A DNA stretch of 64,000 bases from assembly GCA_005222975.1 (NCBI GenBank), contig NJBI01000011.1, forward strand, positions 17,810-81,809, written 5' to 3'. How positions within the stretch are numbered: the stretch's first letter is position 1; every line of letters begins with the position of its first letter. Under the pieces are notes generated by a model that was not told the DNA's origin, did no database searches, and saw nothing but the letters and a program-made list of their open reading frames with translations. The translations under genes were made by a program, and so were the position numbers. Positions 1 to 64,000 of the stretch are shown here, piece after piece. The stretch is from Promethearchaeota archaeon Loki_b31 (lineage in GTDB: Archaea > Asgardarchaeota > Lokiarchaeia > Sigyniarchaeales > SOKP01).

Positions 1-114
1 CTCCTTGTGGTAGTGTCTAAGTTTGTCCACATTTTATATCACGGTAAAAGGGAATCATAGAATAAATTATATAGAATCAGTTAATTTTTTTTCCAATTAA
101 TTATACTGAAAGAT

Positions 115-1206
115 ATGAACATTCTTTTTATTGAAAATTTTAAACTTTTTAAAAAATTAACGAGGATTAAGACGATTGGTGGGATTGAAACAAATACAAA
201 TGATATAATACATTATCTTCGTCAAAAAGGACATAAAATCTGGGTATTAAATAAAGAGGTAAAACCCAAATGGGCGGAGAAAGGAGAAGTCGACATCATT
301 GCTGCTTCCACATTCGATCCAATTACATTTTTTCAAATTAGTAAGTATAAGAAAAAATACAAACAAAGAGCTGCTGTAGTAATTCATGGTCATACAACGG
401 TTGAAGATTTAGTAGGAAATTTTGTACCTGATAAAACCATTTTTAACAAAATTTTTAAATTCTGGCTAAAACTTTTGTATGGTCAAGCACACTTATTAAT
501 TACACCAAGTGAATTTTCTAAGGAGTGTTTAATAAATATTCAAACTTCTATGACTTATCCTATACATGTTGTAAGCAATGGAATTCGTATTGAAGAATTT
601 AAGGAAAATAAAAAATATAGAGTCAATTTTAGAAGATTTCTCTTTCAACAATATGATATACCTGAAGAAGCAGTAGTTATTATAAATGTAGGTTTAAGCT
701 GGAAGAAGAAGGGTGTTAGGACCTTTGGAGAGATCGCTGAGAAATTTCCAGAATATTATTTTGTTTGGGTTGGACCAATAAATAAAAACCCTGAGATTGA
801 TGAGGTAATAAAACTAGATAATGTGATATTTACAGGATTTTATAATGATATTAGAGAGGCATATTATGGTGCTGATTTATTTTTAAATACATCTTGGGTG
901 GAAAATCAAGGAATTCCTTTAATAGAGGCAGCAATTTGCAAATTACCTGTTGTTGCTAGAGATTTATCCGCATTTGATTGGATTGTTCATGAATATTCCT
1001 GTTATAAAGCTAAAAATATGGCAGAATTTGTTGATGGAATTAGCAAGATCGTCTCAAATTCAAATTTTAGAAAAAAAATCGTTGAAAACGCTTGTGATGA
1101 TGCAATGGAATTACATGATTTTGATAAAATTGGTGAGAAAATCGAGAAATTATATATTAAGGCAATTAAAGTAAAAAAAATATGGGATCATAAACGAAAT
1201 AAATAA
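115..1206 (+). CDS. Glycosyltransferase family 4 (GT-B)
   Basis: GGIET N-terminal motif, HGHT, VSNGI, KKKG, and ENQGIPLIEA (EX7E) donor-binding motif. Confidence 0.9.
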   Translation: MNILFIENFKLFKKLTRIKTIGGIETNTNDIIHYLRQKGHKIWVLNKEVKPKWAEKGEVDIIAASTFDPITFFQISKYKKKYKQRAAVVIHGHTTVEDLVGNFVPDKTIFNKIFKFWLKLLYGQAHLLITPSEFSKECLINIQTSMTYPIHVVSNGIRIEEFKENKKYRVNFRRFLFQQYDIPEEAVVIINVGLSWKKKGVRTFGEIAEKFPEYYFVWVGPINKNPEIDEVIKLDNVIFTGFYNDIREAYYGADLFLNTSWVENQGIPLIEAAICKLPVVARDLSAFDWIVHEYSCYKAKNMAEFVDGISKIVSNSNFRKKIVENACDDAMELHDFDKIGEKIEKLYIKAIKVKKIWDHKRNK

Positions 1207-1252
1207 ACACAATGTTTAATTTTGCAGAAATTAGAAAGAATAAGAAAAAATC

Positions 1253-2530
1253 ATGTCAATGAGCGATCAAGACCTATTAAAGAATATTAAGCAAAAATTG
1301 AAAAACTTTTGGAGCATACCAATATTTAAATACACTATTATCATTCACCTTCTCTATTTTGTTCTTTCTACAATTCTAACTCTTGTTTTTTTCCGAAGTC
1401 AGAATGACTTTTTGGCATACTATAGAGCGGGTGAAATTGCCCTTAACGATTTCATGGAGTTATATAATCCTGATAATTATACTTGGTCATTTAGATATTT
1501 TCCCTTAGTTGCTTTTTATTTTATTCCCTTTTATTTGTTGGGATTTGATTTGGGATTTGTGGTCTTTAATTCAGTTAATTTAATCTTGAATATTATAATT
1601 TCTGTTTATCTCTATAAGGTCATCATGTTAATACGCCGAGAAGATCATGAAGATAACGATGATCGGATTATTCTCTATATTTGTATATTTTTATTGAGTC
1701 TTCCTCAGTTGTTTAATTATTTTCTTGGTCAAATAAATTTATATATAACATTTTTTACAATCTTTTCCCTTTATTTATTTCTGAAGAATGAACAAATAAA
1801 AATGCAGTTTTTGGCGAGTCTAATATTAGGTGTTGCCGGAATTTTCAAACCTATTACGATTTTCATGTTTCCCTTTCTTATTTTAAGTCATTATAGTTAT
1901 AATGAAAAAAAATTTAAGTTTGAACTCTCAAGGAGTATCATCAAGTCTATTGGCATATTACTTCCCTTAGCGATTAACGGTATTGTATTTATATTATATC
2001 CTACATTATGGCAAGATTTTACTGCGATAAATATTACAGGTGAAGCAAATACTTTAGTCAATTTTTCATTTAGCATAACCAAATTGTGTACAAATTTCTT
2101 ATTTTTCATTGGAATTCCTGCAAATTTACTAGTTCAATATCAGTTATACATATTCATTCCCATTTTACTTATTTTTGGAGGCATAGGCTTCTTCATATTT
2201 ATTTTTCGAAGAGTTCCTCGCAACGCAGTGATTTATGGATATACTTTTGGCATCCTGATAATGTTGCTTACTTATTTTGATTCTTGGAATCATCATCTAT
2301 TAATTTTAACTCCATTATTAACCATTATATTATTTGATCTACCACGAAATTCAGAAATTTCTGGAAAATACATCAAACCAAGTATATTTTTCTTTAGTTT
2401 CTTTGATATCGTATTTATGGGGTTATTTCTCCTTACTAAAATCTTTTTCCCTTTCAATTTTGCATCGACTATTTTTCTGATACTAGTATTCATCGGACTT
2501 AGCAAGTATTATTTGAAAAATCCAAATTAA
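1253..2530 (+). CDS. GT87/DUF2029-like multi-pass membrane glycosyltransferase (GT-C)
   Basis: About 10 hydrophobic segments; NDFLAYY, FRYFP, GQIN and FKP motifs typical of GT87; follows the GT4 gene. Confidence 0.7.
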   Translation: MSMSDQDLLKNIKQKLKNFWSIPIFKYTIIIHLLYFVLSTILTLVFFRSQNDFLAYYRAGEIALNDFMELYNPDNYTWSFRYFPLVAFYFIPFYLLGFDLGFVVFNSVNLILNIIISVYLYKVIMLIRREDHEDNDDRIILYICIFLLSLPQLFNYFLGQINLYITFFTIFSLYLFLKNEQIKMQFLASLILGVAGIFKPITIFMFPFLILSHYSYNEKKFKFELSRSIIKSIGILLPLAINGIVFILYPTLWQDFTAINITGEANTLVNFSFSITKLCTNFLFFIGIPANLLVQYQLYIFIPILLIFGGIGFFIFIFRRVPRNAVIYGYTFGILIMLLTYFDSWNHHLLILTPLLTIILFDLPRNSEISGKYIKPSIFFFSFFDIVFMGLFLLTKIFFPFNFASTIFLILVFIGLSKYYLKNPN

Positions 2531-2612
2531 AATGATATATAATGATTACAATTAAATAATGTTAAAACTATCATTACATGAATTTAGATAATTAACACGA
2601 GTCCAATAGACA

Positions 2613-3323
2613 ATGGTTCAAGAATATTTTATTATTTTAATGCCAGCATTTTTATTAGGAATATTACATACGCTAATTCCATGTGAAGATAAAGCTATCT
2701 TCTTTTTTTGGTCGTTTGGAATAGCAAAGACTCCAAAAAAGAGTATTTACATATTAATGCTCTATGGATTGGGATTAATTACTTCTAATATGATTATAGC
2801 GTCAGTTACGGTTTTTATCACTCAACTCCCAAGATTTCTTTTACCCGAATTTACTCCCGACCCTGTAGTTATTAATTTCTTTGGAGCGGTCACATCTATG
2901 TTTGCGGGGATATTTTTTTTACTCTTCGTTACAAGACGGGACTATTTACCTCATTCTAAGTATTTTAAGGATATTCCAAGTTTAGATTGGGAATTAAAGA
3001 AAACGCCTTATGTTTTTGGACTCATAGCAGGATTTGCTCCTTGTATATTTGAATTAATTATATATTCTCAAGCTTTTCAATTATCTCTTGGATATGGATT
3101 CATAGAAGGTCTATTGGTAGTACTTTATTTCTCTTTAGGCACTTTTGTGGGATTATTTCCACTTGCTTTAGCTAAACAAGGCACTTCGCTTATAGTTAAG
3201 CCAAAAGAAAGCAGAAAGAACACAATTTATTACATTATGCTCCTAATAATTATACTTTTTAATATAGCGGTTATGGTGCTATCATTTTTAGGAATTTCTG
3301 TATTTCCAATCCAGAACTTATAA
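2613..3323 (+). CDS. Six-TM membrane protein of the CcdA/DsbD_2/NicO-like group
   Basis: GILHTLIPC and GFAPC (two Pro-Cys motifs in TM helices), FSLGT in TM5. Confidence 0.55.
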   Translation: MVQEYFIILMPAFLLGILHTLIPCEDKAIFFFWSFGIAKTPKKSIYILMLYGLGLITSNMIIASVTVFITQLPRFLLPEFTPDPVVINFFGAVTSMFAGIFFLLFVTRRDYLPHSKYFKDIPSLDWELKKTPYVFGLIAGFAPCIFELIIYSQAFQLSLGYGFIEGLLVVLYFSLGTFVGLFPLALAKQGTSLIVKPKESRKNTIYYIMLLIIILFNIAVMVLSFLGISVFPIQNL

Positions 3324-3452
3324 GTAATTACATATATACCATTAATTTTTTTATTTGATCAATAGTTGGTCTCATAAAATAATTTATATCAGTATTTTTA
3401 TATATATTATTAACTAATCTATATCTTTCATAATTATGGAGATAATCAGATA

Positions 3453-5822
3453 ATGGAATGCAAATTCTGCGAGAGTCAAAACATTTCTTTTACCTGTGAG
3501 AAATGCAAGTCAAGTTTTTGCATCCATCATATGGCTACAACAGAAAGTTGGCTTTGTAAAAAACATGGAATACCCTATTCAAAAGCAAGCGCTGCTGAAA
3601 AGTATTATAAATGTACCGTTATTGAAAATAGCAAGTGCCCTGAGTGCGAAGCGCTTTTGAGGTTAGAGAGACTGTCGTCTGGTCAATATTATTTAGAGTG
3701 CACGGATGATACTTGTGCCTGGAACTCCTACTTAAAATCCCCCGGCTTATTTTTTCCTACTAAAGAACAACTAGCTAGAGAAGCAACTAAGTATAATTTA
3801 ATAAAAGGATATAGGTTAAGTTTATGTCGTAGGTCTTTAAAAAGAATAATCGGAAAAGAAGTTTGTCCTAATTGCTTTTTAGAATTTTTAAAGAGATCGC
3901 CAATCGCTAACTTCTCTACGATTATGGAGTCTTTTAATATATCCGCCCAACAAATGATAAAATTAATTAATCAATACATCGACGAGGAGCGTATATACGG
4001 CATAATCGATCAGAAGGACCAAATGTTTTATTACATTTCGTACGAGATGAGAGAAAAAATCCTTTCAAAAATACAAAACGAGGGTATTTTGAAAGTAGCT
4101 GATTTAGCCACCATGCTTGACATGAGTTCTGAAATAGCCATTAAAGTTATATATAAATTAATAAGTCAATTTCAGATAAAAGGTTCCTTCTCACAAACTA
4201 AGAAATTTTATTACACTCAAAAATATATTATGGACCATTTAATTAAAGAAATAAATAAACAGGGAAGAATTTCATTAGATAAACTTGCGAAAGTTTTCGA
4301 TATACCAAAGGAACTATCGAAATCGTTTTGCGTCAATTTAATGAGAACAAATGCCGTTACCGCGTTTTTTGCTGATCGCGGCAACGAAATTATTACATCT
4401 GATAGAATTTATAAAGAAATCAAAGACTTTTCTAAAGAAGGTGGATTGTTTGAATTATCTAAGCTTGCAAAAAAGTTAAAAATCGCAGAAGAACTCGCAA
4501 GGAAATCACTCCACGACCTTATCAAATCAGGTTCGATAAAAGGAATTTTCACTCAAAGAAGAGAATTTATGACGCGAAAATACCTTGAAGATAAAATAAA
4601 AGAACTAGCAAGAGCATATAGAACTATGCCTTTGAGAGAATTATCGAATCGATTGGGGGTTACTGAATCCAGTATAGAAGAAAATCTAGCTCAATTAATT
4701 GGGAGGGGCGACATTGATGGTTACATTGACATGCACAAGAGAATTTTTATGGCTTATAGCGTCCCCCGAACACAAGCAGGATCAACTCGTACGAAACAGA
4801 AAAAGCCCAAATCAACTGACGAGGGAAAAATTGAGGTTGTAAGGGATTACGATTTTGAAGGTGGACAGTTACATTTCAAAGTAGCCGTTAGGAATAAGAG
4901 CAGTATGGCAATAAATAATGTCAAAGTTCTATTGGACGCACCCTCAAGTTATAAGATGAAACAGCCATTAATCAACATTCCAGTAATCGAGTCCAAGAAT
5001 TCTAGGGGAGTAGATTTTTATTTGGAGCCTAAGCAATGTGGTGTGTCGAATATTAGTGGTACAGTTATTTATCGAACAGCTTCAGGAACTAAAAAAACAA
5101 TCAACATTCGGAAAATGGAAGTACAAATCAAATGTCCCTTGGTTTGCACTTCTATGAGCACAATAGAGGATTGTCAAGTCGCAATACAAACTCTAGGAAA
5201 TGACGCACGAGCATTTTTAATCGCCGACTTAGACCCGCGATTAGCTTATAGAGCTGCCATAAGAACTCTTAAAAACTTTGATACCAGTGCTGTTACTTCC
5301 CATGAAGGTTCAGATACTAAAGGAAGTTACGAAGGAGAGGCATGGTTTTGTTCGGAAGCAAAAAATACTGGAGGGAGAATTATAACGAGAATTTACGTTT
5401 CCGAGACGAGCCAATCGTTAGAAGTGAGGGTCTGGTGTGGAAACCCAGGACAACTTACAGGATTTTTAGCAAAAATTATAGAAATTCTATTTGAGGAAAT
5501 TAATATTATTCGAAAGATTAAGTCAGAAGAAAGGGAGAAAACCATTGATGTTATGGCAATCACTCAAAACTTAGCAGAAGTCAGTGATTATTGTATGCTT
5601 AGATGGAAAGCACAGAATATAAGAAATAAACTACATGATACTTTTATTCGATTACGTAAAGTAATAGGAGATAAAGAGGCGATCTTAGGTAGAATTGAAT
5701 TTTGGCTGACGCAGTTGAATAAGTACGGCAAAGACGATAAAATTAGCGATGAGGACGCCGATAAACTAGTGAACGATGTAGAAAAATTCAGAAATGTCAT
5801 TGCTCGAGCCATAAAATTGTGA
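3453..5822 (+). CDS. Multidomain protein: Zn fingers + five PCI/UFL1-like winged helices + appendage-like (Ig + platform) C-terminus
   Basis: CxxC/CxxH clusters in aa 1-145; five ~60-aa repeats such as LRELSNRLGVTESSIEENLAQLIGRGDIDGYID; beta-rich KVAVRN...FYLEP domain followed by an alpha/beta domain. Confidence 0.6.
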   Translation: MECKFCESQNISFTCEKCKSSFCIHHMATTESWLCKKHGIPYSKASAAEKYYKCTVIENSKCPECEALLRLERLSSGQYYLECTDDTCAWNSYLKSPGLFFPTKEQLAREATKYNLIKGYRLSLCRRSLKRIIGKEVCPNCFLEFLKRSPIANFSTIMESFNISAQQMIKLINQYIDEERIYGIIDQKDQMFYYISYEMREKILSKIQNEGILKVADLATMLDMSSEIAIKVIYKLISQFQIKGSFSQTKKFYYTQKYIMDHLIKEINKQGRISLDKLAKVFDIPKELSKSFCVNLMRTNAVTAFFADRGNEIITSDRIYKEIKDFSKEGGLFELSKLAKKLKIAEELARKSLHDLIKSGSIKGIFTQRREFMTRKYLEDKIKELARAYRTMPLRELSNRLGVTESSIEENLAQLIGRGDIDGYIDMHKRIFMAYSVPRTQAGSTRTKQKKPKSTDEGKIEVVRDYDFEGGQLHFKVAVRNKSSMAINNVKVLLDAPSSYKMKQPLINIPVIESKNSRGVDFYLEPKQCGVSNISGTVIYRTASGTKKTINIRKMEVQIKCPLVCTSMSTIEDCQVAIQTLGNDARAFLIADLDPRLAYRAAIRTLKNFDTSAVTSHEGSDTKGSYEGEAWFCSEAKNTGGRIITRIYVSETSQSLEVRVWCGNPGQLTGFLAKIIEILFEEINIIRKIKSEEREKTIDVMAITQNLAEVSDYCMLRWKAQNIRNKLHDTFIRLRKVIGDKEAILGRIEFWLTQLNKYGKDDKISDEDADKLVNDVEKFRNVIARAIKL

Positions 5823-5895
5823 TTATTTTTCTAAAAACATTTATAAGTGTTATTGCAAATTTATATTATTAAGATAGAAGAAGAGTTCAAAAAAT

Positions 5896-6324
5896 ATGTG
5901 CCCAATAATTTCATTCTCAATAAATGAAAACCTAAAGCAGTTTATTAATAAACTAGTATCCAAAAATCAATATGAAAACAAATCTAAATTAATAAGAGAT
6001 GCCTTATTAAGGTTAATGTCAGATATAGATGTCTCAAATTTAGAGTCGTACGGAGAATCCTACGGAGAAGCAATTCCAACTACCAAAAAGATTGTTGGAA
6101 ATATGATAATTGTAGCTCCTCACGATCCGAATATTCAGAGAAAATTAAATAAGATAGAGAGTAGATATAACGAGCAAATAATGAATAAGAATCAACATTT
6201 TCAAGGGGAAAATCTAATTATTTTTATGATTTTTGAAGGGACAGTACAAGATTTTCAGAAAATTGTAGTTGATGTAAATGGAATTAAAGAAATTAAGAAT
6301 TTCCGTTATCTAATTATAAATTAG
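5896..6324 (+). CDS. NikR/CopG-like ribbon-helix-helix transcriptional regulator
   Basis: IISFSI...YENKSKLIRDAL RHH motif plus ACT-like C-terminal domain. Confidence 0.75.
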   Translation: MCPIISFSINENLKQFINKLVSKNQYENKSKLIRDALLRLMSDIDVSNLESYGESYGEAIPTTKKIVGNMIIVAPHDPNIQRKLNKIESRYNEQIMNKNQHFQGENLIIFMIFEGTVQDFQKIVVDVNGIKEIKNFRYLIIN

Positions 6325-6507
6325 ACTAAAAAAAACATTTATTATTATATTCCTTTTCAATATTACGTTCTCCTATTTCTATAATAACACTCTAACATTC
6401 CTCTAACTTTATTTAAAGCTTATCAACGTATAGGCGTAACTTTAATAAATATATCTAATTTAATTCAGTAATTTGATGTTTTATTTTAGTAGAATTTAAA
6501 CGAGAAA

Positions 6508-7626
6508 ATGATTGAAAAAGAAGATAATATATATCGAAAGCTGCAACAGCAATTAGATACTTTGCCCATAGGCTTTCCTGCGACTAAATCAGGCGTAGAA
6601 ATTCGATTGTTAAAATTTTTCTTTACTCCTGAAGAAGCAGAAATTGCTATTAACATGCGATTTATCCCCGAACCTGTGAAAAAGATTTATCGCAGGGTTA
6701 AAAAAAAGGTAAAATCCATAGAGGAACTTGAGCTCATCTTAGATAAAATGTATCACAAGGGTGCTATCAATTTAAAGAGACTGATGGATGAAAATGGGGA
6801 AGAGATACGATATCATCTCGCCTTTTTAGCAGTAGGCATGTACGAATATCAAGTAAAGTCGATTACAAGAGAGTTTTATGAAGACATCGAGCAATACTTT
6901 GAAGAGGAATACCGAGATGAAATCGTAAGCACTAAAATCAACCAATTACGAACAATTCCAGTTGAAGAAAGCATCACGCCAGAACACAATATTGCAACAT
7001 ACGATGAACTAAGAACAATAATTGAAAGTGCCGAGAAGATTTCTATAATGGATTGCATATGCCAAAAAGGGAAAGATCTAATCGGCGAGTCGTGTAAACA
7101 GACGAATATGCGCGAGCACTGTTTCGCACTAAATAATTCTGCTCAACATGTCGTAGATATAAATAACGGAAGATTTATAACAAATGATGAAGCTTTAAAT
7201 ATACTTAAAAAAGCCCAAGAAGAAGGTTTAATTCTTCAACCTGGAAACGCTCAGGATCCTAATTTCATTTGTTGTTGTTGTGGATGTTGTTGCGATCTTA
7301 TAACAAATTTAAAGAAAATTGAGCGTCCTTGGGAAATGTTTTATTCTAATTATTACGCTAATGTTGATTCAGACTCATGTATCGGGTGTGAAACCTGTTT
7401 AAATCGATGTCAGATGAATGCTATTTCGATGGTTGAGGGCATAGCTGTTGTTGAGCAAAAATTATGTATCGGGTGTGGTAATTGCGTAACAACTTGCCCA
7501 TAACAAGCAATAACGCTTAAAAGGAAAGATAAGGAGATAATACCCCCCAAAACTACAAAAGATTTATATTTAAAATTGATGGATAAAAAAGCAGAATTAA
7601 GGCGCGCAGAAAAAGGAATATCATAA
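6508..7626 (+). CDS. 4Fe-4S dicluster ferredoxin-domain protein, interrupted by an in-frame TAA at 7501-7503
   Basis: CICQ, CCCCGCCC and two CxxCxxCxxxC motifs; the frame continues after TAA as QAITLKRK...EKGIS to a stop at 7626. Confidence 0.8.
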
Positions 7627-7650
7627 AATATTTGATAGAGGTGAAAATTA

Positions 7651-8013
7651 ATGGGAAAAGGTAAATATGGAAAAGGATATCAAAAAAAAGGTCAAAGTTC
7701 GAAAGGTTCAGGAAAAAGTGCTGGAGGAGCACCCATTCGTGGAGGAAAAATCAAGGCAAGTCATATTTTGGTTGATAAGTTTAGTAGAGCCCAAGAATTA
7801 CGTGAAGACATACAAACAGGAGAGAAGTTTGAAAGTCTGGCACAAAAATTTTCTACTTGTCCAAGTAAAAAAAAGAGTGGCAATCTAGGAGAATTCTCTA
7901 AGGGTGATATGGTTCCAGAGTTCTGGAACGCGTGTACGAAGCTTAAAATTGGTGAAATTTCTCAGCCAGTTAAAACTAAATATGGTTATCATATAATAAA
8001 AAGAACGGGTTAG
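7651..8013 (+). CDS. Parvulin-type peptidyl-prolyl cis-trans isomerase with Gly/Lys-rich N-terminal tail
   Basis: ASHILV, FESLAQKFSTCPS, GNLG, MVPEF, PVKTKYGYHII; GAGGTGA ribosome-binding site upstream. Confidence 0.93.
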   Translation: MGKGKYGKGYQKKGQSSKGSGKSAGGAPIRGGKIKASHILVDKFSRAQELREDIQTGEKFESLAQKFSTCPSKKKSGNLGEFSKGDMVPEFWNACTKLKIGEISQPVKTKYGYHIIKRTG

Positions 8014-8021
8014 AATATAAT

Positions 8022-8094
8022 TAGCCCAGCACGGATTCGAACCGTGGTCGCAGGGTTCAGGGCCCCAAATGCTTGACCTCTACACCACTGGGCT
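8022..8094 (-). tRNA. tRNA-Gln(CTG), intronless, atypical C33
   Basis: AGCCCAG/CTGGGCT acceptor stem, CACGG-TTCGAAT-CCGTG T arm, anticodon arm TGGGG-CC CTG AA-CCCTG. Confidence 0.9.
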
Positions 8095-8197
8095 TTAATA
8101 AAATAAAGATTTGATAAATTATAATATATTTTCTGTAAAAAATTTTATTATTCTGAATAAAGATAGATTTTTATTAGAGAATAACCTTATAATTTAT

Positions 8198-8344
8198 TGG
8201 ATTACACAGTTCTTAAATGGAGGATGCTAAAAAAAAACTTGTTTTTATTAATACTCTTCTAACTGAGGGTATTAAACCCCGTGACTGAAAAAAACAAAAC
8301 CCCGTATAAACTGAAAAAAAATTTGCTTCTCCATGTGTAATCCA
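8198..8344. other. Structured intergenic element (candidate ncRNA or MITE)
   Basis: 11-bp terminal inverted repeat TGGATTACACA/TGTGTAATCCA, second helix ATGGAG/CTCCAT, internal hairpin, repeated AAACCCCGT..ACTGAAAAAAA. Confidence 0.45.
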
Positions 8345-8444
8345 CTTTATTTCATTAAAAAGTTAATATAATATCTTAGTAATTTTTGTAAGGTTAAATT
8401 AAGAATTAGAGATGAGTTGAAACTTCTGAATAGTTAAGCAATTA

Positions 8445-9656
8445 TTAATGCTTTAGATTATATTTTCTAAAAATCTCGTTGAAATACTTATCACTCATTC
8501 CGGAGATATAATCTCTCACGACCAAAGTTAACTTATTTTGATCTTTAAGAGGTTTAAAGTAAGTAGAATAGTTTTTGTTGTCGATATATTCTATGTGATC
8601 TTTAAAAATCGGAGCGTCGAAGTTATCTTCCTCCAAATCCTTCAAAGATTTTTCAAATATTAATTCAAACTGATAAGTTAAGTTTTCTATGTAAGATATT
8701 TTTGAACTTTTACTTTTGTAAAGATCTCTTCGACTGTATATTTGTTCATAATTAAATTCCTTCAATCTTTTTAGCGCTTCAAAAATTTCCTCACTATAAC
8801 CAATTATATCGCTATCAAGGCTATTATTTAAGAGGTCCATAATTAGTGTTTTCATTATTTTTCGGTTAGTATCGCCAAGTACATTTGTACAACTTTTAGG
8901 TATGTCAGACCTTTTAATGAATTTAATTAAAATCGCATCTTCGATATCTCTTCCGATGTATGCTATGGTGTCTGCTAGCCTAACTCCTACTCCTTCATAA
9001 GACATTGGGACTCTTTTTATTTTATTTTCGTGAAATGCGTCGTTATATTCATTCAAATGGTCTTCCCAAGTTTTTCCATTCACTTCAATTGGTTTTAACC
9101 CTTGTTCGTAAACTTCACCGTCGTGACAAAGAATGCCGTCTAATACTTGTAGAGTTAAATTTAATCCTTTCGCAGGTTTATTTGGAAATCTTTTTTCTAG
9201 GTACGACAACCATCTTATTCCTTGAGCGTTATGATTAAATGTACCCATTTTATACTTGATACTTATGTTATTAAGTATTTCTTCGCCCAGATGCCCCCTT
9301 GGGCTATGACCTATGTCGTGTGCTAAACTTATACCTTCCATTAAATCAGTATTTAGTTTTAATATTCGCCCGATTTGACGAGCAATTCTTGAGACTAATA
9401 TAACATGTAACGAGCGATGGGTGATATTTGCGTTGTTAACACCAAAAAAAACTTGTGTTTTGTCTATATAACGCGCATATGCTTTGCTATGAACAATACG
9501 GTCAACATCTCTGAAAAAATGAGGTCTAATATCGATTTTAGACTCAATATCTTCTTCGTACAATCTTACCGCTTGAGAATCGGATATGGCTTTAAATCCA
9601 ATATCTGAATCTCTTCGCATATGCAATCTGTATATTTTAAGGTTTTTAGGATCCAT
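8445..9656 (-). CDS. dgt: HD-domain dNTP triphosphohydrolase (dGTPase-like)
   Basis: RDVDRIVHS, KTQVF, HRSLH, HDIGH, HNAQG, ADTIAY, DYISGMSD motifs. Confidence 0.88.
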   Translation of the reverse strand: MDPKNLKIYRLHMRRDSDIGFKAISDSQAVRLYEEDIESKIDIRPHFFRDVDRIVHSKAYARYIDKTQVFFGVNNANITHRSLHVILVSRIARQIGRILKLNTDLMEGISLAHDIGHSPRGHLGEEILNNISIKYKMGTFNHNAQGIRWLSYLEKRFPNKPAKGLNLTLQVLDGILCHDGEVYEQGLKPIEVNGKTWEDHLNEYNDAFHENKIKRVPMSYEGVGVRLADTIAYIGRDIEDAILIKFIKRSDIPKSCTNVLGDTNRKIMKTLIMDLLNNSLDSDIIGYSEEIFEALKRLKEFNYEQIYSRRDLYKSKSSKISYIENLTYQFELIFEKSLKDLEEDNFDAPIFKDHIEYIDNKNYSTYFKPLKDQNKLTLVVRDYISGMSDKYFNEIFRKYNLKH

Positions 9657-9701
9657 TTCTGCTTATTATAGGTCTCTTATCAAGTATTTTATCAAATCGC
9701 A

Positions 9702-10652
9702 CTATAAATTTCCAAATTTTATTAATATCGCATCATAAGGACACTTCTCTTTACACTCCAAACAAAAGTTACACTCACCTTTACCCGTGAAAAATTCAAA
9801 CGGCTCATCTAATATTCTAATCTGTTTTGGACAGATGTCTTCACAGATTCCACATTCAGACCTACCTACACATTTAACAGGGTTTCTGGATAATTTTAAA
9901 AAAGCATAATCGGTTATGACTGAAGAAACTGCAGCAAAAGGGCAAATATACCTACAGTATAATCGTGGATACCACACCGAAAGGACAAGGATTAAAGTGT
10001 AGACACCTATTATAATATATCCTCCAGGTTCTAAAGCATCGAATTTTGCCGGTAAAAAGATATTCAGAATAATATCTGGAAGAAACACAAAAATAAATTC
10101 AGATAAAGAAAAAAATCCTATTGGTCGTTGAGCAAATACACCTATCTGGTTTTTAAAATCAAGATAAAATAAGACATTCGTATTTTTAGCAATTCCTAAC
10201 GGGAATATGATTAATGTGATAATAATTATAAAAACATACTTTATGTTGAGAAGATTCTTATGGGTTTCAAGTTTTACCCTCTTTTTTTTAGTAGGTATTG
10301 CAGCACACACATCTTGGATCGCCCCAATCGGACATATCCATCCACAAAAAAACCGATTTGAAAATAATAATATTAATATTAACACTGCAATAAGAAAAAA
10401 TGGAAATACACCTTCTGCCATGGAGAAGAAGATATATTCTAACATTCCTGCTCCATTAGAAAGAGGATTTCTTGGCGAGTTTAAAATGGGTAGTGCCTTT
10501 ATAATTCCTTCTAAACTTAATAGGTTAATAGGAAAAATGGCTTCTATAATTATGTAATTTATCAATAAAAACGCAAAAATCTGAATTATTCTTCGAGTGA
10601 TTGTGATTAAGTTTCCTCTAATCTTTAAACTTTTAAATCTCATAGATATCAC
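9702..10652 (-). CDS. NapH/MauN-type membrane 4Fe-4S protein
   Basis: RFFCGWICPIG and RLYCRYICP motifs, TM helices, C-terminal 2x4Fe-4S. Confidence 0.85.
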   Translation of the reverse strand: MISMRFKSLKIRGNLITITRRIIQIFAFLLINYIIIEAIFPINLLSLEGIIKALPILNSPRNPLSNGAGMLEYIFFSMAEGVFPFFLIAVLILILLFSNRFFCGWICPIGAIQDVCAAIPTKKKRVKLETHKNLLNIKYVFIIIITLIIFPLGIAKNTNVLFYLDFKNQIGVFAQRPIGFFSLSEFIFVFLPDIILNIFLPAKFDALEPGGYIIIGVYTLILVLSVWYPRLYCRYICPFAAVSSVITDYAFLKLSRNPVKCVGRSECGICEDICPKQIRILDEPFEFFTGKGECNFCLECKEKCPYDAILIKFGNL

Positions 10653-10745
10653 TTGCTAAATTTTAAATTAATAAATAATTGCTGGTTTTTCAATTTTTAG
10701 AATTGAAAAAAGAGAAATAAAAAAAAATTTGAAAAAGTAATTTTT

Positions 10746-11180
10746 TTAAGCTTTTTTAATTTTACTGAAGGACTTTTTATACTCTTCAGGATTTCCACCC
10801 GCTACAAGGTAATCTATGTAAACTTTTAAACTTTTTAAAAATAAATCTCCAGCCATTTCCATAATCATTCTTTGGTCTTCCAATTCAAATTCAGTCCAAA
10901 GCGTCACTTTAGTTACATCGCCTTTCGGTTCGAAAATATAACCAATTTTTTTCATAGGGCTTCCCTCTTGGATTGATGTTATCTTCTCACGAGGTATGTT
11001 CTCAATTTCTATGTTTGTTACATCCCCTACATTAGTTTTTAGGAAATATTTTTTGGAATCGAGTTGTTTGATTTCATTTACAACGATATTCCATCTTGGT
11101 AAACCCATGTAATCGTTTAATATCTCGTAAACTTTTTCTACGGAAGCTTTAATTTCTATTTTTTTTTCTGCTATTGGCAA
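10746..11180 (-). CDS. SRPBCC/START-fold protein
   Basis: IEIKASVEKVYEIL...PRWN pattern; TTG start with GGAG upstream. Confidence 0.75.
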   Translation of the reverse strand: MPIAEKKIEIKASVEKVYEILNDYMGLPRWNIVVNEIKQLDSKKYFLKTNVGDVTNIEIENIPREKITSIQEGSPMKKIGYIFEPKGDVTKVTLWTEFELEDQRMIMEMAGDLFLKSLKVYIDYLVAGGNPEEYKKSFSKIKKA

Positions 11181-11289
11181 AAAATCAACTCCTTTAAAAT
11201 TTATTATCTTTAGTCATTATTAAAAATTACAGTAAAACATTTAGCTGAAATTTAAATCTTTAATATAATAAAATAGAGAGATGAATGGA

Positions 11290-13200
11290 TTACTTGAGCG
11301 AAAGAGACTCTCTATTTCTCGGAGCTTTAGTGGCTTTTCTTAATTTTTTATGTATCATCGTCGATAAGCTTACACATTTGCTTTCTTCGCCGTGGTTGAT
11401 TATAACTAATTTTGGTCTGGGTTGAATTCTGCGTAGAAATTGCGATATCTGGCTTCTTGACGAGTGACCAGAGAATCCTTCTAAAGTAAAGACATTTAAG
11501 TTTAATCTTATAAGCTGTGTCCTTCCTTTCTCATTGGTGTATTGAATCTCGCGGAAACCACGCTGAACCCTGCTTCCCAAAGTTCCATTTACTTGGTAAG
11601 ATACAAATATAAGAGAATTATTCTTATCTTCAGCTAACCTTCTTAAATATTGAACTGAGGGGCCTCCGATTAACATACCGCTCGTAGCTAAGATAATACA
11701 AGGTCCACCCAAAATTACATCGTTCCTTTCTTCTTGACTAGAAATAGTCGTGAAAAAATCGCTTAAGAATGGGTTTTTGCCCTGATGTAATATTTTTTCT
11801 CTTAAGTCAGAGCTAAGAAAATCGGGGTTTGCGGTATGTATAGCTGTTGCTTCTGAGATTAATCCGTCCAAAAAGATTGGGACATGATCAATAATACCTT
11901 TTGAGATGAACTCTTCTAACACTATTATTAGCTCTTGAGCTCGCCCTACTGCTAATACAGGAATAAGAATTTTGCCACCTCTCTTGATCGTTGAATTTAA
12001 TATTTGCCTAAGGTCTCTTTCAGAATCTTGTCTACTTGGGATTCGATCTTGAGGGCCTCCATAAGTTGATTCAATAAGTAGGGCTTCAACCCTCGGAAAT
12101 TTTACAGCCGCTTTTTCTAGAAGTCTTGTTTTTTGATATTTAAAATCTCCTGTGTATATAAAGTTGAATCCACCCTTTCCGAAATGTAAATGAATTATTG
12201 AAGAGCCTAATATATGACCAGAATTATGAAGTGTTAACTTAATATCGGGAGCAATATCCGTAACTTTCCCCCATGAGAGGGGTATCGTATGGAGTACAGC
12301 GCTTTTTACATCCCTTTTAGAATAAGGACCAGGTATACCCTCTTTTTCGCAAATCTGAACGAAATCTAATTGCAACATGGTCGAAAGGTTTCGTGTAGGG
12401 AGCGTACAATATACGGGACCTTTATACCCATACTTAAATAAAAAAGGTACCATTCCACAATGATCTAAGTGAGCATGAGAAACTATTACGGCGTCTAAAT
12501 CCCTTATTGAAAACTCTGGAATATCAAAATTTGGAAATTGATCGTTTTTATTGCCGACATTTAACCCTACATCGAGAAGAATGTTACTATCTCTTGTTTG
12601 CATTAAAATACACGATCTACCGACTTCTCTAAAACCACCTAAGGAAGTTAGGCGAATATTTAAATCTTTAAAAATGGTAGGGCGGTGAATTCTCTTTCCA
12701 ATATTCAAGAGTATGTCTTTTTGGTTTTGTCTTTCTTTTTTCAACATTCCTCTAATTAATTCAATGGTTCTCGATTCCAACGGTGGCGTTCTTATTGTTT
12801 TAGGTTGCCAAAAAGTGTTCATCCGTATTTCCTTTAAATTCACACCTTTTTTTCCAATAACCAACCCTGGTTTTACCGATTCTATAATAACTTCTCCACG
12901 AGTGTGATCAAATTCAATATTGGTGATTTCAGCGCTTTCGACTATTAAATTTCTTATGTAATCTTCTGTTTCAGATGGATCCTTGCGCTTCTCCGCGTTC
13001 CAGCGAAAAACCACTCTTTTACGCATAGTTTTCGCTAATTCTTTTAAAATGTCTGAACTTTCAATAAGATCCAAATTTTCATTTTCAGAATAAACGGCTA
13101 TTTCAGGACCCTCAAATTCTATTTTTTTAACCTTGATACCGGCAGGGAGATTTGAAATGATTTGATCCTTAATTCTTTGTAGTTCTCCTTCGAAACTCAT
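11290..13200 (-). CDS. fttA: aCPSF1 beta-CASP ribonuclease / transcription termination factor
   Basis: Two KH domains (EFEGPE, PGLVIGKKG), HAHLDH, GHILGS, ESTYG, FSGHS. Confidence 0.97.
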   Translation of the reverse strand: MSFEGELQRIKDQIISNLPAGIKVKKIEFEGPEIAVYSENENLDLIESSDILKELAKTMRKRVVFRWNAEKRKDPSETEDYIRNLIVESAEITNIEFDHTRGEVIIESVKPGLVIGKKGVNLKEIRMNTFWQPKTIRTPPLESRTIELIRGMLKKERQNQKDILLNIGKRIHRPTIFKDLNIRLTSLGGFREVGRSCILMQTRDSNILLDVGLNVGNKNDQFPNFDIPEFSIRDLDAVIVSHAHLDHCGMVPFLFKYGYKGPVYCTLPTRNLSTMLQLDFVQICEKEGIPGPYSKRDVKSAVLHTIPLSWGKVTDIAPDIKLTLHNSGHILGSSIIHLHFGKGGFNFIYTGDFKYQKTRLLEKAAVKFPRVEALLIESTYGGPQDRIPSRQDSERDLRQILNSTIKRGGKILIPVLAVGRAQELIIVLEEFISKGIIDHVPIFLDGLISEATAIHTANPDFLSSDLREKILHQGKNPFLSDFFTTISSQEERNDVILGGPCIILATSGMLIGGPSVQYLRRLAEDKNNSLIFVSYQVNGTLGSRVQRGFREIQYTNEKGRTQLIRLNLNVFTLEGFSGHSSRSQISQFLRRIQPRPKLVIINHGEESKCVSLSTMIHKKLRKATKAPRNRESLSLK

Positions 13201-13524
13201 ATATCCTCAATTTTTTAATATAATTCTTATTTAGTTTTAAAAATGTAAAAGTTGTTGATTCTCTTATTATTATATTTAGAATAATCTTTTCTTTAAATTG
13301 AATTATTTATAACCTAGTTATAATCTCCTTTAAAGTTATATGTACAGTCAATTTGGTTTTTTAAACGATGTTTTTAAACAAATAGAACAATTCTTAGATA
13401 TTAATATTAATACCAGAGATTATATTTAACAACGAATTAATTCTAATTTCTAAATAATATATGAGTTTATAGAATAAAAATATTGTCATTATGGAATGAG
13501 GATTAATGATCTGCTGCAAATCTC

Positions 13525-13556
13525 TTCCCTCACCTAAAGGAGGGGGTTTTTGTTTT
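13525..13556. other. GC-rich hairpin with T-tract upstream of purN (terminator-like, or IS200/IS605-type end remnant)
   Basis: TTCCCTCACC-TAAA-GGAGGGGG followed by TTTTTGTTTT in an otherwise very AT-rich spacer. Confidence 0.35.
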
Positions 13557-13601
13557 GCTTTAATGATAAACTTTTTTTAAAAAAGAAAATTAGAACGAAC
13601 T

Positions 13602-14237
13602 ATGTCAAAAGTAAAAATAGGTGCGATAGCCTCTGGTTCTGGGAGTAATTTAGAAGCAATAATTAAAGCATGCGAGGAAGGCATTTTGAAACATAAGGCG
13701 GGCGTAAAAGTACTTATTTGTAACAAAACTGGAGCATTTTGCATGGAACGAGCGAAAAACCATAACATACCATATGAATTAATTGAATCTAATAAGTTTC
13801 TTCATCTCCCCAGAGAAGAGTTCGATAAAAAGATGATAGCTGTACTAAAAAAATACGATTGTGAATTAGTTGTTTTAGTCGGCTATATGAGATTAGTAAG
13901 CCAAAGTTTTATTGATGCTTTCAATGGGAATGTTATGAATATACATCCTGCCCTTTTGCCTTCCTTCAAAGGTATGCACGCTCACAAAGATGTTTTAGAA
14001 TATGGTGTAAAGGTTTCTGGTACTACAGTTCATTTTGTGGATCCTCAATCGGATCATGGACCAATCATCATCCAAAAATGCGTTCCTGTGTACGATACCG
14101 ACACAGAAAAAACTTTAGGACCAAGAGTTTTAGAATGGGAGCACAAAATCTTTCCTAAAGCGATAGAATTATATTGCGATAAACGGTTGCATGTTGATGG
14201 AAGAATTGTAAGAATCGATGGTGATGTTGTCTTATAA
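13602..14237 (+). CDS. purN: Phosphoribosylglycinamide formyltransferase
   Basis: SGSGSN, GYMR, NIHPALLPSFKG, GTTVHFV, DHGPII. Confidence 0.96.
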   Translation: MSKVKIGAIASGSGSNLEAIIKACEEGILKHKAGVKVLICNKTGAFCMERAKNHNIPYELIESNKFLHLPREEFDKKMIAVLKKYDCELVVLVGYMRLVSQSFIDAFNGNVMNIHPALLPSFKGMHAHKDVLEYGVKVSGTTVHFVDPQSDHGPIIIQKCVPVYDTDTEKTLGPRVLEWEHKIFPKAIELYCDKRLHVDGRIVRIDGDVVL

Positions 14238-14255
14238 TTGTAATTATTTAAATAT

Positions 14256-14358
14256 GCGGGAAATGATTTCGTTGAAAGCTCTGACCCAACTGAAAGTATT
14301 GGTATTTTCCATAACTTAATGAAGAAGATCTTGAGTAATGAGATTACTCATTTCCCGC
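14256..14358 (+). ncRNA. Candidate dual-guide box C/D sRNA targeting tRNA position 34
   Basis: Terminal stem GCGGGAAATGA/TCATTTCCCGC; C ATGATTT 14263, D' CTGA 14281, C' ATGAAGA 14319, D ATGA 14338; the 11-12-nt spacers are complementary to anticodon-arm-like sequences. Confidence 0.65.
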
Positions 14359-14449
14359 TCCTATTACATTCAAATAAACCTAAAATTTTAATCAAATCAA
14401 ACATGGTTTAATAATATATTAATATAATTAACAAGAGAATAAAGTAAAG

Positions 14450-16639
14450 ATGCCTCGTCGTAAGGAAATTTCTGAGATTCTAAATATGATGGAAAAGACT
14501 CAGAATATTAGGAATATTGGGTTTGTGGGCCATATAGACCATGGTAAAACAACGCTAAGCGATTCTCTTTTGAGTGAAGCGGGTTTACTTTCACCCGATC
14601 TAGCAGGTGAAGCACGTGCCTTAGATTATTTAGAAGAAGAACAAAGACGTGGAATTACCATGAAATCTACTAATATTTCATTATACTATGAAAAATCCCT
14701 TAAAGACCACGACCCTTTTCTAATAAATCTTGTTGATACACCAGGCCACTTAGATTTTAGTGGCAAAGTAACTCGTGCTTTAAGGTTAATAGATGGAGTC
14801 GTTGTAGTTGTCGATGCTGTTGAGGAAATAATAACTCAATCTGAAACGGTTATTAAACAAGCTCTACAGGAAGGTGTGAAACCAGTACTTTATATTAATA
14901 AAGTAGATCGCCTCATCCGAGAGTTAAAGCTAACAGATGAAAAAATAAGAAAAAAATATACAAGGATTATTAAAGATTTTAATACGCTCATTAAAAGGTA
15001 CGCAGATAAACCCTTCAAAAAAGAGTGGCAAGTATCTCCTGACATTGGAAATGTTGCATTCGGCTCAGCGCTCCACAAATGGGGTTTTACATTAAGTATT
15101 TTAGAAAATAACGAGTTAAAGTTTTCGGATATTAGATCGCGGTATCAAAAAGAAACATACACTAAAGAAACCTATGCTGATTTAGCTGTTTATTTTCCAA
15201 TACACAACGCAATACTAGAAATGGTTGTCGATCACCTCCCTAATCCTATTGAAGCTCAGAAATACAGAATAGGTAAGATTTGGTGTGGAGATTTGACATC
15301 TGAAGTTGGAAAATCTATGACTAATTGCGATCCAAATGGACCTTTAATAATATGTTTGAGTAAAGTACAAGCAGATAAGCACAGTTTGGTCGCAACTGGA
15401 AGAATATTTTCTGGAAATTGTTTCAATAAAGAGGAAGTATTTTTATTAAGAGAAAATAATTTCGATACAATTCGAAAAACCGCAATTTTCATGGGTCAAA
15501 GAAGAGAGCAAGTTGAAGAAATCCCTGTTGGAAACATCGTTGCTATAGAAGGGTTAAAAAAAGTAAAAAGCGGCGAGACTTTAATTAATAAGAATTATAT
15601 TGATAAAATGGTTCCATTTGAAAATGTAAAATATGTTTCTACTCCCGTCGTAACGGTATCAATCGAACCGGAATATTTAAGAGATTTAGATAAAATGAAA
15701 GAGCTCATCGAAAACATACTAATCGAAGATCCCAATTTGTTATTTGAAATAAACGAGGAAAACGGCGAGTTCCTACTCTCAGGTATGGGACCTTTACATC
15801 TTGAAATCACCGCAAATGAAATTGAAAAACGAGGTGTTGAGATTTCAACATCAGAACCAAGGGCGGTCTTTAAAGAATCTTGCAAATATGGTTCTTCTAC
15901 TATAGCTGCAGAATCAACAAACCATCAAAGTTCGCTAAAAATTAGAATAGAACTATTAAACGATAAAACAAGCAGGTTCTTCCGGACTCATGATTTTAAG
16001 TCTATAAAACCAGTAGCAAAATTGAAAGAATTGTTAGAAGAATTTACTGATTTAACAACGGATGAAATCCAAGACTTTTGGACATATTTCGATAATAATA
16101 ACGTTTTAATTTATAATTTAAAAGATGATTTAAACCAATTCTTGAAAGATACAAATTTAGAAATTATTGATAAAATTCTATTAAATGGTCCACTATGCGG
16201 CGAAAAATTAACAGGTCTAAAAGTTATAATTGAAGAACTCGTCGTAAATAAGCTTGACGAAGAAAATGCGTTTACAGAATTATCGGCAATGTTTTACGAT
16301 GCCATTAAAAAAGCTTTAAACGAATCTGGACTTATCCTACTTGAACCTATATACTATACAATTATTCAATTACCCCCAGATTACATAAAAAATACGCTTT
16401 CTTTGCTTTCAAAATATTCTGCAAAAATAAAAAATGTCAATCAAGAAAAGGATTATCAAGCAATCATAGAAGTGCTCTTGCCAGTAAGAAATTCTATTAA
16501 ATTTGCTGAAGCTATTCGTTCTAGCACTTCAGGAAAAGCGTTCTGGCAAAATGAGTTTTACGCTTACATGGAAGTCCCTAATCATGAAGCCAAAAGATTA
16601 ATTAGTGATTTAAGATTTCTTAAAGGGCTTTCTTGGTAG
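14450..16639 (+). CDS. Elongation factor 2 paralogue (aEF-2p-like) lacking the diphthamide motif
   Basis: GHIDHGKTT, RGITM, DTPGH, NKVD, GMGPLHL, GPLCGE; no HRG motif in domain IV. Confidence 0.88.
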   Translation: MPRRKEISEILNMMEKTQNIRNIGFVGHIDHGKTTLSDSLLSEAGLLSPDLAGEARALDYLEEEQRRGITMKSTNISLYYEKSLKDHDPFLINLVDTPGHLDFSGKVTRALRLIDGVVVVVDAVEEIITQSETVIKQALQEGVKPVLYINKVDRLIRELKLTDEKIRKKYTRIIKDFNTLIKRYADKPFKKEWQVSPDIGNVAFGSALHKWGFTLSILENNELKFSDIRSRYQKETYTKETYADLAVYFPIHNAILEMVVDHLPNPIEAQKYRIGKIWCGDLTSEVGKSMTNCDPNGPLIICLSKVQADKHSLVATGRIFSGNCFNKEEVFLLRENNFDTIRKTAIFMGQRREQVEEIPVGNIVAIEGLKKVKSGETLINKNYIDKMVPFENVKYVSTPVVTVSIEPEYLRDLDKMKELIENILIEDPNLLFEINEENGEFLLSGMGPLHLEITANEIEKRGVEISTSEPRAVFKESCKYGSSTIAAESTNHQSSLKIRIELLNDKTSRFFRTHDFKSIKPVAKLKELLEEFTDLTTDEIQDFWTYFDNNNVLIYNLKDDLNQFLKDTNLEIIDKILLNGPLCGEKLTGLKVIIEELVVNKLDEENAFTELSAMFYDAIKKALNESGLILLEPIYYTIIQLPPDYIKNTLSLLSKYSAKIKNVNQEKDYQAIIEVLLPVRNSIKFAEAIRSSTSGKAFWQNEFYAYMEVPNHEAKRLISDLRFLKGLSW

Positions 16640-16653
16640 AGATAATGATTAAA

Positions 16654-16724
16654 TGCGCCTGCCGGGAATTGAACCCGGGACGCTGACTTGGGAAGCCAGC
16701 ATATTACCACTATACTACAAGCGC
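16654..16724 (-). tRNA. tRNA-Gly(CCC), intronless
   Basis: GCGCTTG/CAGGCGC acceptor stem, CTGGC-TT CCC AA-GTCAG anticodon arm, CCGGG-TTCAATT-CCCGG T arm. Confidence 0.96.
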
Positions 16725-16823
16725 AAAAATATAGAAAATTAATAATAATAAATGAGATTTTATAAATAAATTTTTTTACAAGTTGTGGTTTATTAATAAT
16801 TAAATTTCAAAATAGGTAGTACC

Positions 16824-17498
16824 ATGAATATTGAGAATTTAATTTTTCAAAAAAATATTACGATTAACAGCAACGATTCACTACTCATAATTGATATGCA
16901 GTATGATTTTATGCCAGGGGGAGCTTTACCTGTCGAAGAAGGCGATCAGATTATAGATGACATTAATTTAGTCGCTGAAATTTTTAAGGATAACAATGGG
17001 ATAGTTGTATTAACACAAGATTGGCATCCAAAAAATCATAAGTCATTTGCAAGTAGCTATCCTGGGAAAAACCCTAGAGATGAGTTTCAATCCGAAGGAA
17101 TTGGTCCAATTATTTGGCCAGATCATTGCGTTCAAGGCACACAAGGCGCAAAATTTCACGAAAAATTAAAAACTGATTTAACTAATGTTATTATTCGTAA
17201 GGGCTATAATATCGATGTAGATAGTTATTCTGGATTTATTGAAAACGATAAAAAATCAGAAACAGGTTTGGCTGGACTATTGAAATCATTGAATATTAAA
17301 AGAATCTTTATTTGTGGATTAGTGTTAGACTATTGTTGCTATTTTACTGCGATTGATGGTATCGATTTTGGTTTTGAGGTTTACTTTTTAGTAAATTTAA
17401 CTAAAGGCATAGATTTGCCCCCAGGAAACATCTCTAGCTCTTTAGAGAATATGAGAAATAAAGGAATTAAATTCGTAGCAAAGGAGAGTTTTGTGTAA
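16824..17498 (+). CDS. pncA: Nicotinamidase/pyrazinamidase
   Basis: IDMQYDF, QDWHP, WPDHCVQGT, KG, DSYSGF, DYC. Confidence 0.93.
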   Translation: MNIENLIFQKNITINSNDSLLIIDMQYDFMPGGALPVEEGDQIIDDINLVAEIFKDNNGIVVLTQDWHPKNHKSFASSYPGKNPRDEFQSEGIGPIIWPDHCVQGTQGAKFHEKLKTDLTNVIIRKGYNIDVDSYSGFIENDKKSETGLAGLLKSLNIKRIFICGLVLDYCCYFTAIDGIDFGFEVYFLVNLTKGIDLPPGNISSSLENMRNKGIKFVAKESFV

Positions 17499-17509
17499 GG
17501 GTTAAAATC

Positions 17510-18007
17510 GTGAAGTCTACGACGAATGCTAAACCTAAGAGTTTTCCATACAGCAAAATTTTAGTAGCTTGTAGTGTAAATACCGCAAGAAGTCCAATGA
17601 CAGAAGGATTTTTAAAAGATTTCTTTGCTCGTAATAATATGAAAGGAGAAGTGTATTCTGGTGGAATTTCTTCGAACGCTAGAGATGGAATGCTTATTTC
17701 TCTTGACGCGAAATTTGTAATGAAAGAATTTTTTATAGACTTACCAGAAGATTCTGTCTCGATTGATTTAAAAAAACGACTTGAATTAATTCAGTGGGCA
17801 GATTTAATCCTCACGCTAACTGATAAACATAAACAAGAAATTATTAAATTTATTGACTCAGATAATAAAGAGATTTGCACTCTAAGAGAATTTGCGGGAG
17901 AAAATGGGGATATTGAAGACCCTTCAATGAAAGGACTTGAAGGTTTTCGCAAAGCTCGGGACGAGATAAAAAGATGTTTGGATAAAGGGTTAAGAAAATA
18001 TTCGTGA
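17510..18007 (+). CDS. Low-molecular-weight protein phosphatase / ArsC family
   Basis: P-loop CSVNTARS (CX5R), ADLILT, DIEDP. Confidence 0.85.
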   Translation: MKSTTNAKPKSFPYSKILVACSVNTARSPMTEGFLKDFFARNNMKGEVYSGGISSNARDGMLISLDAKFVMKEFFIDLPEDSVSIDLKKRLELIQWADLILTLTDKHKQEIIKFIDSDNKEICTLREFAGENGDIEDPSMKGLEGFRKARDEIKRCLDKGLRKYS

Positions 18008-18013
18008 AATTTT

Positions 18014-18907
18014 CTAACTTGTTTTGATAAAATTAAGTAAGTAATCGCTCAATATACTTTCAATATTCTTTATTCCTCGAAATCCTGGAAAATCGTTAAG
18101 ATCTATGAAATAATACTTATTGCTATTTACGGGTTGAACCAAGTCGAACCCAAATATTTTTAAATTCATTTCTTTTGAAAGGATTTGGGCTAGATTATGA
18201 ATTTCTTTAGTTATTTTAAATTCTTTTCTTTTGATTGTGTCAACATCGATATTATCGGGCTTTTTTTTCAAAAATATATAAATCGGATTTTCTCTTATAA
18301 TCCCAAACGTTTTGTCTCCTATTACGTAAATCTTTCTTTCAAAACCATCACACTCAATAAATTTTTGAATGTAAATGTCGTAGTATAATAAATGTTTATA
18401 TCTTTCGCAAAAAATATCTATTTCTTTTATCTTTCGAACTAGAAAATTGAATCTATTGTATTTATCGTGTTGATAATGACTTTTAAGTACAATAGGTAAT
18501 TTCGGAGTTGCCCATTTCTTAAATTTTTGAACATCTGTAATATTATTATTCCAAGAATTTGGTAGAGCGAAATGCTTCCTGATTTGAGGATTATTTTTAA
18601 AGACACTTCTAAGAGCGTAATCAAGAGCGATCTTGTTTTTGCATGTTAAAACAACATCAACACTATGGAATGTCGGAATTTTATTTATTTTAGCAAAATG
18701 AAGTAGATCGATAGAACAATCGTTTCTTATTTTAGCAATTATTAAATCTGCTTCTTTAATCGCTTTAGGCATTCTGGAAAGGTTGAAAAATTTCTTTGTA
18801 GGATCGTGAAAGTATAAATTGACATCTGGAATAGTTTTGAGCCTGTTTATAACGCTTTTTATGATTTCGTGATCTTCTCTTGCTGAAAAAACGACCTTTT
18901 TGACCAT
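18014..18907 (-). CDS. ITPK1-like ATP-grasp inositol phosphate kinase (A)
   Basis: IQKFI, KIYVIGD, FGFDL, IDLNDFPGF (DxN plus FPG as in ITPK1, not the RimK ExN). Confidence 0.75.
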   Translation of the reverse strand: MVKKVVFSAREDHEIIKSVINRLKTIPDVNLYFHDPTKKFFNLSRMPKAIKEADLIIAKIRNDCSIDLLHFAKINKIPTFHSVDVVLTCKNKIALDYALRSVFKNNPQIRKHFALPNSWNNNITDVQKFKKWATPKLPIVLKSHYQHDKYNRFNFLVRKIKEIDIFCERYKHLLYYDIYIQKFIECDGFERKIYVIGDKTFGIIRENPIYIFLKKKPDNIDVDTIKRKEFKITKEIHNLAQILSKEMNLKIFGFDLVQPVNSNKYYFIDLNDFPGFRGIKNIESILSDYLLNFIKTS

Positions 18908-19030
18908 AATTAATTCTTAAAAAAGCGGGACACATTCTTAAATATTCCTTAATCCTTATTTTTTTTAAAGTTTATATTAATTAAAATTTAATTAATTATT
19001 AATAATTACATCTTTAAATTTAACCAGAAT

Positions 19031-20320
19031 GTGGAAATTCTATTGAGAGAAAAAAAATTTAGTAAATTTTTAAGGAGACAAGTATTACTGATTGGATTAC
19101 TTTATTGCGGTGATTATATTTTCTTCTTTTTTGAGCAAAACTACTTTAACACTTATATTGATCACGTTCTTAATCTTCCAGAAATCTATATATCACTAAT
19201 GGTTTCTTTATCTGCTACTATGGGATTGATTATGAATTTTGTATGGGGTGTTTTTAGTGATAATACGCGATCAAAATTCGGAAGGAGGCGTCCATATTTA
19301 CTTTTAGGAATGATAGCGGGAACTGCTATGATTTTCTATGGATTATCACCTAGTTTTTATATTTGCCTATTCATAGATGTCATCATTATAGGAATCTTTT
19401 CGAACGCGTATTTAGTTGCCGAAAGGTCTCTTATCCCAGACACAGTTGAAATTGAGAAGAGAGGTCGAGCAAATGGCATAATTAATGCTGTTAGCTATAT
19501 AGGATTATTAGTTGGCGTCGCTTTTTTGTTGGTTGGTAATGAACTATTTGGAGTCCAGGACCCTATCGATGGTGGAACGATCATTACTCAAGAAGGGCAT
19601 TTTATCTTACTTTCTGTAGGGGGTATAATCTTTGGATTAGTCGGATTAATTGGTTTCATTTTTATTAAAGAAAAACCAATATCTGAGCTTCCTGAAAAGA
19701 AACCATTTTTGAAAGAATTAAAAAATTCCTTTAATTTAAGAGAGTTTAAAGCTCAAAAAGAATTCTATAAAATTACACTGGCATTTATGGTTTTTCAGTC
19801 GGGAATCTCATCTGTGATGCCATTTCTGTTTGTCTTTATCTTTGATTTAGGCTTATCGACTATAGAATTGTTAACGGTAATTGCTGTAGCTTTTCCTATA
19901 TTATACGGTGTGACCTTATACCTTGGTAAAGTGGCTGATAAATTTGGTCGAAAAAGGTTTATTCCGTTATCCATTATATTGACTAGTATAGGATACCTAA
20001 TCGTTCCATTCACAGTGAGCGGTAATAATGTAAATTTCGTTCTATTTATAGTGATATTTCCATTTATCATGGTAGGATTGCTAGCCTTAGTAACTCCTCT
20101 AAATACTTGGACACAAGATTTATTACCTGAAGATAGACGAGGGACATTTAATGGTATATTCAATATAGTTTTTACCGTATCACAAGTAATTGGATCAATT
20201 GCGGGTGGGATAGTAGCAACCTTATTCGGAGTCCAATGGATTTTTCTATTAGGTCCTGTCTTTTTTATTGCTTCTATTCCACTTTTCCTAAAAGTAGAAG
20301 AGACTCTAAAGAAAGACTAG
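19031..20320 (+). CDS. MFS transporter (glycoside/sugar type)
   Basis: 12 TM segments; SDNTRSKFGRRRPY and ADKFGRKR motifs. Confidence 0.88.
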   Translation: MEILLREKKFSKFLRRQVLLIGLLYCGDYIFFFFEQNYFNTYIDHVLNLPEIYISLMVSLSATMGLIMNFVWGVFSDNTRSKFGRRRPYLLLGMIAGTAMIFYGLSPSFYICLFIDVIIIGIFSNAYLVAERSLIPDTVEIEKRGRANGIINAVSYIGLLVGVAFLLVGNELFGVQDPIDGGTIITQEGHFILLSVGGIIFGLVGLIGFIFIKEKPISELPEKKPFLKELKNSFNLREFKAQKEFYKITLAFMVFQSGISSVMPFLFVFIFDLGLSTIELLTVIAVAFPILYGVTLYLGKVADKFGRKRFIPLSIILTSIGYLIVPFTVSGNNVNFVLFIVIFPFIMVGLLALVTPLNTWTQDLLPEDRRGTFNGIFNIVFTVSQVIGSIAGGIVATLFGVQWIFLLGPVFFIASIPLFLKVEETLKKD

Positions 20321-20404
20321 ATAATTTTTTCTATATTTTTTTATTTTTTTTTTGTGGTATGATTATAAGTTCTAATAACTTTTCTCTATATCGATAGTTT
20401 CAAA

Positions 20405-21532
20405 ATGGTTAAATACTATAAACAAATAATAGAAGATAACATGGCGAATAAAATCAATATCGCTATTATTGGAATTGGAGATTGCGCAAGCGCCCTAATT
20501 CAAGGAGTAGAAAACTATAAAAAGAATCCCGATAAGATAATTGGATTACTACCAGAAATCAAACAATATAGCGTTAACAACATAAACTTTGTACTAGGGA
20601 TCGATGTTAATTCAAATAAGGTTGGAAAGGACTTAAGTGAAGCTATTTTCATTGAACCAAATTGCAATATCAAATTATTTGAACCCAAATTTTTAGATGC
20701 TCCTGTAATAAAAGGACCTGTGAAGGATGGATTAAATAGCAATATAAAAAAGATAATTCCCTTAGATAATAATCAACTTGATTCGGACGTTTCTAAAGAG
20801 ATAAAAAAGAAAAATGTTGATGTTGCAGTAATACTACTTCCTACTGGAAGCCATAACGCAGTGAAGTTTTATGCTATGGCTGCTCTCAATGCTGGCGCCT
20901 GTGTTATTAATGGAATGCCGTCATATGTAGCTAAGGACCCTGAAATCGTTAAGAAAGCCGAAGATTTATCCCTCTCATTAATAGGTGACGATGTAAAATC
21001 TCAGATAGGCGCTACTATTATTCATCGCTCATTAGCAAATCTCTTTCCTATGAGAGGAGCAATTCTCGATCGCACAATTCAATTAGATTGGGGAGGATCG
21101 TCAGATTTTTGTAATTTATTAACTCCAAGAGCTAATGGAAAGCTAGTCTATGAAGAAGGAAAACGACAAGCTAAAACTGAAGCAGTTGTAGCAAATCTTC
21201 AAAATAAAGACACTATAGAATGTCAAATCTCAGCTGTAGACTATATTCCTTTCTTAAAGAATCAAAAGGAAGCGTATATGAGATTAGAAGGTCGAATTTT
21301 TGGAGGTGCTCCAGTTAGGGTTGATATTACGATGTTTGTGGAAGATGGAAATAATTCTGCGGGAGTAATAGCAGATTGTATTAGAGTTTCTAAAATTGCT
21401 AAAGATCGCAAAATTGGAGGTGTTCTACACTCAGCTTGCTCTTTCTTTAATAAACATCCTCCAGAACAATTAGAGGATTACGTAGCAAAAATTCGCCTTG
21501 TAGAGTTTATAGAAAATAAAAGGGAAAGGTAA
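20405..21532 (+). CDS. ino1: myo-inositol-1-phosphate synthase (probable start ATG 20441)
   Basis: IGIGDCASAL, LPTGS, GDDVKSQIGATIIH, DYIPFL, NSAGV, KHPP. Confidence 0.9.
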   Translation: MVKYYKQIIEDNMANKINIAIIGIGDCASALIQGVENYKKNPDKIIGLLPEIKQYSVNNINFVLGIDVNSNKVGKDLSEAIFIEPNCNIKLFEPKFLDAPVIKGPVKDGLNSNIKKIIPLDNNQLDSDVSKEIKKKNVDVAVILLPTGSHNAVKFYAMAALNAGACVINGMPSYVAKDPEIVKKAEDLSLSLIGDDVKSQIGATIIHRSLANLFPMRGAILDRTIQLDWGGSSDFCNLLTPRANGKLVYEEGKRQAKTEAVVANLQNKDTIECQISAVDYIPFLKNQKEAYMRLEGRIFGGAPVRVDITMFVEDGNNSAGVIADCIRVSKIAKDRKIGGVLHSACSFFNKHPPEQLEDYVAKIRLVEFIENKRER

Positions 21533-21562
21533 ACTCAAGGAACTTTTTCTTCACTTGCATAT

Positions 21563-22474
21563 TTAACTTTTTGCTCTAATAAGCGCACTTCGGTAAGTTT
21601 CTCTCATATTTATCAAGTTATAAATGTTATCTGAAACCAGACTCACTCCTTCAGGTATACTCCTAAAACTTGGGAAGTCGTTTACATCTACAATGTAAGG
21701 ACCTTTTTCAGTCATAATGTAATCTAATCCAAAAATAGACATTCCAAACTTTCGTCCTAATCTTATAATCCTTCTTTTAAATCGCTCGTCTACAGGAACT
21801 CTAATATGGATTAGTTCTAACGGAGACAAATCTTTATTTTTTTGTAAGCGATTATGCGAAGTAATTGAAACAACCCAATTACCTATAACATATACTTTAT
21901 AGATAATATCGTGCTCACCTAAATATTCTTGTAAAAATAACTCACTCTCGTTATAGCTTTGTATCAATTCAACTAATTCTTTCGAGTTTTTAGCAATTCC
22001 AATAATTCTATCGTTTTTAGGTAGCTCTGGTATGTTATGGGAGTTCAACTTAACTATAATTTTAGCACCCTCCTGACATGCTTTCCAAGCGTCTTGTTTG
22101 GTATAATAAGTGAGTGGTATTTGGATTTTCTTACATCTATTCTTGATTAATTCAAAAGTGTTTGTTCTACTCTCACAAATATGGACAGAATTTAACGAAT
22201 TTAGAATTGGGATATTTGGAGAAACGTTTCTAATAACTTTGTAGATATTTTCGTTAGATTTTTGGGTCGTAAGTTTAACAATCAAAAAGGAAATAGGGTA
22301 TTTTTTCAATCTTTTTTCTAAATATTTTTCATTAAAATTTTCAGGTCCATTTTTCATTAAATTGACTAAATAAATATTATAATTCTTTAATAGGAATTTC
22401 TTGATATGTTCTAAAACCTCAAGATCCCTATTACAAATGGCTCCTACATATTTCCTTTTTATATTATTCGCCAT
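21563..22474 (-). CDS. ITPK1-like ATP-grasp inositol phosphate kinase (B)
   Basis: LQEYL, YKVYVIG, IFGLDY, IVDVNDFPSF. Confidence 0.78.
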   Translation of the reverse strand: MANNIKRKYVGAICNRDLEVLEHIKKFLLKNYNIYLVNLMKNGPENFNEKYLEKRLKKYPISFLIVKLTTQKSNENIYKVIRNVSPNIPILNSLNSVHICESRTNTFELIKNRCKKIQIPLTYYTKQDAWKACQEGAKIIVKLNSHNIPELPKNDRIIGIAKNSKELVELIQSYNESELFLQEYLGEHDIIYKVYVIGNWVVSITSHNRLQKNKDLSPLELIHIRVPVDERFKRRIIRLGRKFGMSIFGLDYIMTEKGPYIVDVNDFPSFRSIPEGVSLVSDNIYNLINMRETYRSALIRAKS

Positions 22475-22702
22475 TTAAAAAACCCTATTAATTTGATTTT
22501 TTAAAAGCAAACCATAGTATATAAATGTATTGTTTGAGCGTATTTTCAGCCATTAAGTTTTTTTTTTTTTTCATTAATGAAGAATTAGATTATAATAATA
22601 AATTCAAGATAATTCAATATTATATAGAAGTATGAATTTTATTAGTTTGTTAGTAAAATATCTTTTTAGAATTTAAAGTAATTGAATTAAAAGGTTAATT
22701 TT

Positions 22703-23521
22703 TTGATAAAAATTGGTATTATTATCGATAAGTACCATTTGCAGAAAAAAACCTCGCAACTTATTGAATATTTGTCCACAGTAGCAAAAATTTCTCTATA
22801 TCTTGAAGAAGATTATCTAATAGATTATTCTAACTTTGATTTTAATGAGGATATCTTTTTTGTCAAGGCTAAAGGTGATTTAATATTAAATCTAATAAAG
22901 TTGATTGAAAGAGAAACAGATATTCCTGTAATTAATTCATCAAGAGGAATATGGTTAGCTATTAATAGATTTTTAAATAGTACTTTTCTAAGACAATCAG
23001 GAATACGAGTCCCTAATTTTACTTTAAACGCTAAAGGATTACTTCCGCCTTTTACTGATTATATTATAAAAAATATCATAGATCAAAAGAACTATGCTTT
23101 TAGCCCCCAAATTCAAAGAATTAACGGATACTTAAATATTTCCGATCAAAGGGCATTAGACGAAGTAAACGGAGAGAAAGCAAAATATACCTATCTCTAT
23201 TACCAAGAATTTATTAAAAGTAAATGGGAATATAAAGTATATTGCATTGGTGATGACCTGTTTTATTACAAACAACTACCAATATTAGTAAATCCCGATA
23301 AAATGAAAACTAGGCGAAAAATTGATAAAATTCCTGAGCTAAAAGAAATTACCTTAAAAGCTTTAAAAACGATAGGATTAAAAATAAGTTCTTTAGATTT
23401 TCTAAGATCAAAGGAAGGTGAATTCTTCCTAACAGACATAAATTCGTCGCCCAATTTTAATTACATAAAAAATGGTCCAAAAATTATTGGAGATTATTTA
23501 ATTAAACAAGCTAAAAATTAA
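22703..23521 (+). CDS. ITPK1-like ATP-grasp protein (C)
   Basis: YQEFI, YKVYCIGD, SLDF, LTDINSSPNF; TTG start. Confidence 0.68.
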   Translation: MIKIGIIIDKYHLQKKTSQLIEYLSTVAKISLYLEEDYLIDYSNFDFNEDIFFVKAKGDLILNLIKLIERETDIPVINSSRGIWLAINRFLNSTFLRQSGIRVPNFTLNAKGLLPPFTDYIIKNIIDQKNYAFSPQIQRINGYLNISDQRALDEVNGEKAKYTYLYYQEFIKSKWEYKVYCIGDDLFYYKQLPILVNPDKMKTRRKIDKIPELKEITLKALKTIGLKISSLDFLRSKEGEFFLTDINSSPNFNYIKNGPKIIGDYLIKQAKN

Positions 23522-23535
23522 GTTTAACAAATAAA

Positions 23536-24327
23536 ATGAAAATTGGAATATTATCAAAAAGAACAAGAAACTTCACTGGTAAAATCAAGCTTTACTTAGA
23601 AAAAAAAGGACACGCAGTGAATATTTATACTGCTAGCAATCTATGCATTAATGATGCTCTCTTAGTAAACGATTTTTACATATTAAAATCTAAGCATCTA
23701 TTTTATCTATATGCGGGTTATTTTTTAGAAGCGAATAATATTCCCGTTATCCCAAGTACAGATATTAGTTATCGACATAAAAATCGAATTGAATCTTACT
23801 TTTCTATTAAAAATACTAATCTCTTACTTCCAAATGTTTTTATGGGAGCTATTGATACTTTAAAAGGTCAATTAAAAACATCTGATTTACCACTTATTTT
23901 AAAACCACTTTTTGGCTCTGGAAGTAAGGGAGTGAAAATTATTAATTCTTTTCACGATTTTAATGATATTGACGAAAAGAATCTTTATTTAGAAAAGTTT
24001 ATTGAAGGCACTCACTACTTAGTATACTTTATAGGCAATGAGATCTGTATCTGTGAAAAAAAACCTTTAGCAAACGAACACGACAAGGTAAAATTAATTC
24101 ATTCTGATAGTGAGATGGAAGAATATATAATGAAATGGAAGAATAAATATAATCTTTTATTTGGCCACCTAGATCTTATAAGAGATAACAACACTGATAA
24201 ATTATACGTTGTAGATGCGGGAACCTTTCCTGAATTTTCAAATTGGAAACATAATACTGATCCCGTTTCGAAAGTATGTAATTTGATTCTGGATAGATAT
24301 CAACAAATAAAAAATAAAACGGAGTAA
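23536..24327 (+). CDS. ATP-grasp protein (D), degenerate ITPK1/RimK-like
   Basis: LILKPLFGSGSKGV, LEKFI, HLDL, VVDAGTFPEF. Confidence 0.65.
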   Translation: MKIGILSKRTRNFTGKIKLYLEKKGHAVNIYTASNLCINDALLVNDFYILKSKHLFYLYAGYFLEANNIPVIPSTDISYRHKNRIESYFSIKNTNLLLPNVFMGAIDTLKGQLKTSDLPLILKPLFGSGSKGVKIINSFHDFNDIDEKNLYLEKFIEGTHYLVYFIGNEICICEKKPLANEHDKVKLIHSDSEMEEYIMKWKNKYNLLFGHLDLIRDNNTDKLYVVDAGTFPEFSNWKHNTDPVSKVCNLILDRYQQIKNKTE

Positions 24328-24364
24328 AAGTTTAAAAAAGAGGTATAGAATTTTTACATTAAAA

Positions 24365-25375
24365 ATGAATTCGGCCAACAATTCTCCTGGTTCAGACGAA
24401 TATGACTATGCGAAATCTTTAATATTCAAAAAACAAAAGGTTAAATTATATGAGATTAAACACTTTCTTTTTGATTTTGGAGGAGTATTAATAGAAAAGA
24501 CATTTGTATTAAATAATTTATTTGCTTTTATTGAGCATGATCTAAATATTAAAATTCCATCAAAAGAAATTGATCCATATCTCAAAAAATTAAGACGGAG
24601 GTTATCGTCTGGAAGGATTTCTGCTAGAACATTTTTAGAATCGATATTTGAGATGTATTACATCCCTTTCCAAAAAAAAAATGAAGCGTTACCGCCAAAA
24701 AAAGTTAATATCAAGTATTACTTGGAGCTTTGGTTTAATCTTTATACTCAAGTTACACACATATCGTCTGATATGGCAGAAATTGTTGAGCGTCTACATT
24801 TAGCGGGGTATACAGTAAGTCTTTTGTCAAATACTTATGACATTCATGCGAAATCAAATGAATTAAGGGGTTTTTACGATAATTTTGATAACGTGTTTTT
24901 ATCGAACGAAATTGGATTAATTAAACCCGATATGGATAAATACATATATGTATTAAAAAAATTAGGTTCCAAACCAAAAAGATGTATTTTTATTGACGAT
25001 AAAATAAGTAATCTTATTCCTGCGCATGAATTAGGAATAATCGTTATAAAATTCGAATCTTTCGAAAAGTTTAAACAGCAATTAAACGATATAGGCATAA
25101 AAGAAATAAGCCCAAATTTAAGGAAAGAAATCAAGAAAAAGTATGAATCGTATAAAAAAAAGAAAAAGGAATACAACAAAATAAAAAGGGAATACAAGAA
25201 GGCTAAAAATAAGTATCTAAAAAAAAGATATAGAAAGAAAAAATCGTTAAAGAGAAGGCTTGAATTCCAAAAAAAGCGAGCAGAATACCAAAAGAAAAAG
25301 ATTGAATATCAAAATGAAAGGGATAAGAAAAAGGAAGAACTGATATCTAAAGTTAAATTAAATTTTTATAGGTAA
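24365..25375 (+). CDS. HAD-superfamily phosphatase with Lys/Arg-rich C-terminal coiled coil
   Basis: FDFGGVL, LSNT, KP, FIDD motifs; ~80-aa polybasic tail. Confidence 0.85.
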   Translation: MNSANNSPGSDEYDYAKSLIFKKQKVKLYEIKHFLFDFGGVLIEKTFVLNNLFAFIEHDLNIKIPSKEIDPYLKKLRRRLSSGRISARTFLESIFEMYYIPFQKKNEALPPKKVNIKYYLELWFNLYTQVTHISSDMAEIVERLHLAGYTVSLLSNTYDIHAKSNELRGFYDNFDNVFLSNEIGLIKPDMDKYIYVLKKLGSKPKRCIFIDDKISNLIPAHELGIIVIKFESFEKFKQQLNDIGIKEISPNLRKEIKKKYESYKKKKKEYNKIKREYKKAKNKYLKKRYRKKKSLKRRLEFQKKRAEYQKKKIEYQNERDKKKEELISKVKLNFYR

Positions 25376-25382
25376 TTAACCA

Positions 25383-26513
25383 TTATTTATTTTCTTCTGT
25401 TTCGTTATCGCGTTCTTTATTGTAAGCTTCTACCTTTTCCATAACGGATTCTGCGGGTGTTGCTGCGGGAATTGGCATTTTTTCGTAAATTTCAATAAAC
25501 TTTACATTCTCTATATCTTCGCTCATATGAGTCTGAAGGTCCATGGCAAGACCAAATTTTAAGTAAGTGAGATTTTGGAACAGAAACATTTTAGGGATTG
25601 TAATTTCTAGAGTTTTATCCTCCGCATGATTTATAATAAATTCAGCAGCACTCTCTTTAGGAATCCCCTTTGTAATCATGAAATATTCAATTTTTTCGTT
25701 AAAACCTTCGATTTTATCGATAATCTCTAGGTTGTAGTCGATTGATTGACCTGCCAAAGGATGGTTGTAGTCGATAATAACTTTTCCTTGCATAATATTA
25801 GAAACTACACCTCTTTGACCTTTTTTATTGGTAAAATCTTGACCATATTCGGGGTTCTTGCCTTCATTTAATTTTCTAAATTTAGCGATGCCAATTCTTT
25901 CGATTTTTTGAGGGTCTCTTTTACCAAATGCTTTAGTAGGGGGTATTCTTACAGATTTTTTTTCAAAGTAATTCATTTCTTTAATTGTATCAGTTAATCC
26001 CTCGTTTACAAATCCTGGCTTTCCAGCAATAATGAATTCTGGGGTGTAATAACCTTGTTTACCCTTTTCTTCTTCGTAAATCCCAGCTTTTCTTGCGTCC
26101 TCCTCGGTAGAAACTCTAAAAACTTTACCTTTTTGGGTTCTTGCTGTCATTTTTAAGAGTACAAAATCACCTTCGTCAACTTTTTTTCCTTGTAATTTTG
26201 CCTTCTTTTCTTCTAATTTCTTAGCTTCTTCTTGAATTCTTTTTTCTTCCTCTGCTTCTGCTTCCACTTCTGCGGAGATTTTATCGTTTTCTACTGTACT
26301 ACCATCTGAGGTAGCCTTATTTGAGTACCCTAACAAATCTTTTGCGTTACTTACGAATTTTTCAGCAGTAGCCTTTCCAATACCTTTAAGTTGTGTTAAC
26401 TCATCCACATCCGCATTTGCTAATTTCTCAACTGTATCAATCCCAGCTTCTATTAGAACTTCCTGTTTTTTGCCAACACCTTTCACATCTTCTAAATTCA
26501 TTCCTAAAACCAT
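25383..26513 (-). CDS. Long-type FKBP/SlyD PPIase with N-terminal helix-hairpin-helix domain
   Basis: VKGVG..AGIDTVEKLA..LKGIGKATA HhH; IPPTKAFGKRD and DYNHPLAG FKBP motifs. Confidence 0.88.
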   Translation of the reverse strand: MVLGMNLEDVKGVGKKQEVLIEAGIDTVEKLANADVDELTQLKGIGKATAEKFVSNAKDLLGYSNKATSDGSTVENDKISAEVEAEAEEEKRIQEEAKKLEEKKAKLQGKKVDEGDFVLLKMTARTQKGKVFRVSTEEDARKAGIYEEEKGKQGYYTPEFIIAGKPGFVNEGLTDTIKEMNYFEKKSVRIPPTKAFGKRDPQKIERIGIAKFRKLNEGKNPEYGQDFTNKKGQRGVVSNIMQGKVIIDYNHPLAGQSIDYNLEIIDKIEGFNEKIEYFMITKGIPKESAAEFIINHAEDKTLEITIPKMFLFQNLTYLKFGLAMDLQTHMSEDIENVKFIEIYEKMPIPAATPAESVMEKVEAYNKERDNETEENK

Positions 26514-26583
26514 TAAATAATATTAGTTAAGTTATAACCAATTAGATTTTAAAATTTTTCATTACTTATTACTTTTTCTAAAT

Positions 26584-26706
26584 TTAAGATACTGGCTCAT
26601 ACAAAATTCCTAATTCGTCAGCATAATTCTTAACATCGTGCATTTCTTCTATTGAAGGTCTTCTGTTTATTTCTTTATATTTATAAACTAAATATTCGGG
26701 GTGATA
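26584..26706 (-). pseudogene. Orphan second copy of the last 40 codons of the radical-SAM gene at 28110-29222
   Basis: Translates to YHPEYLVYKYKEINRRPSIEEMHDVKNYADELGILYEPVS*, 23/40 identical without gaps to FHPEY...WRPVS*. Confidence 0.9.
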
Positions 26707-26867
26707 AGAGATCAGAAAAAATTAAGTTTTTCTTTTTATAGAACCATTAGTATTAATATTCCTTATTTAAACAATAATTTTTGTTTAAATACATGTGTTC
26801 TAATAATATAGTATAGTGTATATACATATTTTTAGCCAAGAGGGCAGAAAGTAGAGATTTTGATATC

Positions 26868-28139
26868 TTGAAGGAAACAGGAGTGTATTTGATTAATGGG
26901 ACAATTAAAGAAAAAATTGCTGATGCTGCAGCTCTTTTCAAAGCAATAAGGAAACAGATTTCATTGTATCCAAATCCTTGTTATTGTATCAGAAAAGCCA
27001 TTGAAAATGCTGAGTTCTTCAGTTTGTTGCTTGGTTTAAAACCTTATTATTTTACATATAAAAGTCAAAGAAGTCAAAGAGGTAAGCAATTAGGTTTAGA
27101 CCTTTTAATAAGAATTGAAACAATTCTGATGAAATCATTTGATTATTGGAGACAGAAAGAATCCGACTCAAAATTAATTGACAAGATTACTTTCATAAGG
27201 GATAATATTAGAAAGATCATTGAAAGTTATAAAGCTTCTAACAAACTTAAGTTATATGCTCATGGTTCAAATGGTGTTTTAGAACAACACCCTGATCTAA
27301 AACTAGATTATTTTAAAAATATTGACTCTCTAGAAAAAGCGTATTGGCTTGGTTGTTTGTTTGCTGAAGCTTATATTACTATTAAGAAACTTAAAAGTGG
27401 TAAAAAATATTATCAATTAGGAGTTGGATGTGTACAAGATGATTTCATTTTATTAGAAAGGTTTGCAGATGCTCTTGGCTTAGATATTGTAAATAATGAA
27501 CCCCGTAAAGAAAAATATATTACTTCTAAAGGAGAAGTGCATCTATTTAGACGAATTACATTAATTAATAATTATTTTTGTAAAAATCTCATATCTCATG
27601 GATTTATTGTGGGAAAAAAAAAATCAAAAAACATAAGATTACCAAAATTTAAAATTCGAGAACTATTACTAGTGTTTCTACTTGGTTATTATGATGGAGA
27701 TGGAACAATGGGGAGATCTAGAATAACTTCTAGTAGTGAGAAGTTTCTTGAAGATATTTTAAATTCGCCATTCTTAAATATACACATTTCTAATTCCAAT
27801 TCCATCCAATATGATCCAGTTAAAAAATCATACATAATCACAGGAGATAGAATAAGTATAGGAGCAGACTTAATGAGAGAAATAGTTAAAAATTATAAGA
27901 ATAGCCTACCAAGAAAGCGAGCTTATTGGGAGAATTGGGTTGATAACCGTACAAATAAACCTTCTCCAAAAATGGATTTATTAAGAGAAAAACTACCTGA
28001 AGAGGAACTAATAAACCTTATGAAAAAATTTACTCTAAAACAAATTGCATATATGTACGGAGTTGGGTATAGAACTTTAATGGATTATAAAGGCAAATTA
28101 AATATATATTTAAGAGACAGGTCTCCAGAAGATTCCTAA
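26868..28139 (+). mobile_element. Free-standing two-motif LAGLIDADG homing endonuclease with C-terminal HTH
   Basis: KAYWLGCLFAEAY and FLLGYYDGDG motifs, FTLKQIAYMYGVGYRTL HTH; flanked by duplicated host-gene 3' ends. Confidence 0.82.
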
Positions 28140-29222
28140 TTTATCCGCATAATTTCTAACTTCTTGAATTTCCTGTGAATTAGGTCTACGATTTATTTCA
28201 GGATAGTGAAAAGCTTTGTACTCTGGATGAAACTGCTGCATTAGGTTCATAACCGCTTTTGGAAGTTCTTTAGCTACATAATCTAATATTGGCTTAGAAC
28301 AGCATTCCACATGATTAGGCATGATTAAGTGTCGAATTATTATTTCCCCACTTCCTAAATCGTGAATTCTTTTAAGATTACGAGTTATTACATCGTAATA
28401 ACCTTTTATTCCAGAGTATTTTTCTCCACATTCGTTGTTGCCGTACTTAAAATCAGGTAACCAAAAATCTATAAAATCTATGATGAGAGACAACGATTCG
28501 TTAGTAAGATAAAAGTTTGAATTCCAGAGTTGCGTAATGTTTGATGTTTGATGTTGAAAACTACCTACAATAGTATGGAGGTTTGGTATAGGATCACCTC
28601 CTACATAATTGATATTTATAGCACCTTTCCCAACTAGTTTGTCTGCAAGAGCGGCTAATTGTAAAACATCAACTTTTTGAGCAATATCTTCAATATTTCT
28701 CCGACCTTTCCAAGCTTGAGAAATATCGTAATTTTGACAAAAGACGCAACCAAAATTACAACCTTGGAAAAAGATAGTACCGCTTGGTATCAGCGGAGAT
28801 TCTTCGCCCATATGTAAAAAAGCAGAGGAAACAAACGAATCTTTCGATATCAGACAAAATCCTTTTTCACCATCTATACGGTTAACCTTACATTGCCTTT
28901 CGCAAAAAATGCAACTCTCAAGATATTTATTTGCTAATTCTTCAGCTAGAGTAATATAACTTTTAGAGGCTATGCTACGATTTTTAAGATCTTCAGTTGG
29001 ATTTTTTAACAACTCATTAAATTCTACAGATTTTTTCCTTAACAAATCCTCTAAATGTTCTATAGTATCTTTTGTATCGTATTCACATTTTATACTTTTT
29101 GCGATAATATACCTTGCAACTTCCTTATTGTCAATGATCCCTCGATATCTAGGAAATCTTTTGAGCAGTTCTTCGTTTTTCCACACCGAAATTGAGTCTG
29201 GTCGAAGAATTCTAAAAACCAT
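28110..29222 (-). CDS. Radical SAM protein, PflX family
   Basis: CIFCERQCKVNR..GFC, HMGEE, SGTIFF, CNFGCVFCQN, PDFKYG, IIRHLIMP. Confidence 0.9.
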   Translation of the reverse strand: MVFRILRPDSISVWKNEELLKRFPRYRGIIDNKEVARYIIAKSIKCEYDTKDTIEHLEDLLRKKSVEFNELLKNPTEDLKNRSIASKSYITLAEELANKYLESCIFCERQCKVNRIDGEKGFCLISKDSFVSSAFLHMGEESPLIPSGTIFFQGCNFGCVFCQNYDISQAWKGRRNIEDIAQKVDVLQLAALADKLVGKGAININYVGGDPIPNLHTIVGSFQHQTSNITQLWNSNFYLTNESLSLIIDFIDFWLPDFKYGNNECGEKYSGIKGYYDVITRNLKRIHDLGSGEIIIRHLIMPNHVECCSKPILDYVAKELPKAVMNLMQQFHPEYKAFHYPEINRRPNSQEIQEVRNYADKLGIFWRPVS

Positions 29223-29315
29223 AATTAATATATTAGAAACATTTTTTAATATGATTTTCGCTAAATTTATTTTTAAATGTAAGAATGAGAAATGGACGAG
29301 GATAGAGTTAAAGAA

Positions 29316-30044
29316 TTAGGTATCAAATGCTAACCATTTGATGATGTTTGAAAGAAATTTAATATTATCACCAGCATCTAATCCAAATTCATCTTCAATA
29401 AGCCAATCTGATGAACCTATAGTTACACATCTCCCGTTAAAAAACTCGGATACAACACAAATAGGCACCAGCCCAATTATTTCTATATCGTCGTCAATTG
29501 TATATTTAAATTCTGCTTTTTCGGAAGTAACGATTAAATCCTCAACATCCTCTTCCGTTAGTGTAAAGAAAGTACAGTTTGGCAGGACTACTTCAGTAAT
29601 TCCTTCAGTTATCGGATGGTTAAATAAGAGGTTTATTAGTACATTTTGTTTGTTGACTAAAAAATGTGAGTGTGATTCTTGAATTACGCCGTTCCAAAAT
29701 CGTCGCACTCCCGTCATTTTATACAACACCCGAATAGAACCTAGCTTCATAGCAACATCATTATCGCCCCCACCTCCACTAGTTAAAAAAAGGCTCCCGC
29801 CACCCCCAACATACCGCTTAATTGCTAGTAGTTCGTCCTTAGTAAATTTATCTGCCTTTCCGTCTTTAGTATGCTGAATATGTCCCATAAATAGAATGTC
29901 ATAATCTTCAAGTGTATCAAAATCTATAGGTCCTTCATTCTTGTCAATATAATCGACTTCTAATTCGACTTCGCTTAAAGAAAAATCGGGAAATTCCTCT
30001 ATCTTTTCTTTGTGAGATAAATCGACTATTATACTATATGGCAT
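29316..30044 (-). CDS. Class I glutamine-amidotransferase-like (DUF4350/GIFT-type) domain protein
   Basis: VDLSHKE, FTKDELLAIKRYVGGGGSL, HPITEGI, GRCVTIGS, DNIKFLSNIIKWL. Confidence 0.65.
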   Translation of the reverse strand: MPYSIIVDLSHKEKIEEFPDFSLSEVELEVDYIDKNEGPIDFDTLEDYDILFMGHIQHTKDGKADKFTKDELLAIKRYVGGGGSLFLTSGGGGDNDVAMKLGSIRVLYKMTGVRRFWNGVIQESHSHFLVNKQNVLINLLFNHPITEGITEVVLPNCTFFTLTEEDVEDLIVTSEKAEFKYTIDDDIEIIGLVPICVVSEFFNGRCVTIGSSDWLIEDEFGLDAGDNIKFLSNIIKWLAFDT

Positions 30045-30284
30045 CTTAATGCTACTCCACGATCTAATGTGCTTTAATTTTTGATAAAGTGTATTTGTTT
30101 ATCCTAAGTTGTTTAAAGTGTTAATTCTTCTAACTAAAATAATATAATTTTTATTTTTAAAGATATGTTATTATTTTTAAAGGTTTCTAAAAAAAATGGG
30201 CTATTTAAACTTTATCCTTGTGTAATGTTTAAATATTTAGAGGTGAAAAGATAAGAGATAGAAAAGATAATACAGGTTTATTGC

Positions 30285-30980
30285 TTATCTTTTTATGGAA
30301 ATGAAGTCTCTTTCTGCTTCTCCTTCTTTTTTGACAATGGCAATATCAATTCCATTTCCGGATGCCATATCTCTTATGATACTAGAGGAGATTGCTTTAA
30401 TTAAAATTTGCTTTCCTTCTTTAATTGTTAAATTATCTTTATATTTAGCCTCGAGAACGCCGTACGAAAAATTTTGACCGCTCCCCACTGCGCAAAACTT
30501 ATCGGGCAAAATTGACCCATAAGCACCAATATTCAAAAGAGTAGGACCTTCTACTTCGGTTACTCCCCCAAGTATGAGTCCAACTTGAAAAGGATACATT
30601 TTATTCTGGTACAAAATGTTGGACAACAATTTCCCAGCGCTTTTAACTTTAATAGTCTTTTCTCTTTTTAATTGATACAACGAAGTTTCAGCCCGCAAAA
30701 CATCTATGAGATATTGTGCATCTGCTACGCCTCCAGCAATAGTCATATACAAGTGTTCTTGAATCATAAGCAATTTCTCAGCAGTTTTACTAGAAACAAA
30801 ATAACCCATTGACGCTCTTTTATCAGTTCCTAGAATTACCGCGTCTTTAACAACTAAACCGACTGTAGTAGTCCCAGTTTTGAAAGTTTGAGTTTTAAAT
30901 TTTTGAGAATTATTAGTAATAATATCGGAATCTCTTGAAAAAACCGACTTAGAGGGTATAATTAAATCTTCTTTTCTCAT
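30285..30980 (-). CDS. psmB: Proteasome beta subunit
   Basis: Propeptide followed by KTG/TTTVG, DKRAS, AGGVADAQ, GSG, RDMASG. Confidence 0.96.
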   Translation of the reverse strand: MRKEDLIIPSKSVFSRDSDIITNNSQKFKTQTFKTGTTTVGLVVKDAVILGTDKRASMGYFVSSKTAEKLLMIQEHLYMTIAGGVADAQYLIDVLRAETSLYQLKREKTIKVKSAGKLLSNILYQNKMYPFQVGLILGGVTEVEGPTLLNIGAYGSILPDKFCAVGSGQNFSYGVLEAKYKDNLTIKEGKQILIKAISSSIIRDMASGNGIDIAIVKKEGEAERDFISIKR

Positions 30981-31085
30981 AATTTCTTTAAAGGTCTCTT
31001 GTTTTAATAATTTTTTTTAATTTTTTATAAATCGTTGTACTCTTAAACTGATTATTAATATGATTGGTTAAAATTTAGATCTTTT

Positions 31086-31508
31086 TTATTCGATTTTTCT
31101 TGAGATTCTTGAGAGGGGGTGCCCTTTTGCCTTGAGTTCAAGCTCATTGAACCACCCAAAAGGAGGTCTAAGCACATTGAATCCATTCTCAATTAATTTT
31201 TTCTCAAGATTCTTTAATGCTTTCAAGCCAAATTCAGGATTACTTAATTCGCCAAATAGATGGGCGAAAGAAAGTACAATTATGTTCGACACTTTGAGTT
31301 GGTTGGCAATTTTTTCGATTTCTTTTATAGCTTTAGGAATGAACTCTGTACTATCCTCATCTCGCTTTTCTACGCTTATGTATAAGGCAATTACATTTTC
31401 AAATCCATTTTCTCTATTTTCTTCTGTCAATTCTTCAAATATTTTTGAACGGCTTCTCTTTGTCGCCTTAAATCTAAAGTAATCGCAATGAAAAGAAAGA
31501 AATCTCAT
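31086..31508 (-). CDS. Stand-alone archaeal threonyl-tRNA synthetase editing domain
   Basis: MRFLSFH, SVEKRD, FAHL, PFGW, KGHPLS; only 140 aa. Confidence 0.88.
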   Translation of the reverse strand: MRFLSFHCDYFRFKATKRSRSKIFEELTEENRENGFENVIALYISVEKRDEDSTEFIPKAIKEIEKIANQLKVSNIIVLSFAHLFGELSNPEFGLKALKNLEKKLIENGFNVLRPPFGWFNELELKAKGHPLSRISRKIE

Positions 31509-31539
31509 AATTTTAATAATATTTTAATTTTTAATAACT

Positions 31540-32625
31540 TTAGGGATTGAACTTGGAAGTTAAAACATCCATTTGCCTCCCGCGATTGTTGTTTAAGATT
31601 TTAATGGCTTTATCAGTATTGTTTTTATCGTGTATTATGCCTGAGATTGATAAAGCAACTGCTCTCGGATCGTCATCGCCGGGATACAATACATTTCTTC
31701 CAGCTAAACATCCTTTTACGTTTTTCCCAGCAGCTAATCCCATTTCTAGGATTTTAAAAAGATCTATGGGGTTACCTGTACTTTCACCACCTAGAATTAA
31801 AATAGGGTTGGTTGCACTTTTAGCAACAGATTCAAACTTATCAACATATGGCACTTTTAACCAAGTGTTTACCGAACCCCCTCCTAATGCTGTTGCTATT
31901 CCAATCGTTTTAATCATTGATTCTGCATTCTTGTTAACTGTATAATTACTGTCTTGATCGCGTGTCACCGGGAGCGCTTCTATAAACGAGGGTAGTTTGG
32001 ATTCGTTACACCGTCTAATCATTTTTGAACATAACACCAAAGTCCTTTGGCTATATTTCGCCATTTTCGTCTCGAAATCTAACCTAACCATCATTTTTGC
32101 ACCGTCCAATTTTAATTTCCTAATATCATCAATAGTATAAGCAGTCACAGGATCGTACATCTCGTAAGGCGAGCCTAAAAGACCTCCTCGATTTGTACTT
32201 CCTATAAGTATTTTGGTATCGAGGAAACTCTTCCCTCCTAATTGTTTGAAAAGATAGTTCATTATAAACAAATCGTCCATTATATCAGGAGTCGTCATGA
32301 TACCATCTACATGATCAAGAGTAAGAACGCGAAGTATTCGTCCCAAATATTCGTGACGATCACCCATTTCCGTATTATTCTGGCCAATCTTAGTAACACC
32401 CCTTGCTGGATGATCAGCAGCAATCATGACGAGATTTTTATTCCAAGGATACTTTCTTTTAACGCGATTTTTATATTCCTCTTCAAGAATTTCGTTTACA
32501 TTGCTGAGTCTTACTTCAATTATCTTATAAAATATATCTTCTGGAAAAAAGAGTTTGGTTTCAAATTTATATGAACCAATATCATAATTATTATTAATAC
32601 TTCTTTTGAAAGCCATTTGTTTCAA
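31540..32625 (-). CDS. TIM-barrel aldolase-like protein (Cgl0159-like)
   Basis: IAADHPARG, GSTNRGGL, DGAKMM, TWLKVP, ILGG, GRNVLYP. Confidence 0.7.
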   Translation of the reverse strand: MKQMAFKRSINNNYDIGSYKFETKLFFPEDIFYKIIEVRLSNVNEILEEEYKNRVKRKYPWNKNLVMIAADHPARGVTKIGQNNTEMGDRHEYLGRILRVLTLDHVDGIMTTPDIMDDLFIMNYLFKQLGGKSFLDTKILIGSTNRGGLLGSPYEMYDPVTAYTIDDIRKLKLDGAKMMVRLDFETKMAKYSQRTLVLCSKMIRRCNESKLPSFIEALPVTRDQDSNYTVNKNAESMIKTIGIATALGGGSVNTWLKVPYVDKFESVAKSATNPILILGGESTGNPIDLFKILEMGLAAGKNVKGCLAGRNVLYPGDDDPRAVALSISGIIHDKNNTDKAIKILNNNRGRQMDVLTSKFNP

Positions 32626-32766
32626 ACCGATTCTATTTTAATTTTATGAATGAATGAGAGAATATGAATTGAATGGCTAATATTTTTAAAAGCCAGAAGT
32701 TAATATTTTTTAACAAGGTCTACTTATTATTCATTCAATAAAACTTATTCAGTAAGGTGAACTAAA

Positions 32767-33963
32767 ATTTATTTAACAAAAGAAGAAGAGCGTATCCTCG
32801 ATGGAGAAAAGGGAGAGTTGCTTTCAAAATTATTGAGATTGATCGTAAAATTAGGAGACACTTTTGGTGCGGAAAAACTTATTGAAATAAGTTCGGCTCA
32901 TACTGTCCTAAATTTTGGTTTAAATTTTGTTAATGCTTCTGCTAAAGTTTTACATCAAATGGCAGAAGATAATTTAAAAGTAAAAGTAAGAACAACTGCG
33001 GATCCAATTATAGATATGGATTATGCAGACGATTTGGAAGTCATCTATCCGATGTTTTCATTACATGATCAAATGATGAAGGATTTAGAACAAATCGGTG
33101 TATACGGATTTACATGTACTCCTTATTTTTTAGATAATAAACCAAAGATAGGTGAGCATTGTGCCTGGTCTGAATCATCAGCAGTTATATATTTAAATTC
33201 AGTTTTAGGTGCTCGCTCAAATCGAGAAGGAGGTCTAGTAGATTTAGCTTGTGCGATTACAGGAAAAACTGCATACCATGGATTACATATAACGGAAAAT
33301 AGAAAAGGTCAAATACTATTTAAAATATCAGCTGATATAAATCTTACTAATGTATTTAATTTGACTTCAATAGGTTTAAAGATTGGAGAAATTGCGGGAA
33401 ATAAAATACCCGTGATAGATGGATTAAGAAATATCTCAACTGATAATTTAAAGAATCTTGGTGCTGCTTCAGCATCTACAGGAGCAGTAGCTTTGATTCA
33501 TGTTCTCAATATAACACCTGAAGCTAAGGATCTTAATGAGGCTTTTCAATATGATAAACCAGAAGAGATAATTGAAATAAATATGAAGGATCTAAAAGAA
33601 GTTAGAGAAAAATATAGTACAGAATGGACTCAAACACCTCAAAATATTAGCATTGGTTGTCCTCAATTAAGTGAAGAAGAGGTAATTAATGTTCTAAAGA
33701 AGCTTAAAGGAAAAAAAATTCTTCAAAATATTAACTTTTGGATATGTACAAATAAAAAAGTGAAAGAATCGATTAAAAATTCTGAATTTAACGATATTTT
33801 AATTTCTTCGGGGGCAAAAATAACATCTTTATGTCCTCTTTTAACACCCTTGCCAAGACCACTTACAACAAATTCTGCTAAAACTTGTTTCTATAGTCAT
33901 GCTTCCTATAGAAATTTAGATGAATGTATTAAAATCGCAACGGAGGGGATTAAAATTGACTAA
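32767..33963 (+). CDS. Aconitase X large subunit (phosphomevalonate dehydratase-like); probable ATT start at 32767
   Basis: IYLTKEEERILDGEKGE N-terminus, SAH, TCTPY, WSESSAV..NSVLGARSNREG, GCPQ, TNSAK. Confidence 0.85.
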   Translation: MYLTKEEERILDGEKGELLSKLLRLIVKLGDTFGAEKLIEISSAHTVLNFGLNFVNASAKVLHQMAEDNLKVKVRTTADPIIDMDYADDLEVIYPMFSLHDQMMKDLEQIGVYGFTCTPYFLDNKPKIGEHCAWSESSAVIYLNSVLGARSNREGGLVDLACAITGKTAYHGLHITENRKGQILFKISADINLTNVFNLTSIGLKIGEIAGNKIPVIDGLRNISTDNLKNLGAASASTGAVALIHVLNITPEAKDLNEAFQYDKPEEIIEINMKDLKEVREKYSTEWTQTPQNISIGCPQLSEEEVINVLKKLKGKKILQNINFWICTNKKVKESIKNSEFNDILISSGAKITSLCPLLTPLPRPLTTNSAKTCFYSHASYRNLDECIKIATEGIKID

Positions 33964-34396
33964 AATTTTAAAAGGTCGAAGCTTAAGTAATGGTATTGTT
34001 GAAGGAGAAGCAATAGTTACTAAACAACCTTTTAGTATTTCTGCAGCTTTTACATTTGCACTTATTCAAAAAAGTAAAAAATGTAAAGTCGCAGATAGAA
34101 CACATGAACTTTATAAAAAGGATGTGAAAGATAAAATTTTAATTTTTCCTTATCCAATAGGAACAACAACATTAGGTTTTGTCTTGCTTGAAACAATTGT
34201 CCGTAAAATGGGACCTAAAGCCATAGTATGTGAAAAAGGGGAACCTTTAATGAGTTCTGGTGCTGTAGCTGCTGAGATTTTTTTTGATTTAAAATTTCCT
34301 ATTATTGATCAAATAGACTTCTCGGAATTAGAAAAAATAGAAAACAATACTATTGTAAAAGTTAATGGAGATGAAGGGTATATTGAGATTCTTTAA
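33956..34396 (+). CDS. Aconitase X small (swivel) subunit
   Basis: GIVEGEA, KILIFP, VNGDEG; TTG at 33956 after GGAGGGG, overlapping the stop of the large subunit. Confidence 0.82.
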   Translation: MTKILKGRSLSNGIVEGEAIVTKQPFSISAAFTFALIQKSKKCKVADRTHELYKKDVKDKILIFPYPIGTTTLGFVLLETIVRKMGPKAIVCEKGEPLMSSGAVAAEIFFDLKFPIIDQIDFSELEKIENNTIVKVNGDEGYIEIL

Positions 34397-34410
34397 TTTC
34401 TTTTTTAAAA

Positions 34411-34746
34411 TTATAAATGTTCAATTGATTCAATATCCCAGAGAAATTCTTTTAGATCAATTTTGTAGTTATCTCTAATCACAACACCTTCTTTTTCTAA
34501 CAAATGTTTTTGGTACTCTCGAGCATCAAAAGATTTCATGGATATTTTTCCTAGTGAATTTATGACTCGATGCCATGGTAAGTTGTATTTTTTTGTTGAT
34601 GAGTGTAATAGCCAGGAAACTTGTCTTGCAGCTTGCGGGTTACTTGCTAATTTAGCGATTCTTCCATAAGTTAGGACCTTCCCGCTAGGTATATTCTTAA
34701 TTATTTTGATAACATCTCGAGTGAAATCGCTTGTAATACAAATCAC
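34411..34746 (-). CDS. Alkyltransferase-like (ATL) protein
   Basis: IPSGKVLTYG, ARQV, PWHRV (Trp in place of catalytic Cys). Confidence 0.9.
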   Translation of the reverse strand: MICITSDFTRDVIKIIKNIPSGKVLTYGRIAKLASNPQAARQVSWLLHSSTKKYNLPWHRVINSLGKISMKSFDAREYQKHLLEKEGVVIRDNYKIDLKEFLWDIESIEHL

Positions 34747-34921
34747 CTTTATTTAGAAGAAACTTTTATAACGATAATCGCCATTTTTCTCAATCTTAGA
34801 CATATTACAAAATTAATTAATTTAAGAATAATTATTAATTCTTGATTAAATATCATTCTATAAATTAGATTTACATCGTAAACAATAATTTATAACTAAA
34901 AAACCTTCATAGTGATTCTGA

Positions 34922-38113
<3,192 letters not shown>

Positions 38114-38124
38114 AGAGTATTTCT

Positions 38125-39261
38125 TTAATTTGTAAATTTTTTTATTTCTTTTAGTTTTCCTCCATCACGAGCAGATCGAGAAGCTTGAATCCCTGACATG
38201 CAGAAATTGGCCCCGACTTTAGCGTGTATTGAAGACTTTGTTCCTTTATTTATTGCTTGTAACCAATCCTCCATAATACGAACGGAAGAACCGTAATATA
38301 AACCTTCAACTGGAGGTATTATTGTTGATAACTCGTTATTATCAACAATTTTTGATTTTCCTTTTCGATGACGACTCTTACTAATTTTATGTCCGTCAGT
38401 TAGAAATAAACGCCCTGGTTTCCCTATTTGATAACATTCATATGTACCTAAACGACCTATAACCTGAATAATAAGGCGGGAAGGTTCTCTGGCAAAAATA
38501 TAGGCGTTAGCGCATTTTGCAATTGCTCCCGTTTCTGTTTTAAATAACCCTACTTGAAACGCTTTAGCGGGATGGCAGATTGGATTTGCTTGATAACCTC
38601 CAATATCATTTGCGTAGCTTATAACTTCAATGAATGGCATAGGTTTTTTAATTCCACCTAACGCAACTTGAGCAGGACCAATCGTGTGTGCATACATTAA
38701 AGGATCAAATAATTGATACCAAGAATCTATGCGTGGCGCGTCAACATCGCCAAAATTCCCTTCTCTCCACCTATAAGTTACATCGTGCAAATATTCAGAT
38801 TCCGAATAAACAATTGGACCAATCTTGCCAGAAGATGCAAGATGTCCCGCAAATAAAACTTCTGAGTAAAAACAGTAATTTTCTCCAAGTTGATAAACTT
38901 TTCTTGAATTCTCTTCAGCATCTATTATTCTTTTAATGTCCTTTTTTTTAATTGCCATAGGTATTTCAGAAAATACATGTAGCCCTGCCTCTAGTGCAGC
39001 AACGGCTTGATCTGCGTGATATTGAGGGGGGCTACTAATGATAATAGCATCAAGATCAGTTGTATCCAATAAATCTTCAAAAGATTTAGCTACTTTTATA
39101 CCTTTAATTTTATTAAGCATCTGATTCGCATTAGGATCTGGATCGAACCCAACTATCCATCTTGTACGTCCTATTAATCTTGGATGATTTTTTAGCTCGG
39201 ATGTATGACTTAACGCATTGAGACCATAACCTACTAAGCCATATCGTAATGCTTCTACCAT
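38125..39261 (-). CDS. Gfo/Idh/MocA family oxidoreductase
   Basis: GLVGYG Rossmann motif, SPPQYH, HVFSEIP, GENY, EYLH. Confidence 0.85.
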   Translation of the reverse strand: MVEALRYGLVGYGLNALSHTSELKNHPRLIGRTRWIVGFDPDPNANQMLNKIKGIKVAKSFEDLLDTTDLDAIIISSPPQYHADQAVAALEAGLHVFSEIPMAIKKKDIKRIIDAEENSRKVYQLGENYCFYSEVLFAGHLASSGKIGPIVYSESEYLHDVTYRWREGNFGDVDAPRIDSWYQLFDPLMYAHTIGPAQVALGGIKKPMPFIEVISYANDIGGYQANPICHPAKAFQVGLFKTETGAIAKCANAYIFAREPSRLIIQVIGRLGTYECYQIGKPGRLFLTDGHKISKSRHRKGKSKIVDNNELSTIIPPVEGLYYGSSVRIMEDWLQAINKGTKSSIHAKVGANFCMSGIQASRSARDGGKLKEIKKFTN

Positions 39262-39338
39262 ATTCTATTATATTATAAGGTAAGTGACATTTATCTAATT
39301 TGCGATATTTTCTTATCAAAATTAATGAAGGTAGAATC

Positions 39339-40664
39339 ATGGAAAAAAGAATTGTTTTAATAGGGGCGGGTAGTTCTTCGTTTGGTCCTGCTACTTTGAT
39401 GGATCTTAATCTTAGTTCTGTTTTATCAGGTTCAACTGTTGTTCTTCATGATATTAACGAAGAGAAGTTAGAAATGGTTTATCAAATTGTTGTAAAAGAC
39501 AATGAAAAGCTTGGTAATAAGTTCAATATTGAGCAAACAACAATTAGATCGAAGGCATTAAAAGATGCAGATTTTGTTATTTCTTCCATTGAAAAGGGAG
39601 ATCGGTTCGAATTGCGTTGGCAAGATAATACAATACCGAGAAAACATGGTTCTACGGAAATGATGGCTGAGAATGGGGGTTCTGGTGGGTTTTTCCATAG
39701 CGCACGACAAATCCCTGAAATTATTAGAATTGCGGAAGATGTTGTAAAAATTTGCCCTAATGCTTTCTTTATAAATTACTCAAACCCCATGTCCCGAATA
39801 TGTTTAGCAATTAAAAGAGCTGTTCCTAAACTAAAGTTTGTGGGACTTTGCCATCAAATAGAGTTATTAACAAATCACCATTTACCAAATATGTTAGATA
39901 GGTATATAAGTGAAATGCAATTAACTACTGGTGGTTTGAATCATTTTGCTTTTCTACTTGGATTAAAAGATTTAACCACTGGAAAGGATTTAATGCCAGA
40001 ATTTAACTCAAAATGCTTAGAATATTTCAAAGACAAAAGGGACAGGTTTCATTATGCTGATTTAACTTTCGAAGTATACAAAAGATTTGGCTATTTTCCT
40101 TATGTGGGTGACAATCATATATGCGAATATATACAAATTGGGTCTCATTATACAACAATCCAAGATATAAAGGACTGGATTACAAGAATGGAACAAGTAA
40201 ATAAAGGAAGTTATGCTAAACTTTCTAGATATTATAAAAGGCTTAAGAAAGGAACTTATCCAAGAAAGGGAATGTTTATGAGAGATCCATCTGGAGAACG
40301 GGCGATACCAATTATAGAAGCTTTAATTGAAGATAAAAATTCGTATGAAATTGCAGTTAATATACCAAACGACGGAATTATTGAAAATCTCCCTCAAGAT
40401 TTGGTGATTGAATGTTCTGCAATTATAAATAAAGAGGGCATACATGGAGTTAAACTAGGTGAAGTTCCAAAAAGTATTGCTGCGATACTCCGCATAGAAG
40501 CTTCAATTCAAGATTTATGCGTTGAAGCAATTTTAAAAGAATCTAAAGATCTTGCTATAGCGTGTATCGCCACAGATGTTAATTGCGGTAGTTTTAAAAT
40601 GGCAGAAGCAATATTTAACGAAATGACTGAGCTTCAAAAAGAATATTTACCTGATTTTAAATAA
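39339..40664 (+). CDS. GH4 NAD-dependent alpha-galactosidase/glucosidase
   Basis: IGAGS, NYSNP, GLCH, GLNHF; start MEKRIV at 39339 is more plausible than TTG 39300. Confidence 0.9.
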   Translation: MEKRIVLIGAGSSSFGPATLMDLNLSSVLSGSTVVLHDINEEKLEMVYQIVVKDNEKLGNKFNIEQTTIRSKALKDADFVISSIEKGDRFELRWQDNTIPRKHGSTEMMAENGGSGGFFHSARQIPEIIRIAEDVVKICPNAFFINYSNPMSRICLAIKRAVPKLKFVGLCHQIELLTNHHLPNMLDRYISEMQLTTGGLNHFAFLLGLKDLTTGKDLMPEFNSKCLEYFKDKRDRFHYADLTFEVYKRFGYFPYVGDNHICEYIQIGSHYTTIQDIKDWITRMEQVNKGSYAKLSRYYKRLKKGTYPRKGMFMRDPSGERAIPIIEALIEDKNSYEIAVNIPNDGIIENLPQDLVIECSAIINKEGIHGVKLGEVPKSIAAILRIEASIQDLCVEAILKESKDLAIACIATDVNCGSFKMAEAIFNEMTELQKEYLPDFK

Positions 40665-40792
40665 TTATAGTGTTTTTAACACAATTTAGAAGGGTTAATT
40701 ATGGTTTTAAAAAATTAGGTAAAAATAATAACACTTGTCAAATGATCTTCTATAAACAATAGATCTTACCTTATAGGGTTTGAAAATTAAAC

Positions 40793-41686
40793 ATGAAAAA
40801 TCTTACACTTATAGAAGAATTAGGGTTTGAAGCTTCAGATAAAGTTGTTATTTTCCATATTGATGATATAGGTTTCTCTCATGCTTCAAATTTAGCTTCA
40901 TTTAAATGTTTAGACTTAGGAGTAGCGAGCTGTGGCTCTATTATTACCCCGGCACCTTGGTTTTTAGAAGCCGCATCAATTTGTAAAAAAAACCCTAAAT
41001 ATGATGTTGGCGTGCATTTAACTCTCACATGTGAGTACGAATTATATCGCTGGCGGGCATTGGGGAGCGTTGATACTAAAACGGGCTTATTGGATTCAGA
41101 AAGATCGCTCTGGCGCACGTCGGAGGAGGCAATTGCAAATGTAACTGTTCAAGCAGCAGAAACTGAAATGCGTTCACAGATTCAAATGGCTCTCGATAAT
41201 GGTATTGATGTTACCCACATAGATTCGCACATGGGCACTGTTTTGAATCCCAAATTCCTTCCGTCTTATTTAAAGCTAGCTCAAGAATTCAATATTGTTG
41301 CCTTTTTACCAAAATTAACTCGAGAAGAATTAATCACCTTGGGACTAGGAGAACATACCGTTGTTTACCTAAAAATGTTTGCAAATTTAGAAGAAAAAGG
41401 TACTCCTCTCATAAACCATGTTATTATTGATACATTGGGAGCGCATCCTAACAAAATAGAATACTATTGCAACAGGTTTGCAGAAATTAAACCAGGTCTA
41501 ACGCATTTCTTATTCCATCCCGCTAAAATGAGCCCTGAATTGAAAGCTATAACCCCGGATTCAGCAAGTTGGCGAGACCTAGATTTTGGAGCATTTACTA
41601 ATCCGCATATTAAAGAGTGTGTTGAGAGGCACGATTTAAAAATAATTGGATATAAAGAAATTCGTGATTATATTAGAAATCAATAA
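40793..41686 (+). CDS. YdjC/ChbG-like carbohydrate deacetylase
   Basis: HIDDIG, GVHLTL, THIDSHMG, FHP. Confidence 0.88.
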   Translation: MKNLTLIEELGFEASDKVVIFHIDDIGFSHASNLASFKCLDLGVASCGSIITPAPWFLEAASICKKNPKYDVGVHLTLTCEYELYRWRALGSVDTKTGLLDSERSLWRTSEEAIANVTVQAAETEMRSQIQMALDNGIDVTHIDSHMGTVLNPKFLPSYLKLAQEFNIVAFLPKLTREELITLGLGEHTVVYLKMFANLEEKGTPLINHVIIDTLGAHPNKIEYYCNRFAEIKPGLTHFLFHPAKMSPELKAITPDSASWRDLDFGAFTNPHIKECVERHDLKIIGYKEIRDYIRNQ

Positions 41687-41807
41687 TCAGTACTTGACTA
41701 AATAATAATACACCTTCTTCCTATTAATTTAAATGAGATCAATTTAAGTTTTTACAAAATAAATAAAAAAAATGTTAGAAGAAATTATAGGATTTAAGTT
41801 TTGTTTG

Positions 41808-42959
41808 TTATTTCCTCTTTCTTCTTAGTAATATTACGACTGCAACGCCTATTACTGCTCCTCCAACAATAACCGAAGATATAATAATTAGTTCGAAAGG
41901 AATTGCTCCTCCAGGCTTTCCCGGGTTTGTCGGGTCGGAAACATCGATGACCACCAAACCCTCACCATTCGCCATGTAGGCGTAATCTCCAACCACATAA
42001 ACATCAAATGCAAATCCGTTCGTGTTTGCGTAGACAGGCGTTCCAGGGTTTGTCGGGTCGGAAATGTCGATAACCGCCAAGCCCCAACCACCATCTGCCA
42101 CATAGGCGTAATCTCCGCTCACGTAAACACCATGTGCTTTTCTGATCGTGTCTTCGTAGATGGGCGTTCCCGGGTTTGTTGGGTCGGAAATATCGATGAT
42201 CGCCAAGCCAGACTCATAATCCGCCACATAGGCGTAATCTCCAACCACATAAACGTCAAATGCATATCCGTCCGTATCTTCGTAGACGGGCATTCCCGGG
42301 TTTGTCAGGTCGGAAACATTGATGACCGCCAAGCCCAAATTACCAGCCGCCACATAAGCGTAATCTCCGCTCACGTAAACGCCACGTGCCTGTCCTGTCG
42401 TGTTTTCGTAGACGGGCGTTCCCGGGTTTGTAGGGTCGGAAACATTGATGATCGCCAAGCCCGACTCACGATCCGCCACGTAGGCGTAATCTCCGCTCAC
42501 GTAAATGCCAATTGCAATTTCGGGTGTGTCTTCGTAGATGGGCGTTCCCGGGTTTGTCGGGTCGAAAATGAAGATGACCGCCAAGCCCGAACTACCAGCC
42601 GCTACATAGGCGTAATCTCCGCTCACGTAAACGTTTTCTGCCCATCCGGTCGTGTTTTCGTAGATGGGCGTTCCCGGGTTTGTCGGGTCGGAAATGTCGA
42701 TGACCGCCAAGCCCGAATCACGATCCGCCACATAGGCGTAATCTCCGCTCACGTGAACGCCACATGCATATCCGGTCGTGTCTTCGTAATAAACAGAAGA
42801 TTCTTGGGGTGGTCGTGTATTAATAATCTTGTTAGAATTCTTTTCTTCAATGGGAATTTCGATATCTCCCTGTGCACTTATTAACATATTTGGAATTACG
42901 ATAAACATTGAAATGAGTAGAATAATCAGCAAGATTTTTTTCTTTTTTGATTTCTGCAT
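41808..42959 (-). CDS. Secreted, membrane-anchored LVIVD-repeat beta-propeller protein
   Basis: N-terminal signal peptide, seven GDYAYVA..GLAVIDISDPTNPG repeats, C-terminal AIPF + TM + RRKRK anchor. Confidence 0.9.
   Translation of the reverse strand: MQKSKKKKILLIILLISMFIVIPNMLISAQGDIEIPIEEKNSNKIINTRPPQESSVYYEDTTGYACGVHVSGDYAYVADRDSGLAVIDISDPTNPGTPIYENTTGWAENVYVSGDYAYVAAGSSGLAVIFIFDPTNPGTPIYEDTPEIAIGIYVSGDYAYVADRESGLAIINVSDPTNPGTPVYENTTGQARGVYVSGDYAYVAAGNLGLAVINVSDLTNPGMPVYEDTDGYAFDVYVVGDYAYVADYESGLAIIDISDPTNPGTPIYEDTIRKAHGVYVSGDYAYVADGGWGLAVIDISDPTNPGTPVYANTNGFAFDVYVVGDYAYMANGEGLVVIDVSDPTNPGKPGGAIPFELIIISSVIVGGAVIGVAVVILLRRKRK
41919..42788 (-). repeat. Seven tandem 126-bp (42-aa) GC-rich repeats
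   Basis: GCGTAATCTCC and GGGTTTGT recur at 126-bp spacing (123 bp for the last unit, which lacks one codon); visibly higher GC than the flanks. Confidence 0.92.
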
Positions 42960-43133
42960 TGATTTACACCGCTATCTTTAATTTTTTTAAAGATATCGTT
43001 TTAATATTAAGATATTATTATTTATAAAGAATGTGGTTGGTAATTGAAAACGACAGATTTCCGTTGCCCCCGCTATAATGGAAAGAAAATTATATCAACT
43101 CTTTCGAACGTGCTGAATGTAGTTTAAAATTTA

Positions 43134-44549
43134 TCAAATCTCACTCCTAAATTTTTCAGGTTTACTACCCTCATAGGATTCTTTCTTTATTGCATGCAGT
43201 TTCACTAATTCAGATTGCAGTTTTTCTAAAGCTTCTCCGTGATAAGGAAATAGATATATAAAGATTAAACTAATTCCGTGCATAAGGATGGGCATTACAA
43301 ATAAAAGGACTTTTATTCCGAGGAGTGCAGTTGCGTCTTGAGTCATCGAACCAGTCACAAAACCAAACATAGTTAAAGTGGTTGTAGCAATTATTGGGCC
43401 TAAACTATCTGCTGGTTTAAACAAGAGAGAACTAGTTCCTTGAAAAATGCTTTCTCGTCGACTTCCATATTTGATTTCGTCTTCGTCAATTGCCATAGTT
43501 AAAAGTACAAAATCAAAGACTCCAAATCCAGATAAAATTGATACGAGAGAAACGCAAATCCATACTATTGTTGTCGATCCTATTGCGGAGACTATTATAA
43601 AACTAATTAAATTTGCTATAATCAAACCTGACTTAAGGATAAGAATAGTTTTTCGAATCCCCCATTTTTTTTCTAATTTCATATAAATTATATTTGAGAA
43701 AAAACCTATACCAAATGTAAGAAGCATAAATAATATGGGCGTTAGCGGTCCGGGACCTAAGATGAATATAAAGGCAAAAAGAAATGAAAATCCCATAGCC
43801 CTTGCACCAGTATTGAAGAAAATGTACCCCGTGCGCGTCAAAAACGCTTTAGATTTAATAACCATTTTCATGGCTTGGAAAAATGTATAATCTTCTTCAA
43901 CTCTTAATTCTGGTCTTTCCTTTAAAGTGCGAGTAACTATTATATATAATATAATCGAAATAATAGCAAGTATGCCATTGAACATTTGAAAAGTTTCTAA
44001 GCTCGCATCAAATATAGATTGTGCAAATACAACTGGAATTCCAGCAATAAATGTTGCAATGTTGGCATAAAAGGATAATTTATAGCGAACTTTGATGTTA
44101 TCAGACATTTCTGACATTAATGACATGTATAATCCAATTACTAGAGAAAGAAAGGTATCAAAAATACATATACTTAATACGAATTGAAAGAATATTATAA
44201 TTTGGTTGTCATAACTCCAAGGGAACCACATTATGAAGTAAAATATTGCCCATAATGGCCCGAACCATTTTATATAAATTAATCTTCGACTACCCCATTT
44301 ATCAATATTAGTTTTATCACTCATATGCCCCGTTAGTGGATCGTTTAGGGCATTAATCGTAGCATAAATTAGCATCCCAATGATAAATAATGAATCAATT
44401 AAACCTAAATAATTCCAAAAGAAATTAACATACATTAACATGAAAACTCCCGCAAGGAAAGTATTAGGAATATATCCAAGTGAATATATAAACACATCTT
44501 TTCTGGGCAATTTTCCAACAAAATTATTGTTTGTTTTTGATTTTTCCAA
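43134..44549 (-). CDS. GPH-family (MelB-like) sugar transporter
   Basis: NALNDPLTGHMSD, WGSRR, DEDEIKYGSRRES; 12 TM segments. Confidence 0.88.
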   Translation of the reverse strand: MEKSKTNNNFVGKLPRKDVFIYSLGYIPNTFLAGVFMLMYVNFFWNYLGLIDSLFIIGMLIYATINALNDPLTGHMSDKTNIDKWGSRRLIYIKWFGPLWAIFYFIMWFPWSYDNQIIIFFQFVLSICIFDTFLSLVIGLYMSLMSEMSDNIKVRYKLSFYANIATFIAGIPVVFAQSIFDASLETFQMFNGILAIISIILYIIVTRTLKERPELRVEEDYTFFQAMKMVIKSKAFLTRTGYIFFNTGARAMGFSFLFAFIFILGPGPLTPILFMLLTFGIGFFSNIIYMKLEKKWGIRKTILILKSGLIIANLISFIIVSAIGSTTIVWICVSLVSILSGFGVFDFVLLTMAIDEDEIKYGSRRESIFQGTSSLLFKPADSLGPIIATTTLTMFGFVTGSMTQDATALLGIKVLLFVMPILMHGISLIFIYLFPYHGEALEKLQSELVKLHAIKKESYEGSKPEKFRSEI

Positions 44550-44683
44550 ATTACATCACTTATATAATTTTAACTTCAAATTTTTTTTACATAATATTTC
44601 AATTATTCGTTTTATATACATTCTTTTTTTTTGATGTGATTTTTATCAATATTATTCTAAAATCAAAACATCATGCGCTTTTC

Positions 44684-46306
44684 CTAATATAAAGATCTTC
44701 TTTTTGGTTCTTTTAACATGGTAAAAAATCCAAATATTTTTTTGATTAAGTGCGGTTCATATTCGTCTTTCTGGGCATAGCAAACTCCGAGCATATCTAA
44801 CCGTTTAAGAATAATTCCAAGGCATTTTTTAAAATTTTTGAAGTTTTTCTGTTCTATCAATGTCCAACCAGTTTCCGCAAATGCTATTAGGCGAGGAAAG
44901 GTTTGCCAATCTAATTCATTTACATTTCTAACCCATTCTGTCCACATAGGAGCTTCTATTCCTAAGATATTGCAATGATATTCCTTCATTAATCTTTTAG
45001 GAATAGGTTCGTATCGATATGCTTTACTTAGAGAAGTAAAAGAATAGGAATAATCAAGGTAAGTGTAGCCAAATTTCGACATTACAATATTTCCTCCTCT
45101 TTTTAGGTGTTTCGTAACTTCCTTTTTACCAAAAATCCAATATTGTCCAATAACATCTTCAGATATCTTATCACTTAGAATTTGATTCCATCCCATTACC
45201 CTACAATAGCGAGAGGTTAGAAATGTTATTATCCTATTTGTAAAATAAATTTGGAGCTCCTTTTCATCATTAAGGCTCTCTGATTTTATTCTCGTTTGAC
45301 ATTCAGGACATTCTTTCCATCTTTTTCTAGGAACTTCGTCGCCTCCAATATGAATTATATATGAGGGAAATAATTGAATTATCTCATCTAACACATTTTG
45401 CATAAATTCAAATACTGACTCTTTACCAACACATAAAACATCCTTTTTAATTCCAAATTTAATTGGTACTTCAAATGGACCTCCGGTGCAACTTAATTCA
45501 GGATAAGCTGCTAATACTGCTTTTGAATGGCCAGGCATGTCTATTTCTGGAACTACTTTAATAAAAAGTTTATCTGCATAAGCAACTATCTCTTGTACAT
45601 CTTTTTGAGTGTAAAATCCTTCGTGTGGGGTGTTATCTGTTTTTCTACTTATAAAACCTCCAATTTGGGTTTCTTTCCTTTTTGATCCAATTTCTGTTAG
45701 GAGGGGATATTTCTTAATTTCAATTCTCCAACCCTGATCATCTGTAAGATGCCAACGAAAAACATTCATCTTAAAGAGTGCCATCATATCTAGGATCCGT
45801 TTAACAACTTCTTTACTAAGGAAATGTCTACTTTCGTCAAGCATGTATCCTCGCCAAGAGAATCGAGGATAATCTTTAATTTCTACAGAAGGAACAGACC
45901 ATTCAATATGGCCCTTATTAGTAATGCTTTCTATTTCAGCTGGAAGTAATTGACGAAGAGTTTGAATGCCATAAAAAACACCAGCAGGACTGGGAGCAGA
46001 TAATATAATGCGTTCTTGATTAATGTTGAGAAAATACCCTTCTTCACCCAAATTATTAATTTCTTTATCGATTTTTAAAGAAACTGTGTTATATTTATTT
46101 AGTTCAGATTTAGAGTTCACTATTAACAAATCAAAGCCCGTTGCTGGTTTTAATAAACGCTTAAAAAATTTAGCAACATCATTTAATTTCGGATCGAATT
46201 CAATAATAGTTTTGTTTGTTATAATGAACTTTCCTTTTCCTAGAGCCATATTTACAGGTTTAGGTATGATACAAATTTTATTTCTTAACATTAATTTTTT
46301 TTCCAT
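44684..46306 (-). CDS. Beta-N-acetylhexosaminidase, GH20
   Basis: DYPRFSWRGYMLDESRHF, HLTDDQGWR, PEIDMPGH, HIGGDE, WTE. Confidence 0.94.
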   Translation of the reverse strand: MEKKLMLRNKICIIPKPVNMALGKGKFIITNKTIIEFDPKLNDVAKFFKRLLKPATGFDLLIVNSKSELNKYNTVSLKIDKEINNLGEEGYFLNINQERIILSAPSPAGVFYGIQTLRQLLPAEIESITNKGHIEWSVPSVEIKDYPRFSWRGYMLDESRHFLSKEVVKRILDMMALFKMNVFRWHLTDDQGWRIEIKKYPLLTEIGSKRKETQIGGFISRKTDNTPHEGFYTQKDVQEIVAYADKLFIKVVPEIDMPGHSKAVLAAYPELSCTGGPFEVPIKFGIKKDVLCVGKESVFEFMQNVLDEIIQLFPSYIIHIGGDEVPRKRWKECPECQTRIKSESLNDEKELQIYFTNRIITFLTSRYCRVMGWNQILSDKISEDVIGQYWIFGKKEVTKHLKRGGNIVMSKFGYTYLDYSYSFTSLSKAYRYEPIPKRLMKEYHCNILGIEAPMWTEWVRNVNELDWQTFPRLIAFAETGWTLIEQKNFKNFKKCLGIILKRLDMLGVCYAQKDEYEPHLIKKIFGFFTMLKEPKRRSLY

Positions 46307-46404
46307 GGATATTAATTAGGCAAAACTGCTATTAAATGTTAAATAAAGTTTAAATTTTAATAAGAGTTATTCATTTTAATTTAATTCTAAAGAGATCGCT
46401 TTAA

Positions 46405-47784
46405 TTGAGATTAGCGAATTACAAATCAGTTAAAAAACATAAAGTGCCAGATTGGTTTCATAATGCAAAACTTGGGATTTTCATACATTGGGGACTTTAT
46501 TCTGTGCCTGCCTTTGCCGTTACAGGCTTAGATTTAGTAGAATCCATGAAAAGAGATTTGGAAGAACACTTCAAGAATAATCCCTATGCTGAATGGTATC
46601 TCAATTCTTTAAGAATAGAAGGAAGTCCTACTCAACAATATCATAAAGATAAGTATGGTGAAGATTTTGACTATGAAGATTTTAGTCCTATTTTTAATGA
46701 AGAAATAAAGAAGTGGAACCCTAAAGAATGGGTAGAGCTATTCAATAAAGCCGGAGCAAAATATGTAGTTTTAGTAACAAAGCATCACGATGGTTTTCTT
46801 CTATGGCCTAGTAAATATCCTAATCCAAAAAAAAAGAATTATAAGGCAAGTAGAGATATTGTTGGCGAACTTTCTAAAGAAGTTCGGAAAAAGGGTTTGA
46901 AAATGGGTTTTTATTATTCTGGCACACTAGATTGGTCTTTTAATTCAGAACCGATTAAAGATGGAAAAACCTTTGTCGAAAATGGAGTTAGAACAGCAGA
47001 GTACATTGAGTATGCAAATAATCACTGGTATGAATTAATAGATAGGTATAATGCTATTATTCTGTGGAACGATATTGGCTATGTACCAACAAATGCTTAT
47101 GAAATATTTGAGTATTTTTATACTAAATTTCCTGAAGGAATCATCAATGATCGATGGAAACAAATTCGAAAAAAAGGAGATAATTTTCCACGAGTACACC
47201 ATAATGATTATTTAACGCCCGAATATGAAGTCTTTAATAAAATTATGAAGAGAAAATGGGAAACAAATCGAGGAATTGGCAATTCTTATGGCTATAATAG
47301 AATGGAAAATGAAGAAGATTATCTCGATTCAGAAAAATTAATTAGAATGTTCGTAGATATCGTAAGTAAAAACGGCAACCTCCTCTTAAATGTGGGTCCC
47401 ATGGCAGATGGCACTATCCCAGAACTTCAAAGGAAAGTTTTGCTTAATTTAGGGGAATGGCTTGAAATCAATGGGGAAGCTATTTACGATACGCGCCCGT
47501 GGGTAAAAGCAGAAGGATTAACCATAGATGGAATAGAAGTGAGATATATTAAAACTCAAAAATCCCTTTTCGCAACGCTACTTGAAAAGCCTGAGGAAAA
47601 GGAGTTAGAGATTAAATCTTTAGTAATCAATGAAAATTCAACAGTTCGATTATTGGGGAACAATAATGAAATTGAATGGTCCCAAATGGAAGAAAATTTA
47701 AAGCTAAAGATTCCAGATGATCTTTTTAACTCACCAGCATATTCCTTTAAAATTACACCTACACCTGATGAAGGCATAAATTGA
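46405..47784 (+). CDS. Alpha-L-fucosidase, GH29
   Basis: KLGIFIHWGLYSVP, KHHDGF, LWND, WE, SKNGNLLLNVGP. Confidence 0.94.
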   Translation: MRLANYKSVKKHKVPDWFHNAKLGIFIHWGLYSVPAFAVTGLDLVESMKRDLEEHFKNNPYAEWYLNSLRIEGSPTQQYHKDKYGEDFDYEDFSPIFNEEIKKWNPKEWVELFNKAGAKYVVLVTKHHDGFLLWPSKYPNPKKKNYKASRDIVGELSKEVRKKGLKMGFYYSGTLDWSFNSEPIKDGKTFVENGVRTAEYIEYANNHWYELIDRYNAIILWNDIGYVPTNAYEIFEYFYTKFPEGIINDRWKQIRKKGDNFPRVHHNDYLTPEYEVFNKIMKRKWETNRGIGNSYGYNRMENEEDYLDSEKLIRMFVDIVSKNGNLLLNVGPMADGTIPELQRKVLLNLGEWLEINGEAIYDTRPWVKAEGLTIDGIEVRYIKTQKSLFATLLEKPEEKELEIKSLVINENSTVRLLGNNNEIEWSQMEENLKLKIPDDLFNSPAYSFKITPTPDEGIN

Positions 47785-47831
47785 ATTTAGGAATTTAGAA
47801 TAAGAAAAAAAATTTGAAATTTTTCAAGCTT

Positions 47832-49079
47832 CTAAGCTTGTTTTAGAAGTGAAGAGATGTAATCCCATTTTTTGTTAATCTTATCGGAAGTTCTTAATCG
47901 ATTAAATATTTTATATTCGAAAGCCCCAATAAGATTATACATAGATTTCACTTGTTTATATACTTCAAATTCTTCAAACTTTTTTGTATATTCCTCTACA
48001 TTTTCAGAGTTCCATATATACTCATGATATTTAATAGAGTCCATGTTGCTATCAGAAAGTTCTTTCATTTTTTTCGAGATATTTTCAACCCAGAAGTGTG
48101 ACATCGCCATTGAATAGTACAACCCTGAAGATCCAAACGGATTAACAAATCCTGCATTATCTCCGATAAGAACAACACCGGGACATGGAACAAAATTTTC
48201 TACCATTTTAGAGTTTGGTATATATGTTAATTCCTCGTAATCAATTTTAGCCCCCTTAAAAAACTCACTAAATCCTGGATAATCTTTCTTCAGATTTTCC
48301 CAAACCATCATAATTTCATCATGATCAGGTATTTTAACGGTTTTCATTTGAGGTACTTGTGCCATTCGCAACATTAAACCCACTTCTGCTCTTTTTTTCT
48401 CTAATGGAAATACATACGCAATACTTTGAGGAAAATTAGTGGAGTAATCCAAATCACCGTTCCCGATGAAAAAGAATTGTAAATCTGGAGTTTCGCTAAT
48501 ATCTATGTTAGCTTCGCTAATTAAGCATTTTATTATGGGACAATTTATCTCTTCGTCGTAAGGAACTCCATAATGGTTTCCAATAATGCCAGAATATCCA
48601 CTGCAATCTAAAATTGCGTTTCCATATACTTCATTAAGCTCTCCATTCTTATCTTTAAATTTTACGCCAATGATAAAACCATTTTTCTCAATTGGTTCTG
48701 TAACCTCAGCTTTTAAAAGGATGTCAACTCCTAACTCGCTCGCAATTTCTACAAATCTATCGATAAATTTTCTCCATTCGAAAAAATAATGGTCGTATTC
48801 ACGGTAGGTCGTTGTTGTTTGTAAATTTCCAGGAGAATGCCATACTCTTCCTCCGTTGGATTTAATTCCTATAGAAGGTAAGAAGTTCTTTCCTAGAATA
48901 ATATCAACAATAGGATAATGGCCCATTCCTTCACCACGAGGTTTTGGTCCAGCAAGTTCACCTTTTTCTAAAATCACAGCTTTAAATCCTTTTCTTGCAG
49001 ACACGATGCCCGCAGTTAATCCAGCTGGCCCAGCTCCAACGATTACAAAATCGTAATTCTTTGAATTTTTTATAGTCAT
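47832..49079 (-). CDS. Geranylgeranyl reductase-like FAD oxidoreductase (divergent)
   Basis: GAGPAG, YVFP, GDNAGFVNP; KPRGEG replaces the usual KPCG. Confidence 0.78.
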   Translation of the reverse strand: MTIKNSKNYDFVIVGAGPAGLTAGIVSARKGFKAVILEKGELAGPKPRGEGMGHYPIVDIILGKNFLPSIGIKSNGGRVWHSPGNLQTTTTYREYDHYFFEWRKFIDRFVEIASELGVDILLKAEVTEPIEKNGFIIGVKFKDKNGELNEVYGNAILDCSGYSGIIGNHYGVPYDEEINCPIIKCLISEANIDISETPDLQFFFIGNGDLDYSTNFPQSIAYVFPLEKKRAEVGLMLRMAQVPQMKTVKIPDHDEIMMVWENLKKDYPGFSEFFKGAKIDYEELTYIPNSKMVENFVPCPGVVLIGDNAGFVNPFGSSGLYYSMAMSHFWVENISKKMKELSDSNMDSIKYHEYIWNSENVEEYTKKFEEFEVYKQVKSMYNLIGAFEYKIFNRLRTSDKINKKWDYISSLLKQA

Positions 49080-49225
49080 AGTTTAAAAATAGGAATAGAA
49101 TAAATTAATCATTTTTGATGCAGATGCAAAGAACGATAAACACATTAAAATTTCTTTTTTATTAGGAAAATATAATTTTTAATGCTTCAACCATTAACTA
49201 ATATACTTACAAAAAAAAACAGATA

Positions 49226-50404
49226 ATGAAAATGTTTGATGTTGTAATATCGGGAGCGGGGCCCGCCGGCTCTAAGTGTGCTCAAGTTCTAGCTGAAAGT
49301 GGGTTTGAAGTCGCTTTAATAGAAAGAGATATTAACTGGCGAAAACCTTGCGGTGGTGCTGTTAGCTCAAGAATCTTTAAATATTACCCTCAACTGCGAA
49401 AGTTAAATTATTCCCCTATTACGGGAGTAACTATATATTCTGGGGATTATCGTCAGATTAAATACTCGTGGGAAAATACTAGGGATTATTCGATAAATGT
49501 AGATCGCTTAGAATTTGATAATTTTGTAAGAAATATTGCTATAGACGCTGGAGTTCAATTGTTTAACAAGAATTTATCTTACGACTTTGTAACTAAAGAT
49601 AGTCAGAAAGTTGGGATCAAAACAAAAACTCCCTCAGGGACAAAGGAATATCGGGGGAAAGTTTTAATTATAGCAGACGGCATGAGCTCTAAATTAGCGC
49701 CTAAATCTGGTTTGAAAGGAAAATGGAAAATTGACGAAATAGGACTATGCAAGTGTGCTATAATGGAAGGGGAAAATTTAATAGAGAAAGATTCTATTTC
49801 CTTATTTTTTAGAGCATATAAAGGGTATGGCTGGATATTTCCACTAGATGACAAACGCTTTAACATTGGATGTGGCACATGGTTAGACGAAAATTTGAAT
49901 TCTAATCTAAACCAAATATATACGGAATTTTTAAACGACCCCCACATTAAGAATTTCTTTCCTAGTTCGCATTATAAAGAAATATGGAAGGGTGCGTATC
50001 CAATTCCCGCATTAGGCGTGAAAGAGAAAAGTTTATACGGCGATAATATTATGATTATTGGAGATGCAGCAGGTTTTGTTTCTCCTATAAGCGGCGAAGG
50101 AATACATCCTAGCATAGTATCTGGAAAAGTTGCCGCTGAAACTGCTATCAAAGCCTTGGAAAATGACGACATATCTAAACAAAGCTTGAAAAAGTACAAA
50201 CAACATCCTAACATTAAAAAAATAATTAGAAATTTTAAAATGAAAGTTTCTATGGTTGAATTTCTTTTTGAAAATAAAGGTCAGAATCTTTCAAAAATGT
50301 TTGAACTAGCAGGCACAGATGATAAAATAAGAGAAGAAGTCATTAATATGTTCTTATTTTCCATACCACCATCTAAAGAATTACTTTTAAGAATTCAGAC
50401 CTAA
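49226..50404 (+). CDS. Geranylgeranyl reductase family (archaeal lipid reductase)
   Basis: GAGPAG, KPCGG, ADG, YGWIFP, GDAAGFVSPISGEGI. Confidence 0.9.
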   Translation: MKMFDVVISGAGPAGSKCAQVLAESGFEVALIERDINWRKPCGGAVSSRIFKYYPQLRKLNYSPITGVTIYSGDYRQIKYSWENTRDYSINVDRLEFDNFVRNIAIDAGVQLFNKNLSYDFVTKDSQKVGIKTKTPSGTKEYRGKVLIIADGMSSKLAPKSGLKGKWKIDEIGLCKCAIMEGENLIEKDSISLFFRAYKGYGWIFPLDDKRFNIGCGTWLDENLNSNLNQIYTEFLNDPHIKNFFPSSHYKEIWKGAYPIPALGVKEKSLYGDNIMIIGDAAGFVSPISGEGIHPSIVSGKVAAETAIKALENDDISKQSLKKYKQHPNIKKIIRNFKMKVSMVEFLFENKGQNLSKMFELAGTDDKIREEVINMFLFSIPPSKELLLRIQT

Positions 50405-50457
50405 ATTTACAATATTTATAATTTTCTAATTAAAGTAATTAATCCAAATAATGTATC

Positions 50458-51072
50458 ATGGAAAAACTAAAGATAAATATCATTAAAATATTGAATTATA
50501 TACCACGCCCGTTTTACGGGTTGTTATCAGCAACAGTAGGTATAGCCGGAGATATCATAGCTATATCGCTTTTTCCTAATTTTAATTTAAGCAACATGAT
50601 AAGTGATTTAGGGACGAGTCCTGGCGCAATATACTTCAACATCGGGGCGTTTTTATCTGGTGTTTTTGCATTATTGACATATTTACACATAGTAGAAATT
50701 TTTGAGAACGAAAATATCAATCATCCAAAAGTACTCAGAATCGGAAAAGTGTTTGCGATTAATTCGTGCGTTTTTTTTGCTTTAATTGGTGTTATTCCTT
50801 CGGTTAGAAGTAATATAATACTTTTTGTTGTTCACGGAGTGGTTGCGTTAATTAGTTTAGTAAGTGGGGTTATTTATTTAAGCGCTTTTAGCTACCTTTT
50901 CTTTAAAAGTGAGAAGTTTTCAGGGCTTGTTGGGTATCTACCTTTAATAGCAGTAAGCTGTATCGTCCCGTTTTTGTTCTCATGGCACCCAATAACAGAA
51001 TGGATTCTGACATTTGGCATTACATTCTGGATTGTTGCTATTTCAATTTACATGCTTTATCATAAAATGTAA
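50458..51072 (+). CDS. DUF998-like membrane protein
   Basis: ISDLG, FN, VH, EW motifs with 5-6 TM segments. Confidence 0.6.
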   Translation: MEKLKINIIKILNYIPRPFYGLLSATVGIAGDIIAISLFPNFNLSNMISDLGTSPGAIYFNIGAFLSGVFALLTYLHIVEIFENENINHPKVLRIGKVFAINSCVFFALIGVIPSVRSNIILFVVHGVVALISLVSGVIYLSAFSYLFFKSEKFSGLVGYLPLIAVSCIVPFLFSWHPITEWILTFGITFWIVAISIYMLYHKM

Positions 51073-51149
51073 TTCTTTTTCTCAAGACTACTTTTTCTCG
51101 TTTTAATTTTTAAAATAGTATTAAAACGATATTTAATAATTTTAAGTTA

Positions 51150-52085
51150 ATGCCCGAATTAATTGGCTACATTTTAACGCTCGATGCGTTATTTACTTGG
51201 GGAATAGCATCTTTAGTATATAAATATGGATTAGGAAAAACACAGCCGAAAGCGACATTATTTTTCAGAATTTTAATAGTTACACTTGGTACATTTATTT
51301 TCGCGCTAATTTTCGGAGACTTCTCTTTCTTTGCATCGTTTACATCTCAAGAACTTGTTGTTTTTTTATTTGTAAGTATATTATCAGGTATTTCCGTGAC
51401 AATCGGAGATCTACTCTACTTTAAAGCGCTTAAAAAGATTGATGCTTCGCGAGCTTATCCATTAACACAACTATCTTTAGTATTCGTATATCCTTTAGCT
51501 TTCATATTCTTCGGTGAGCAAGTTATAATATCAATTCTTATTGGAGGGGCTTTTATTCTATTAAGCGTCTTCGTATTAAGCACTCAAGACAAACCTAACA
51601 GAGACATAAGTAATAGCGAAGTTATTCAAAAAGCCAATAAGAATTTAATCGTCGGAGTTTTATTGTCAATTGGAACCGCGTTTTTATGGGCAATATCTTA
51701 TGTTTCGTTTAATCAAGCACGAATAATTTCAAATGAGGTATTTGCCTCAAATTTCGTAAGAATAGCACTTGCTACAATATTTGTTGCGACTTTAGGATTT
51801 TTTAGGCGCGATTACTATGAGGCCTTCAAGAAAGAAAATAAACCACATTTGAAATATTATCTTTACATCGGAATCGCAGGTGCGTTATCACTAGGTTTAG
51901 CAGATTCACTTTTTATAATGGCAGTAGCAGTTAATGGGCTAGTATTAACCGCAACAATTACTGCAAACACGCCGATGGTCCAACAAACCTTATCAATTCT
52001 AATTTTAAAGGAAAAATTTCGTAAAAGATTTATTATTGCAGTTTTATTATTGATTTTAGGCAATTACATAATTTTATTTTTTTAA
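51150..52085 (+). CDS. EamA/DMT transporter
   Basis: Ten TM segments in two repeats; YFKALKKIDAS, LKEK. Confidence 0.88.
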   Translation: MPELIGYILTLDALFTWGIASLVYKYGLGKTQPKATLFFRILIVTLGTFIFALIFGDFSFFASFTSQELVVFLFVSILSGISVTIGDLLYFKALKKIDASRAYPLTQLSLVFVYPLAFIFFGEQVIISILIGGAFILLSVFVLSTQDKPNRDISNSEVIQKANKNLIVGVLLSIGTAFLWAISYVSFNQARIISNEVFASNFVRIALATIFVATLGFFRRDYYEAFKKENKPHLKYYLYIGIAGALSLGLADSLFIMAVAVNGLVLTATITANTPMVQQTLSILILKEKFRKRFIIAVLLLILGNYIILFF

Positions 52086-52104
52086 CAGCATATTAATCCT
52101 TGAT

Positions 52105-53130
52105 ATGATGATTCAAATAGAAATTATTTTATTAACCAACAATATTGTTTTACCTTTTCAGCAACTCAAACAAGATTATCAATTGGATTTTATCGAACTA
52201 AATAAATTATTTACTACTAAATCATTAGCAGAACACGGGTTAGGATTCTTGATAAATGTTTACGATGTTCAAGATTCTGATAATTTTACAAACTTAAAAT
52301 TATTAAAAAAAATAATTTTTGATACTGGGGGACCAAACTTAACCTTTTTACACAATTCAGATTTAAGGGGATACCAATTTTACGATACCGATATGTTAAT
52401 TTTATCACATTGGCATTACGACCACACTGGCGGATTACTAAAAATATTAGAACGAATAGAAAAAGAAGTGCCCGTTATTTGCCATGAGAGTGCTACCTTC
52501 GAAAGGTTTTTCAGGCGAGAGAGGAATTTAAAAATTGAAGATTTAGAAGGAAAATCAAGAGAAGAAATTCTGCTATTACTCTCGTCTTCAAAGATTGTCA
52601 ATCAAGAGCCAATAGATTTAGAAAAAATAAAGACTCTAAATGGACAGGTTCAGTTCACAAGAGATCTATACGAAATTCTAAATGTTGATGGGCTCAAAAT
52701 TACCGTAAGCGGAGAAATTCCTAGAAATCACATTGAAGAAGATTTCAATAACTTCTTTTCGCTTCAAGAGGGCACTCTAAAGACTGATAAAATCTTAGAC
52801 GACAAATGTTTGATTTTAGAGTTTGATGAAAACATAGTCTTGATAAACGGTTGTTGCCATTCTGGTTTAATGAATACCTTAGATTACGTAAAGTATTACT
52901 CAAATAAACCAATAAGTCATATAATAGGGGGGTTTCATATGGCGGCTGCGTCTGAAGAAAAGATTAGAGTTACAATAGATTACTTAAATACACTAAATAT
53001 ATTTGATGATACGCTATATATCTTTCCTATTCATTGTAGTGGAGAAAAAATTATCGAAATGGTTAATAAAACCAGTAATAGTAGAATTAAAGCGTTTAAC
53101 ACGAGTGTAGGGACAATTTTTAATTTTTAA
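52105..53130 (+). CDS. Metallo-beta-lactamase fold hydrolase
   Basis: AEHG, FDTG, SHWHYDHTGG, GCCHSG, GGFH, HCSG. Confidence 0.85.
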   Translation: MMIQIEIILLTNNIVLPFQQLKQDYQLDFIELNKLFTTKSLAEHGLGFLINVYDVQDSDNFTNLKLLKKIIFDTGGPNLTFLHNSDLRGYQFYDTDMLILSHWHYDHTGGLLKILERIEKEVPVICHESATFERFFRRERNLKIEDLEGKSREEILLLLSSSKIVNQEPIDLEKIKTLNGQVQFTRDLYEILNVDGLKITVSGEIPRNHIEEDFNNFFSLQEGTLKTDKILDDKCLILEFDENIVLINGCCHSGLMNTLDYVKYYSNKPISHIIGGFHMAAASEEKIRVTIDYLNTLNIFDDTLYIFPIHCSGEKIIEMVNKTSNSRIKAFNTSVGTIFNF

Positions 53131-53261
53131 TAAAAATTATAAATATCTTTTTCGACATATTAAAATCAATGCATTAAAACATTAAATAATAAAAGTTATA
53201 AATTTATGTGTTAAATATTTAGATATAATAAATAAATTGTAAAAACGCTGAGGATTGTTAT

Positions 53262-53888
53262 ATGAGTATTCTGCTTCTAAATAAACAGAAGTTATTGGTT
53301 GATCATATTGTTCTTGTAGCATTGCTAATAATGATGGTAATTTTAACTTTATTTTTTCGTTTAATTATTCTTATGTCAGCGGCTGTCTACCCGATGTCTT
53401 GTTTACTAATTTATGGATTCTTAAGAGCTCATAAAGGCATATTTAATAAGAATTTGAATTACATAAAAAAGGTTTTAAATCTTATAGCAGGAGTTATATC
53501 TATAATATTTTCTAGTTTGATATTAATCCTTATCTTTTCACAACCTAACATTCCTGCGAGTTATATCATATATTTTTTAGCTTTACCCAGTTTTCTTATA
53601 GGTCTTGCTGGGTTTTTAAAAGGGCTAATTGTTAATACATTTTCACCTCTATTTCGAAGTTTAAACATGGCATTTGGGATATTAACTATTATAACGACAT
53701 ATTTTGCAATATTATTTGCTGATGTAAGTTTTATTTTTAACCTTTGTTCTCTTCTAATAGCACTAGCCCTTAATGGCGTTTTAAGATCGGCACTATATTT
53801 GAGCGAATTCGGGTTATCGTTAAAAAGTTTTAGAAACTTTAAACTTGTCTTTATAATAATGGAATGGATAAATATAGAGAATATCTAA
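53262..53888 (+). CDS. Hypothetical six-TM membrane protein
   Basis: Long hydrophobic ORF filling the gap between genes; no recognised motif. Confidence 0.55.
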   Translation: MSILLLNKQKLLVDHIVLVALLIMMVILTLFFRLIILMSAAVYPMSCLLIYGFLRAHKGIFNKNLNYIKKVLNLIAGVISIIFSSLILILIFSQPNIPASYIIYFLALPSFLIGLAGFLKGLIVNTFSPLFRSLNMAFGILTIITTYFAILFADVSFIFNLCSLLIALALNGVLRSALYLSEFGLSLKSFRNFKLVFIIMEWINIENI

Positions 53889-54019
53889 TCTTGACCTGAA
53901 TATACTCTCACTTTATTTTTTTTTCTTAAACTGAACGAATTAGCAATAATAAAACATTAAATCCTAATCTTTCATTAATATTTATTATCGATCATTAATT
54001 CAAGATTCTTGATTAGAAT

Positions 54020-55141
54020 ATGTCTGAAATTCACTTTAATAAAGAAGAAGGTTCTCAAATAAAATTATTCACCCCTGGACCCGTTTACATTCCAGAGCGA
54101 ATATTAAAAGAAATGGCAAAACCAAACGACACGCATAGGTCTAAACCATACGCAGAAATGCATCAACTTGTAGAAGAAGGGCTTAAAAAGCTTTTATTTA
54201 CCTCTAATAATTGCTTAATCTCTACATCGAGCGCTACTGGACTAATGGAAGCTTGTGTAAGAAATTTAGTTAAAAAAGACGAGAAGGCTCTATTTTTTTC
54301 GATTGGAGCATTTGGAGATCGTTGGTACAAAATTGGAGTTTCAAATGGGAAAGTCGCAGTAAAAGAGGGCGTTGAATGGGGTAAACCAATAACTCCCGAA
54401 TTTGCCCAAGAAGCATTGAATAAGGATAAATATGCTGTAGTTTTTATCCAATCAAATGAAACTTCCACAGGAGTTTATAACCCAATTAATGAAGTAGTCC
54501 CAGTTATTAAAGATTTTGGCGCTTTAGTATGCGTTGACGCAACATCATCAATGGCCGGAATTAAAATTGAGGTTGATAAATTAGGAATCGATGTGTGTTT
54601 AGCCTCAGTTCAAAAATCTTTTACAATACCACCAGGACTGGCTCTATGTTCAATATCCAAAGCAGCAATCGAAAAGACTTCTCAGGTTAAAAACAGAGGG
54701 TTTTACTTTGACTTTCTTGATTTAGTCAAAAGATCTGAAAAACATCAAACCCCAACAACGCCACCAATACCTCAAATTAGAGCTTTAGCGGCTCAGTTGG
54801 ATTATATCTTGAATCACGAAGGATTAGAAAAAAGATTTGAAAGACATGAACGATTAGGAAAACGCACTAGAATGTGGGCACGAGATATTAATTTTGAGAT
54901 GTTTCCAGAGAAAGGATACGAATCAAATACAGTTTCTACTATGAAAAATTCGTTGGATATCGACATTGGGAAGATGGTTTCAACATTACTAGGAAAGGGT
55001 TATCGCATTGTTAACGGCTATGGAGATTTGAAGAGTAAGACCTTCCGGATTGGCCATATGGGTGAAGTGACAGTAAAAGATCTCGAAAACATGTTAAAGA
55101 TCTTAACAGATATCGTTTCTGATTTAAGATTGAACCAGTGA
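54020..55141 (+). CDS. Class V PLP aminotransferase (serine-pyruvate/phosphoserine type)
   Basis: FTPGP, NETSTGV, VDATSS, SVQK, PPG, FRIGHMG; adjacent to serA. Confidence 0.9.
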   Translation: MSEIHFNKEEGSQIKLFTPGPVYIPERILKEMAKPNDTHRSKPYAEMHQLVEEGLKKLLFTSNNCLISTSSATGLMEACVRNLVKKDEKALFFSIGAFGDRWYKIGVSNGKVAVKEGVEWGKPITPEFAQEALNKDKYAVVFIQSNETSTGVYNPINEVVPVIKDFGALVCVDATSSMAGIKIEVDKLGIDVCLASVQKSFTIPPGLALCSISKAAIEKTSQVKNRGFYFDFLDLVKRSEKHQTPTTPPIPQIRALAAQLDYILNHEGLEKRFERHERLGKRTRMWARDINFEMFPEKGYESNTVSTMKNSLDIDIGKMVSTLLGKGYRIVNGYGDLKSKTFRIGHMGEVTVKDLENMLKILTDIVSDLRLNQ

Positions 55142-55303
55142 AATTATTAAATCTAATCTTTTATTTTTTTATTGTTATTTTGTGTTATTTTTTTTCTTGT
55201 CCAATTAATTTTGATATTTAAAGGGATAAAATTAGATCAGCAAAAATTCTTTTAAACATTAATTTACTAAAAATATTATCCATTTATTTTAAATTATTAA
55301 AAA

Positions 55304-56245
55304 TTGATGTTTATGAAAATTTTAATTAGCGACAAACTTCAAGAAGAAGGAGTGAAAATTTTTCAAGAAAATGGTTTTGATGTTGTTAAAAACTTCGATA
55401 TAACTAATGAGGAGCTTAAAAAAGAGATAGGAAATTATGATGGGATTGTTATTCGCTCTAGAACGAAGTTGACAGCCGATGTTTTAGAACACGCAACAAA
55501 TCTTAAAGCAATTGGCAGAGCGGGAGTAGGCTTAGATAATGTTGATAGGGCAAAAGCAGCGGAATTAAATATTGAAGTTTTAAACACTCCAGAAGCACCA
55601 TCCGTTTCGGTTGCAGAATTAGCTTTAGGTTTAATGTTTACATTAGCAAGGCATATTTCAAATGCAGATCGAACTATGCATACCGGAGAGTGGAACAAAA
55701 AGCAATATCTTGGTTATACATTGAAAGGGAAGAAATTAGGATTAATAGGATTTGGGAACATTGCAAAACAACTAGCAAAAAAAGCAATAGCTCTAGAAAT
55801 GGATGTGGGAGTTTACTCAAGATTTAGTAAAGGCCCTGAAGCTGTGGAAGAAGCTAAAAATATTGGATGCAAGATTTATTCTTCTATTGATGATCTGCTC
55901 AAAGATGCTCAAATTGTCTCTTTACATCTCCCTGTAACATCTCAAACAGAGAACACTATCAATGCAACAAACATAAAACTGATGAACAAAAAATCTATTT
56001 TAATTAATACTGCTAGAGGAAAGCTTATTGAAGAAAAAGCCTTAATAGATGCCTTAGTAAATAAAGAAATCGGTGGAGCCGCATTAGATGTTTTTAGAGA
56101 GGAACCATTAAAAGACACGAACTTGATAAACTGCGAAGGGAACTTAATTCTTACACCTCATATTGGAGCTCAGACTATAGAAACTCAAGTCTATGCTGCT
56201 ACGAAAATCGCTGAAAAAATGTCAAATTTTCTAAAAAATTTATAA
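55304..56245 (+). CDS. serA: D-3-phosphoglycerate dehydrogenase (short form)
   Basis: RSRTK, RAGVGLDN, GFGNI, NTARG, LDVF..EP, TPHIGA. Confidence 0.85.
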   Translation: MMFMKILISDKLQEEGVKIFQENGFDVVKNFDITNEELKKEIGNYDGIVIRSRTKLTADVLEHATNLKAIGRAGVGLDNVDRAKAAELNIEVLNTPEAPSVSVAELALGLMFTLARHISNADRTMHTGEWNKKQYLGYTLKGKKLGLIGFGNIAKQLAKKAIALEMDVGVYSRFSKGPEAVEEAKNIGCKIYSSIDDLLKDAQIVSLHLPVTSQTENTINATNIKLMNKKSILINTARGKLIEEKALIDALVNKEIGGAALDVFREEPLKDTNLINCEGNLILTPHIGAQTIETQVYAATKIAEKMSNFLKNL

Positions 56246-56282
56246 TATTTTATTTTTCTTATTTTTTAAGACCCTTAACAGG

Positions 56283-58316
56283 TTAAATTTTGGATATTTT
56301 TACAATCACAGAGTAAAATGCTCCTGATTTCTCTGATTCTTCAGGTTTTTCTGGAGTGAAATAATTTACATTCTTGAATACCGCATTAATGAATGGTAAT
56401 CCAGAATAAATTAACGCAGTCCCCGATTTTAAAGCGTTGTTTTGATCTAATAGAAATTTAGCTTCATTAAATTTGTTAGTAACTAGTACCTCTTTACCTG
56501 GTACTAACCCGAGCAATTCGATATCAGAAGGATTTAGAAATATCTTACTAAAATCTTTCTCGAATTCTTTATGAATTTCGCCCATTTGGGAGTGGATAAA
56601 AGATTTATGAGCTGGAGAAAGTAAATAAAGCTCGTTCTGATTTCGACATAAGAGAAAATCTAGCTTGGGGTCAAATAATTCCAAATCCGATTGTTTAATT
56701 TGAATTTTGCCATTGATAGTTGGAAAATTCAAATCTTCGAAAGGAATATCATTAATTGCGAACGGAATATAGTATCCATTAAGTTTTATACTTTGTTGAA
56801 CTTCTTTAGGTAATAGTTCAACACACTTTTCGAATATCTCTTTTTGAGTTTCTTGAAAAAGTATATCATCCCCCCATCCATTACATTTTGCTAATAATTG
56901 GAAAATCTCGTAATTTGATAAACAATTCGAGTATGGGCACGGTCCTCCTTGATTTATCGATATCCCAGGTAAAAAATAAGGTGTTATTAAATCATCACAT
57001 TCAAGATCGAACTTTGCGGGGATAACAATGTCTGCAAATTTTGTAGTCTCGTTTAGAAACATGTCCAGCACTACTACAAAAAGATCTTCTCGGGATAAGG
57101 ATTTTCTTAATATAGTCTGATTTGGAAGAGAGTTCGCAGGATTAAGGTTATATATAAACAACATCTTAAATTTATTCGAGCTTAAAGAAGGTCCTAGCGT
57201 TACTAGCGGAAAACTGATATTCGGAGAGTAAGATTTTAGACAAGTGATATAATTCATAAGTGGAGCTATGAATTCTTTATTAAAGCCACTTTGAGAAAAT
57301 AAAAATCCTGTACCTAGTTTTCCAAAATTCCCGAGGAAGATTTGGATTAGCGCAATTGTATTCAGATTTCTTCCACCATAAAAATACTTCTGCGGCCCAA
57401 AACCTACGATAAACAGAGTTTTATGCTGAAATTTAAGGAGGATATTTACAAACGCTTCTAAAATTTCACCAGTTAGACCAGTTTGGTGAAAAATTTTGTT
57501 TTCATCAATTCTTTCAACCTTTGCTATAAGATCTTTGTAATTGTCAACATGTTTAATGAGGAAATCTTTATCATATTCTCCACTTACTATGATTTTATTC
57601 ATAATATATTTTGCAATCAGATAATCGGTACCTGGAAAAGGTTGGAGAAAAAATGTAGTATTTTCAACTAATTTAGTCCTAATCGGATTAACTACGACAA
57701 CAAGTGAGCCATTTTTTATTGCTTTTTTCACTAAGAAATAAGCGTGGTTATTTCGATCAGCTAAATTACTCCCCCAAACGACAATTAATTTATTGTTTGG
57801 ATTGTTGATTTGGAAAGGATTTGTAGTAGAATAATTACCAAACATCTTACTTAATGCATGAATTCCAGCTTCATTACATATGCCACCGGTTGTTACTGTA
57901 GCACCAAATTTACCGAGGAATCTAATTGGAGAAAAATGTGATATCAAACTGCTATTTCCTGCGTAATAGGCAGCTACAATAGACGAGGGTCCAAATTTGT
58001 TTTTGGTTGTTGTTAGTTTTTCCGAAACAAGACTTATTGCTTTCTCAAGACTAATTTGTTTGAAGGAATTGAAACCTTTAGAACCTGACCGTATCAATGC
58101 TGTTTTTAATCGATGAGGATGATAAAGCAGTTTTTCTCTATTATTGAATTTTGGGCAGAAAAAGCCACTAGTAAAAGGATGCTCCTTTAAAGGTTTAGCG
58201 GTTAAAAGTTTTTTCTCGGGAGCTTGATCGTTCCACTCTCCTATAAATACACATGAACCATAACAATCTTTGGAGCAAGTTCCATACCTTTTTTTTAGTT
58301 CAAAATTATTACTCAA
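56283..58316 (-). CDS. Molybdopterin oxidoreductase (DMSO reductase superfamily)
   Basis: CSKDCYGSC..C Fe-S motif, ICNEAG, WGSN, NPANS, ETTKFADIVIP. Confidence 0.88.
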   Translation of the reverse strand: MSNNFELKKRYGTCSKDCYGSCVFIGEWNDQAPEKKLLTAKPLKEHPFTSGFFCPKFNNREKLLYHPHRLKTALIRSGSKGFNSFKQISLEKAISLVSEKLTTTKNKFGPSSIVAAYYAGNSSLISHFSPIRFLGKFGATVTTGGICNEAGIHALSKMFGNYSTTNPFQINNPNNKLIVVWGSNLADRNNHAYFLVKKAIKNGSLVVVVNPIRTKLVENTTFFLQPFPGTDYLIAKYIMNKIIVSGEYDKDFLIKHVDNYKDLIAKVERIDENKIFHQTGLTGEILEAFVNILLKFQHKTLFIVGFGPQKYFYGGRNLNTIALIQIFLGNFGKLGTGFLFSQSGFNKEFIAPLMNYITCLKSYSPNISFPLVTLGPSLSSNKFKMLFIYNLNPANSLPNQTILRKSLSREDLFVVVLDMFLNETTKFADIVIPAKFDLECDDLITPYFLPGISINQGGPCPYSNCLSNYEIFQLLAKCNGWGDDILFQETQKEIFEKCVELLPKEVQQSIKLNGYYIPFAINDIPFEDLNFPTINGKIQIKQSDLELFDPKLDFLLCRNQNELYLLSPAHKSFIHSQMGEIHKEFEKDFSKIFLNPSDIELLGLVPGKEVLVTNKFNEAKFLLDQNNALKSGTALIYSGLPFINAVFKNVNYFTPEKPEESEKSGAFYSVIVKISKI

Positions 58317-58347
58317 ACTTTTAAGCGCCTGACTTATAGATTTTTGG

Positions 58348-59550
58348 TCACTCTTCTCGCAAATCGTGTAATACTAAACCAGATAAAAGCTTAGGATCGA
58401 ACCAAGTTGATTTCGGAGGCATCACTCCTCCAGAATCAGCAATCGATTCTAAATCTCTTATATCGACTGGGAATAGGTTGAAAAAAATGTCGTTTCCCTT
58501 TTCTGTAATATATTCTTCCATAATAGTTGGATCTTGAATACCACCTACAAAAAAGATGTTTTCATCAGCACGAACATTTAAGATTCCTAAAATTGGCTCC
58601 AGAACCCTATCTTGAAGGATAGCTACATCTAAACTATCTCTCTTTGAGTTGAAAGATTTATCTTTAGCAATCAACTCAAACCATTTTCCCCTAATACAAA
58701 TAGCAAGTGTATTTTTCATATTTGGATTGAAAGCGCTATTAACTTTTCTAACTTCAAAGACTTTTTCTAATTTCTCTATGAATGTATCTTCATCATCCCT
58801 TAATTTCCTGATTACGCGATTATAAGGCAAAATTCGTATTTGATCGTCTGAAGCCACATAAGATAGTAAATATTGCCATGGCGCATCAGTTTTTTCGGTT
58901 TTATTTCTATTTTTTAATTGATTTTTGCGATATTCTGCTGCGCTCGCTGCTCTATGATGGCCATCTGCGATATAAATTTTTTTATTTTCGAATAAATTTG
59001 CTAACTTGTTAATTATTGTAGAATCATTTTCTTGCCACAATATATGACGATAACCATATTTTTCGAAATCGAATTTAGGGTTCCCTTTTTTAATTTGGGC
59101 AATTATTTTATTAATCTCGATATCAGCACGATAAACTGACCAAACAAGGCCCGCAGCTACATTAGTGGTTTCAATATGCCTAGTCCGGTCTTTAAGTGGT
59201 TTTTCTCTAGTGTGCTCGTGTTTGACGATATTCCCTTTTTCGTAATCGTCAAGAGCTACTCCCATGATTAAACCTTCTTGATTAAACTTGGAAGACTCTT
59301 GGCGATAAACAAAAATACACGGATTTTCTTCTCTGACGATAATGTCAGACGCCTTAAACAGCTCGTAAGCAGATAAAGCATTATGATATAATTCATCTCC
59401 TTCACCATCAGGTAAAATCAAATGAATGAGCGAGTTGTAGTTCCTTTTTAATTCTTCCTCTTCTTCTTTTCCTATTACATCATAAGGATTTGTAGTAAAT
59501 TCGATTGCGTTATTTGGGCAATAGGGACATAAAGCAGATATTTTAACCAT
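58348..59550 (-). CDS. DUF1015 family protein
   Basis: PYDV, KHEHT, IADGHHR, MPPKSTWFDPKL. Confidence 0.9.
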   Translation of the reverse strand: MVKISALCPYCPNNAIEFTTNPYDVIGKEEEEELKRNYNSLIHLILPDGEGDELYHNALSAYELFKASDIIVREENPCIFVYRQESSKFNQEGLIMGVALDDYEKGNIVKHEHTREKPLKDRTRHIETTNVAAGLVWSVYRADIEINKIIAQIKKGNPKFDFEKYGYRHILWQENDSTIINKLANLFENKKIYIADGHHRAASAAEYRKNQLKNRNKTEKTDAPWQYLLSYVASDDQIRILPYNRVIRKLRDDEDTFIEKLEKVFEVRKVNSAFNPNMKNTLAICIRGKWFELIAKDKSFNSKRDSLDVAILQDRVLEPILGILNVRADENIFFVGGIQDPTIMEEYITEKGNDIFFNLFPVDIRDLESIADSGGVMPPKSTWFDPKLLSGLVLHDLREE

Positions 59551-59655
59551 GATATGAATTAGAAGATATTACCTTATAAATTAGTTTCTGTTGGTATAAT
59601 GACGATATTGAACACTATCTTAAAGAAGAGATTTGAAGTAAATTAAAAAGTAAAA

Positions 59656-60285
59656 TTATTTTGAAATGATATTACCTTCTATTTTTAATAAACTTCTTTT
59701 TAGATTGGTTCCCCAATCTTCATCCATTTGACCCATAAATCCACCAAGCTTTCCATTTTGTTTTATAACTCGATGGCATGGAATAATCAGGGGCAGCGGG
59801 TTATTTCTTAGGACGCTTCCTACGGCTCTATACGCTTTTGAATTTATCTTTTTAGCTATATCAGAGTAAGTGGTCGATTCACCGGGTCTAATTTTTATAA
59901 GAGAGTTTATTACTTTTTGGGAAAAATCCGTTTTAAACTTATTTCTAAGATCTAACAAGACATCCATACTTTTCATCTCCTCGAATAAATCTATTATAAT
60001 ACCCGTTAGATAATCATTAATCGCGTTTTCCAACTGAAGCAGTATACTGCGTTCTTTATCATCTTTATGGTTAGACATTTCAAATTTGTTTATTCTAATA
60101 TACTCCAAAATATCCGATTCGCTTTTAAAAAAGCGGATCTCGGTTAAGTTGATTTTTTTCTGGTTCTTTAGATAATCGTAAGATATGATTATAAACGGAT
60201 CAATAATATTCGGTTTAAAATAAAATACAGAAATTTCAACATACCTCCACATCTTTAAATATAACAATTTCAGTATTAGACACAA
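59656..60285 (-). CDS. ogt: O6-methylguanine-DNA methyltransferase (start uncertain)
   Basis: TTYSDIA, RAVG, NP, IPCHRV. Confidence 0.88.
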   Translation of the reverse strand: MCLILKLLYLKMWRYVEISVFYFKPNIIDPFIIISYDYLKNQKKINLTEIRFFKSESDILEYIRINKFEMSNHKDDKERSILLQLENAINDYLTGIIIDLFEEMKSMDVLLDLRNKFKTDFSQKVINSLIKIRPGESTTYSDIAKKINSKAYRAVGSVLRNNPLPLIIPCHRVIKQNGKLGGFMGQMDEDWGTNLKRSLLKIEGNIISK

Positions 60286-60432
60286 GATATATACAATTCG
60301 ATAAATATATAAATTGAATCTATTATTTCAATATTAATATTTATTGGTCTTAATAGATAAATAATAAATATAGTTTTTAGTTATCAAAAAAATTGAACTA
60401 TACTTATAATTAAAGAATCGAGTAAATAAAAG

Positions 60433-61443
60433 ATGCCTAAAGATTTAAAAAATGTATTAGATAATATCGAATCGAGCGAAAAAGAAAGCGCTATTCTCCT
60501 ATCTAAAATGGATAGGTTAAAAGAAATGATAGAAAAACAGAAGAGGGTTCTGACAGAGCATGAAAATATTATTGAAGAACAAAAAATAAAAATTACAAGA
60601 ATGTATGACATTCCTGAAGATGTCTTAGAACTAAAAGAATTAGTTGGAACTCAAAGAGCAATGCTTAATCAAAGAGAAAACGAAATGGAACTAGCAAAAG
60701 GCGAAGTTCTGGCTATTCAAAAAGAATTAGAATTTATGAAGAAACAAAACATCCCCACCCAACGAAAATTAGAGGAAAGTTTTGAATTAATTGGAAATTT
60801 AAAATCAGAACTTTTATTGAAAGAAGAAACTATTAAATCTTTACAAATTAAAGCACGAGAAATTCAAGCTTTTGCTGATAGAATACAAGACGAGCAAGTT
60901 AGATTGTTGACTGATATGGATCAAAAGTGGAAAAAAGAACTCGAGAAATTGAGGTTGGACCATATAGAAGAGAAGAAGGATTTAGTTGGAAAAATTTCCG
61001 ATTTAGATACTTTTTTACTTGATTCTAAACTGACATCTACTGAAGCTACCTCAGAAGCTAAAGACTTAAAATCGCGGTTTCAAGAGATTCGCGATAGTCA
61101 GGAAAATATGATTAATAAATTAGAGGAGGCACTAGATAAAAAACGTGAAGCAGATGAAGAGGTCAGAAAACTTAATAAAGAAATGGAAGAACTTAGAATT
61201 TTCAGACAAAATAACGTTAAAAAGATTACCTATTACGATAAATTAACTGACTTGATGGAACACGAAGCACAGTTTAAGGCATTCTTAATAGTAGAACAAG
61301 TAGGTTCAATGGCATTAGATGATTTAAGAAATGCCTTAGGATCTCCTATTGTGTTGGTAAAAAAAATAGTGCAAAATTTACAGAAAGTCGATCTATTTGA
61401 AATAAACGATGCTGGTAAGATTTCTGTTAAAAAAATAGAATAA
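60433..61443 (+). CDS. Long coiled-coil protein with C-terminal winged helix
   Basis: About 260 aa of E/K/L/Q-rich heptads, then MALDDLRNALGSPIVLVKKIVQNLQKVDLF. Confidence 0.7.
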   Translation: MPKDLKNVLDNIESSEKESAILLSKMDRLKEMIEKQKRVLTEHENIIEEQKIKITRMYDIPEDVLELKELVGTQRAMLNQRENEMELAKGEVLAIQKELEFMKKQNIPTQRKLEESFELIGNLKSELLLKEETIKSLQIKAREIQAFADRIQDEQVRLLTDMDQKWKKELEKLRLDHIEEKKDLVGKISDLDTFLLDSKLTSTEATSEAKDLKSRFQEIRDSQENMINKLEEALDKKREADEEVRKLNKEMEELRIFRQNNVKKITYYDKLTDLMEHEAQFKAFLIVEQVGSMALDDLRNALGSPIVLVKKIVQNLQKVDLFEINDAGKISVKKIE

Positions 61444-61554
61444 CCCTAATTTATCAGAATTTTATCCTTATTTTTTAAGAATTATTGAATTAAGGTTTAA
61501 CAAACCTTTATTAGAAATATAGTTAGTTGCTTTTTAAAAAATATAATTTGAGAT

Positions 61555-61932
61555 TCAAATCCTTGCTAAATCTTTATATAAATCAGGTAAACGTTTAATA
61601 AATTTTCCATCTTGTACCTGATCGAGTATTTCTGCTGCTATCGTTTTTAAGATTTCTCGATATTTATTTGGTTTCTCATCTCTACGCAATAACAACGCAA
61701 CTACGTAATTCTCCACGCTAATGTAGTCATCTCCTACGCCAGAAAAGAAAGAAACCACTTTGTTATTCTTTAAGCTAATTGATGCGAAACCTGGCTTCAA
61801 GCTCTGATACCGGTGAGAGGAATACACTTGCGTTAGCAAGTTATTTGTTATTTTCAGGTTTTCAGGGTAAAATCCTTCGTTAATCGGACCAATTTCATTA
61901 TCCCAACGAATTACAAGAATTCCAACTGGCAA
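61555..61932 (-). CDS. Stand-alone longin/uDENN-like domain protein
   Basis: ILVIRWDNEIGP...YP N-terminus, beta-beta-alpha-beta-beta-beta-alpha pattern; TTG start after GAGG. Confidence 0.6.
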   Translation of the reverse strand: MPVGILVIRWDNEIGPINEGFYPENLKITNNLLTQVYSSHRYQSLKPGFASISLKNNKVVSFFSGVGDDYISVENYVVALLLRRDEKPNKYREILKTIAAEILDQVQDGKFIKRLPDLYKDLARI

Positions 61933-62243
61933 AATACAAACCTCGTGAAGAATTAAAAAATTATTTTATTTCTTTTGTTATAATTTTAATATCTTGTTTA
62001 TATATATTTATTTTTATTTTTTTAATCACTTCTTCAATCATTTATGTTTTCTATCTAATTAATAATTTAAATTAATATGTAGATATCTTTCAATTAATAG
62101 AGTATAACAATTAGAAGGCTCATCTCTAAAGTAAAAATTTAAATTAAAACTATAACTTTTCAATATTACACTTAAAAACCTAATTGGTTTAATAAAAAAC
62201 ATCTTACTATTATAAAACATCTAGTATCGTAGCATAAAATTTT

Positions 62244-62394
62244 GGCGGGATTACCGAGTCTGGTCAAAGGTCTTATGGTTTAGAAGGGTCAAGACCGATT
62301 ATAGGTGCTGGACTTAAGATTGTGGCTCACTTACGAGTGACAATAAAATATCCAGTGGCAAAGGCCTTCGGGAGTTCGAATCTCCCTCCCGCCA
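62244..62394 (+). tRNA. tRNA-Leu(TAA) with two BHB introns (62268-62302 in the D-loop; 62319-62349 at 37/38)
   Basis: GGCGGGA/TCCCGCC acceptor stem, CTGGA/TCCAG anticodon stem, long variable arm, GGGAG-TTCGAAT-CTCCC T arm; a complete cloverleaf after removing both introns. Confidence 0.92.
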
Positions 62395-62554
62395 TATTCT
62401 TTTTATTTTTTAAGAGTTTAAAAATTATAAAAAAAATAAAAAAAATAAGTAAGTTTGATAAAATCTAGGTTTATTGATAATAGGATAGAATAAAATTAAT
62501 AACAGCATGATTTCTAATTAATTATTATTTTAGTAAAAATCAAATGAGATTAAT

Positions 62555-63859
62555 ATGAAATTAATTGAAATTATTGGTTTAGAAAAAAAACACGCTCAAC
62601 TTTTAGGAAAAGCAGGTATAAAGGAGGTAGAAGATCTTTTGGCTCTTAGTTACTATCAGATTAAACAATTAGCAAGAAACATAGGCGTGACAGTAAATAG
62701 ACTTGATACGTGGCAAGAACACGCCGATCTAATGAGAATTGAGGGCGTGAATCCTGAAATAGCTAACGCTCTAAATCTAATAGGAATCGATTCTGTCAAA
62801 GAATTTGCTTACAGAAATTCTAAAAACACAATTGAAAAGTTAAAACTGTTAAAGAAAGACAATCCAAAAGTCCTTACAAAGCTTCCAACGCTTAAAAACG
62901 TAGAAGCGTGGACTAATTACGCAAAAAGTTTAGCAGAAGTGCCAAAAAAGGATGGTAAACCGAAAAAGAAGCCATCACCTAAAAAAAAGCCCTCACCTGA
63001 CGAAAGTCCGTCCTCAGAAATACCGATTATAGCAAATTATAAGCCTTTTGAAAAATTCGAGAAAGATTATGGTAAATTTGGTCCAGATTATTGGGATAGC
63101 AAATGGAAAAAGGCACCAATTATCTATACTGGAAGAGCTTTGAGAGGAGAATCGTACAAAAAACAAATCGATGTAGATGTGAAAGCGTTTATAAAGGATA
63201 ACGACGCAATATTATGGCACGTTTTAACTCAAGTTGATCTAAGGAAAGAAAGTCCAAACGAAACGGCTTTAACGATCCAAAATTTCGTATGCAAATTTCT
63301 AAAATATAAGTACGACGATATCGCGTCAGAATGTCCTGAATTCTGGTTATTTCCCTTCGAGGCAATTCAATCAGAGATAGGAGATTGTGAGGACGGAGCC
63401 ATCCTCATCGCTAGCCTGTTAATTAATGCGGGCGTTCCTTCGTGGAGAGTCAAAGTGTGTGCCGCTCAAGTAATGGCCGATCCGGTTTTTGCTCCCTCAG
63501 ATTCAGAGTTAGGAGGGCATGCGTATTGTATATATTTGGCAGATCGTCCAGAATCAGAACGAAAACTAGAGTGGTTAATACTAGACTGGTGTTATTTGCA
63601 AGACCCTGAGGTTCCAATCGAAGAAAAACCCTTAGCGCGAGATGGTGGGCAGGGAGGTGCTTATCGAAACATTTGGTTTACTTTTAACGACGAGGAATCG
63701 TGGGCACAAAGTAGTTTTGAAGTCAAAGAAGGACGAATTAGCCGGAATCGCACGGCACAGAAAGACGAGGTTTTAGCGCCTTTAAAAAACATCTTAAAAA
63801 GTCTAGCAAGCGAAGAGCTCGAAAAAATATTCAGGAAATTAAATATTGAGATCGAATAA
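62555..63859 (+). CDS. DUF4332 (HhH) domain fused to a transglutaminase-like cysteine protease domain
   Basis: ADLMRIEGV..GIDSV N-terminal domain; K/P linker; GDCED, GHAY, WLILD triad motifs. Confidence 0.78.
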   Translation: MKLIEIIGLEKKHAQLLGKAGIKEVEDLLALSYYQIKQLARNIGVTVNRLDTWQEHADLMRIEGVNPEIANALNLIGIDSVKEFAYRNSKNTIEKLKLLKKDNPKVLTKLPTLKNVEAWTNYAKSLAEVPKKDGKPKKKPSPKKKPSPDESPSSEIPIIANYKPFEKFEKDYGKFGPDYWDSKWKKAPIIYTGRALRGESYKKQIDVDVKAFIKDNDAILWHVLTQVDLRKESPNETALTIQNFVCKFLKYKYDDIASECPEFWLFPFEAIQSEIGDCEDGAILIASLLINAGVPSWRVKVCAAQVMADPVFAPSDSELGGHAYCIYLADRPESERKLEWLILDWCYLQDPEVPIEEKPLARDGGQGGAYRNIWFTFNDEESWAQSSFEVKEGRISRNRTAQKDEVLAPLKNILKSLASEELEKIFRKLNIEIE

Positions 63860-64000
63860 ATTTAAAGTTTAATATGAGTAAATTTTAATTTTTTTTGCTT
63901 TTACTCTTTTTTGGATTTCTTAAATCCTTCACTCGTTATATATATTTTCTATACAAGTTCATTTAATGTCGGATATTTTAAGACATATAACAAATTTAAT

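Follow-up and report, generated by a model that had tools for sequence, protein, structure and literature searches.

A predicted box C/D guide RNA gene conserved in an archaeal class, with complementarity to the anticodon arm of tRNA-Leu(CAA) and to a tag in the intron of tRNA-Met

Results

A conserved element between a formyltransferase gene and an EF-2-family gene

The stretch of DNA that was analysed (the window, 64,000 nucleotides) contains a formyltransferase gene (PF00551, 13602-14237) and a gene for a GTPase of the EF-2/EF-G family (14450-16639). Between them, 19 nt past the stop codon of the first and 91 nt ahead of the start of the second, lies an element (14256-14358) that is bounded by a perfect 11-bp inverted repeat, GCGGGAAATGA (14256-66) and TCATTTCCCGC (14348-58). 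Its plus strand folds with -29.7 kcal/mol (z = -3.84), which was equalled by none of 200 shuffled sequences. An earlier note on this DNA had proposed a plus-strand guide RNA of the box C/D type, and the proposal is supported by this fold and by the conservation of the element as a family. The words on which it was based, ATGATTT at 14263-69, CGTTGAAAGCT at 14270-80, CTGA at 14281-84, ATGAAGA at 14319-25, AGATCTTGAGTA at 14326-37 and ATGA at 14338-41, are all present at these positions, as is the terminal stem. The element is single-copy in its own 3.52-Mb assembly of 99 contigs, by which a repeat or a mobile element was ruled out.

A DNA search revealed orthologues of 74-99% identity, located between the same two genes, in about 33 of the 36 genomes of the genus, and the synteny is kept in family f1. 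Of 151 genomes sampled from the class, 103 have a single occurrence of the 17-nt word TGANGANGATCTTGAGT, by which box C' and the D guide are spanned (90/126 in family f1, 10/13 in f2 and 2/3 in f4), and the reversed pattern that served as a control had no match in these 151 genomes. In the alignment of the genus the single-stranded blocks UCUGACCCA, AUGA(A/U)GA and GAUCUUGAGU are invariant and the hairpin is variable. The outer stem is near-invariant, and its rare changes lead to G-U pairs on the plus strand only. As judged from sequence comparison, the predicted sRNA family spans at least three families of the archaeal class. In genome G009 the locus is present twice (G009:C51 and G009:C168; L003 and L021), in copies that have diverged to 97% and 90% identity with the window, which could be due to a duplication or to a mixed-strain bin.

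A yTATAr word is situated 19-24 nt upstream of GCGGG, at a distance that is fixed in most of the genus; the TATA-like word of the window (Table 1) may be the promoter of the element. A further block that is kept throughout the genus, AAnCCTAAAATTTTAATCAAA at 14376-14396 (+), separates the sRNA from the EF-2-family gene and is probably the promoter of that gene. Both the upstream word and this separate block fit an independent small-RNA gene.

Comparison of the window with Rfam yielded no family match, the best plus-strand matches being unrelated and far below threshold, and the sole match obtained with five orthologues was SNORD25, at 20 bits against a cut-off of 39 bits. Membership of a known Rfam C/D family (of the sR47 or snoPyro_CD type) was rejected, as no covariance model gave a match near its gathering score.

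Box architecture deduced from orthologues

The boxes were positioned by comparison of 46 orthologues, some of which have canonical AUGAUGA/CUGA boxes (32 parsed; more than 15 genera). The resulting architecture is given in Table 1.

Table 1. Positions in the window of the parts of the predicted guide RNA, of its TATA-like element and of the tRNA-Leu(UAA) gene
Feature	Position	Strand	Remarks
TATA-like element CTTATAAT	14231-14238	+	overlaps the formyltransferase stop codon
Outer terminal stem P1, 5' strand GCGGGAAAUGA	14256-14266	+	perfect complement of 14348-58
Stem I (UC)	14269-14270	+	pairs with GA 14342-43; adjoins the terminal K-turn
Box C UUGAAAG	14272-14278	+	GA of the sheared pairs at 14274-75; 3-nt bulge 14271-73
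D' guide CUCUGACCCAA	14279-14289	+	invariant core UCUGACCCA at 14280-88
Box D' CUGA	14290-14293	+	abuts hairpin P3; opposite GA 14321-22
Hairpin P3 between D' and C'	14294-14317	+	C-stem of the internal K-turn; covaries
Box C' AUGAAGA	14319-14325	+	bulge AAU 14318-20; sheared GA 14321-22
D guide AGAUCUUGAGUA	14326-14337	+	invariant core GAUCUUGAGU at 14327-36; G14333 is N+5
Box D AUGA	14338-14341	+	CUGA in G115, G132, G039 and G041
Outer terminal stem P1, 3' strand UCAUUUCCCGC	14348-14358	+	pairs with 14256-66
tRNA-Leu(UAA) gene	62244-62394	+	two introns, in the D-arm and the anticodon region

The terminal boxes of the window, UUGAAAG and AUGA, fall in the same alignment columns as AUGAUGA or GUGAUGA and CUGA in G115, G039 and G041. 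All 32 parsed orthologues have a C'-to-D spacer of 12 nt and 30 of them a C-to-D' spacer of 11 nt, and the nnGA box at D' abuts a hairpin of 14-57 nt that is followed by a 3-nt bulge and GAnGA. Box C' reads AUGAUGA or GUGAUGA in four members of the genus (L009, L011, L015 and L028). The two positions that flank the terminal boxes are paired in 93% and 96% of the 46 orthologues, against 50-53% in a non-cognate control, with 31 distinct helix sequences; likewise, the closing pairs of P3 are formed in 85-87%, against 38-52% in the non-cognate controls, with 29 distinct closing 4-mers. In L032 and L033, which have AUGCGCU as box C and GCGA as box D, the pair A14276-U14339 has changed in a coordinated manner to G-C and the terminal helix reaches the AAU bulge as a continuous duplex of 15 bp. 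The D'-guide core is invariant in 32 sequences of the genus, and UGACCC is kept across three families.

The terminal boxes of the window are degenerate, yet both GA dinucleotides are kept. Its terminal K-turn has a GUU bulge and a stem I of just 2 bp, after which an internal loop precedes the 11-bp outer stem; in orthologues the helices abut the terminal boxes. The following sequence properties by which archaeal C/D RNAs are recognized were found: boxes of a terminal K-turn, an internal C'/D' pair, guide spacers of about 12 nt, and a guide with at least about 9-10 bp of complementarity to a stable RNA in which a sensible base occupies N+5. With its long terminal stem and an internal K-turn that is closed by a hairpin, the molecule is more snoRNA-like than typical archaeal sRNAs.

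Two further observations concern the stems. In L032, L033, L171-L174, L179, L189 and L190, box C is AUGCGCU or AUGAGCA and box D is GCGA or GCUA, and in those genera Watson-Crick pairs have taken the place of the second sheared A.G pair in the terminal K-turn. Furthermore, the outer stem (14256-66 / 14348-58) is conserved in sequence, beyond pairing, as GGGAAAUGA / UCAUUUCCC in family f1 and GGAAAUACUC / GAGUAUUUCC in f2 (L161-L190), which hints at an extra role, for instance in processing or protein binding.

The D guide and the anticodon arms of tRNA-Leu

The tRNA-Leu(CAA) gene of the same genome was located by direct search at G000:C88:17975-18140 (-) and has two introns. The arm of the spliced tRNA reads AUGGA-CUCAAGA-UCCAU, and the core of the D guide pairs with A31-C40 at 10 out of 10 positions, the variable first and last bases of the guide remaining outside the duplex. 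G14333, the fifth base upstream of box D, is opposite C34. Within the genus this arm is shared by 22 tRNA-Leu(CAA) genes, of which two are devoid of the 31/32 intron and thereby confirm the splice junction. A fixed-spacing pattern for tRNA-Leu(CAA) gave nothing useful in other families; a 13-mer search was used instead and detected uninterrupted GGACUCAAGAUCC in 30 genomes, including family f2. Based on the N+5 rule and on the analogy with Pyrococcus sR47, the D guide would direct Cm34 on tRNA-Leu(CAA), which is the target that had been foreseen for this guide.

Also the pairing of this guide with the tRNA-Leu(UAA) of the window, mentioned in the earlier note, proved real: the gene has two introns, and the spliced arm ACUUAAGAUC pairs with the D guide at the same 10 positions, with a G-U at position 34. 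This tRNA is a possible secondary target. Its gene was missed by ARAGORN and by the Rfam tRNA model, which call only about 23 tRNAs in the genome because most of its tRNA genes are interrupted. The 'tRNA-Leu(caa)' reported by ARAGORN at G000:C17:58684-58787 (-) is really a tRNA-Ser(CGA) with discriminator G and was discarded; its 'Lys(ctt)' at G000:C92:28877-28988 (-) is an intron-bearing tRNA-Glu(CUC). The assembly does not contain assembled rRNA; in the 16S and 23S rRNA of the closest relative, G017, no target site was detected, the best pairings of the three candidate guides comprising 8-9 pairs with mismatches.

The tRNA-Glu(UUC), to which the first guide had been assigned, is encoded at G000:C88:36916 (+) with two introns, and its arm is CUAGG-CUUUCAC-CCUGG (GGCUUUCACCC). 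At positions 38 and 40 this arm departs from the predicted GCUUUCRACG, by which this part of the proposal is refuted according to the criterion set in the earlier note. In the same region (G000:C88:36916-37246 (+), L042) this gene is closely followed by a second, heavily interrupted tRNA-like gene.

The D' guide and a tag in the intron of tRNA-Met

From the invariant core of the D' guide the target (U)GGGUCAGA was predicted. The assembly itself is without an intron-bearing tRNA-Met, and the target was read from relatives, the closest being G017 (99% identity over a 141-nt query that contains the element). When five relatives were searched with a pattern, the target was located in the intron of a tRNA with a CAU anticodon, an elongator-Met-like acceptor (GCCGG...) and the arm CCAGA-CUCAUAA-UCUGG. 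The D' guide pairs over 9-11 bp with this intron tag of the predicted tRNA-Met(CAU) of elongator type, instead of being aimed at a wobble base 34 as had been proposed for both guides. The tag was detected in 31 genes that represent 22 distinct contexts and four families. Its core is conserved for 95-100% (GGGUC 100%, AGA 95%) versus 36-59% at the variable flanks, from which an A-rich run just upstream of the tag is the exception. It is situated 8-24 nt, mostly 11-13 nt, from the anticodon-arm site, and is present whether the intron in the genus follows positions 37-40 or interrupts 31/32.

These two intron positions occur within one genus (L118, L131 and L133 versus L146, L149-L151 and L153), which suggests that the intron has been relocated or re-gained with the tag kept. 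The T-loop of the tagged tRNA-Met is unusual, CUCAUAU or CUCAAAC.

Guide and intron differ between lineages in a matching way. Guide CCCAA of genus g1 faces UUGGG in the intron, and CCCUG of G044 faces UAGGG (11 bp with one G-U). In G039, of family f4, guide UGACCCUAUU (CCCUAUU) faces intron AAUAGGGUCA (AAUAGGG) in a duplex of 10 bp that is shifted by two positions in both partners. Genus g9 combines guide AUCUGACCC with intron GGGUCAGAU, and the duplexes of G049 and G042 comprise 10 and 9 bp, respectively. The D' guide and the tRNA-Met intron tag, as predicted partners, covary with compensatory changes between families. Opposite D' N+5, family f1 has the third G of GGG and family f4 the first, a difference that speaks against methylation of the intron at a conserved site. 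The CAGAC part of the tag resembles CCAGAC of the exon, and some of the conservation could serve the folding of the pre-tRNA. The tRNA-Met intron of G060 (family f7) is without the tag.

Of 10 positions in the arm of tRNA-Met, the D guide matches 8 and is mismatched at 36 and 37. A dedicated guide for C34 of tRNA-Met (GAUUAUGAGU in box context) was found neither in the own genome nor at 30 sampled sites in five relatives. Among the 26 GGGTCAGA sites of the own genome, which include the antisense strand of the element itself, no evident stable-RNA target for the D' guide was seen; one of the other sites is part of an unrelated intergenic inverted repeat, one lies in a region with a short (228-nt) frame and the others are in longer open frames.

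In G055 the same tag is present in the D-arm intron of tRNA-Leu(UAA), the only genome with a perfect D' match in an intron of this tRNA. As a general D' target tRNA-Leu(UAA) was rejected: the D-arm intron in the genus has GGGUCAAGACC, with an extra A (27 genomes), which leaves 7 contiguous pairs, and the gene of the window holds the same word. In these introns (L197-L225) GGGUCAAGACC is a near-copy of the D-loop of the exon, GGUCAAAGG.

Proteins of the predicted particle

L7Ae is encoded in the own genome. Nop5 is absent from this 92%-complete assembly and fibrillarin is represented by a sub-threshold match only; Nop5 is present in 35 of the 36 genomes of the genus, and fibrillarin adjoins Nop5 in five out of five close relatives. 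The 16S and 23S rRNA, the Nop5-fibrillarin operon and the elongator-type tRNA-Met are all missing from the assembly and all present in close relatives.

Discussion

The plus strand of 14256-14358 is, on the evidence of sequence and conservation, a gene for an archaeal box C/D guide RNA of about 103 bases. To the reading as a whole, namely a stand-alone box C/D sRNA with its own promoter of which the D and D' guides pair as redrawn here, we attach a probability of roughly 0.8.

It is unlikely that only the D guide is at work, with the D' side being an orphan or purely structural and the intron motif being kept for folding or splicing of the pre-tRNA. In Pyrobaculum the tRNA-targeting sRNAs usually have one working guide and another one without a target (PMC7994747, PMC6009581), and the sequence that the motif shares with the anticodon stem of the exon, its half-pairing within the intron hairpin, the unconserved N+5 base and the untagged intron of G060 would all agree with such a division. 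However, invariance of UGACCC across three families is unexpected for an orphan guide, and the tag survives the move of the intron from 37-40 to 31/32. The flanks of guide and intron undergo compensatory changes, and the motif is constant even though the segment with which it might pair intramolecularly is CUGA, CUGU or CUAG. These properties argue for the D' pairing as redrawn.

The arrangement proposed in the earlier note, with box C at 14263, box D' at 14281, guide 1 (CGUUGAAAGCU) directed to Um34 of tRNA-Glu(UUC) and guide 2 to Cm34 of tRNA-Leu(CAA), is very improbable in its first half. In the orthologue comparison its positions for the terminal stem, box C', box D and guide 2 held. Its other words do exist in the window, UUGAAAG is complementary to CUUUCAA, just 8 contiguous pairs, one of them G-U, are formed with positions 30-37 of tRNA-Glu, and in G060 AUGAUUU does stand as box C directly after the terminal stem. 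Against this, the arm of tRNA-Glu(UUC) is mismatched at two positions, and 'guide 1', which contains the real box C, varies in relatives (UUGAAGA, AUGAAAG, AGGAAAA, AUGCGCU) with insertions of up to 17 nt, unlike the tRNA-Glu loop, which cannot vary. The UGA of the supposed box C is part of the 5' strand of P1, where the box is fully Watson-Crick paired, and is lost in L009, L015 and L022. The spacing from the 14263 box to CUGA at 14281 is inconstant, whereas that from UUGAAAG to CUGA at 14290 is constant in nearly all parsed orthologues, which places both boxes 9 nt downstream of where they had been put. A closed conformation of the 3' tail (GAGUAAU / AUUACUC) was abandoned too, as it needs a stretch of 4-5 nt that is without conservation. 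Even less credible is an element that acts in cis only, either by terminating or stabilizing the formyltransferase transcript as a hairpin or as an L7Ae-binding leader of the EF-2-family gene. The short distances to both genes and the synteny in f1 would suit it, but the TATA-like word lies upstream of the element and a separate promoter-like block precedes the EF-2-family gene; moreover, the internal single-stranded stretches are better conserved than the stems, the spacers have the lengths of C/D guides, and a tRNA anticodon arm is matched perfectly at N+5.

The nearest known counterpart of the D half is sR47 of Pyrococcus abyssi, the D guide of which methylates C34 of tRNA-Leu(CAA) in vitro on a substrate that contains GACUCAAGAUCC (PMC3413156); sR47 is also listed in two other studies, in which position 34 is predicted to have Pyrococcus C/D guides in tRNA-Leu(CAA), Leu(UAA), Met and Trp (PMC7994747, PMC7668247). 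Both RNAs have two box pairs with a 12-nt spacing and a guide upstream of box D that pairs with the arm of tRNA-Leu(CAA) and selects C34, and the core of the sR47 substrate is the same as here. In contrast to sR47, the present RNA gave no detectable sequence-family match (Rfam, window and five orthologues), is about 103 nt long with an 11-bp outer stem, and has a true hairpin K-turn at C'/D' in place of a short K-loop. In addition, its terminal boxes are degenerate and there is a conserved intron target, in a tRNA, for its second guide.

Intron-related C/D methylation has been described before. In Haloferax volcanii the C/D guide sR-tMet is responsible for Cm34 of the elongator tRNA-Met (Joardar et al. 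2011, cited in PMC4033218 and PMC6601510). Like the RNA predicted here it is a trans-acting C/D RNA for elongator tRNA-Met, and it acts on the pre-tRNA according to the title of that paper. The guide that would reach C34 in the present case has the two mismatches with tRNA-Met and is perfect for tRNA-Leu(CAA), unlike that of sR-tMet. The pairing of sR-tMet reportedly involves intron sequence; here, by contrast, the intron would be contacted by a separate D' guide at some distance from the anticodon arm. In Euryarchaeota a box C/D RNA resides within the intron of pre-tRNA-Trp (Clouet d'Orval 2001; Singh 2004; via PMC11408192 and PMC7994747). In both cases a tRNA intron is tied to C/D-guided methylation of C34, but in pre-tRNA-Trp the intron is the guide, whereas here the guide is encoded at another locus and finds its target in a short tag that the intron bears. 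Human tRNA-Met receives Cm34 through SNORD97/SCARNA97 (PMC6601510). The likeness of this C/D-guided Cm34 to the present case is confined to the working principle. In eukaryotic snoRNAs a weak guide is helped by accessory base-pairing beyond the duplex at the methylation site. Unlike the RNA described here, SNORD97/SCARNA97 and the snoRNAs with accessory pairing are eukaryotic and have no intron tag.

Surveys of archaeal C/D guides have searched mature rRNA and tRNA and found no conserved targets elsewhere (PMC6009581); Lui et al., who searched mature sequences only, state that conserved targets of archaeal guides other than rRNA and tRNA are not known. A recent preprint on the tRNA introns of Asgard archaea mentions neither guides nor methylation.

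The following mechanism is proposed. The two K-turns would bind L7Ae, after which Nop5 and fibrillarin would assemble on the sRNA. The D guide would pair with A31-C40 of spliced tRNA-Leu(CAA), and C34, at N+5, would become Cm34. The anticodon arms of tRNA-Met and tRNA-Leu(UAA) match the D guide imperfectly, and docking on the tag is therefore proposed: the intron tag may serve as the site at which the same particle holds these tRNAs before splicing. Docking of the D' guide on an intron implies that methylation would precede splicing. That a single guide RNA could thus serve three tRNAs, C34 of Leu(CAA) by perfect pairing and the wobble base of Met(CAU) and Leu(UAA) through D' docking, is put forward tentatively, with the odds leaning against it. 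Alternatively, the D' pairing may lead to methylation of a G in the intron, have a chaperone role in folding or splicing, or be an incidental complementarity.

A guide for Cm34 of tRNA-Leu(CAA) is already established in Pyrococcus, and the D half of the present RNA is an ordinary new member of this kind. What is new, as far as the sequence comparisons indicate, is that a would-be orphan guide has a conserved and covarying partner within the intron of a tRNA. Should the docking be functional, it would link the unusually heavy intron load of the tRNA genes of these archaea to RNA modification, it would order methylation ahead of splicing, and one guide would cover several tRNAs. If the three-tRNA reading is true, the tag would provide the tRNA introns of Asgard archaea with a selectable function, which would explain their retention.

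Follow-up and report, generated by a model that had tools for sequence, protein, structure and literature searches.

The stretch of DNA analysed here (the window: 64,000 nt of Promethearchaeota archaeon Loki_b31, GCA_005222975.1, contig NJBI01000011.1, positions 17,810-81,809; coordinates below are positions within it) contains seven contiguous open reading frames that fill positions 18014-25375 (Table 1). Examination of the gene families with Pfam and NCBIfam confirms the composition proposed in the initial annotation: four ATP-grasp proteins (GraspA to GraspD), a transporter of the MFS type, a myo-inositol-3-phosphate synthase (MIPS) and a HAD phosphatase are all encoded there, with the motifs that had been quoted for them. 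GraspD begins 14 bp past GraspC. The seven genes are arranged on both strands as at least four transcription units and do not constitute one operon.

Table 1. Genes of the inositol phosphate locus and one neighbour, in window coordinates
Feature	Position	Strand	Description
LMW-PTP family phosphatase (YwlE-like)	17510-18007	+	neighbour, probably outside the system
GraspA	18014-18907	-	297 aa; ITPK1-type ATP-grasp kinase
MFS transporter	19031-20320	+	429 aa; sugar/glycoside-symporter-like; optional neighbour
MIPS/ino1	20405-21532	+	375 aa; myo-inositol-3-phosphate synthase
GraspB	21563-22474	-	303 aa; ITPK1-type ATP-grasp kinase
GraspC	22703-23521	+	272 aa; compact ATP-grasp; ITPK-type catalytic residues, LysX/RimK-like fold and profile
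GraspD	23536-24327	+	263 aa; altered ATP-grasp paralogue, sister to GraspC
HAD-IA phosphatase (YihX/sEH-N-like)	24365-25375	+	336 aa; optional member

MIPS converts glucose-6-phosphate to inositol-3-phosphate, and the enzyme encoded here is the single PF01658 match in the genome (74.1 bits; cut-off 27). It aligns with TIGR03450 over residues 17-369 (5e-90), short of the threshold of that equivalog, which is set for actinobacterial INO1; it is 73-91% identical to its orthologues within the family and 53% identical to one on a high-GC contig described below. Elsewhere the genome encodes three CDP-alcohol transferases and two IMPases. The observation that no CDP-alcohol transferase is nearby is correct, none being present on the contig and the three of the genome being located on contigs C63, C74 and C87; nevertheless, since there is only one MIPS, it must feed inositol lipids as well, and its linkage to kinase genes is no proof of a dedicated soluble pathway.

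Among the four ATP-grasp proteins of the window, only GraspA (46 bits) and GraspB (31 bits) pass the curated gathering cut-off of 23 bits for PF05770 (Ins134_P3_kin), and PDB searches identify ITPK1 structures as the nearest solved relatives of both. A profile of GraspA orthologues matches nine ITPK1/ITPK4 sequences at 9e-14 to 2e-6, before RimK at 3.5e-5, and the top matches of GraspB are human ITPK1 (2q7d/2qb5, 1.7e-4). Within the genome, the GraspA profile ranks GraspB and then GraspC above the RimK-family ligase. The metal site Asp...Asp-x-Asn (human D281, D295, N297) is invariant among the orthologues of GraspA (D255, D269, N271), GraspB (D251, D263, N265) and GraspC (D232, D245, N247), as is the substrate-contact lysine (human K199), which is K192, K193 and K178, respectively. 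The arginine that follows this lysine (human R212) is aligned in GraspA alone, as the invariant R205, the equivalents in GraspB, GraspC and GraspD being uncertain; K192 and R205 align with the K and R of KVYVVG...KR in ZmITPK1. GraspB possesses a further invariant residue, R156. The fold is the ATP-grasp fold of eukaryotic ITPK1 (PF05770; 2q7d/2qb5 from human, 1z2n from Entamoeba, 7tn5 from maize, 8oxe from potato), the C-terminal halves of GraspA and GraspB aligning with E-values down to 9e-14. However, at 263-303 aa the archaeal proteins do not reach the 320-345 aa of ITPK1, the similarity lies mostly in the C-terminal half, and here the synthase has four paralogues clustered around it, two of them (GraspC and GraspD) nearer to LysX/RimK in overall shape.

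The clustering is conserved. MIPS, GraspB, GraspC and GraspD are contiguous in every related locus seen, across five genera, despite many rearrangements, with insertions and with MFS and HAD genes gained or lost (close relatives carry the names of Promethearchaeota/Promethearchaeia MAGs); GraspB adjoins MIPS in all of these loci except one, where a 3.4 kb insert separates the two. The same unit recurs on an unrelated contig of 61-65% GC as one co-directional operon between Mutator transposase genes, where GraspB, GraspC and GraspD are recognized by profile at 1e-49, 2e-66 and 6e-56, respectively, and where neither MFS nor HAD is present. Because the four genes stay together across five genera and on this high-GC contig, their clustering is not due to chance, and the conservation of synteny that had been suggested as a check of the system is borne out for this core unit, B-MIPS-C-D. 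GraspA is the sole paralogue that occurs alone (in genera g13, g14 and g18). Genes matching PF05770 are found in 64 of 68 sampled genomes of the family to which Loki_b31 belongs and in one of seven of its sister family, and are absent by the same search from approximately 225 other Asgard genomes; the GraspA profile confirms this distribution.

GraspC and GraspD diverge from this pattern, and the initial description of four ITPK1-like proteins is therefore supported for GraspA and GraspB but not for the other two, which neither pass PF05770 nor have ITPK1 structures as their top matches. The narrower claim that three of the four carry ITPK1-type motifs is accurate. PDB chains of ITPK1 display K-V-Y/F-V-V-G and D-I-N; GraspA has RKIYVIG and IDLNDFPG, GraspB has YKVYVIG and VDVNDFPS, GraspC has YKVYCIG and TDINSSPN, and GraspD differs, with YLVYFIG and VDAGTFPE. 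The distinction drawn from E-x-N ligases is likewise genuine: the one true RimK-family ligase of the genome (C46:2805-3674; 238 bits on the rimK_fam model TIGR00768, cut-off 143.4) has an arginine and E-x-N (DIRILVLG, LEVNSIPG), as PDB alignments of RimK and ArgX also have E-x-N, and this combination is absent from all four window proteins, which have K with D-x-N (GraspA, GraspB, GraspC) or L with D-A-G (GraspD). On rimK_fam, GraspA, GraspC and GraspD score 42.4, 47.1 and 26.6 bits, and GraspB has no match. Comparison of the Ins134_P3_kin and RimK profiles, another suggested check, gives a divided result: GraspA and GraspB pass PF05770, GraspC favours RimK (21.9 bits in Pfam, with no PF05770 match at E<=0.01), and GraspD scores 20.3 bits on PF05770, below the cut-off, its Pfam match being the generic ATP-grasp_3. 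Among 22 GraspC orthologues, 14 match RimK and six match PF05770 (best 1.1e-3). The AF2 model of GraspC (pLDDT 90.8) has VIA Z-scores of 23.5 with LysX, 22.4 with RimK, 20.9 with PPIP5K2 and 20.1 with ITPK1. Thus, GraspC looks LysX/RimK-like by predicted fold and profile, and ITPK-like at the key lysine and D-x-N.

In GraspD, a leucine replaces the lysine, and the metal site reads D213 and D227-x-G229, with D-x-G in place of D-x-N; both the leucine and D-x-G are conserved. The protein retains a KP..GSGSKG loop, K123 and E153, and its AF2 model (pLDDT 92.7) is most similar to ArgX 3vpb (TM 0.81). GraspC and GraspD are sisters in the tree (SH-aLRT 91), with GraspD on a long branch. The GraspD family has few members, only 54 of 1.84 billion representatives matching at E<=1e-10, and its D-P-G signature persists at 24-32% identity, including in a protein attributed by name to a Pseudomonadota MAG; conservation at this distance indicates that GraspD is altered but not decaying.

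These features raise the alternative that GraspC and GraspD, and perhaps GraspB with them, work as LysX/RimK-type carboxylate-amine ligases and make a product other than inositol polyphosphates. Such ligases could act on a protein, a peptide or a cofactor, or assemble a conjugate or solute linked to inositol. The window proteins resemble RimK, LysX and ArgX (TIGR00768, TIGR02144; 3vpb, 3vpd, 5k2m, 7qys) in size and in their compact ATP-grasp architecture of three domains; these ligases are the best fold matches of GraspC and GraspD (up to Z 23.5 and TM 0.81), ArgX 3vpb is the first PDB profile match of both (~1e-5), RimK is the best Pfam match of GraspC, NCBI names the GraspC orthologues 'RimK family alpha-L-glutamate ligase', and the glycine-rich loop that GraspD retains past the ATP lysine is of the ligase type. 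However, all four proteins fall far below the ligase family cut-offs, GraspC has the K and D-x-N of ITPK1 rather than R and E-x-N, the gap in fold similarity to PPIP5K2 and ITPK1 is only about 3 Z units, and GraspC and GraspD always accompany MIPS and an ITPK1-type kinase. No gene for a carrier protein or target is nearby, and the minimal high-GC cassette encodes no LysW-like carrier, aminotransferase or oxidase. Since that cassette lacks an enzyme that would add a carboxylate or amine to inositol, phosphoryl transfer appears to be the only ATP-grasp reaction that suits the products of MIPS, and we consider a ligase function unlikely.

The remaining genes are less firmly attached. The MFS protein (MFS_1 6.9e-58, MFS_2 1.5e-17) matches the NCBIfam GPH symporter model at 5e-11, and its best PDB match is the sucrose transporter SUC1 (2.3e-5); its gene is missing from loci of genus g12, is present in two copies in g16, and in relatives adjoins variable carbohydrate genes. 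The HAD protein scores 58.3 bits on PF00702 (cut-off 26.4) and 45.3 bits on TIGR01509 (cut-off 29.4), with FDFGGV as motif I; its best PDB matches are 2b0c and YihX (~2e-9), and among solved structures it lies closest to YihX and the N-domain of sEH. A C-terminal polybasic tail of approximately 90 aa (roughly 25097-25375) is common to all 13 copies examined, with 87-92 aa, 31-44 K/R and a KKEYKKAKKEY pattern. HAD is missing from six of the 14 loci of the genus of Loki_b31 that extend beyond GraspD (the window included among the 14), and from about half of the species of that genus. Both MFS and HAD are dispensable in close relatives, and this, together with their absence from the high-GC cassette, leaves the proposal of a complete write/erase/transport system unsupported. 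Its transport component is further weakened by the resemblance of the MFS protein to sugar/glycoside symporters (SUC1, GPH, MFS_2) rather than to organophosphate carriers; to judge from its homologues, it is more likely a carrier of sugar or inositol than of inositol phosphates. The succession of kinase and HAD genes echoes plant ITPK4 (7pup; PMC7614388), in which an ITPK kinase is joined to a HAD-fold domain; there the domain is fused, capless and degenerate and its function is unknown, whereas the HAD protein here is separate, apparently intact, YihX-like, equipped with a polybasic tail and optional. The neighbouring LMW-PTP (PF01451, 6.7e-17) is most similar to the arginine phosphatase YwlE (4pic, 2e-15), with CSVNTARS as its C-X5-R motif; it is separated from GraspA by a BacA/UppP gene in many relatives, is missing from the GraspA-only genera and the high-GC cassette, and is probably a bystander.

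The core reading of this locus has been published for Lokiarchaeum GC14_75, as the initial annotation correctly stated of its ITPK1-like genes, and the present genome carries its own copy. In the main account of that work (Desfougeres 2019, PNAS, PMC6900528), four ATP-grasp genes (LcIKA-LcIKD) likewise flank inositol phosphate synthase (IPS) genes, of which there are two, compared with one MIPS in the 3.5 Mb MAG studied here. The authors proposed that the LcIK proteins act as Ins3P kinases in a route that does not depend on lipids. When given LcIKC, plc1-null yeast regained some IP6, although this rescue was weak and heterologous, in a host that provides its own downstream kinases (PMC6900528). 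As described there, Arg156 of LcIKC occupies the place of human His162; since this coincides with the invariant R156 of GraspB, GraspB is probably the orthologue of LcIKC. This coincidence is the one link between individual members of LcIKA-LcIKD and GraspA-GraspD. The account counts all four as ITPK1 homologues, whereas here GraspA and GraspB alone reach the family threshold.

Taken as the Lokiarchaeial counterpart of the IPS/LcIK locus described in that study, the genes would form a module that makes soluble inositol phosphates independently of lipids, a reading to which we assign a probability of roughly 70%; the proposed route from glucose-6-phosphate through MIPS and linked ITPK1-type kinases is supported. 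MIPS would start the pathway by supplying inositol-3-phosphate, and GraspB and GraspA, on the strength of homology and the partial IP6 rescue reported for LcIKC (PMC6900528), would phosphorylate the inositol ring with ATP. GraspC, since it keeps the metal-binding D...D-x-N and the substrate lysine, most likely serves as a third kinase that differs in its positional or substrate preference. GraspD would be a tandem duplicate of GraspC that has lost the metal asparagine and the lysine and kept the nucleotide-binding elements; speculatively, it most likely acts as an altered or non-catalytic partner of GraspC. The functional core would thus be B-MIPS-C-D, with GraspA an older paralogue placed apart. 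The HAD protein, where present, probably dephosphorylates an inositol phosphate, as its adjacency suggests, and the MFS protein would carry sugar or inositol in preference to inositol phosphates.

A different use of the kinases would be to make an inositol-phosphate head-group precursor for a membrane lipid or compatible solute rather than a soluble series to InsP5/6; a specific InsP2 for a lipid of the archaetidylinositol-phosphate type is one example. Such a role is consistent with the demand of the three CDP-alcohol transferases encoded elsewhere on the sole MIPS, and with the 92%-complete genome having no match to IPK, Ins_P5_2-kin or the PPIP5K N-domain. It is hard to reconcile with three or four paralogous kinases, which exceed the needs of one head-group phosphorylation, with the lack of a CDP-alcohol transferase, cytidylyltransferase or other lipid gene in the cluster, the contig and the minimal cassette, and with the ability of a Lokiarchaeum homologue to feed IP6 synthesis in yeast, as reported in PMC6900528; we regard it as quite improbable. 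For the soluble pathway that we favour, the same search leaves the suggested output of InsP6 or PP-InsPs unsupported, and the lack of a recognizable 2-kinase makes InsP5 or lower the conservative expectation for the end product.

The main text of the Lokiarchaeum study (PMC6900528) makes no mention of the MFS gene, of a HAD gene with a polybasic tail, of a B-MIPS-C-D core or of a cassette outside Asgard. To the locus as published there, the present analysis adds the distinction of GraspA and GraspB from GraspC and GraspD, the signature of GraspD, the conserved B-MIPS-C-D core, and the optional status of the MFS and HAD genes.

The seven-gene cluster at 18014-25375 and the motifs quoted for it in the initial annotation are confirmed, the motifs being found in the translations (table below). 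The host genome is a MAG of 3.5 Mb in 99 contigs, 92% complete, and the window (GC about 31%), which its aEF-2 gene marks as archaeal, lies on its contig C18; the MIPS (inositol-3-phosphate synthase) gene of the cluster is the only copy in this genome. A tRNA gene (Rfam 65 bits) between the aEF-2 and nicotinamidase genes, outside the cluster, is the sole match in an Rfam scan of window 16500-27000, which found no riboswitch. On the other side, the fusion of a helix-hairpin-helix domain (HHH_5) to an FKBP26-type PPIase is a constant neighbour of the cluster family-wide and also adjoins the lone ITPK-like gene of the sister family (L034, L035); a weak-LAGLIDADG-match ORF overlaps the end of the radical-SAM gene.

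Features of the window around the inositol phosphate cluster, with the corresponding operon on metagenome contig Ga0210405_10008261 (locus L060)
Feature	Position	Strand	Description
aEF-2 gene	14450-16639		
tRNA gene	16654-16724	-	between aEF-2 and nicotinamidase genes
LMW-PTP-family gene	17510-18007	+	directly upstream of cluster
GraspA	18014-18907	-	ATP-grasp
MFS	19031-20320	+	MFS transporter
MIPS	20405-21532	+	inositol-3-phosphate synthase
GraspB	21563-22474	-	ATP-grasp
GraspC	22703-23521	+	ATP-grasp
GraspD	23536-24327	+	ATP-grasp
HAD-IA	24365-25375	+	HAD phosphatase
HHH_5-FKBP fusion	25383-26513	-	helix-hairpin-helix, FKBP26-type PPIase
Weak-LAGLIDADG-match ORF overlapping radical-SAM gene end	26868-28139 and 28110-29222	+ and -	
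L060 operon	L060:448-4037		co-directional B-like ITPK gene, MIPS, C-like, D-like
L060 transposase genes	L060:2-454 and L060:6707-7837		Mutator family

Profile comparison favours the ITPK1 family (PF05770, Ins134_P3_kin) for two of the four ATP-grasp proteins, whereas GraspC favours RimK and GraspD favours ATP-grasp_3. GraspA (46 bits) and GraspB (31 bits) pass the PF05770 gathering cut-off of 23 bits, and ITPK1 chains are the best PDB relatives of both. A profile built from 28 GraspA orthologues retrieves nine ITPK1/ITPK4 sequences from the PDB at 9e-14 to 2e-6, with RimK following at 3.5e-5; in its alignment, K192 and R205 of GraspA correspond to the K and R of KVYVVG...KR in ZmITPK1. Within the genome the same profile ranks GraspB (3.5e-18) and GraspC (1e-13) ahead of a RimK ligase (2.6e-10).

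The sole Pfam match of GraspC in the window is RimK (21.9 bits), and among its orthologues 14 of 22 match RimK and 6 of 22 match PF05770; for GraspD, 19 of 20 orthologues match ATP-grasp_3 and two match PF05770. Profile searches of the PDB place ArgX (3vpb) first for both, at about 1e-5, and the closest fold matches of the AlphaFold models (pLDDT 90.8 for GraspC and 92.7 for GraspD) by Foldseek and VIA-align are LysX, ArgX and RimK (GraspC, Z 23.5; GraspD, TM 0.81), followed about 3 Z units below by PPIP5K2 and ITPK1; because all of these lie within about 3 Z units, fold alone does not separate a kinase from a ligase. GraspC and GraspD could be true ligases, a reading to which we give lower weight; these fold and family matches agree with it, as does the ligase-like KP..GSGSKG loop retained in GraspD. 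The genome encodes one true RimK-family ligase (C46:2805-3674), which scores 238 bits on rimK_fam (TIGR00768) against a cut-off of 143, compared with 42, 47 and 27 bits for GraspA, GraspC and GraspD. Residues in the sequences are a sharper guide than the fold: the true RimK has Arg at site 1 (DIRILVLG) and the E-x-N metal motif LEVN; GraspA, GraspB and GraspC have Lys at site 1 and an ITPK1-like D-x-N; and GraspD has Leu at site 1 and D-A-G as metal motif. These states are invariant across the orthologues of each of the four proteins.

The only significant in-genome relative of GraspD by profile search is GraspA. In a quick maximum-likelihood tree GraspC and GraspD are sisters (SH-aLRT 91), with a very long GraspD branch, a grouping that is merely indicative because the tree had a single outgroup. 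All matches of a broad sequence search with the GraspC profile were orthologues at 56% identity or more. The GraspD family is small: at E<=1e-10, 54 of 1.84 billion representatives belong to it. V-D-P-G-x-F-P is kept and the Lys is absent in family members at 24-32% identity, one of them named from a Pseudomonadota MAG; with its signature conserved in this way, GraspD is not a decaying gene. Three D-like proteins (P0140, P0142 and P0136, of 375-412 aa, one Pseudomonadota-MAG-named) are extended at the C-terminus by about 150 aa containing paired CxxC motifs, an extension that Lokiarchaeial GraspD lacks.

Comparison of about 40 related loci indicates which genes belong together. The chromosomal frame is constant in the window's family, with nicotinamidase on one side and the HhH-FKBP and radical-SAM genes on the other. 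Within it, MIPS, GraspB, GraspC and GraspD are contiguous, with GraspA nearby, in five genera (g1, g12, g16, g17 and g19), and the MFS and HAD genes are optional: MFS is absent in g12, where GraspA can abut MIPS, and present in two copies in g16; HAD is missing from 6 of the 14 window-genus loci that extend past GraspD (the window counted) and occurs twice in one g16 genome (L054). In g13 and g14 GraspA stands alone at the site, and in g18 only MFS and GraspA do; in all three genera MIPS is located elsewhere and a GraspC orthologue is absent. In another family of the same order a B-like and a C-like gene are paired in the absence of MIPS. What stays constant is a unit of one ITPK1-type kinase with the synthase and the GraspC/GraspD pair, the latter not ITPK1 by family criteria; GraspA, MFS, HAD and the LMW-PTP are outside it. 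Between MFS and MIPS, many relatives encode a 941-aa protein without Pfam match and a 337-aa Zn-dependent dehydrogenase (L016:4672-8556; also L019, L020, L023, L028 and L032), and others encode unrelated proteins of about 810 aa, or GH2 and URO-D; these inserts were rejected as members of the system, being variable cargo of which none occurs in the window's genome. Genomes of g16 have two extra divergent MIPS-like paralogues at 33-39% identity to canonical MIPS (L045:12865-18715; L046:4978-7196 and 12344-13630), and their clusters are surrounded by a DHDPS-family gene, a Zn-ADH, an SDR, two MFS copies and a CotH-kinase gene.

The same four genes recur at L060, the one locus returned by a metagenome scan with the D-like protein P0131 as query (a scan with query A8 gave no match), which defines the unit as B-MIPS-C-D. 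The contig has 61-65% GC, and its organism is therefore not Lokiarchaeial. Its B-like protein matches the GraspB profile at 1e-49 and PF05770 at 28 bits, its MIPS is 53% identical, and its C-like and D-like proteins match at 2e-66 and 6e-56. Transposase genes flank the operon on both sides, and the occurrence suggests that the unit moves horizontally. Among 300 evenly drawn Asgard genomes, PF05770 matches 64 of 68 genomes of the window's Lokiarchaeial family and one of seven of the sister family, and was not found in the approximately 225 others searched, a wording set by sampling and by the incompleteness of some genomes; a search with the GraspA profile gives the same picture, with matches elsewhere weak and typical of generic ATP-grasp proteins. 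Among the genomes sampled the unit is restricted to one family-level clade, and it also occurs in a high-GC organism.

The accessory genes are of mixed relevance. The HAD is a YihX/sEH-N-type HAD-IA enzyme by family and PDB matches. Its C-terminal tail of 87-92 residues includes 31-44 Lys or Arg and has a KKEYKKAKKEY-type pattern common to all 13 copies examined; that the tail might bind a polyanion, for example InsPn, is an attractive hypothesis. The fused, degenerate HAD-like domain of plant ITPK4 is a loose parallel to this separate HAD. The MFS protein is closest to sugar and glycoside symporters (MFS_2, GPH, SUC1), not to organophosphate carriers of the UhpT/GlpT type; with such relatives, and with its loss in g12, a role as InsP exporter was rejected as unsupported. 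The LMW-PTP resembles YwlE and its C-X5-R motif is intact; it was set aside as a bystander, since a BacA/UppP undecaprenyl-diphosphatase gene intervenes between it and GraspA in many relatives (L025:7742-8596 and equivalents) and the minimal cassette of L060 lacks it. The window has no BacA/UppP gene, and there LMW-PTP and GraspA are 6 bp apart.

MIPS is established, as a family, to produce Ins3P. The most probable pathway would start with this product, which GraspB and GraspA, as ITPK1-type kinases, would phosphorylate further, as judged from the family they belong to, the conservation of their catalytic and substrate residues, their linkage and the result published for LcIKC, one of four Lokiarchaeum homologues (LcIKA-D) encoded beside inositol-3-phosphate synthase genes. 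GraspC is probably a third kinase rather than a ligase, given its ITPK-type residues, its constant linkage and a minimal cassette without chemistry that would supply a carboxylate or amine on inositol; GraspD probably acts with it as an altered subunit, a speculative assignment, and dephosphorylation is the probable role of the HAD in loci that have one. A head-group or solute, instead of soluble higher InsPs, is a product to which we give lower weight; the genome encodes two IMPases and three CDP-alcohol transferases, all on other contigs. No IPK match was found in the 92%-complete genome, nor any to Ins_P5_2-kin or the PPIP5K N-domain, the last two being weak negatives as both searches were also silent in every control genome; output up to InsP6 or PP-InsPs is consequently unsupported.

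Desfougeres et al. 2019 (PMC6900528) describe the four Lokiarchaeum ITPK1 homologues, propose phosphorylation of inositol monophosphate as the original activity of ITPK1 and report partial IP6 restoration by LcIKC in plc1-null yeast; later papers restate the Lokiarchaeum point. The initial interpretation was thus right at its core but not new, and it went too far in counting four ITPK1-like proteins, in predicting InsP6 or PP-InsPs and in describing a complete write/erase/transport system when the transporter is sugar-symporter-like and both it and the HAD can be missing. Rather than introducing a new kind of system, the locus sharpens the definition of a known one. A bolder reading, which we consider unlikely, is that B-MIPS-C-D is a self-sufficient, horizontally mobile prokaryotic pathway from glucose-6-phosphate to highly phosphorylated inositol (InsP6-like or pyrophosphorylated) using ATP-grasp enzymes only, in which GraspC and GraspD would form an undescribed heteromeric kinase type (an intact and a D-P-G subunit) standing in for the IPK1/PPIP5K activity of eukaryotes; as part of it, given the cassette found beyond the Asgard archaea, transfer and not vertical descent might conceivably have brought ITPK1 to eukaryotes or to Lokiarchaeia.

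Inositol polyphosphates have long been regarded as a eukaryotic hallmark, and the published argument for a pre-eukaryotic soluble pathway is the Lokiarchaeum ITPK1 homologues. ITPK1 is often named among the genes that eukaryotes inherited from Asgard archaea, and for such a gene the range of ITPK1-type proteins found here is narrow. The points that deserve experiment are the GraspC/GraspD pair, the HAD with its tail and the non-Asgard cassette; GraspC, GraspD and the HAD are the proteins singled out for biochemistry, and the makeup of the unit, its narrow Asgard range and its high-GC occurrence matter for the confidence with which ITPK1 is regarded as such an inheritance.

Follow-up and report, generated by a model that had tools for sequence, protein, structure and literature searches.

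Probable splicing-free homing cassette with a replacement 3' end in a pflX-like gene of an Asgard archaeon

The DNA considered here, referred to as the window, is a stretch of 64,000 nucleotides from Promethearchaeota archaeon Loki_b31 (GCA_005222975.1, contig NJBI01000011.1, positions 17,810-81,809), a metagenome-assembled genome with a contamination of about 6%; all coordinates below are window positions. A 1.55-kb cassette (26707-28256), comprising a foreign 3' end and a convergent LAGLIDADG gene, follows codon 330 in a radical-SAM gene of pflX-like type, and a second version of the end of that gene lies downstream of it. The features of the locus are as follows.

25383-26513, minus strand: HhH-FKBP26-like gene (Pfam HHH_5, FKBP26_C and FKBP_C), the native downstream neighbour of pflX, which it abuts in endonuclease-free relatives
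26584-26706, minus strand: displaced native pflX 3' end, codons 331-370 plus stop, lacking a start codon
26706-26707, no strand: insertion junction at codon 330|331 of the native gene and putative homing site, identical in the window and in lineages L060, L066 and G005; the empty-allele joint (26706 to 28257) occurs in four sequencing runs
26707-26867, plus strand: cassette arm from the junction to the endonuclease ORF, a relic of the upstream region and of the start of a longer endonuclease form (from alignment with L060, L066 and G005)
26868-28139, plus strand: free-standing two-motif LAGLIDADG homing endonuclease ORF, 423 aa from a TTG start, with an N-terminal helical region and a C-terminal HTH-like tail (from motifs, AlphaFold2 and Foldseek)
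28110-28268, minus strand: foreign replacement 3' end, codons ~319-370 plus stop, recognized by the drop in identity to relatives; its codons 331-370 duplicate the displaced native end
28110-29222, minus strand: pflX-like radical-SAM gene, a hybrid of native body and foreign 3' end (370-aa ORF)

The first-pass annotation of this DNA had described the duplicated pflX end, the antisense LAGLIDADG gene, its 30-bp overlap with pflX and the 70-bp gap to the FKBP gene, and all of these are found where it had placed them.

A hybrid pflX gene and its displaced native end

The pflX-like protein matches Pfam Radical_SAM and, weakly, glycyl-radical activases. Its ORF is equal in length to those of its orthologues, and the foreign C-terminus continues the native body in frame from a switch at codon ~319. 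At the DNA level the gene is 98-100% identical to close relatives through codon 315 and only 58-73% identical beyond it. The tail of the gene is a mosaic of three sources; in-use codons 319-343 show 92% identity to the G008 allele (vs 76% for the gene body) and codons 346-370 show 87-96% identity to the L060 cassette. The in-use ends of the window, L060 and L066 also diverge from one another beyond what simple co-transfer with the endonuclease would give. The earlier proposal of an element spanning about 26707-28232 thus holds for the cassette and its diverged C-terminal end, while the start of the foreign tract has to be moved further upstream, to about codon 319.

The borders of the insert are not of intein or intron type: the endonuclease is antisense to pflX, and the host ORF stops at its own stop codon inside the cassette. 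As pflX reads on in frame into the end supplied by the cassette, it keeps its full length of 370 aa and needs no intron or intein for this.

The displaced and in-use ends are identical at 23/40 residues in an ungapped alignment, and their pairwise BLASTP E-value of 2e-16 rules out a chance match; their DNA is ~65% identical. A stop codon lies five codons upstream of the displaced end, and the DNA past it consists of the native spacer and then fkbp, exactly as in endonuclease-free relatives. In the three closest of these (G021, G017 and G009, with pflX 88-92% identical in amino acids), pflX abuts fkbp across a ~70-bp spacer, and the gene ends with a sequence 87-95% identical in amino acids to the displaced end and ~61-63% identical to the in-use end. 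This is the outcome that the first-pass annotation had predicted and bears out its view that the displaced end is the native one, and, judged by its sequence, that end is pushed downstream and untranslated.

The remnant had been described as undecayed and therefore either recently displaced or still in use. The first of these is the better supported: since the remnant has no start codon and its counterpart in L060 has suffered a 43-bp deletion, its intactness is best explained by repeated homing and a short elapsed time. Two remnants compared with native ends show 5 non-synonymous and 5 synonymous changes, counts so small that they fit neutrality as well as constraint. A junction common to four lineages places the founding insertion before this genome.

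A convergent LAGLIDADG endonuclease

The endonuclease ORF is the sole sizeable ORF inside the insert, and it converges with the 3' end of pflX, overlapping it by 30 bp (28110-28139). Both acidic residues of its two motifs, LFAEAY (E167) and LLGYYDGDG (D278), are invariant in 14 homologues; the first motif, which had been called atypical, in fact fits the usual pattern of this family, LFAE[GA]Y, whose Glu never varies. The AlphaFold2 model (pLDDT 74) has the double alpha-beta-beta-alpha-beta-beta-alpha arrangement of the LAGLIDADG fold, and in a Foldseek search against the PDB its best 47 matches were all LAGLIDADG enzymes or maturases at probability 1.0, with TM scores to I-DmoI of 0.50-0.57. 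The match to Pfam LAGLIDADG_3 scored 18.7 bits, under the curated cut-off of 22.5, and the NCBIfam search gave no match, while PF14528 is present in several homologues.

The window carries a shortened variant. A ~430-bp deletion, with a scar near 26840-26850, removed an N-terminal extension of 145 aa that L060, L066 and G005 retain, and the GTG-start frame of the window ends after 12 codons. A W163C substitution in the first LAGLIDADG motif is private to the window, the other four populations all having W. With its extension missing, a TTG start and W163C, the window's copy may be impaired. The dN/dS of the endonuclease is 0.20-0.28 against distant homologues and ~0.5 among the closest copies; by this measure the gene is under purifying selection across long distances.

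Occupied and empty alleles and the origin of the cassette

The endonuclease lineage is present in only 3 of the 154 species genomes of the order. No protein more than 37% identical was found in the 42 species genomes of the genus, and the order as a whole gave only two at 70%, both in a sister genus. Closer copies came only from metagenome assemblies, and no donor genome could be named. For seven close homologues (56-96% identity) the genomic context was looked up, and all seven lie beside a pflX 3' end or a remnant of one. Remnants at three distinct junction sequences, two of them from other genomes and different from that of the window, all begin at codon 331±2. The window, L060, L066 and G005 have one remnant-side junction in common, and their foreign tracts start at codons ~319, ~327, ~326 and 331, respectively. 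Between the window and L060 the dS of the endonuclease is 0.030, compared with 0.088-0.105 for FKBP, HAD and pflX codons 68-240, so that by this synonymous clock the endonuclease is younger than the flanking host genes in these two lineages. The order of relatedness also differs between endonuclease and host genes. We read the recurring junction codon, the variable starts of the foreign tracts and the low dS of the endonuclease as signs of repeated homing.

Empty sites, which the first-pass annotation had proposed to look for, exist. Contigs from four runs, belonging to four independent sediment studies in which the occupied form is present too, have 24 nt in place of 26707-28256, and these encode native codons 323-330 (CVVNLMGQ). 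As these codons are missing from the occupied allele, the empty alleles are not deletions of the occupied form. Depths of the empty and cassette forms were 282 vs 153, 14.9 vs 9.1 and 34.9 vs 8.8, and the two occur together in cold-seep and marine sediments. A further joint, from 26231 to 26812, was seen in one contig of run X2, with a side of 24 nt. Run X17, the one labelled as RNA, is probably DNA.

We suggest that 26707-28256 is most likely a splicing-free homing cassette, made up of a LAGLIDADG gene and a divergent version of the host gene's final ~40-50 codons, inserted after pflX codon 330. As the positions of the junctions indicate, the endonuclease would cut pflX alleles that lack the cassette, at codon 330/331 or close to it. 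An occupied allele would serve as template for repair of the break, the pflX body providing homology to one side and the displaced native end with fkbp to the other; this would bring in the cassette and co-convert a variable length of the sequence upstream. The occupied allele would be protected from cutting since its target is split and its in-use copy differs in sequence. We infer the cleavage activity, the exact target and the resistance of the in-use end from sequence.

An alternative starts from one ancient illegitimate insertion whose endonuclease is now inactive, the patchiness being due to descent, loss and ordinary homologous recombination between strains. Neighbouring genes show general mosaicism (an IFT52-like gene has a dS of 0.03 to G017 and of ~0.17 to others), and with such frequent recombination in the population, ordinary homologous recombination could spread the cassette without endonuclease activity. 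Across genera, the divergence of the endonuclease (~70% amino acid identity) is about that of pflX (~72-75%), which is compatible with long-term vertical descent. The ~430-bp 5' deletion and private W163C of the window's copy, the dN/dS of ~0.5 among close copies, the single junction of the four lineages and the overwriting of the G005 copy by other DNA can all be read in the same way. We nevertheless consider this history unlikely in view of the purifying selection seen over long distances, the use of the same codon at three distinct junctions, co-conversion edges that step outward from one point, an endonuclease dS one third of that of the host genes, and empty alleles that no deletion in the occupied form could yield.

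Two similar gene ends in direct orientation could also reflect a tandem duplication of pflX, with a decayed second copy and an endonuclease that landed between the two by chance. This is already contradicted, and we give it very little credence: in the relatives free of the endonuclease just one pflX lies next to fkbp, and it uses the remnant-type end; the in-use end of the window resembles alleles of other lineages (up to 92-96% identity) far more than it does the remnant; and a second gene body has left no trace. A full tandem paralogue was found neither in G021, G017 and G009 nor in the genome itself, where radical-SAM relatives are only distant (25-27% identity). Replacement of a 3' end with formation of a direct repeat is also typical of integrase-type elements (a virus, plasmid or island) recombining into a gene end with a copy of attP, and the larger inserts of other genomes do hold additional genes. 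However, the endonuclease ORF is alone in the 1.55-kb insert, the ORFs checked in larger versions of the insert included no recombinase, and the 'repeats' are too dissimilar for att sites, which should be nearly identical; such an element seems highly improbable here. Finally, although contamination and the co-occurrence of several related strains could lead an assembler to join the pflX ends of two strains, the same layout was recovered in independent assemblies (L060 from ENA, L061 from Logan and L066 from JGI), and single contigs from other studies' runs bridge remnant, endonuclease and in-use end; one contig of 1606 nt from run X4 covers 26635-28240 with 3 mismatches. Misassembly is practically dismissed.

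Relation to known systems and wider occurrence

The closest known parallel to the proposed homing cassette is found in fungal mitochondria, where mobile endonuclease ORFs (mORFs) replace the C-terminus of a gene, as in atp6 of Allomyces macrogynus and in atp6, atp9, cox2 and nad3 of Glomus sp. (PMC3630166). In both settings the endonuclease ORF lies in the 3' part of the host gene and, in most Glomus cases, is also of LAGLIDADG type (PMC3630166); the native body continues in frame, without splicing, into a C-terminal copy that is foreign and diverged; and the native C-terminus lies displaced downstream and is almost identical to its counterpart in a close relative that lacks the element. The present case differs in residing on an archaeal chromosome rather than in an organelle, in its radical-SAM host gene, in the extra cargo genes of related cassettes, and in an endonuclease that is convergent with its host and overlaps it, whereas mORFs are co-oriented or in phase. 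The Allomyces endonuclease has been shown biochemically to drive mobility (PMC3630166); for that of the window such activity is predicted.

The window endonuclease also resembles the Seg and Mob proteins in that its gene stands outside any intron or intein and adjoins a conserved gene. These free-standing homing endonucleases of T4-like phages (for example mobE) lie next to conserved genes and move by 'intronless homing', in which break repair co-converts flanks of variable length and sequence differences protect the occupied allele, as we propose for the cassette. The phage enzymes, of GIY-YIG or HNH type, are encoded in the spaces between genes and duplicate no gene end, unlike this LAGLIDADG gene on a cellular chromosome with its duplicated and replaced gene end. 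Archaeal LAGLIDADG endonucleases of the I-DmoI, I-Tsp061I and PI-PfuI type are carried by elements removed by splicing, either rRNA introns or inteins. The window's enzyme has the same monomeric two-motif fold, and I-DmoI and I-Tsp061I are among its best structural matches, but it has no surrounding intron or intein, lies on the strand opposite its host gene and carries extra N-terminal and C-terminal (HTH-like) regions. No description of archaeal or Asgard free-standing LAGLIDADG cassettes with duplicated gene ends was found in open-access papers and preprints.

Larger pflX cassettes occur elsewhere, with inserts of up to ~4.5 kb whose cargo comprises methyltransferase, DUF4145, CDC48_N and Schlafen/AlbA_2 ORFs. 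The methyltransferase family names come from precomputed annotation; in Pfam searches of six extra ORFs, the matches were to DUF4145 (weakly), CDC48_N and SLFN_AlbA_2, and the three L071 ORFs matched no family. PADLOC matched only the L066 methyltransferase (mad2-like) among seven extra ORFs, and with this and the Pfam outcome a defence role for the cargo is unsupported.

Duplicated gene ends also turned up beside other free-standing LAGLIDADG genes of the genus, where the first-pass annotation had suggested looking for them. On the basis of recurrence at a fixed codon (in pflX and in an aldolase gene), cargo capture and possible cooperation with a BHB intron, we tentatively raise the possibility, short of a probability, that gene-end replacement is a general mode, not yet described, in which homing endonucleases persist on archaeal chromosomes in the absence of introns and inteins. 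As part of this broader reading, cassettes may grow by capturing cargo in the interval that separates the replacement end from the displaced one, becoming integrase-free islets. The pflX cassette by itself would extend to the chromosomes of Asgard archaea a strategy, 'bring your own gene end' without splicing, that has until now been documented for fungal mitochondria, and would drive the exchange of gene segments between species, of which the mosaic pflX tail of the window would be a product. The co-occurrence of occupied and empty alleles in sediments allows the homing cycle of invasion, decay, loss and chimeric-end footprints to be followed in natural populations, and the putative enzyme and its ~20-bp target are open to direct assay. 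For annotation, short 'orphan' gene ends beside LAGLIDADG ORFs should be taken as footprints rather than as pseudogene debris.

The same genome holds a second cassette of this design at the aldolase gene, which speaks for the reading of the pflX insert proposed above. That gene also contains a likely BHB intron of 30-32 nt inside its protein-coding sequence, and the cassette may cooperate with the intron, which would mask the target ('collaborative homing').

The displaced end of pflX

The window belongs to contig C18 of a metagenome-assembled genome (G000) of 3.5 Mb. The window element is probably a homing cassette that works without splicing and supplants the end of its host gene. Inserted after codon 330 of a pflX-like radical-SAM gene (pflX), it consists of a foreign 3' end, now the one in use, and a LAGLIDADG endonuclease gene (26707-28256), with the native end, codons 331-370 and the stop, left as a remnant next to fkbp, the native downstream neighbour. 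The first-pass annotation had described a pflX-like gene, an antisense LAGLIDADG gene and a start-less second end, a layout borne out by the ORFs, their coordinates and the match between the two ends (23/40 identical, ungapped, E = 2e-16).

Features of the pflX locus in the window
28110-29222, minus strand: radical-SAM ORF (pflX), 370 aa; Pfam Radical_SAM, weak NCBIfam matches to glycyl-radical activases
26868-28139, plus strand: endonuclease ORF, 423 aa, between the radical-SAM and FKBP26-like genes, overlapping the last 30 bp of the radical-SAM gene
26584-26706, minus strand: remnant of 40 open codons plus stop, without a start codon and with a stop 5 codons upstream
25383-26513, minus strand: HhH-FKBP26-like gene (fkbp)

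In the three closest endonuclease-free species genomes that keep the locus (G021, G017 and G009), pflX is 88-92% identical to the window protein and abuts fkbp with the same spacer, and, as had been predicted, it has an end of the 26584-26706 type, which shares 87-95% identity with the remnant and 61-63% with the in-use end. Alignment of the remnant DNA with relatives continues past the stop, across the spacer and into fkbp; the in-use end resembles the pflX ends of more distant congeners. The order proteasome subunit, IFT52 GIFT-domain gene, pflX and fkbp is kept across the genus. The gene upstream of pflX (29316-30044, minus strand) has a Pfam match (E = 2.7e-7) to the IFT52 GIFT domain, otherwise named after a eukaryotic intraflagellar-transport protein.

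Empty alleles and the foreign tract

The window stretch was found in cold-seep and marine sediment metagenome runs from nine studies, and empty and occupied alleles were surveyed in contigs of four runs, one per study, placed on the window. The occupied form occurs among them, as in a 1606-nt contig (26635-28240, 3 mismatches). A joint from 26706 to 28257 was found in 4/4 runs, skipping 1550 nt and carrying in their place 24 other letters, the reverse complement of which encodes CVVNLMGQ, native codons 323-330. The occupied allele lacks these codons, so the empty alleles did not arise from it by deletion. Contig depth, when summed, was higher at the empty joint than over the endonuclease region (282 vs 153, 14.9 vs 9.1 and 34.9 vs 8.8). 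In the pflX body the empty contigs diverge by ~3.5%, which marks them as sister lineages from the same samples. Native ends in relatives and empty alleles together make endonuclease invasion with a replacement 3' end, the reading first offered from the window alone, the best explanation of the locus.

Window pflX DNA is 98-100% identical to that of close relatives up to codon 315 and 58-73% beyond it, and a codon-level comparison places the native-to-foreign switch at ~codon 319. Codons 319-343 match the allele of the relative G008 at 92% identity, vs just 76% over its gene body, and codons 346-370 match the cassette at another locus, L060, at 87-96%; on these alignments the foreign tail is itself mosaic. 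The endonuclease-free G008 allele (L019, contig C8) has a chimeric end over codons 319-370, with a first half of the in-use type (92% to window codons 319-343), then ~12 final codons and downstream DNA of the native type, and may be the footprint of cassette loss through recombination between the duplicated ends.

The endonuclease lineage and signs of homing

Close homologues of the endonuclease (56-96% identity) come from sources named Promethearchaeota or Lokiarchaeota, and all seven that were looked up adjoin a pflX 3' end or end-remnant. The lineage is present in only 3/154 species genomes of the order, two being the genomes of L064 and L067.

Layouts at loci of the homologues
L060/L061: as in the window
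L066: methyltransferase gene (2502-3227) between remnant and endonuclease
L062: far neighbour a NosD-like gene; without remnant
L067: CDC48_N ORF (3273-3791) between FKBP and endonuclease; without remnant
L064/L065, L069/L070: endonuclease reversed and C-terminally shortened, remnant directly next
L071: ~4.5-kb insert with four further ORFs (2984-7383), then remnant

Also lying between in-use and displaced pflX ends are a DUF4145 ORF (L064:3622-4302) and a Schlafen/AlbA_2 ORF (L014:2776-3555); Pfam gave no family for the three L071 cargo ORFs checked, and the L066 methyltransferase (mad2-like) was the sole PADLOC match among seven cargo ORFs. Given such extra genes in other genomes, the cassette site behaves as a small integrase-free island.

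Remnants start at positions 17-22 of a profile of the pflX C-terminus, equivalent to codon 331±2, and do so at three different junction sequences. The remnant-side junction is identical in the window, L060, L066 and the relative G005 (contig L072), and the foreign tracts start at ~codon 319 in the window, ~327 in L060, ~326 in L066 and 331 in G005, a stepped pattern such as co-conversion would leave if tracts of unequal length spread from a single break. For the endonuclease, dS is 0.030 between the window and L060, vs 0.105 for FKBP, 0.104 for HAD and 0.088 for pflX codons 68-240, and between the window and L066 it is 0.150 vs ~0.09-0.11 for host genes; cassette and host histories thus disagree.

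With the displaced end kept beside the cassette, an occupied allele would be homologous to an empty one on both sides of codon 330/331, and ordinary break repair would copy the cassette in, each time leaving a fresh native remnant, which would account for the undecayed look of the remnants. The displaced end, earlier judged undecayed and hence recent or still in use, is indeed intact in the window, and we propose recurrent homing as the explanation. The L060 remnant has a 43-bp deletion. G005 has a decayed cassette (L014:2428-2652, L072:1-845) that keeps the remnant junction and the endonuclease N-terminal extension; unrelated DNA with the Schlafen/AlbA_2 ORF has taken the place of the endonuclease core and the final 13 codons of pflX, so that pflX acquires a new tail of 26 aa, and the assembly breaks within the insert.

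The window endonuclease scores 18.7 bits against Pfam LAGLIDADG_3, under the 22.5 threshold. It has two LAGLIDADG motifs, with E167 and D278 invariant in an alignment with 13 homologues, and the top PDB matches to its AlphaFold2 model (pLDDT 74) are all LAGLIDADG proteins: bI3 maturase, I-DmoI (TM 0.50-0.57), I-AniI, I-SceI and I-Tsp061I. LFAEAY, at first thought atypical, proved to be the family norm, LFAE[GA]Y. Selection has acted on the protein, as a dN/dS of 0.20-0.28 against distant homologues shows. The ~430 bp for a 145-aa N-terminal extension, present in L060, L066 and G005, are missing from the window, where TTG 26868 now serves as the start of the core ORF; similarly short N-termini occur in other family members. 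Position 27356 is T in the window and G in contigs of 4/4 runs, so that Cys163, in place of a nearly invariant motif-1 Trp, is window-only. The window's own copy may be impaired.

A passive relic, spread solely via ordinary recombination, is an improbable reading of the cassette, though the window's own copy may be one; it leaves unexplained why three junctions fall at a single codon, why the co-conversion edges are stepped and why the protein is under selection. Tandem duplication of pflX, the refuting case named in the first-pass annotation, is contradicted by the absence of a tandem copy from all relatives compared and from the own genome, and by the single pflX abutting fkbp in endonuclease-free relatives; its misassembly caveat is contradicted by contigs of independent runs with the occupied layout, such as the 1606-nt contig, and integrase-type integration at the pflX 3' end is contradicted by an insert in which the endonuclease is the sole sizeable ORF and by end copies just ~65% identical in DNA.

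In design the cassette matches fungal mitochondrial mobile ORFs (Allomyces atp6; Glomus atp6, atp9, cox2 and nad3; PMC3630166) and resembles the free-standing endonucleases of phages, with their intronless homing, in co-conversion. It differs from known systems in that it sits in an archaeal chromosome and in another host gene, has an endonuclease gene that converges on and overlaps its host, and captures cargo. No published description of such a cassette in Asgard or other archaeal chromosomes was found in open-access papers and preprints.

An aldolase cassette and a bulge-helix-bulge insert

Contig C99 of the same genome (G000) carries a second free-standing LAGLIDADG gene, of 398 aa (L007:1200-3393, ~10290-12485), that lies after a DeoC-family aldolase gene, on the same strand, and before a duplicate of the final ~17 aldolase codons; G019 (L058) has the same arrangement. 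The remnant (…SNGPVGL) is the in-use end of the endonuclease-free G017, G009, G005 and G021, and the in-use end in G000 (…QKGPVGL) is foreign-type. Judged by sequence, this is a second cassette of the pflX design in one genome, and the G000 and G019 cases supply the duplicated gene ends that had been suggested as a thing to seek beside other Asgard LAGLIDADG genes. The aldolase end of G022 looks like a footprint of the G008 pflX kind.

In 5/38 genus genomes (G000, G050, G016, G019 and G022) an insert of 30 or 32 nt, with stops in frame, lies in the aldolase gene between GVD and MGRNIFQ (in G000, L073:1469-1537 of C99, minus strand; elsewhere L074, L099, L100 and L101). It folds as a bulge-helix-bulge (BHB), with two 3-nt bulges flanking a 4-bp helix and a hairpin of 9-10 bp, and canonical cuts, two bases into each bulge, would put GVD-MG back in frame in 5/5 species. 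In the alignment 88.5% of cells pair, vs 30-49% in slid controls, and four pairs show double changes; in the central helix one pair occurs as AU, CG and UA. The insert is likely to be a BHB intron, here within the coding sequence of a protein, and may protect the neighbouring endonuclease's target ('collaborative homing').

Similar peptides on both flanks of free-standing LAGLIDADG ORFs, FDG.R.RKV.VQ.QGE (16 aa, 75%) at L050 (G049, contig C384) and PETHWDRE (8 aa) at L059 (G017, contig C65), are possible further duplicated gene ends.
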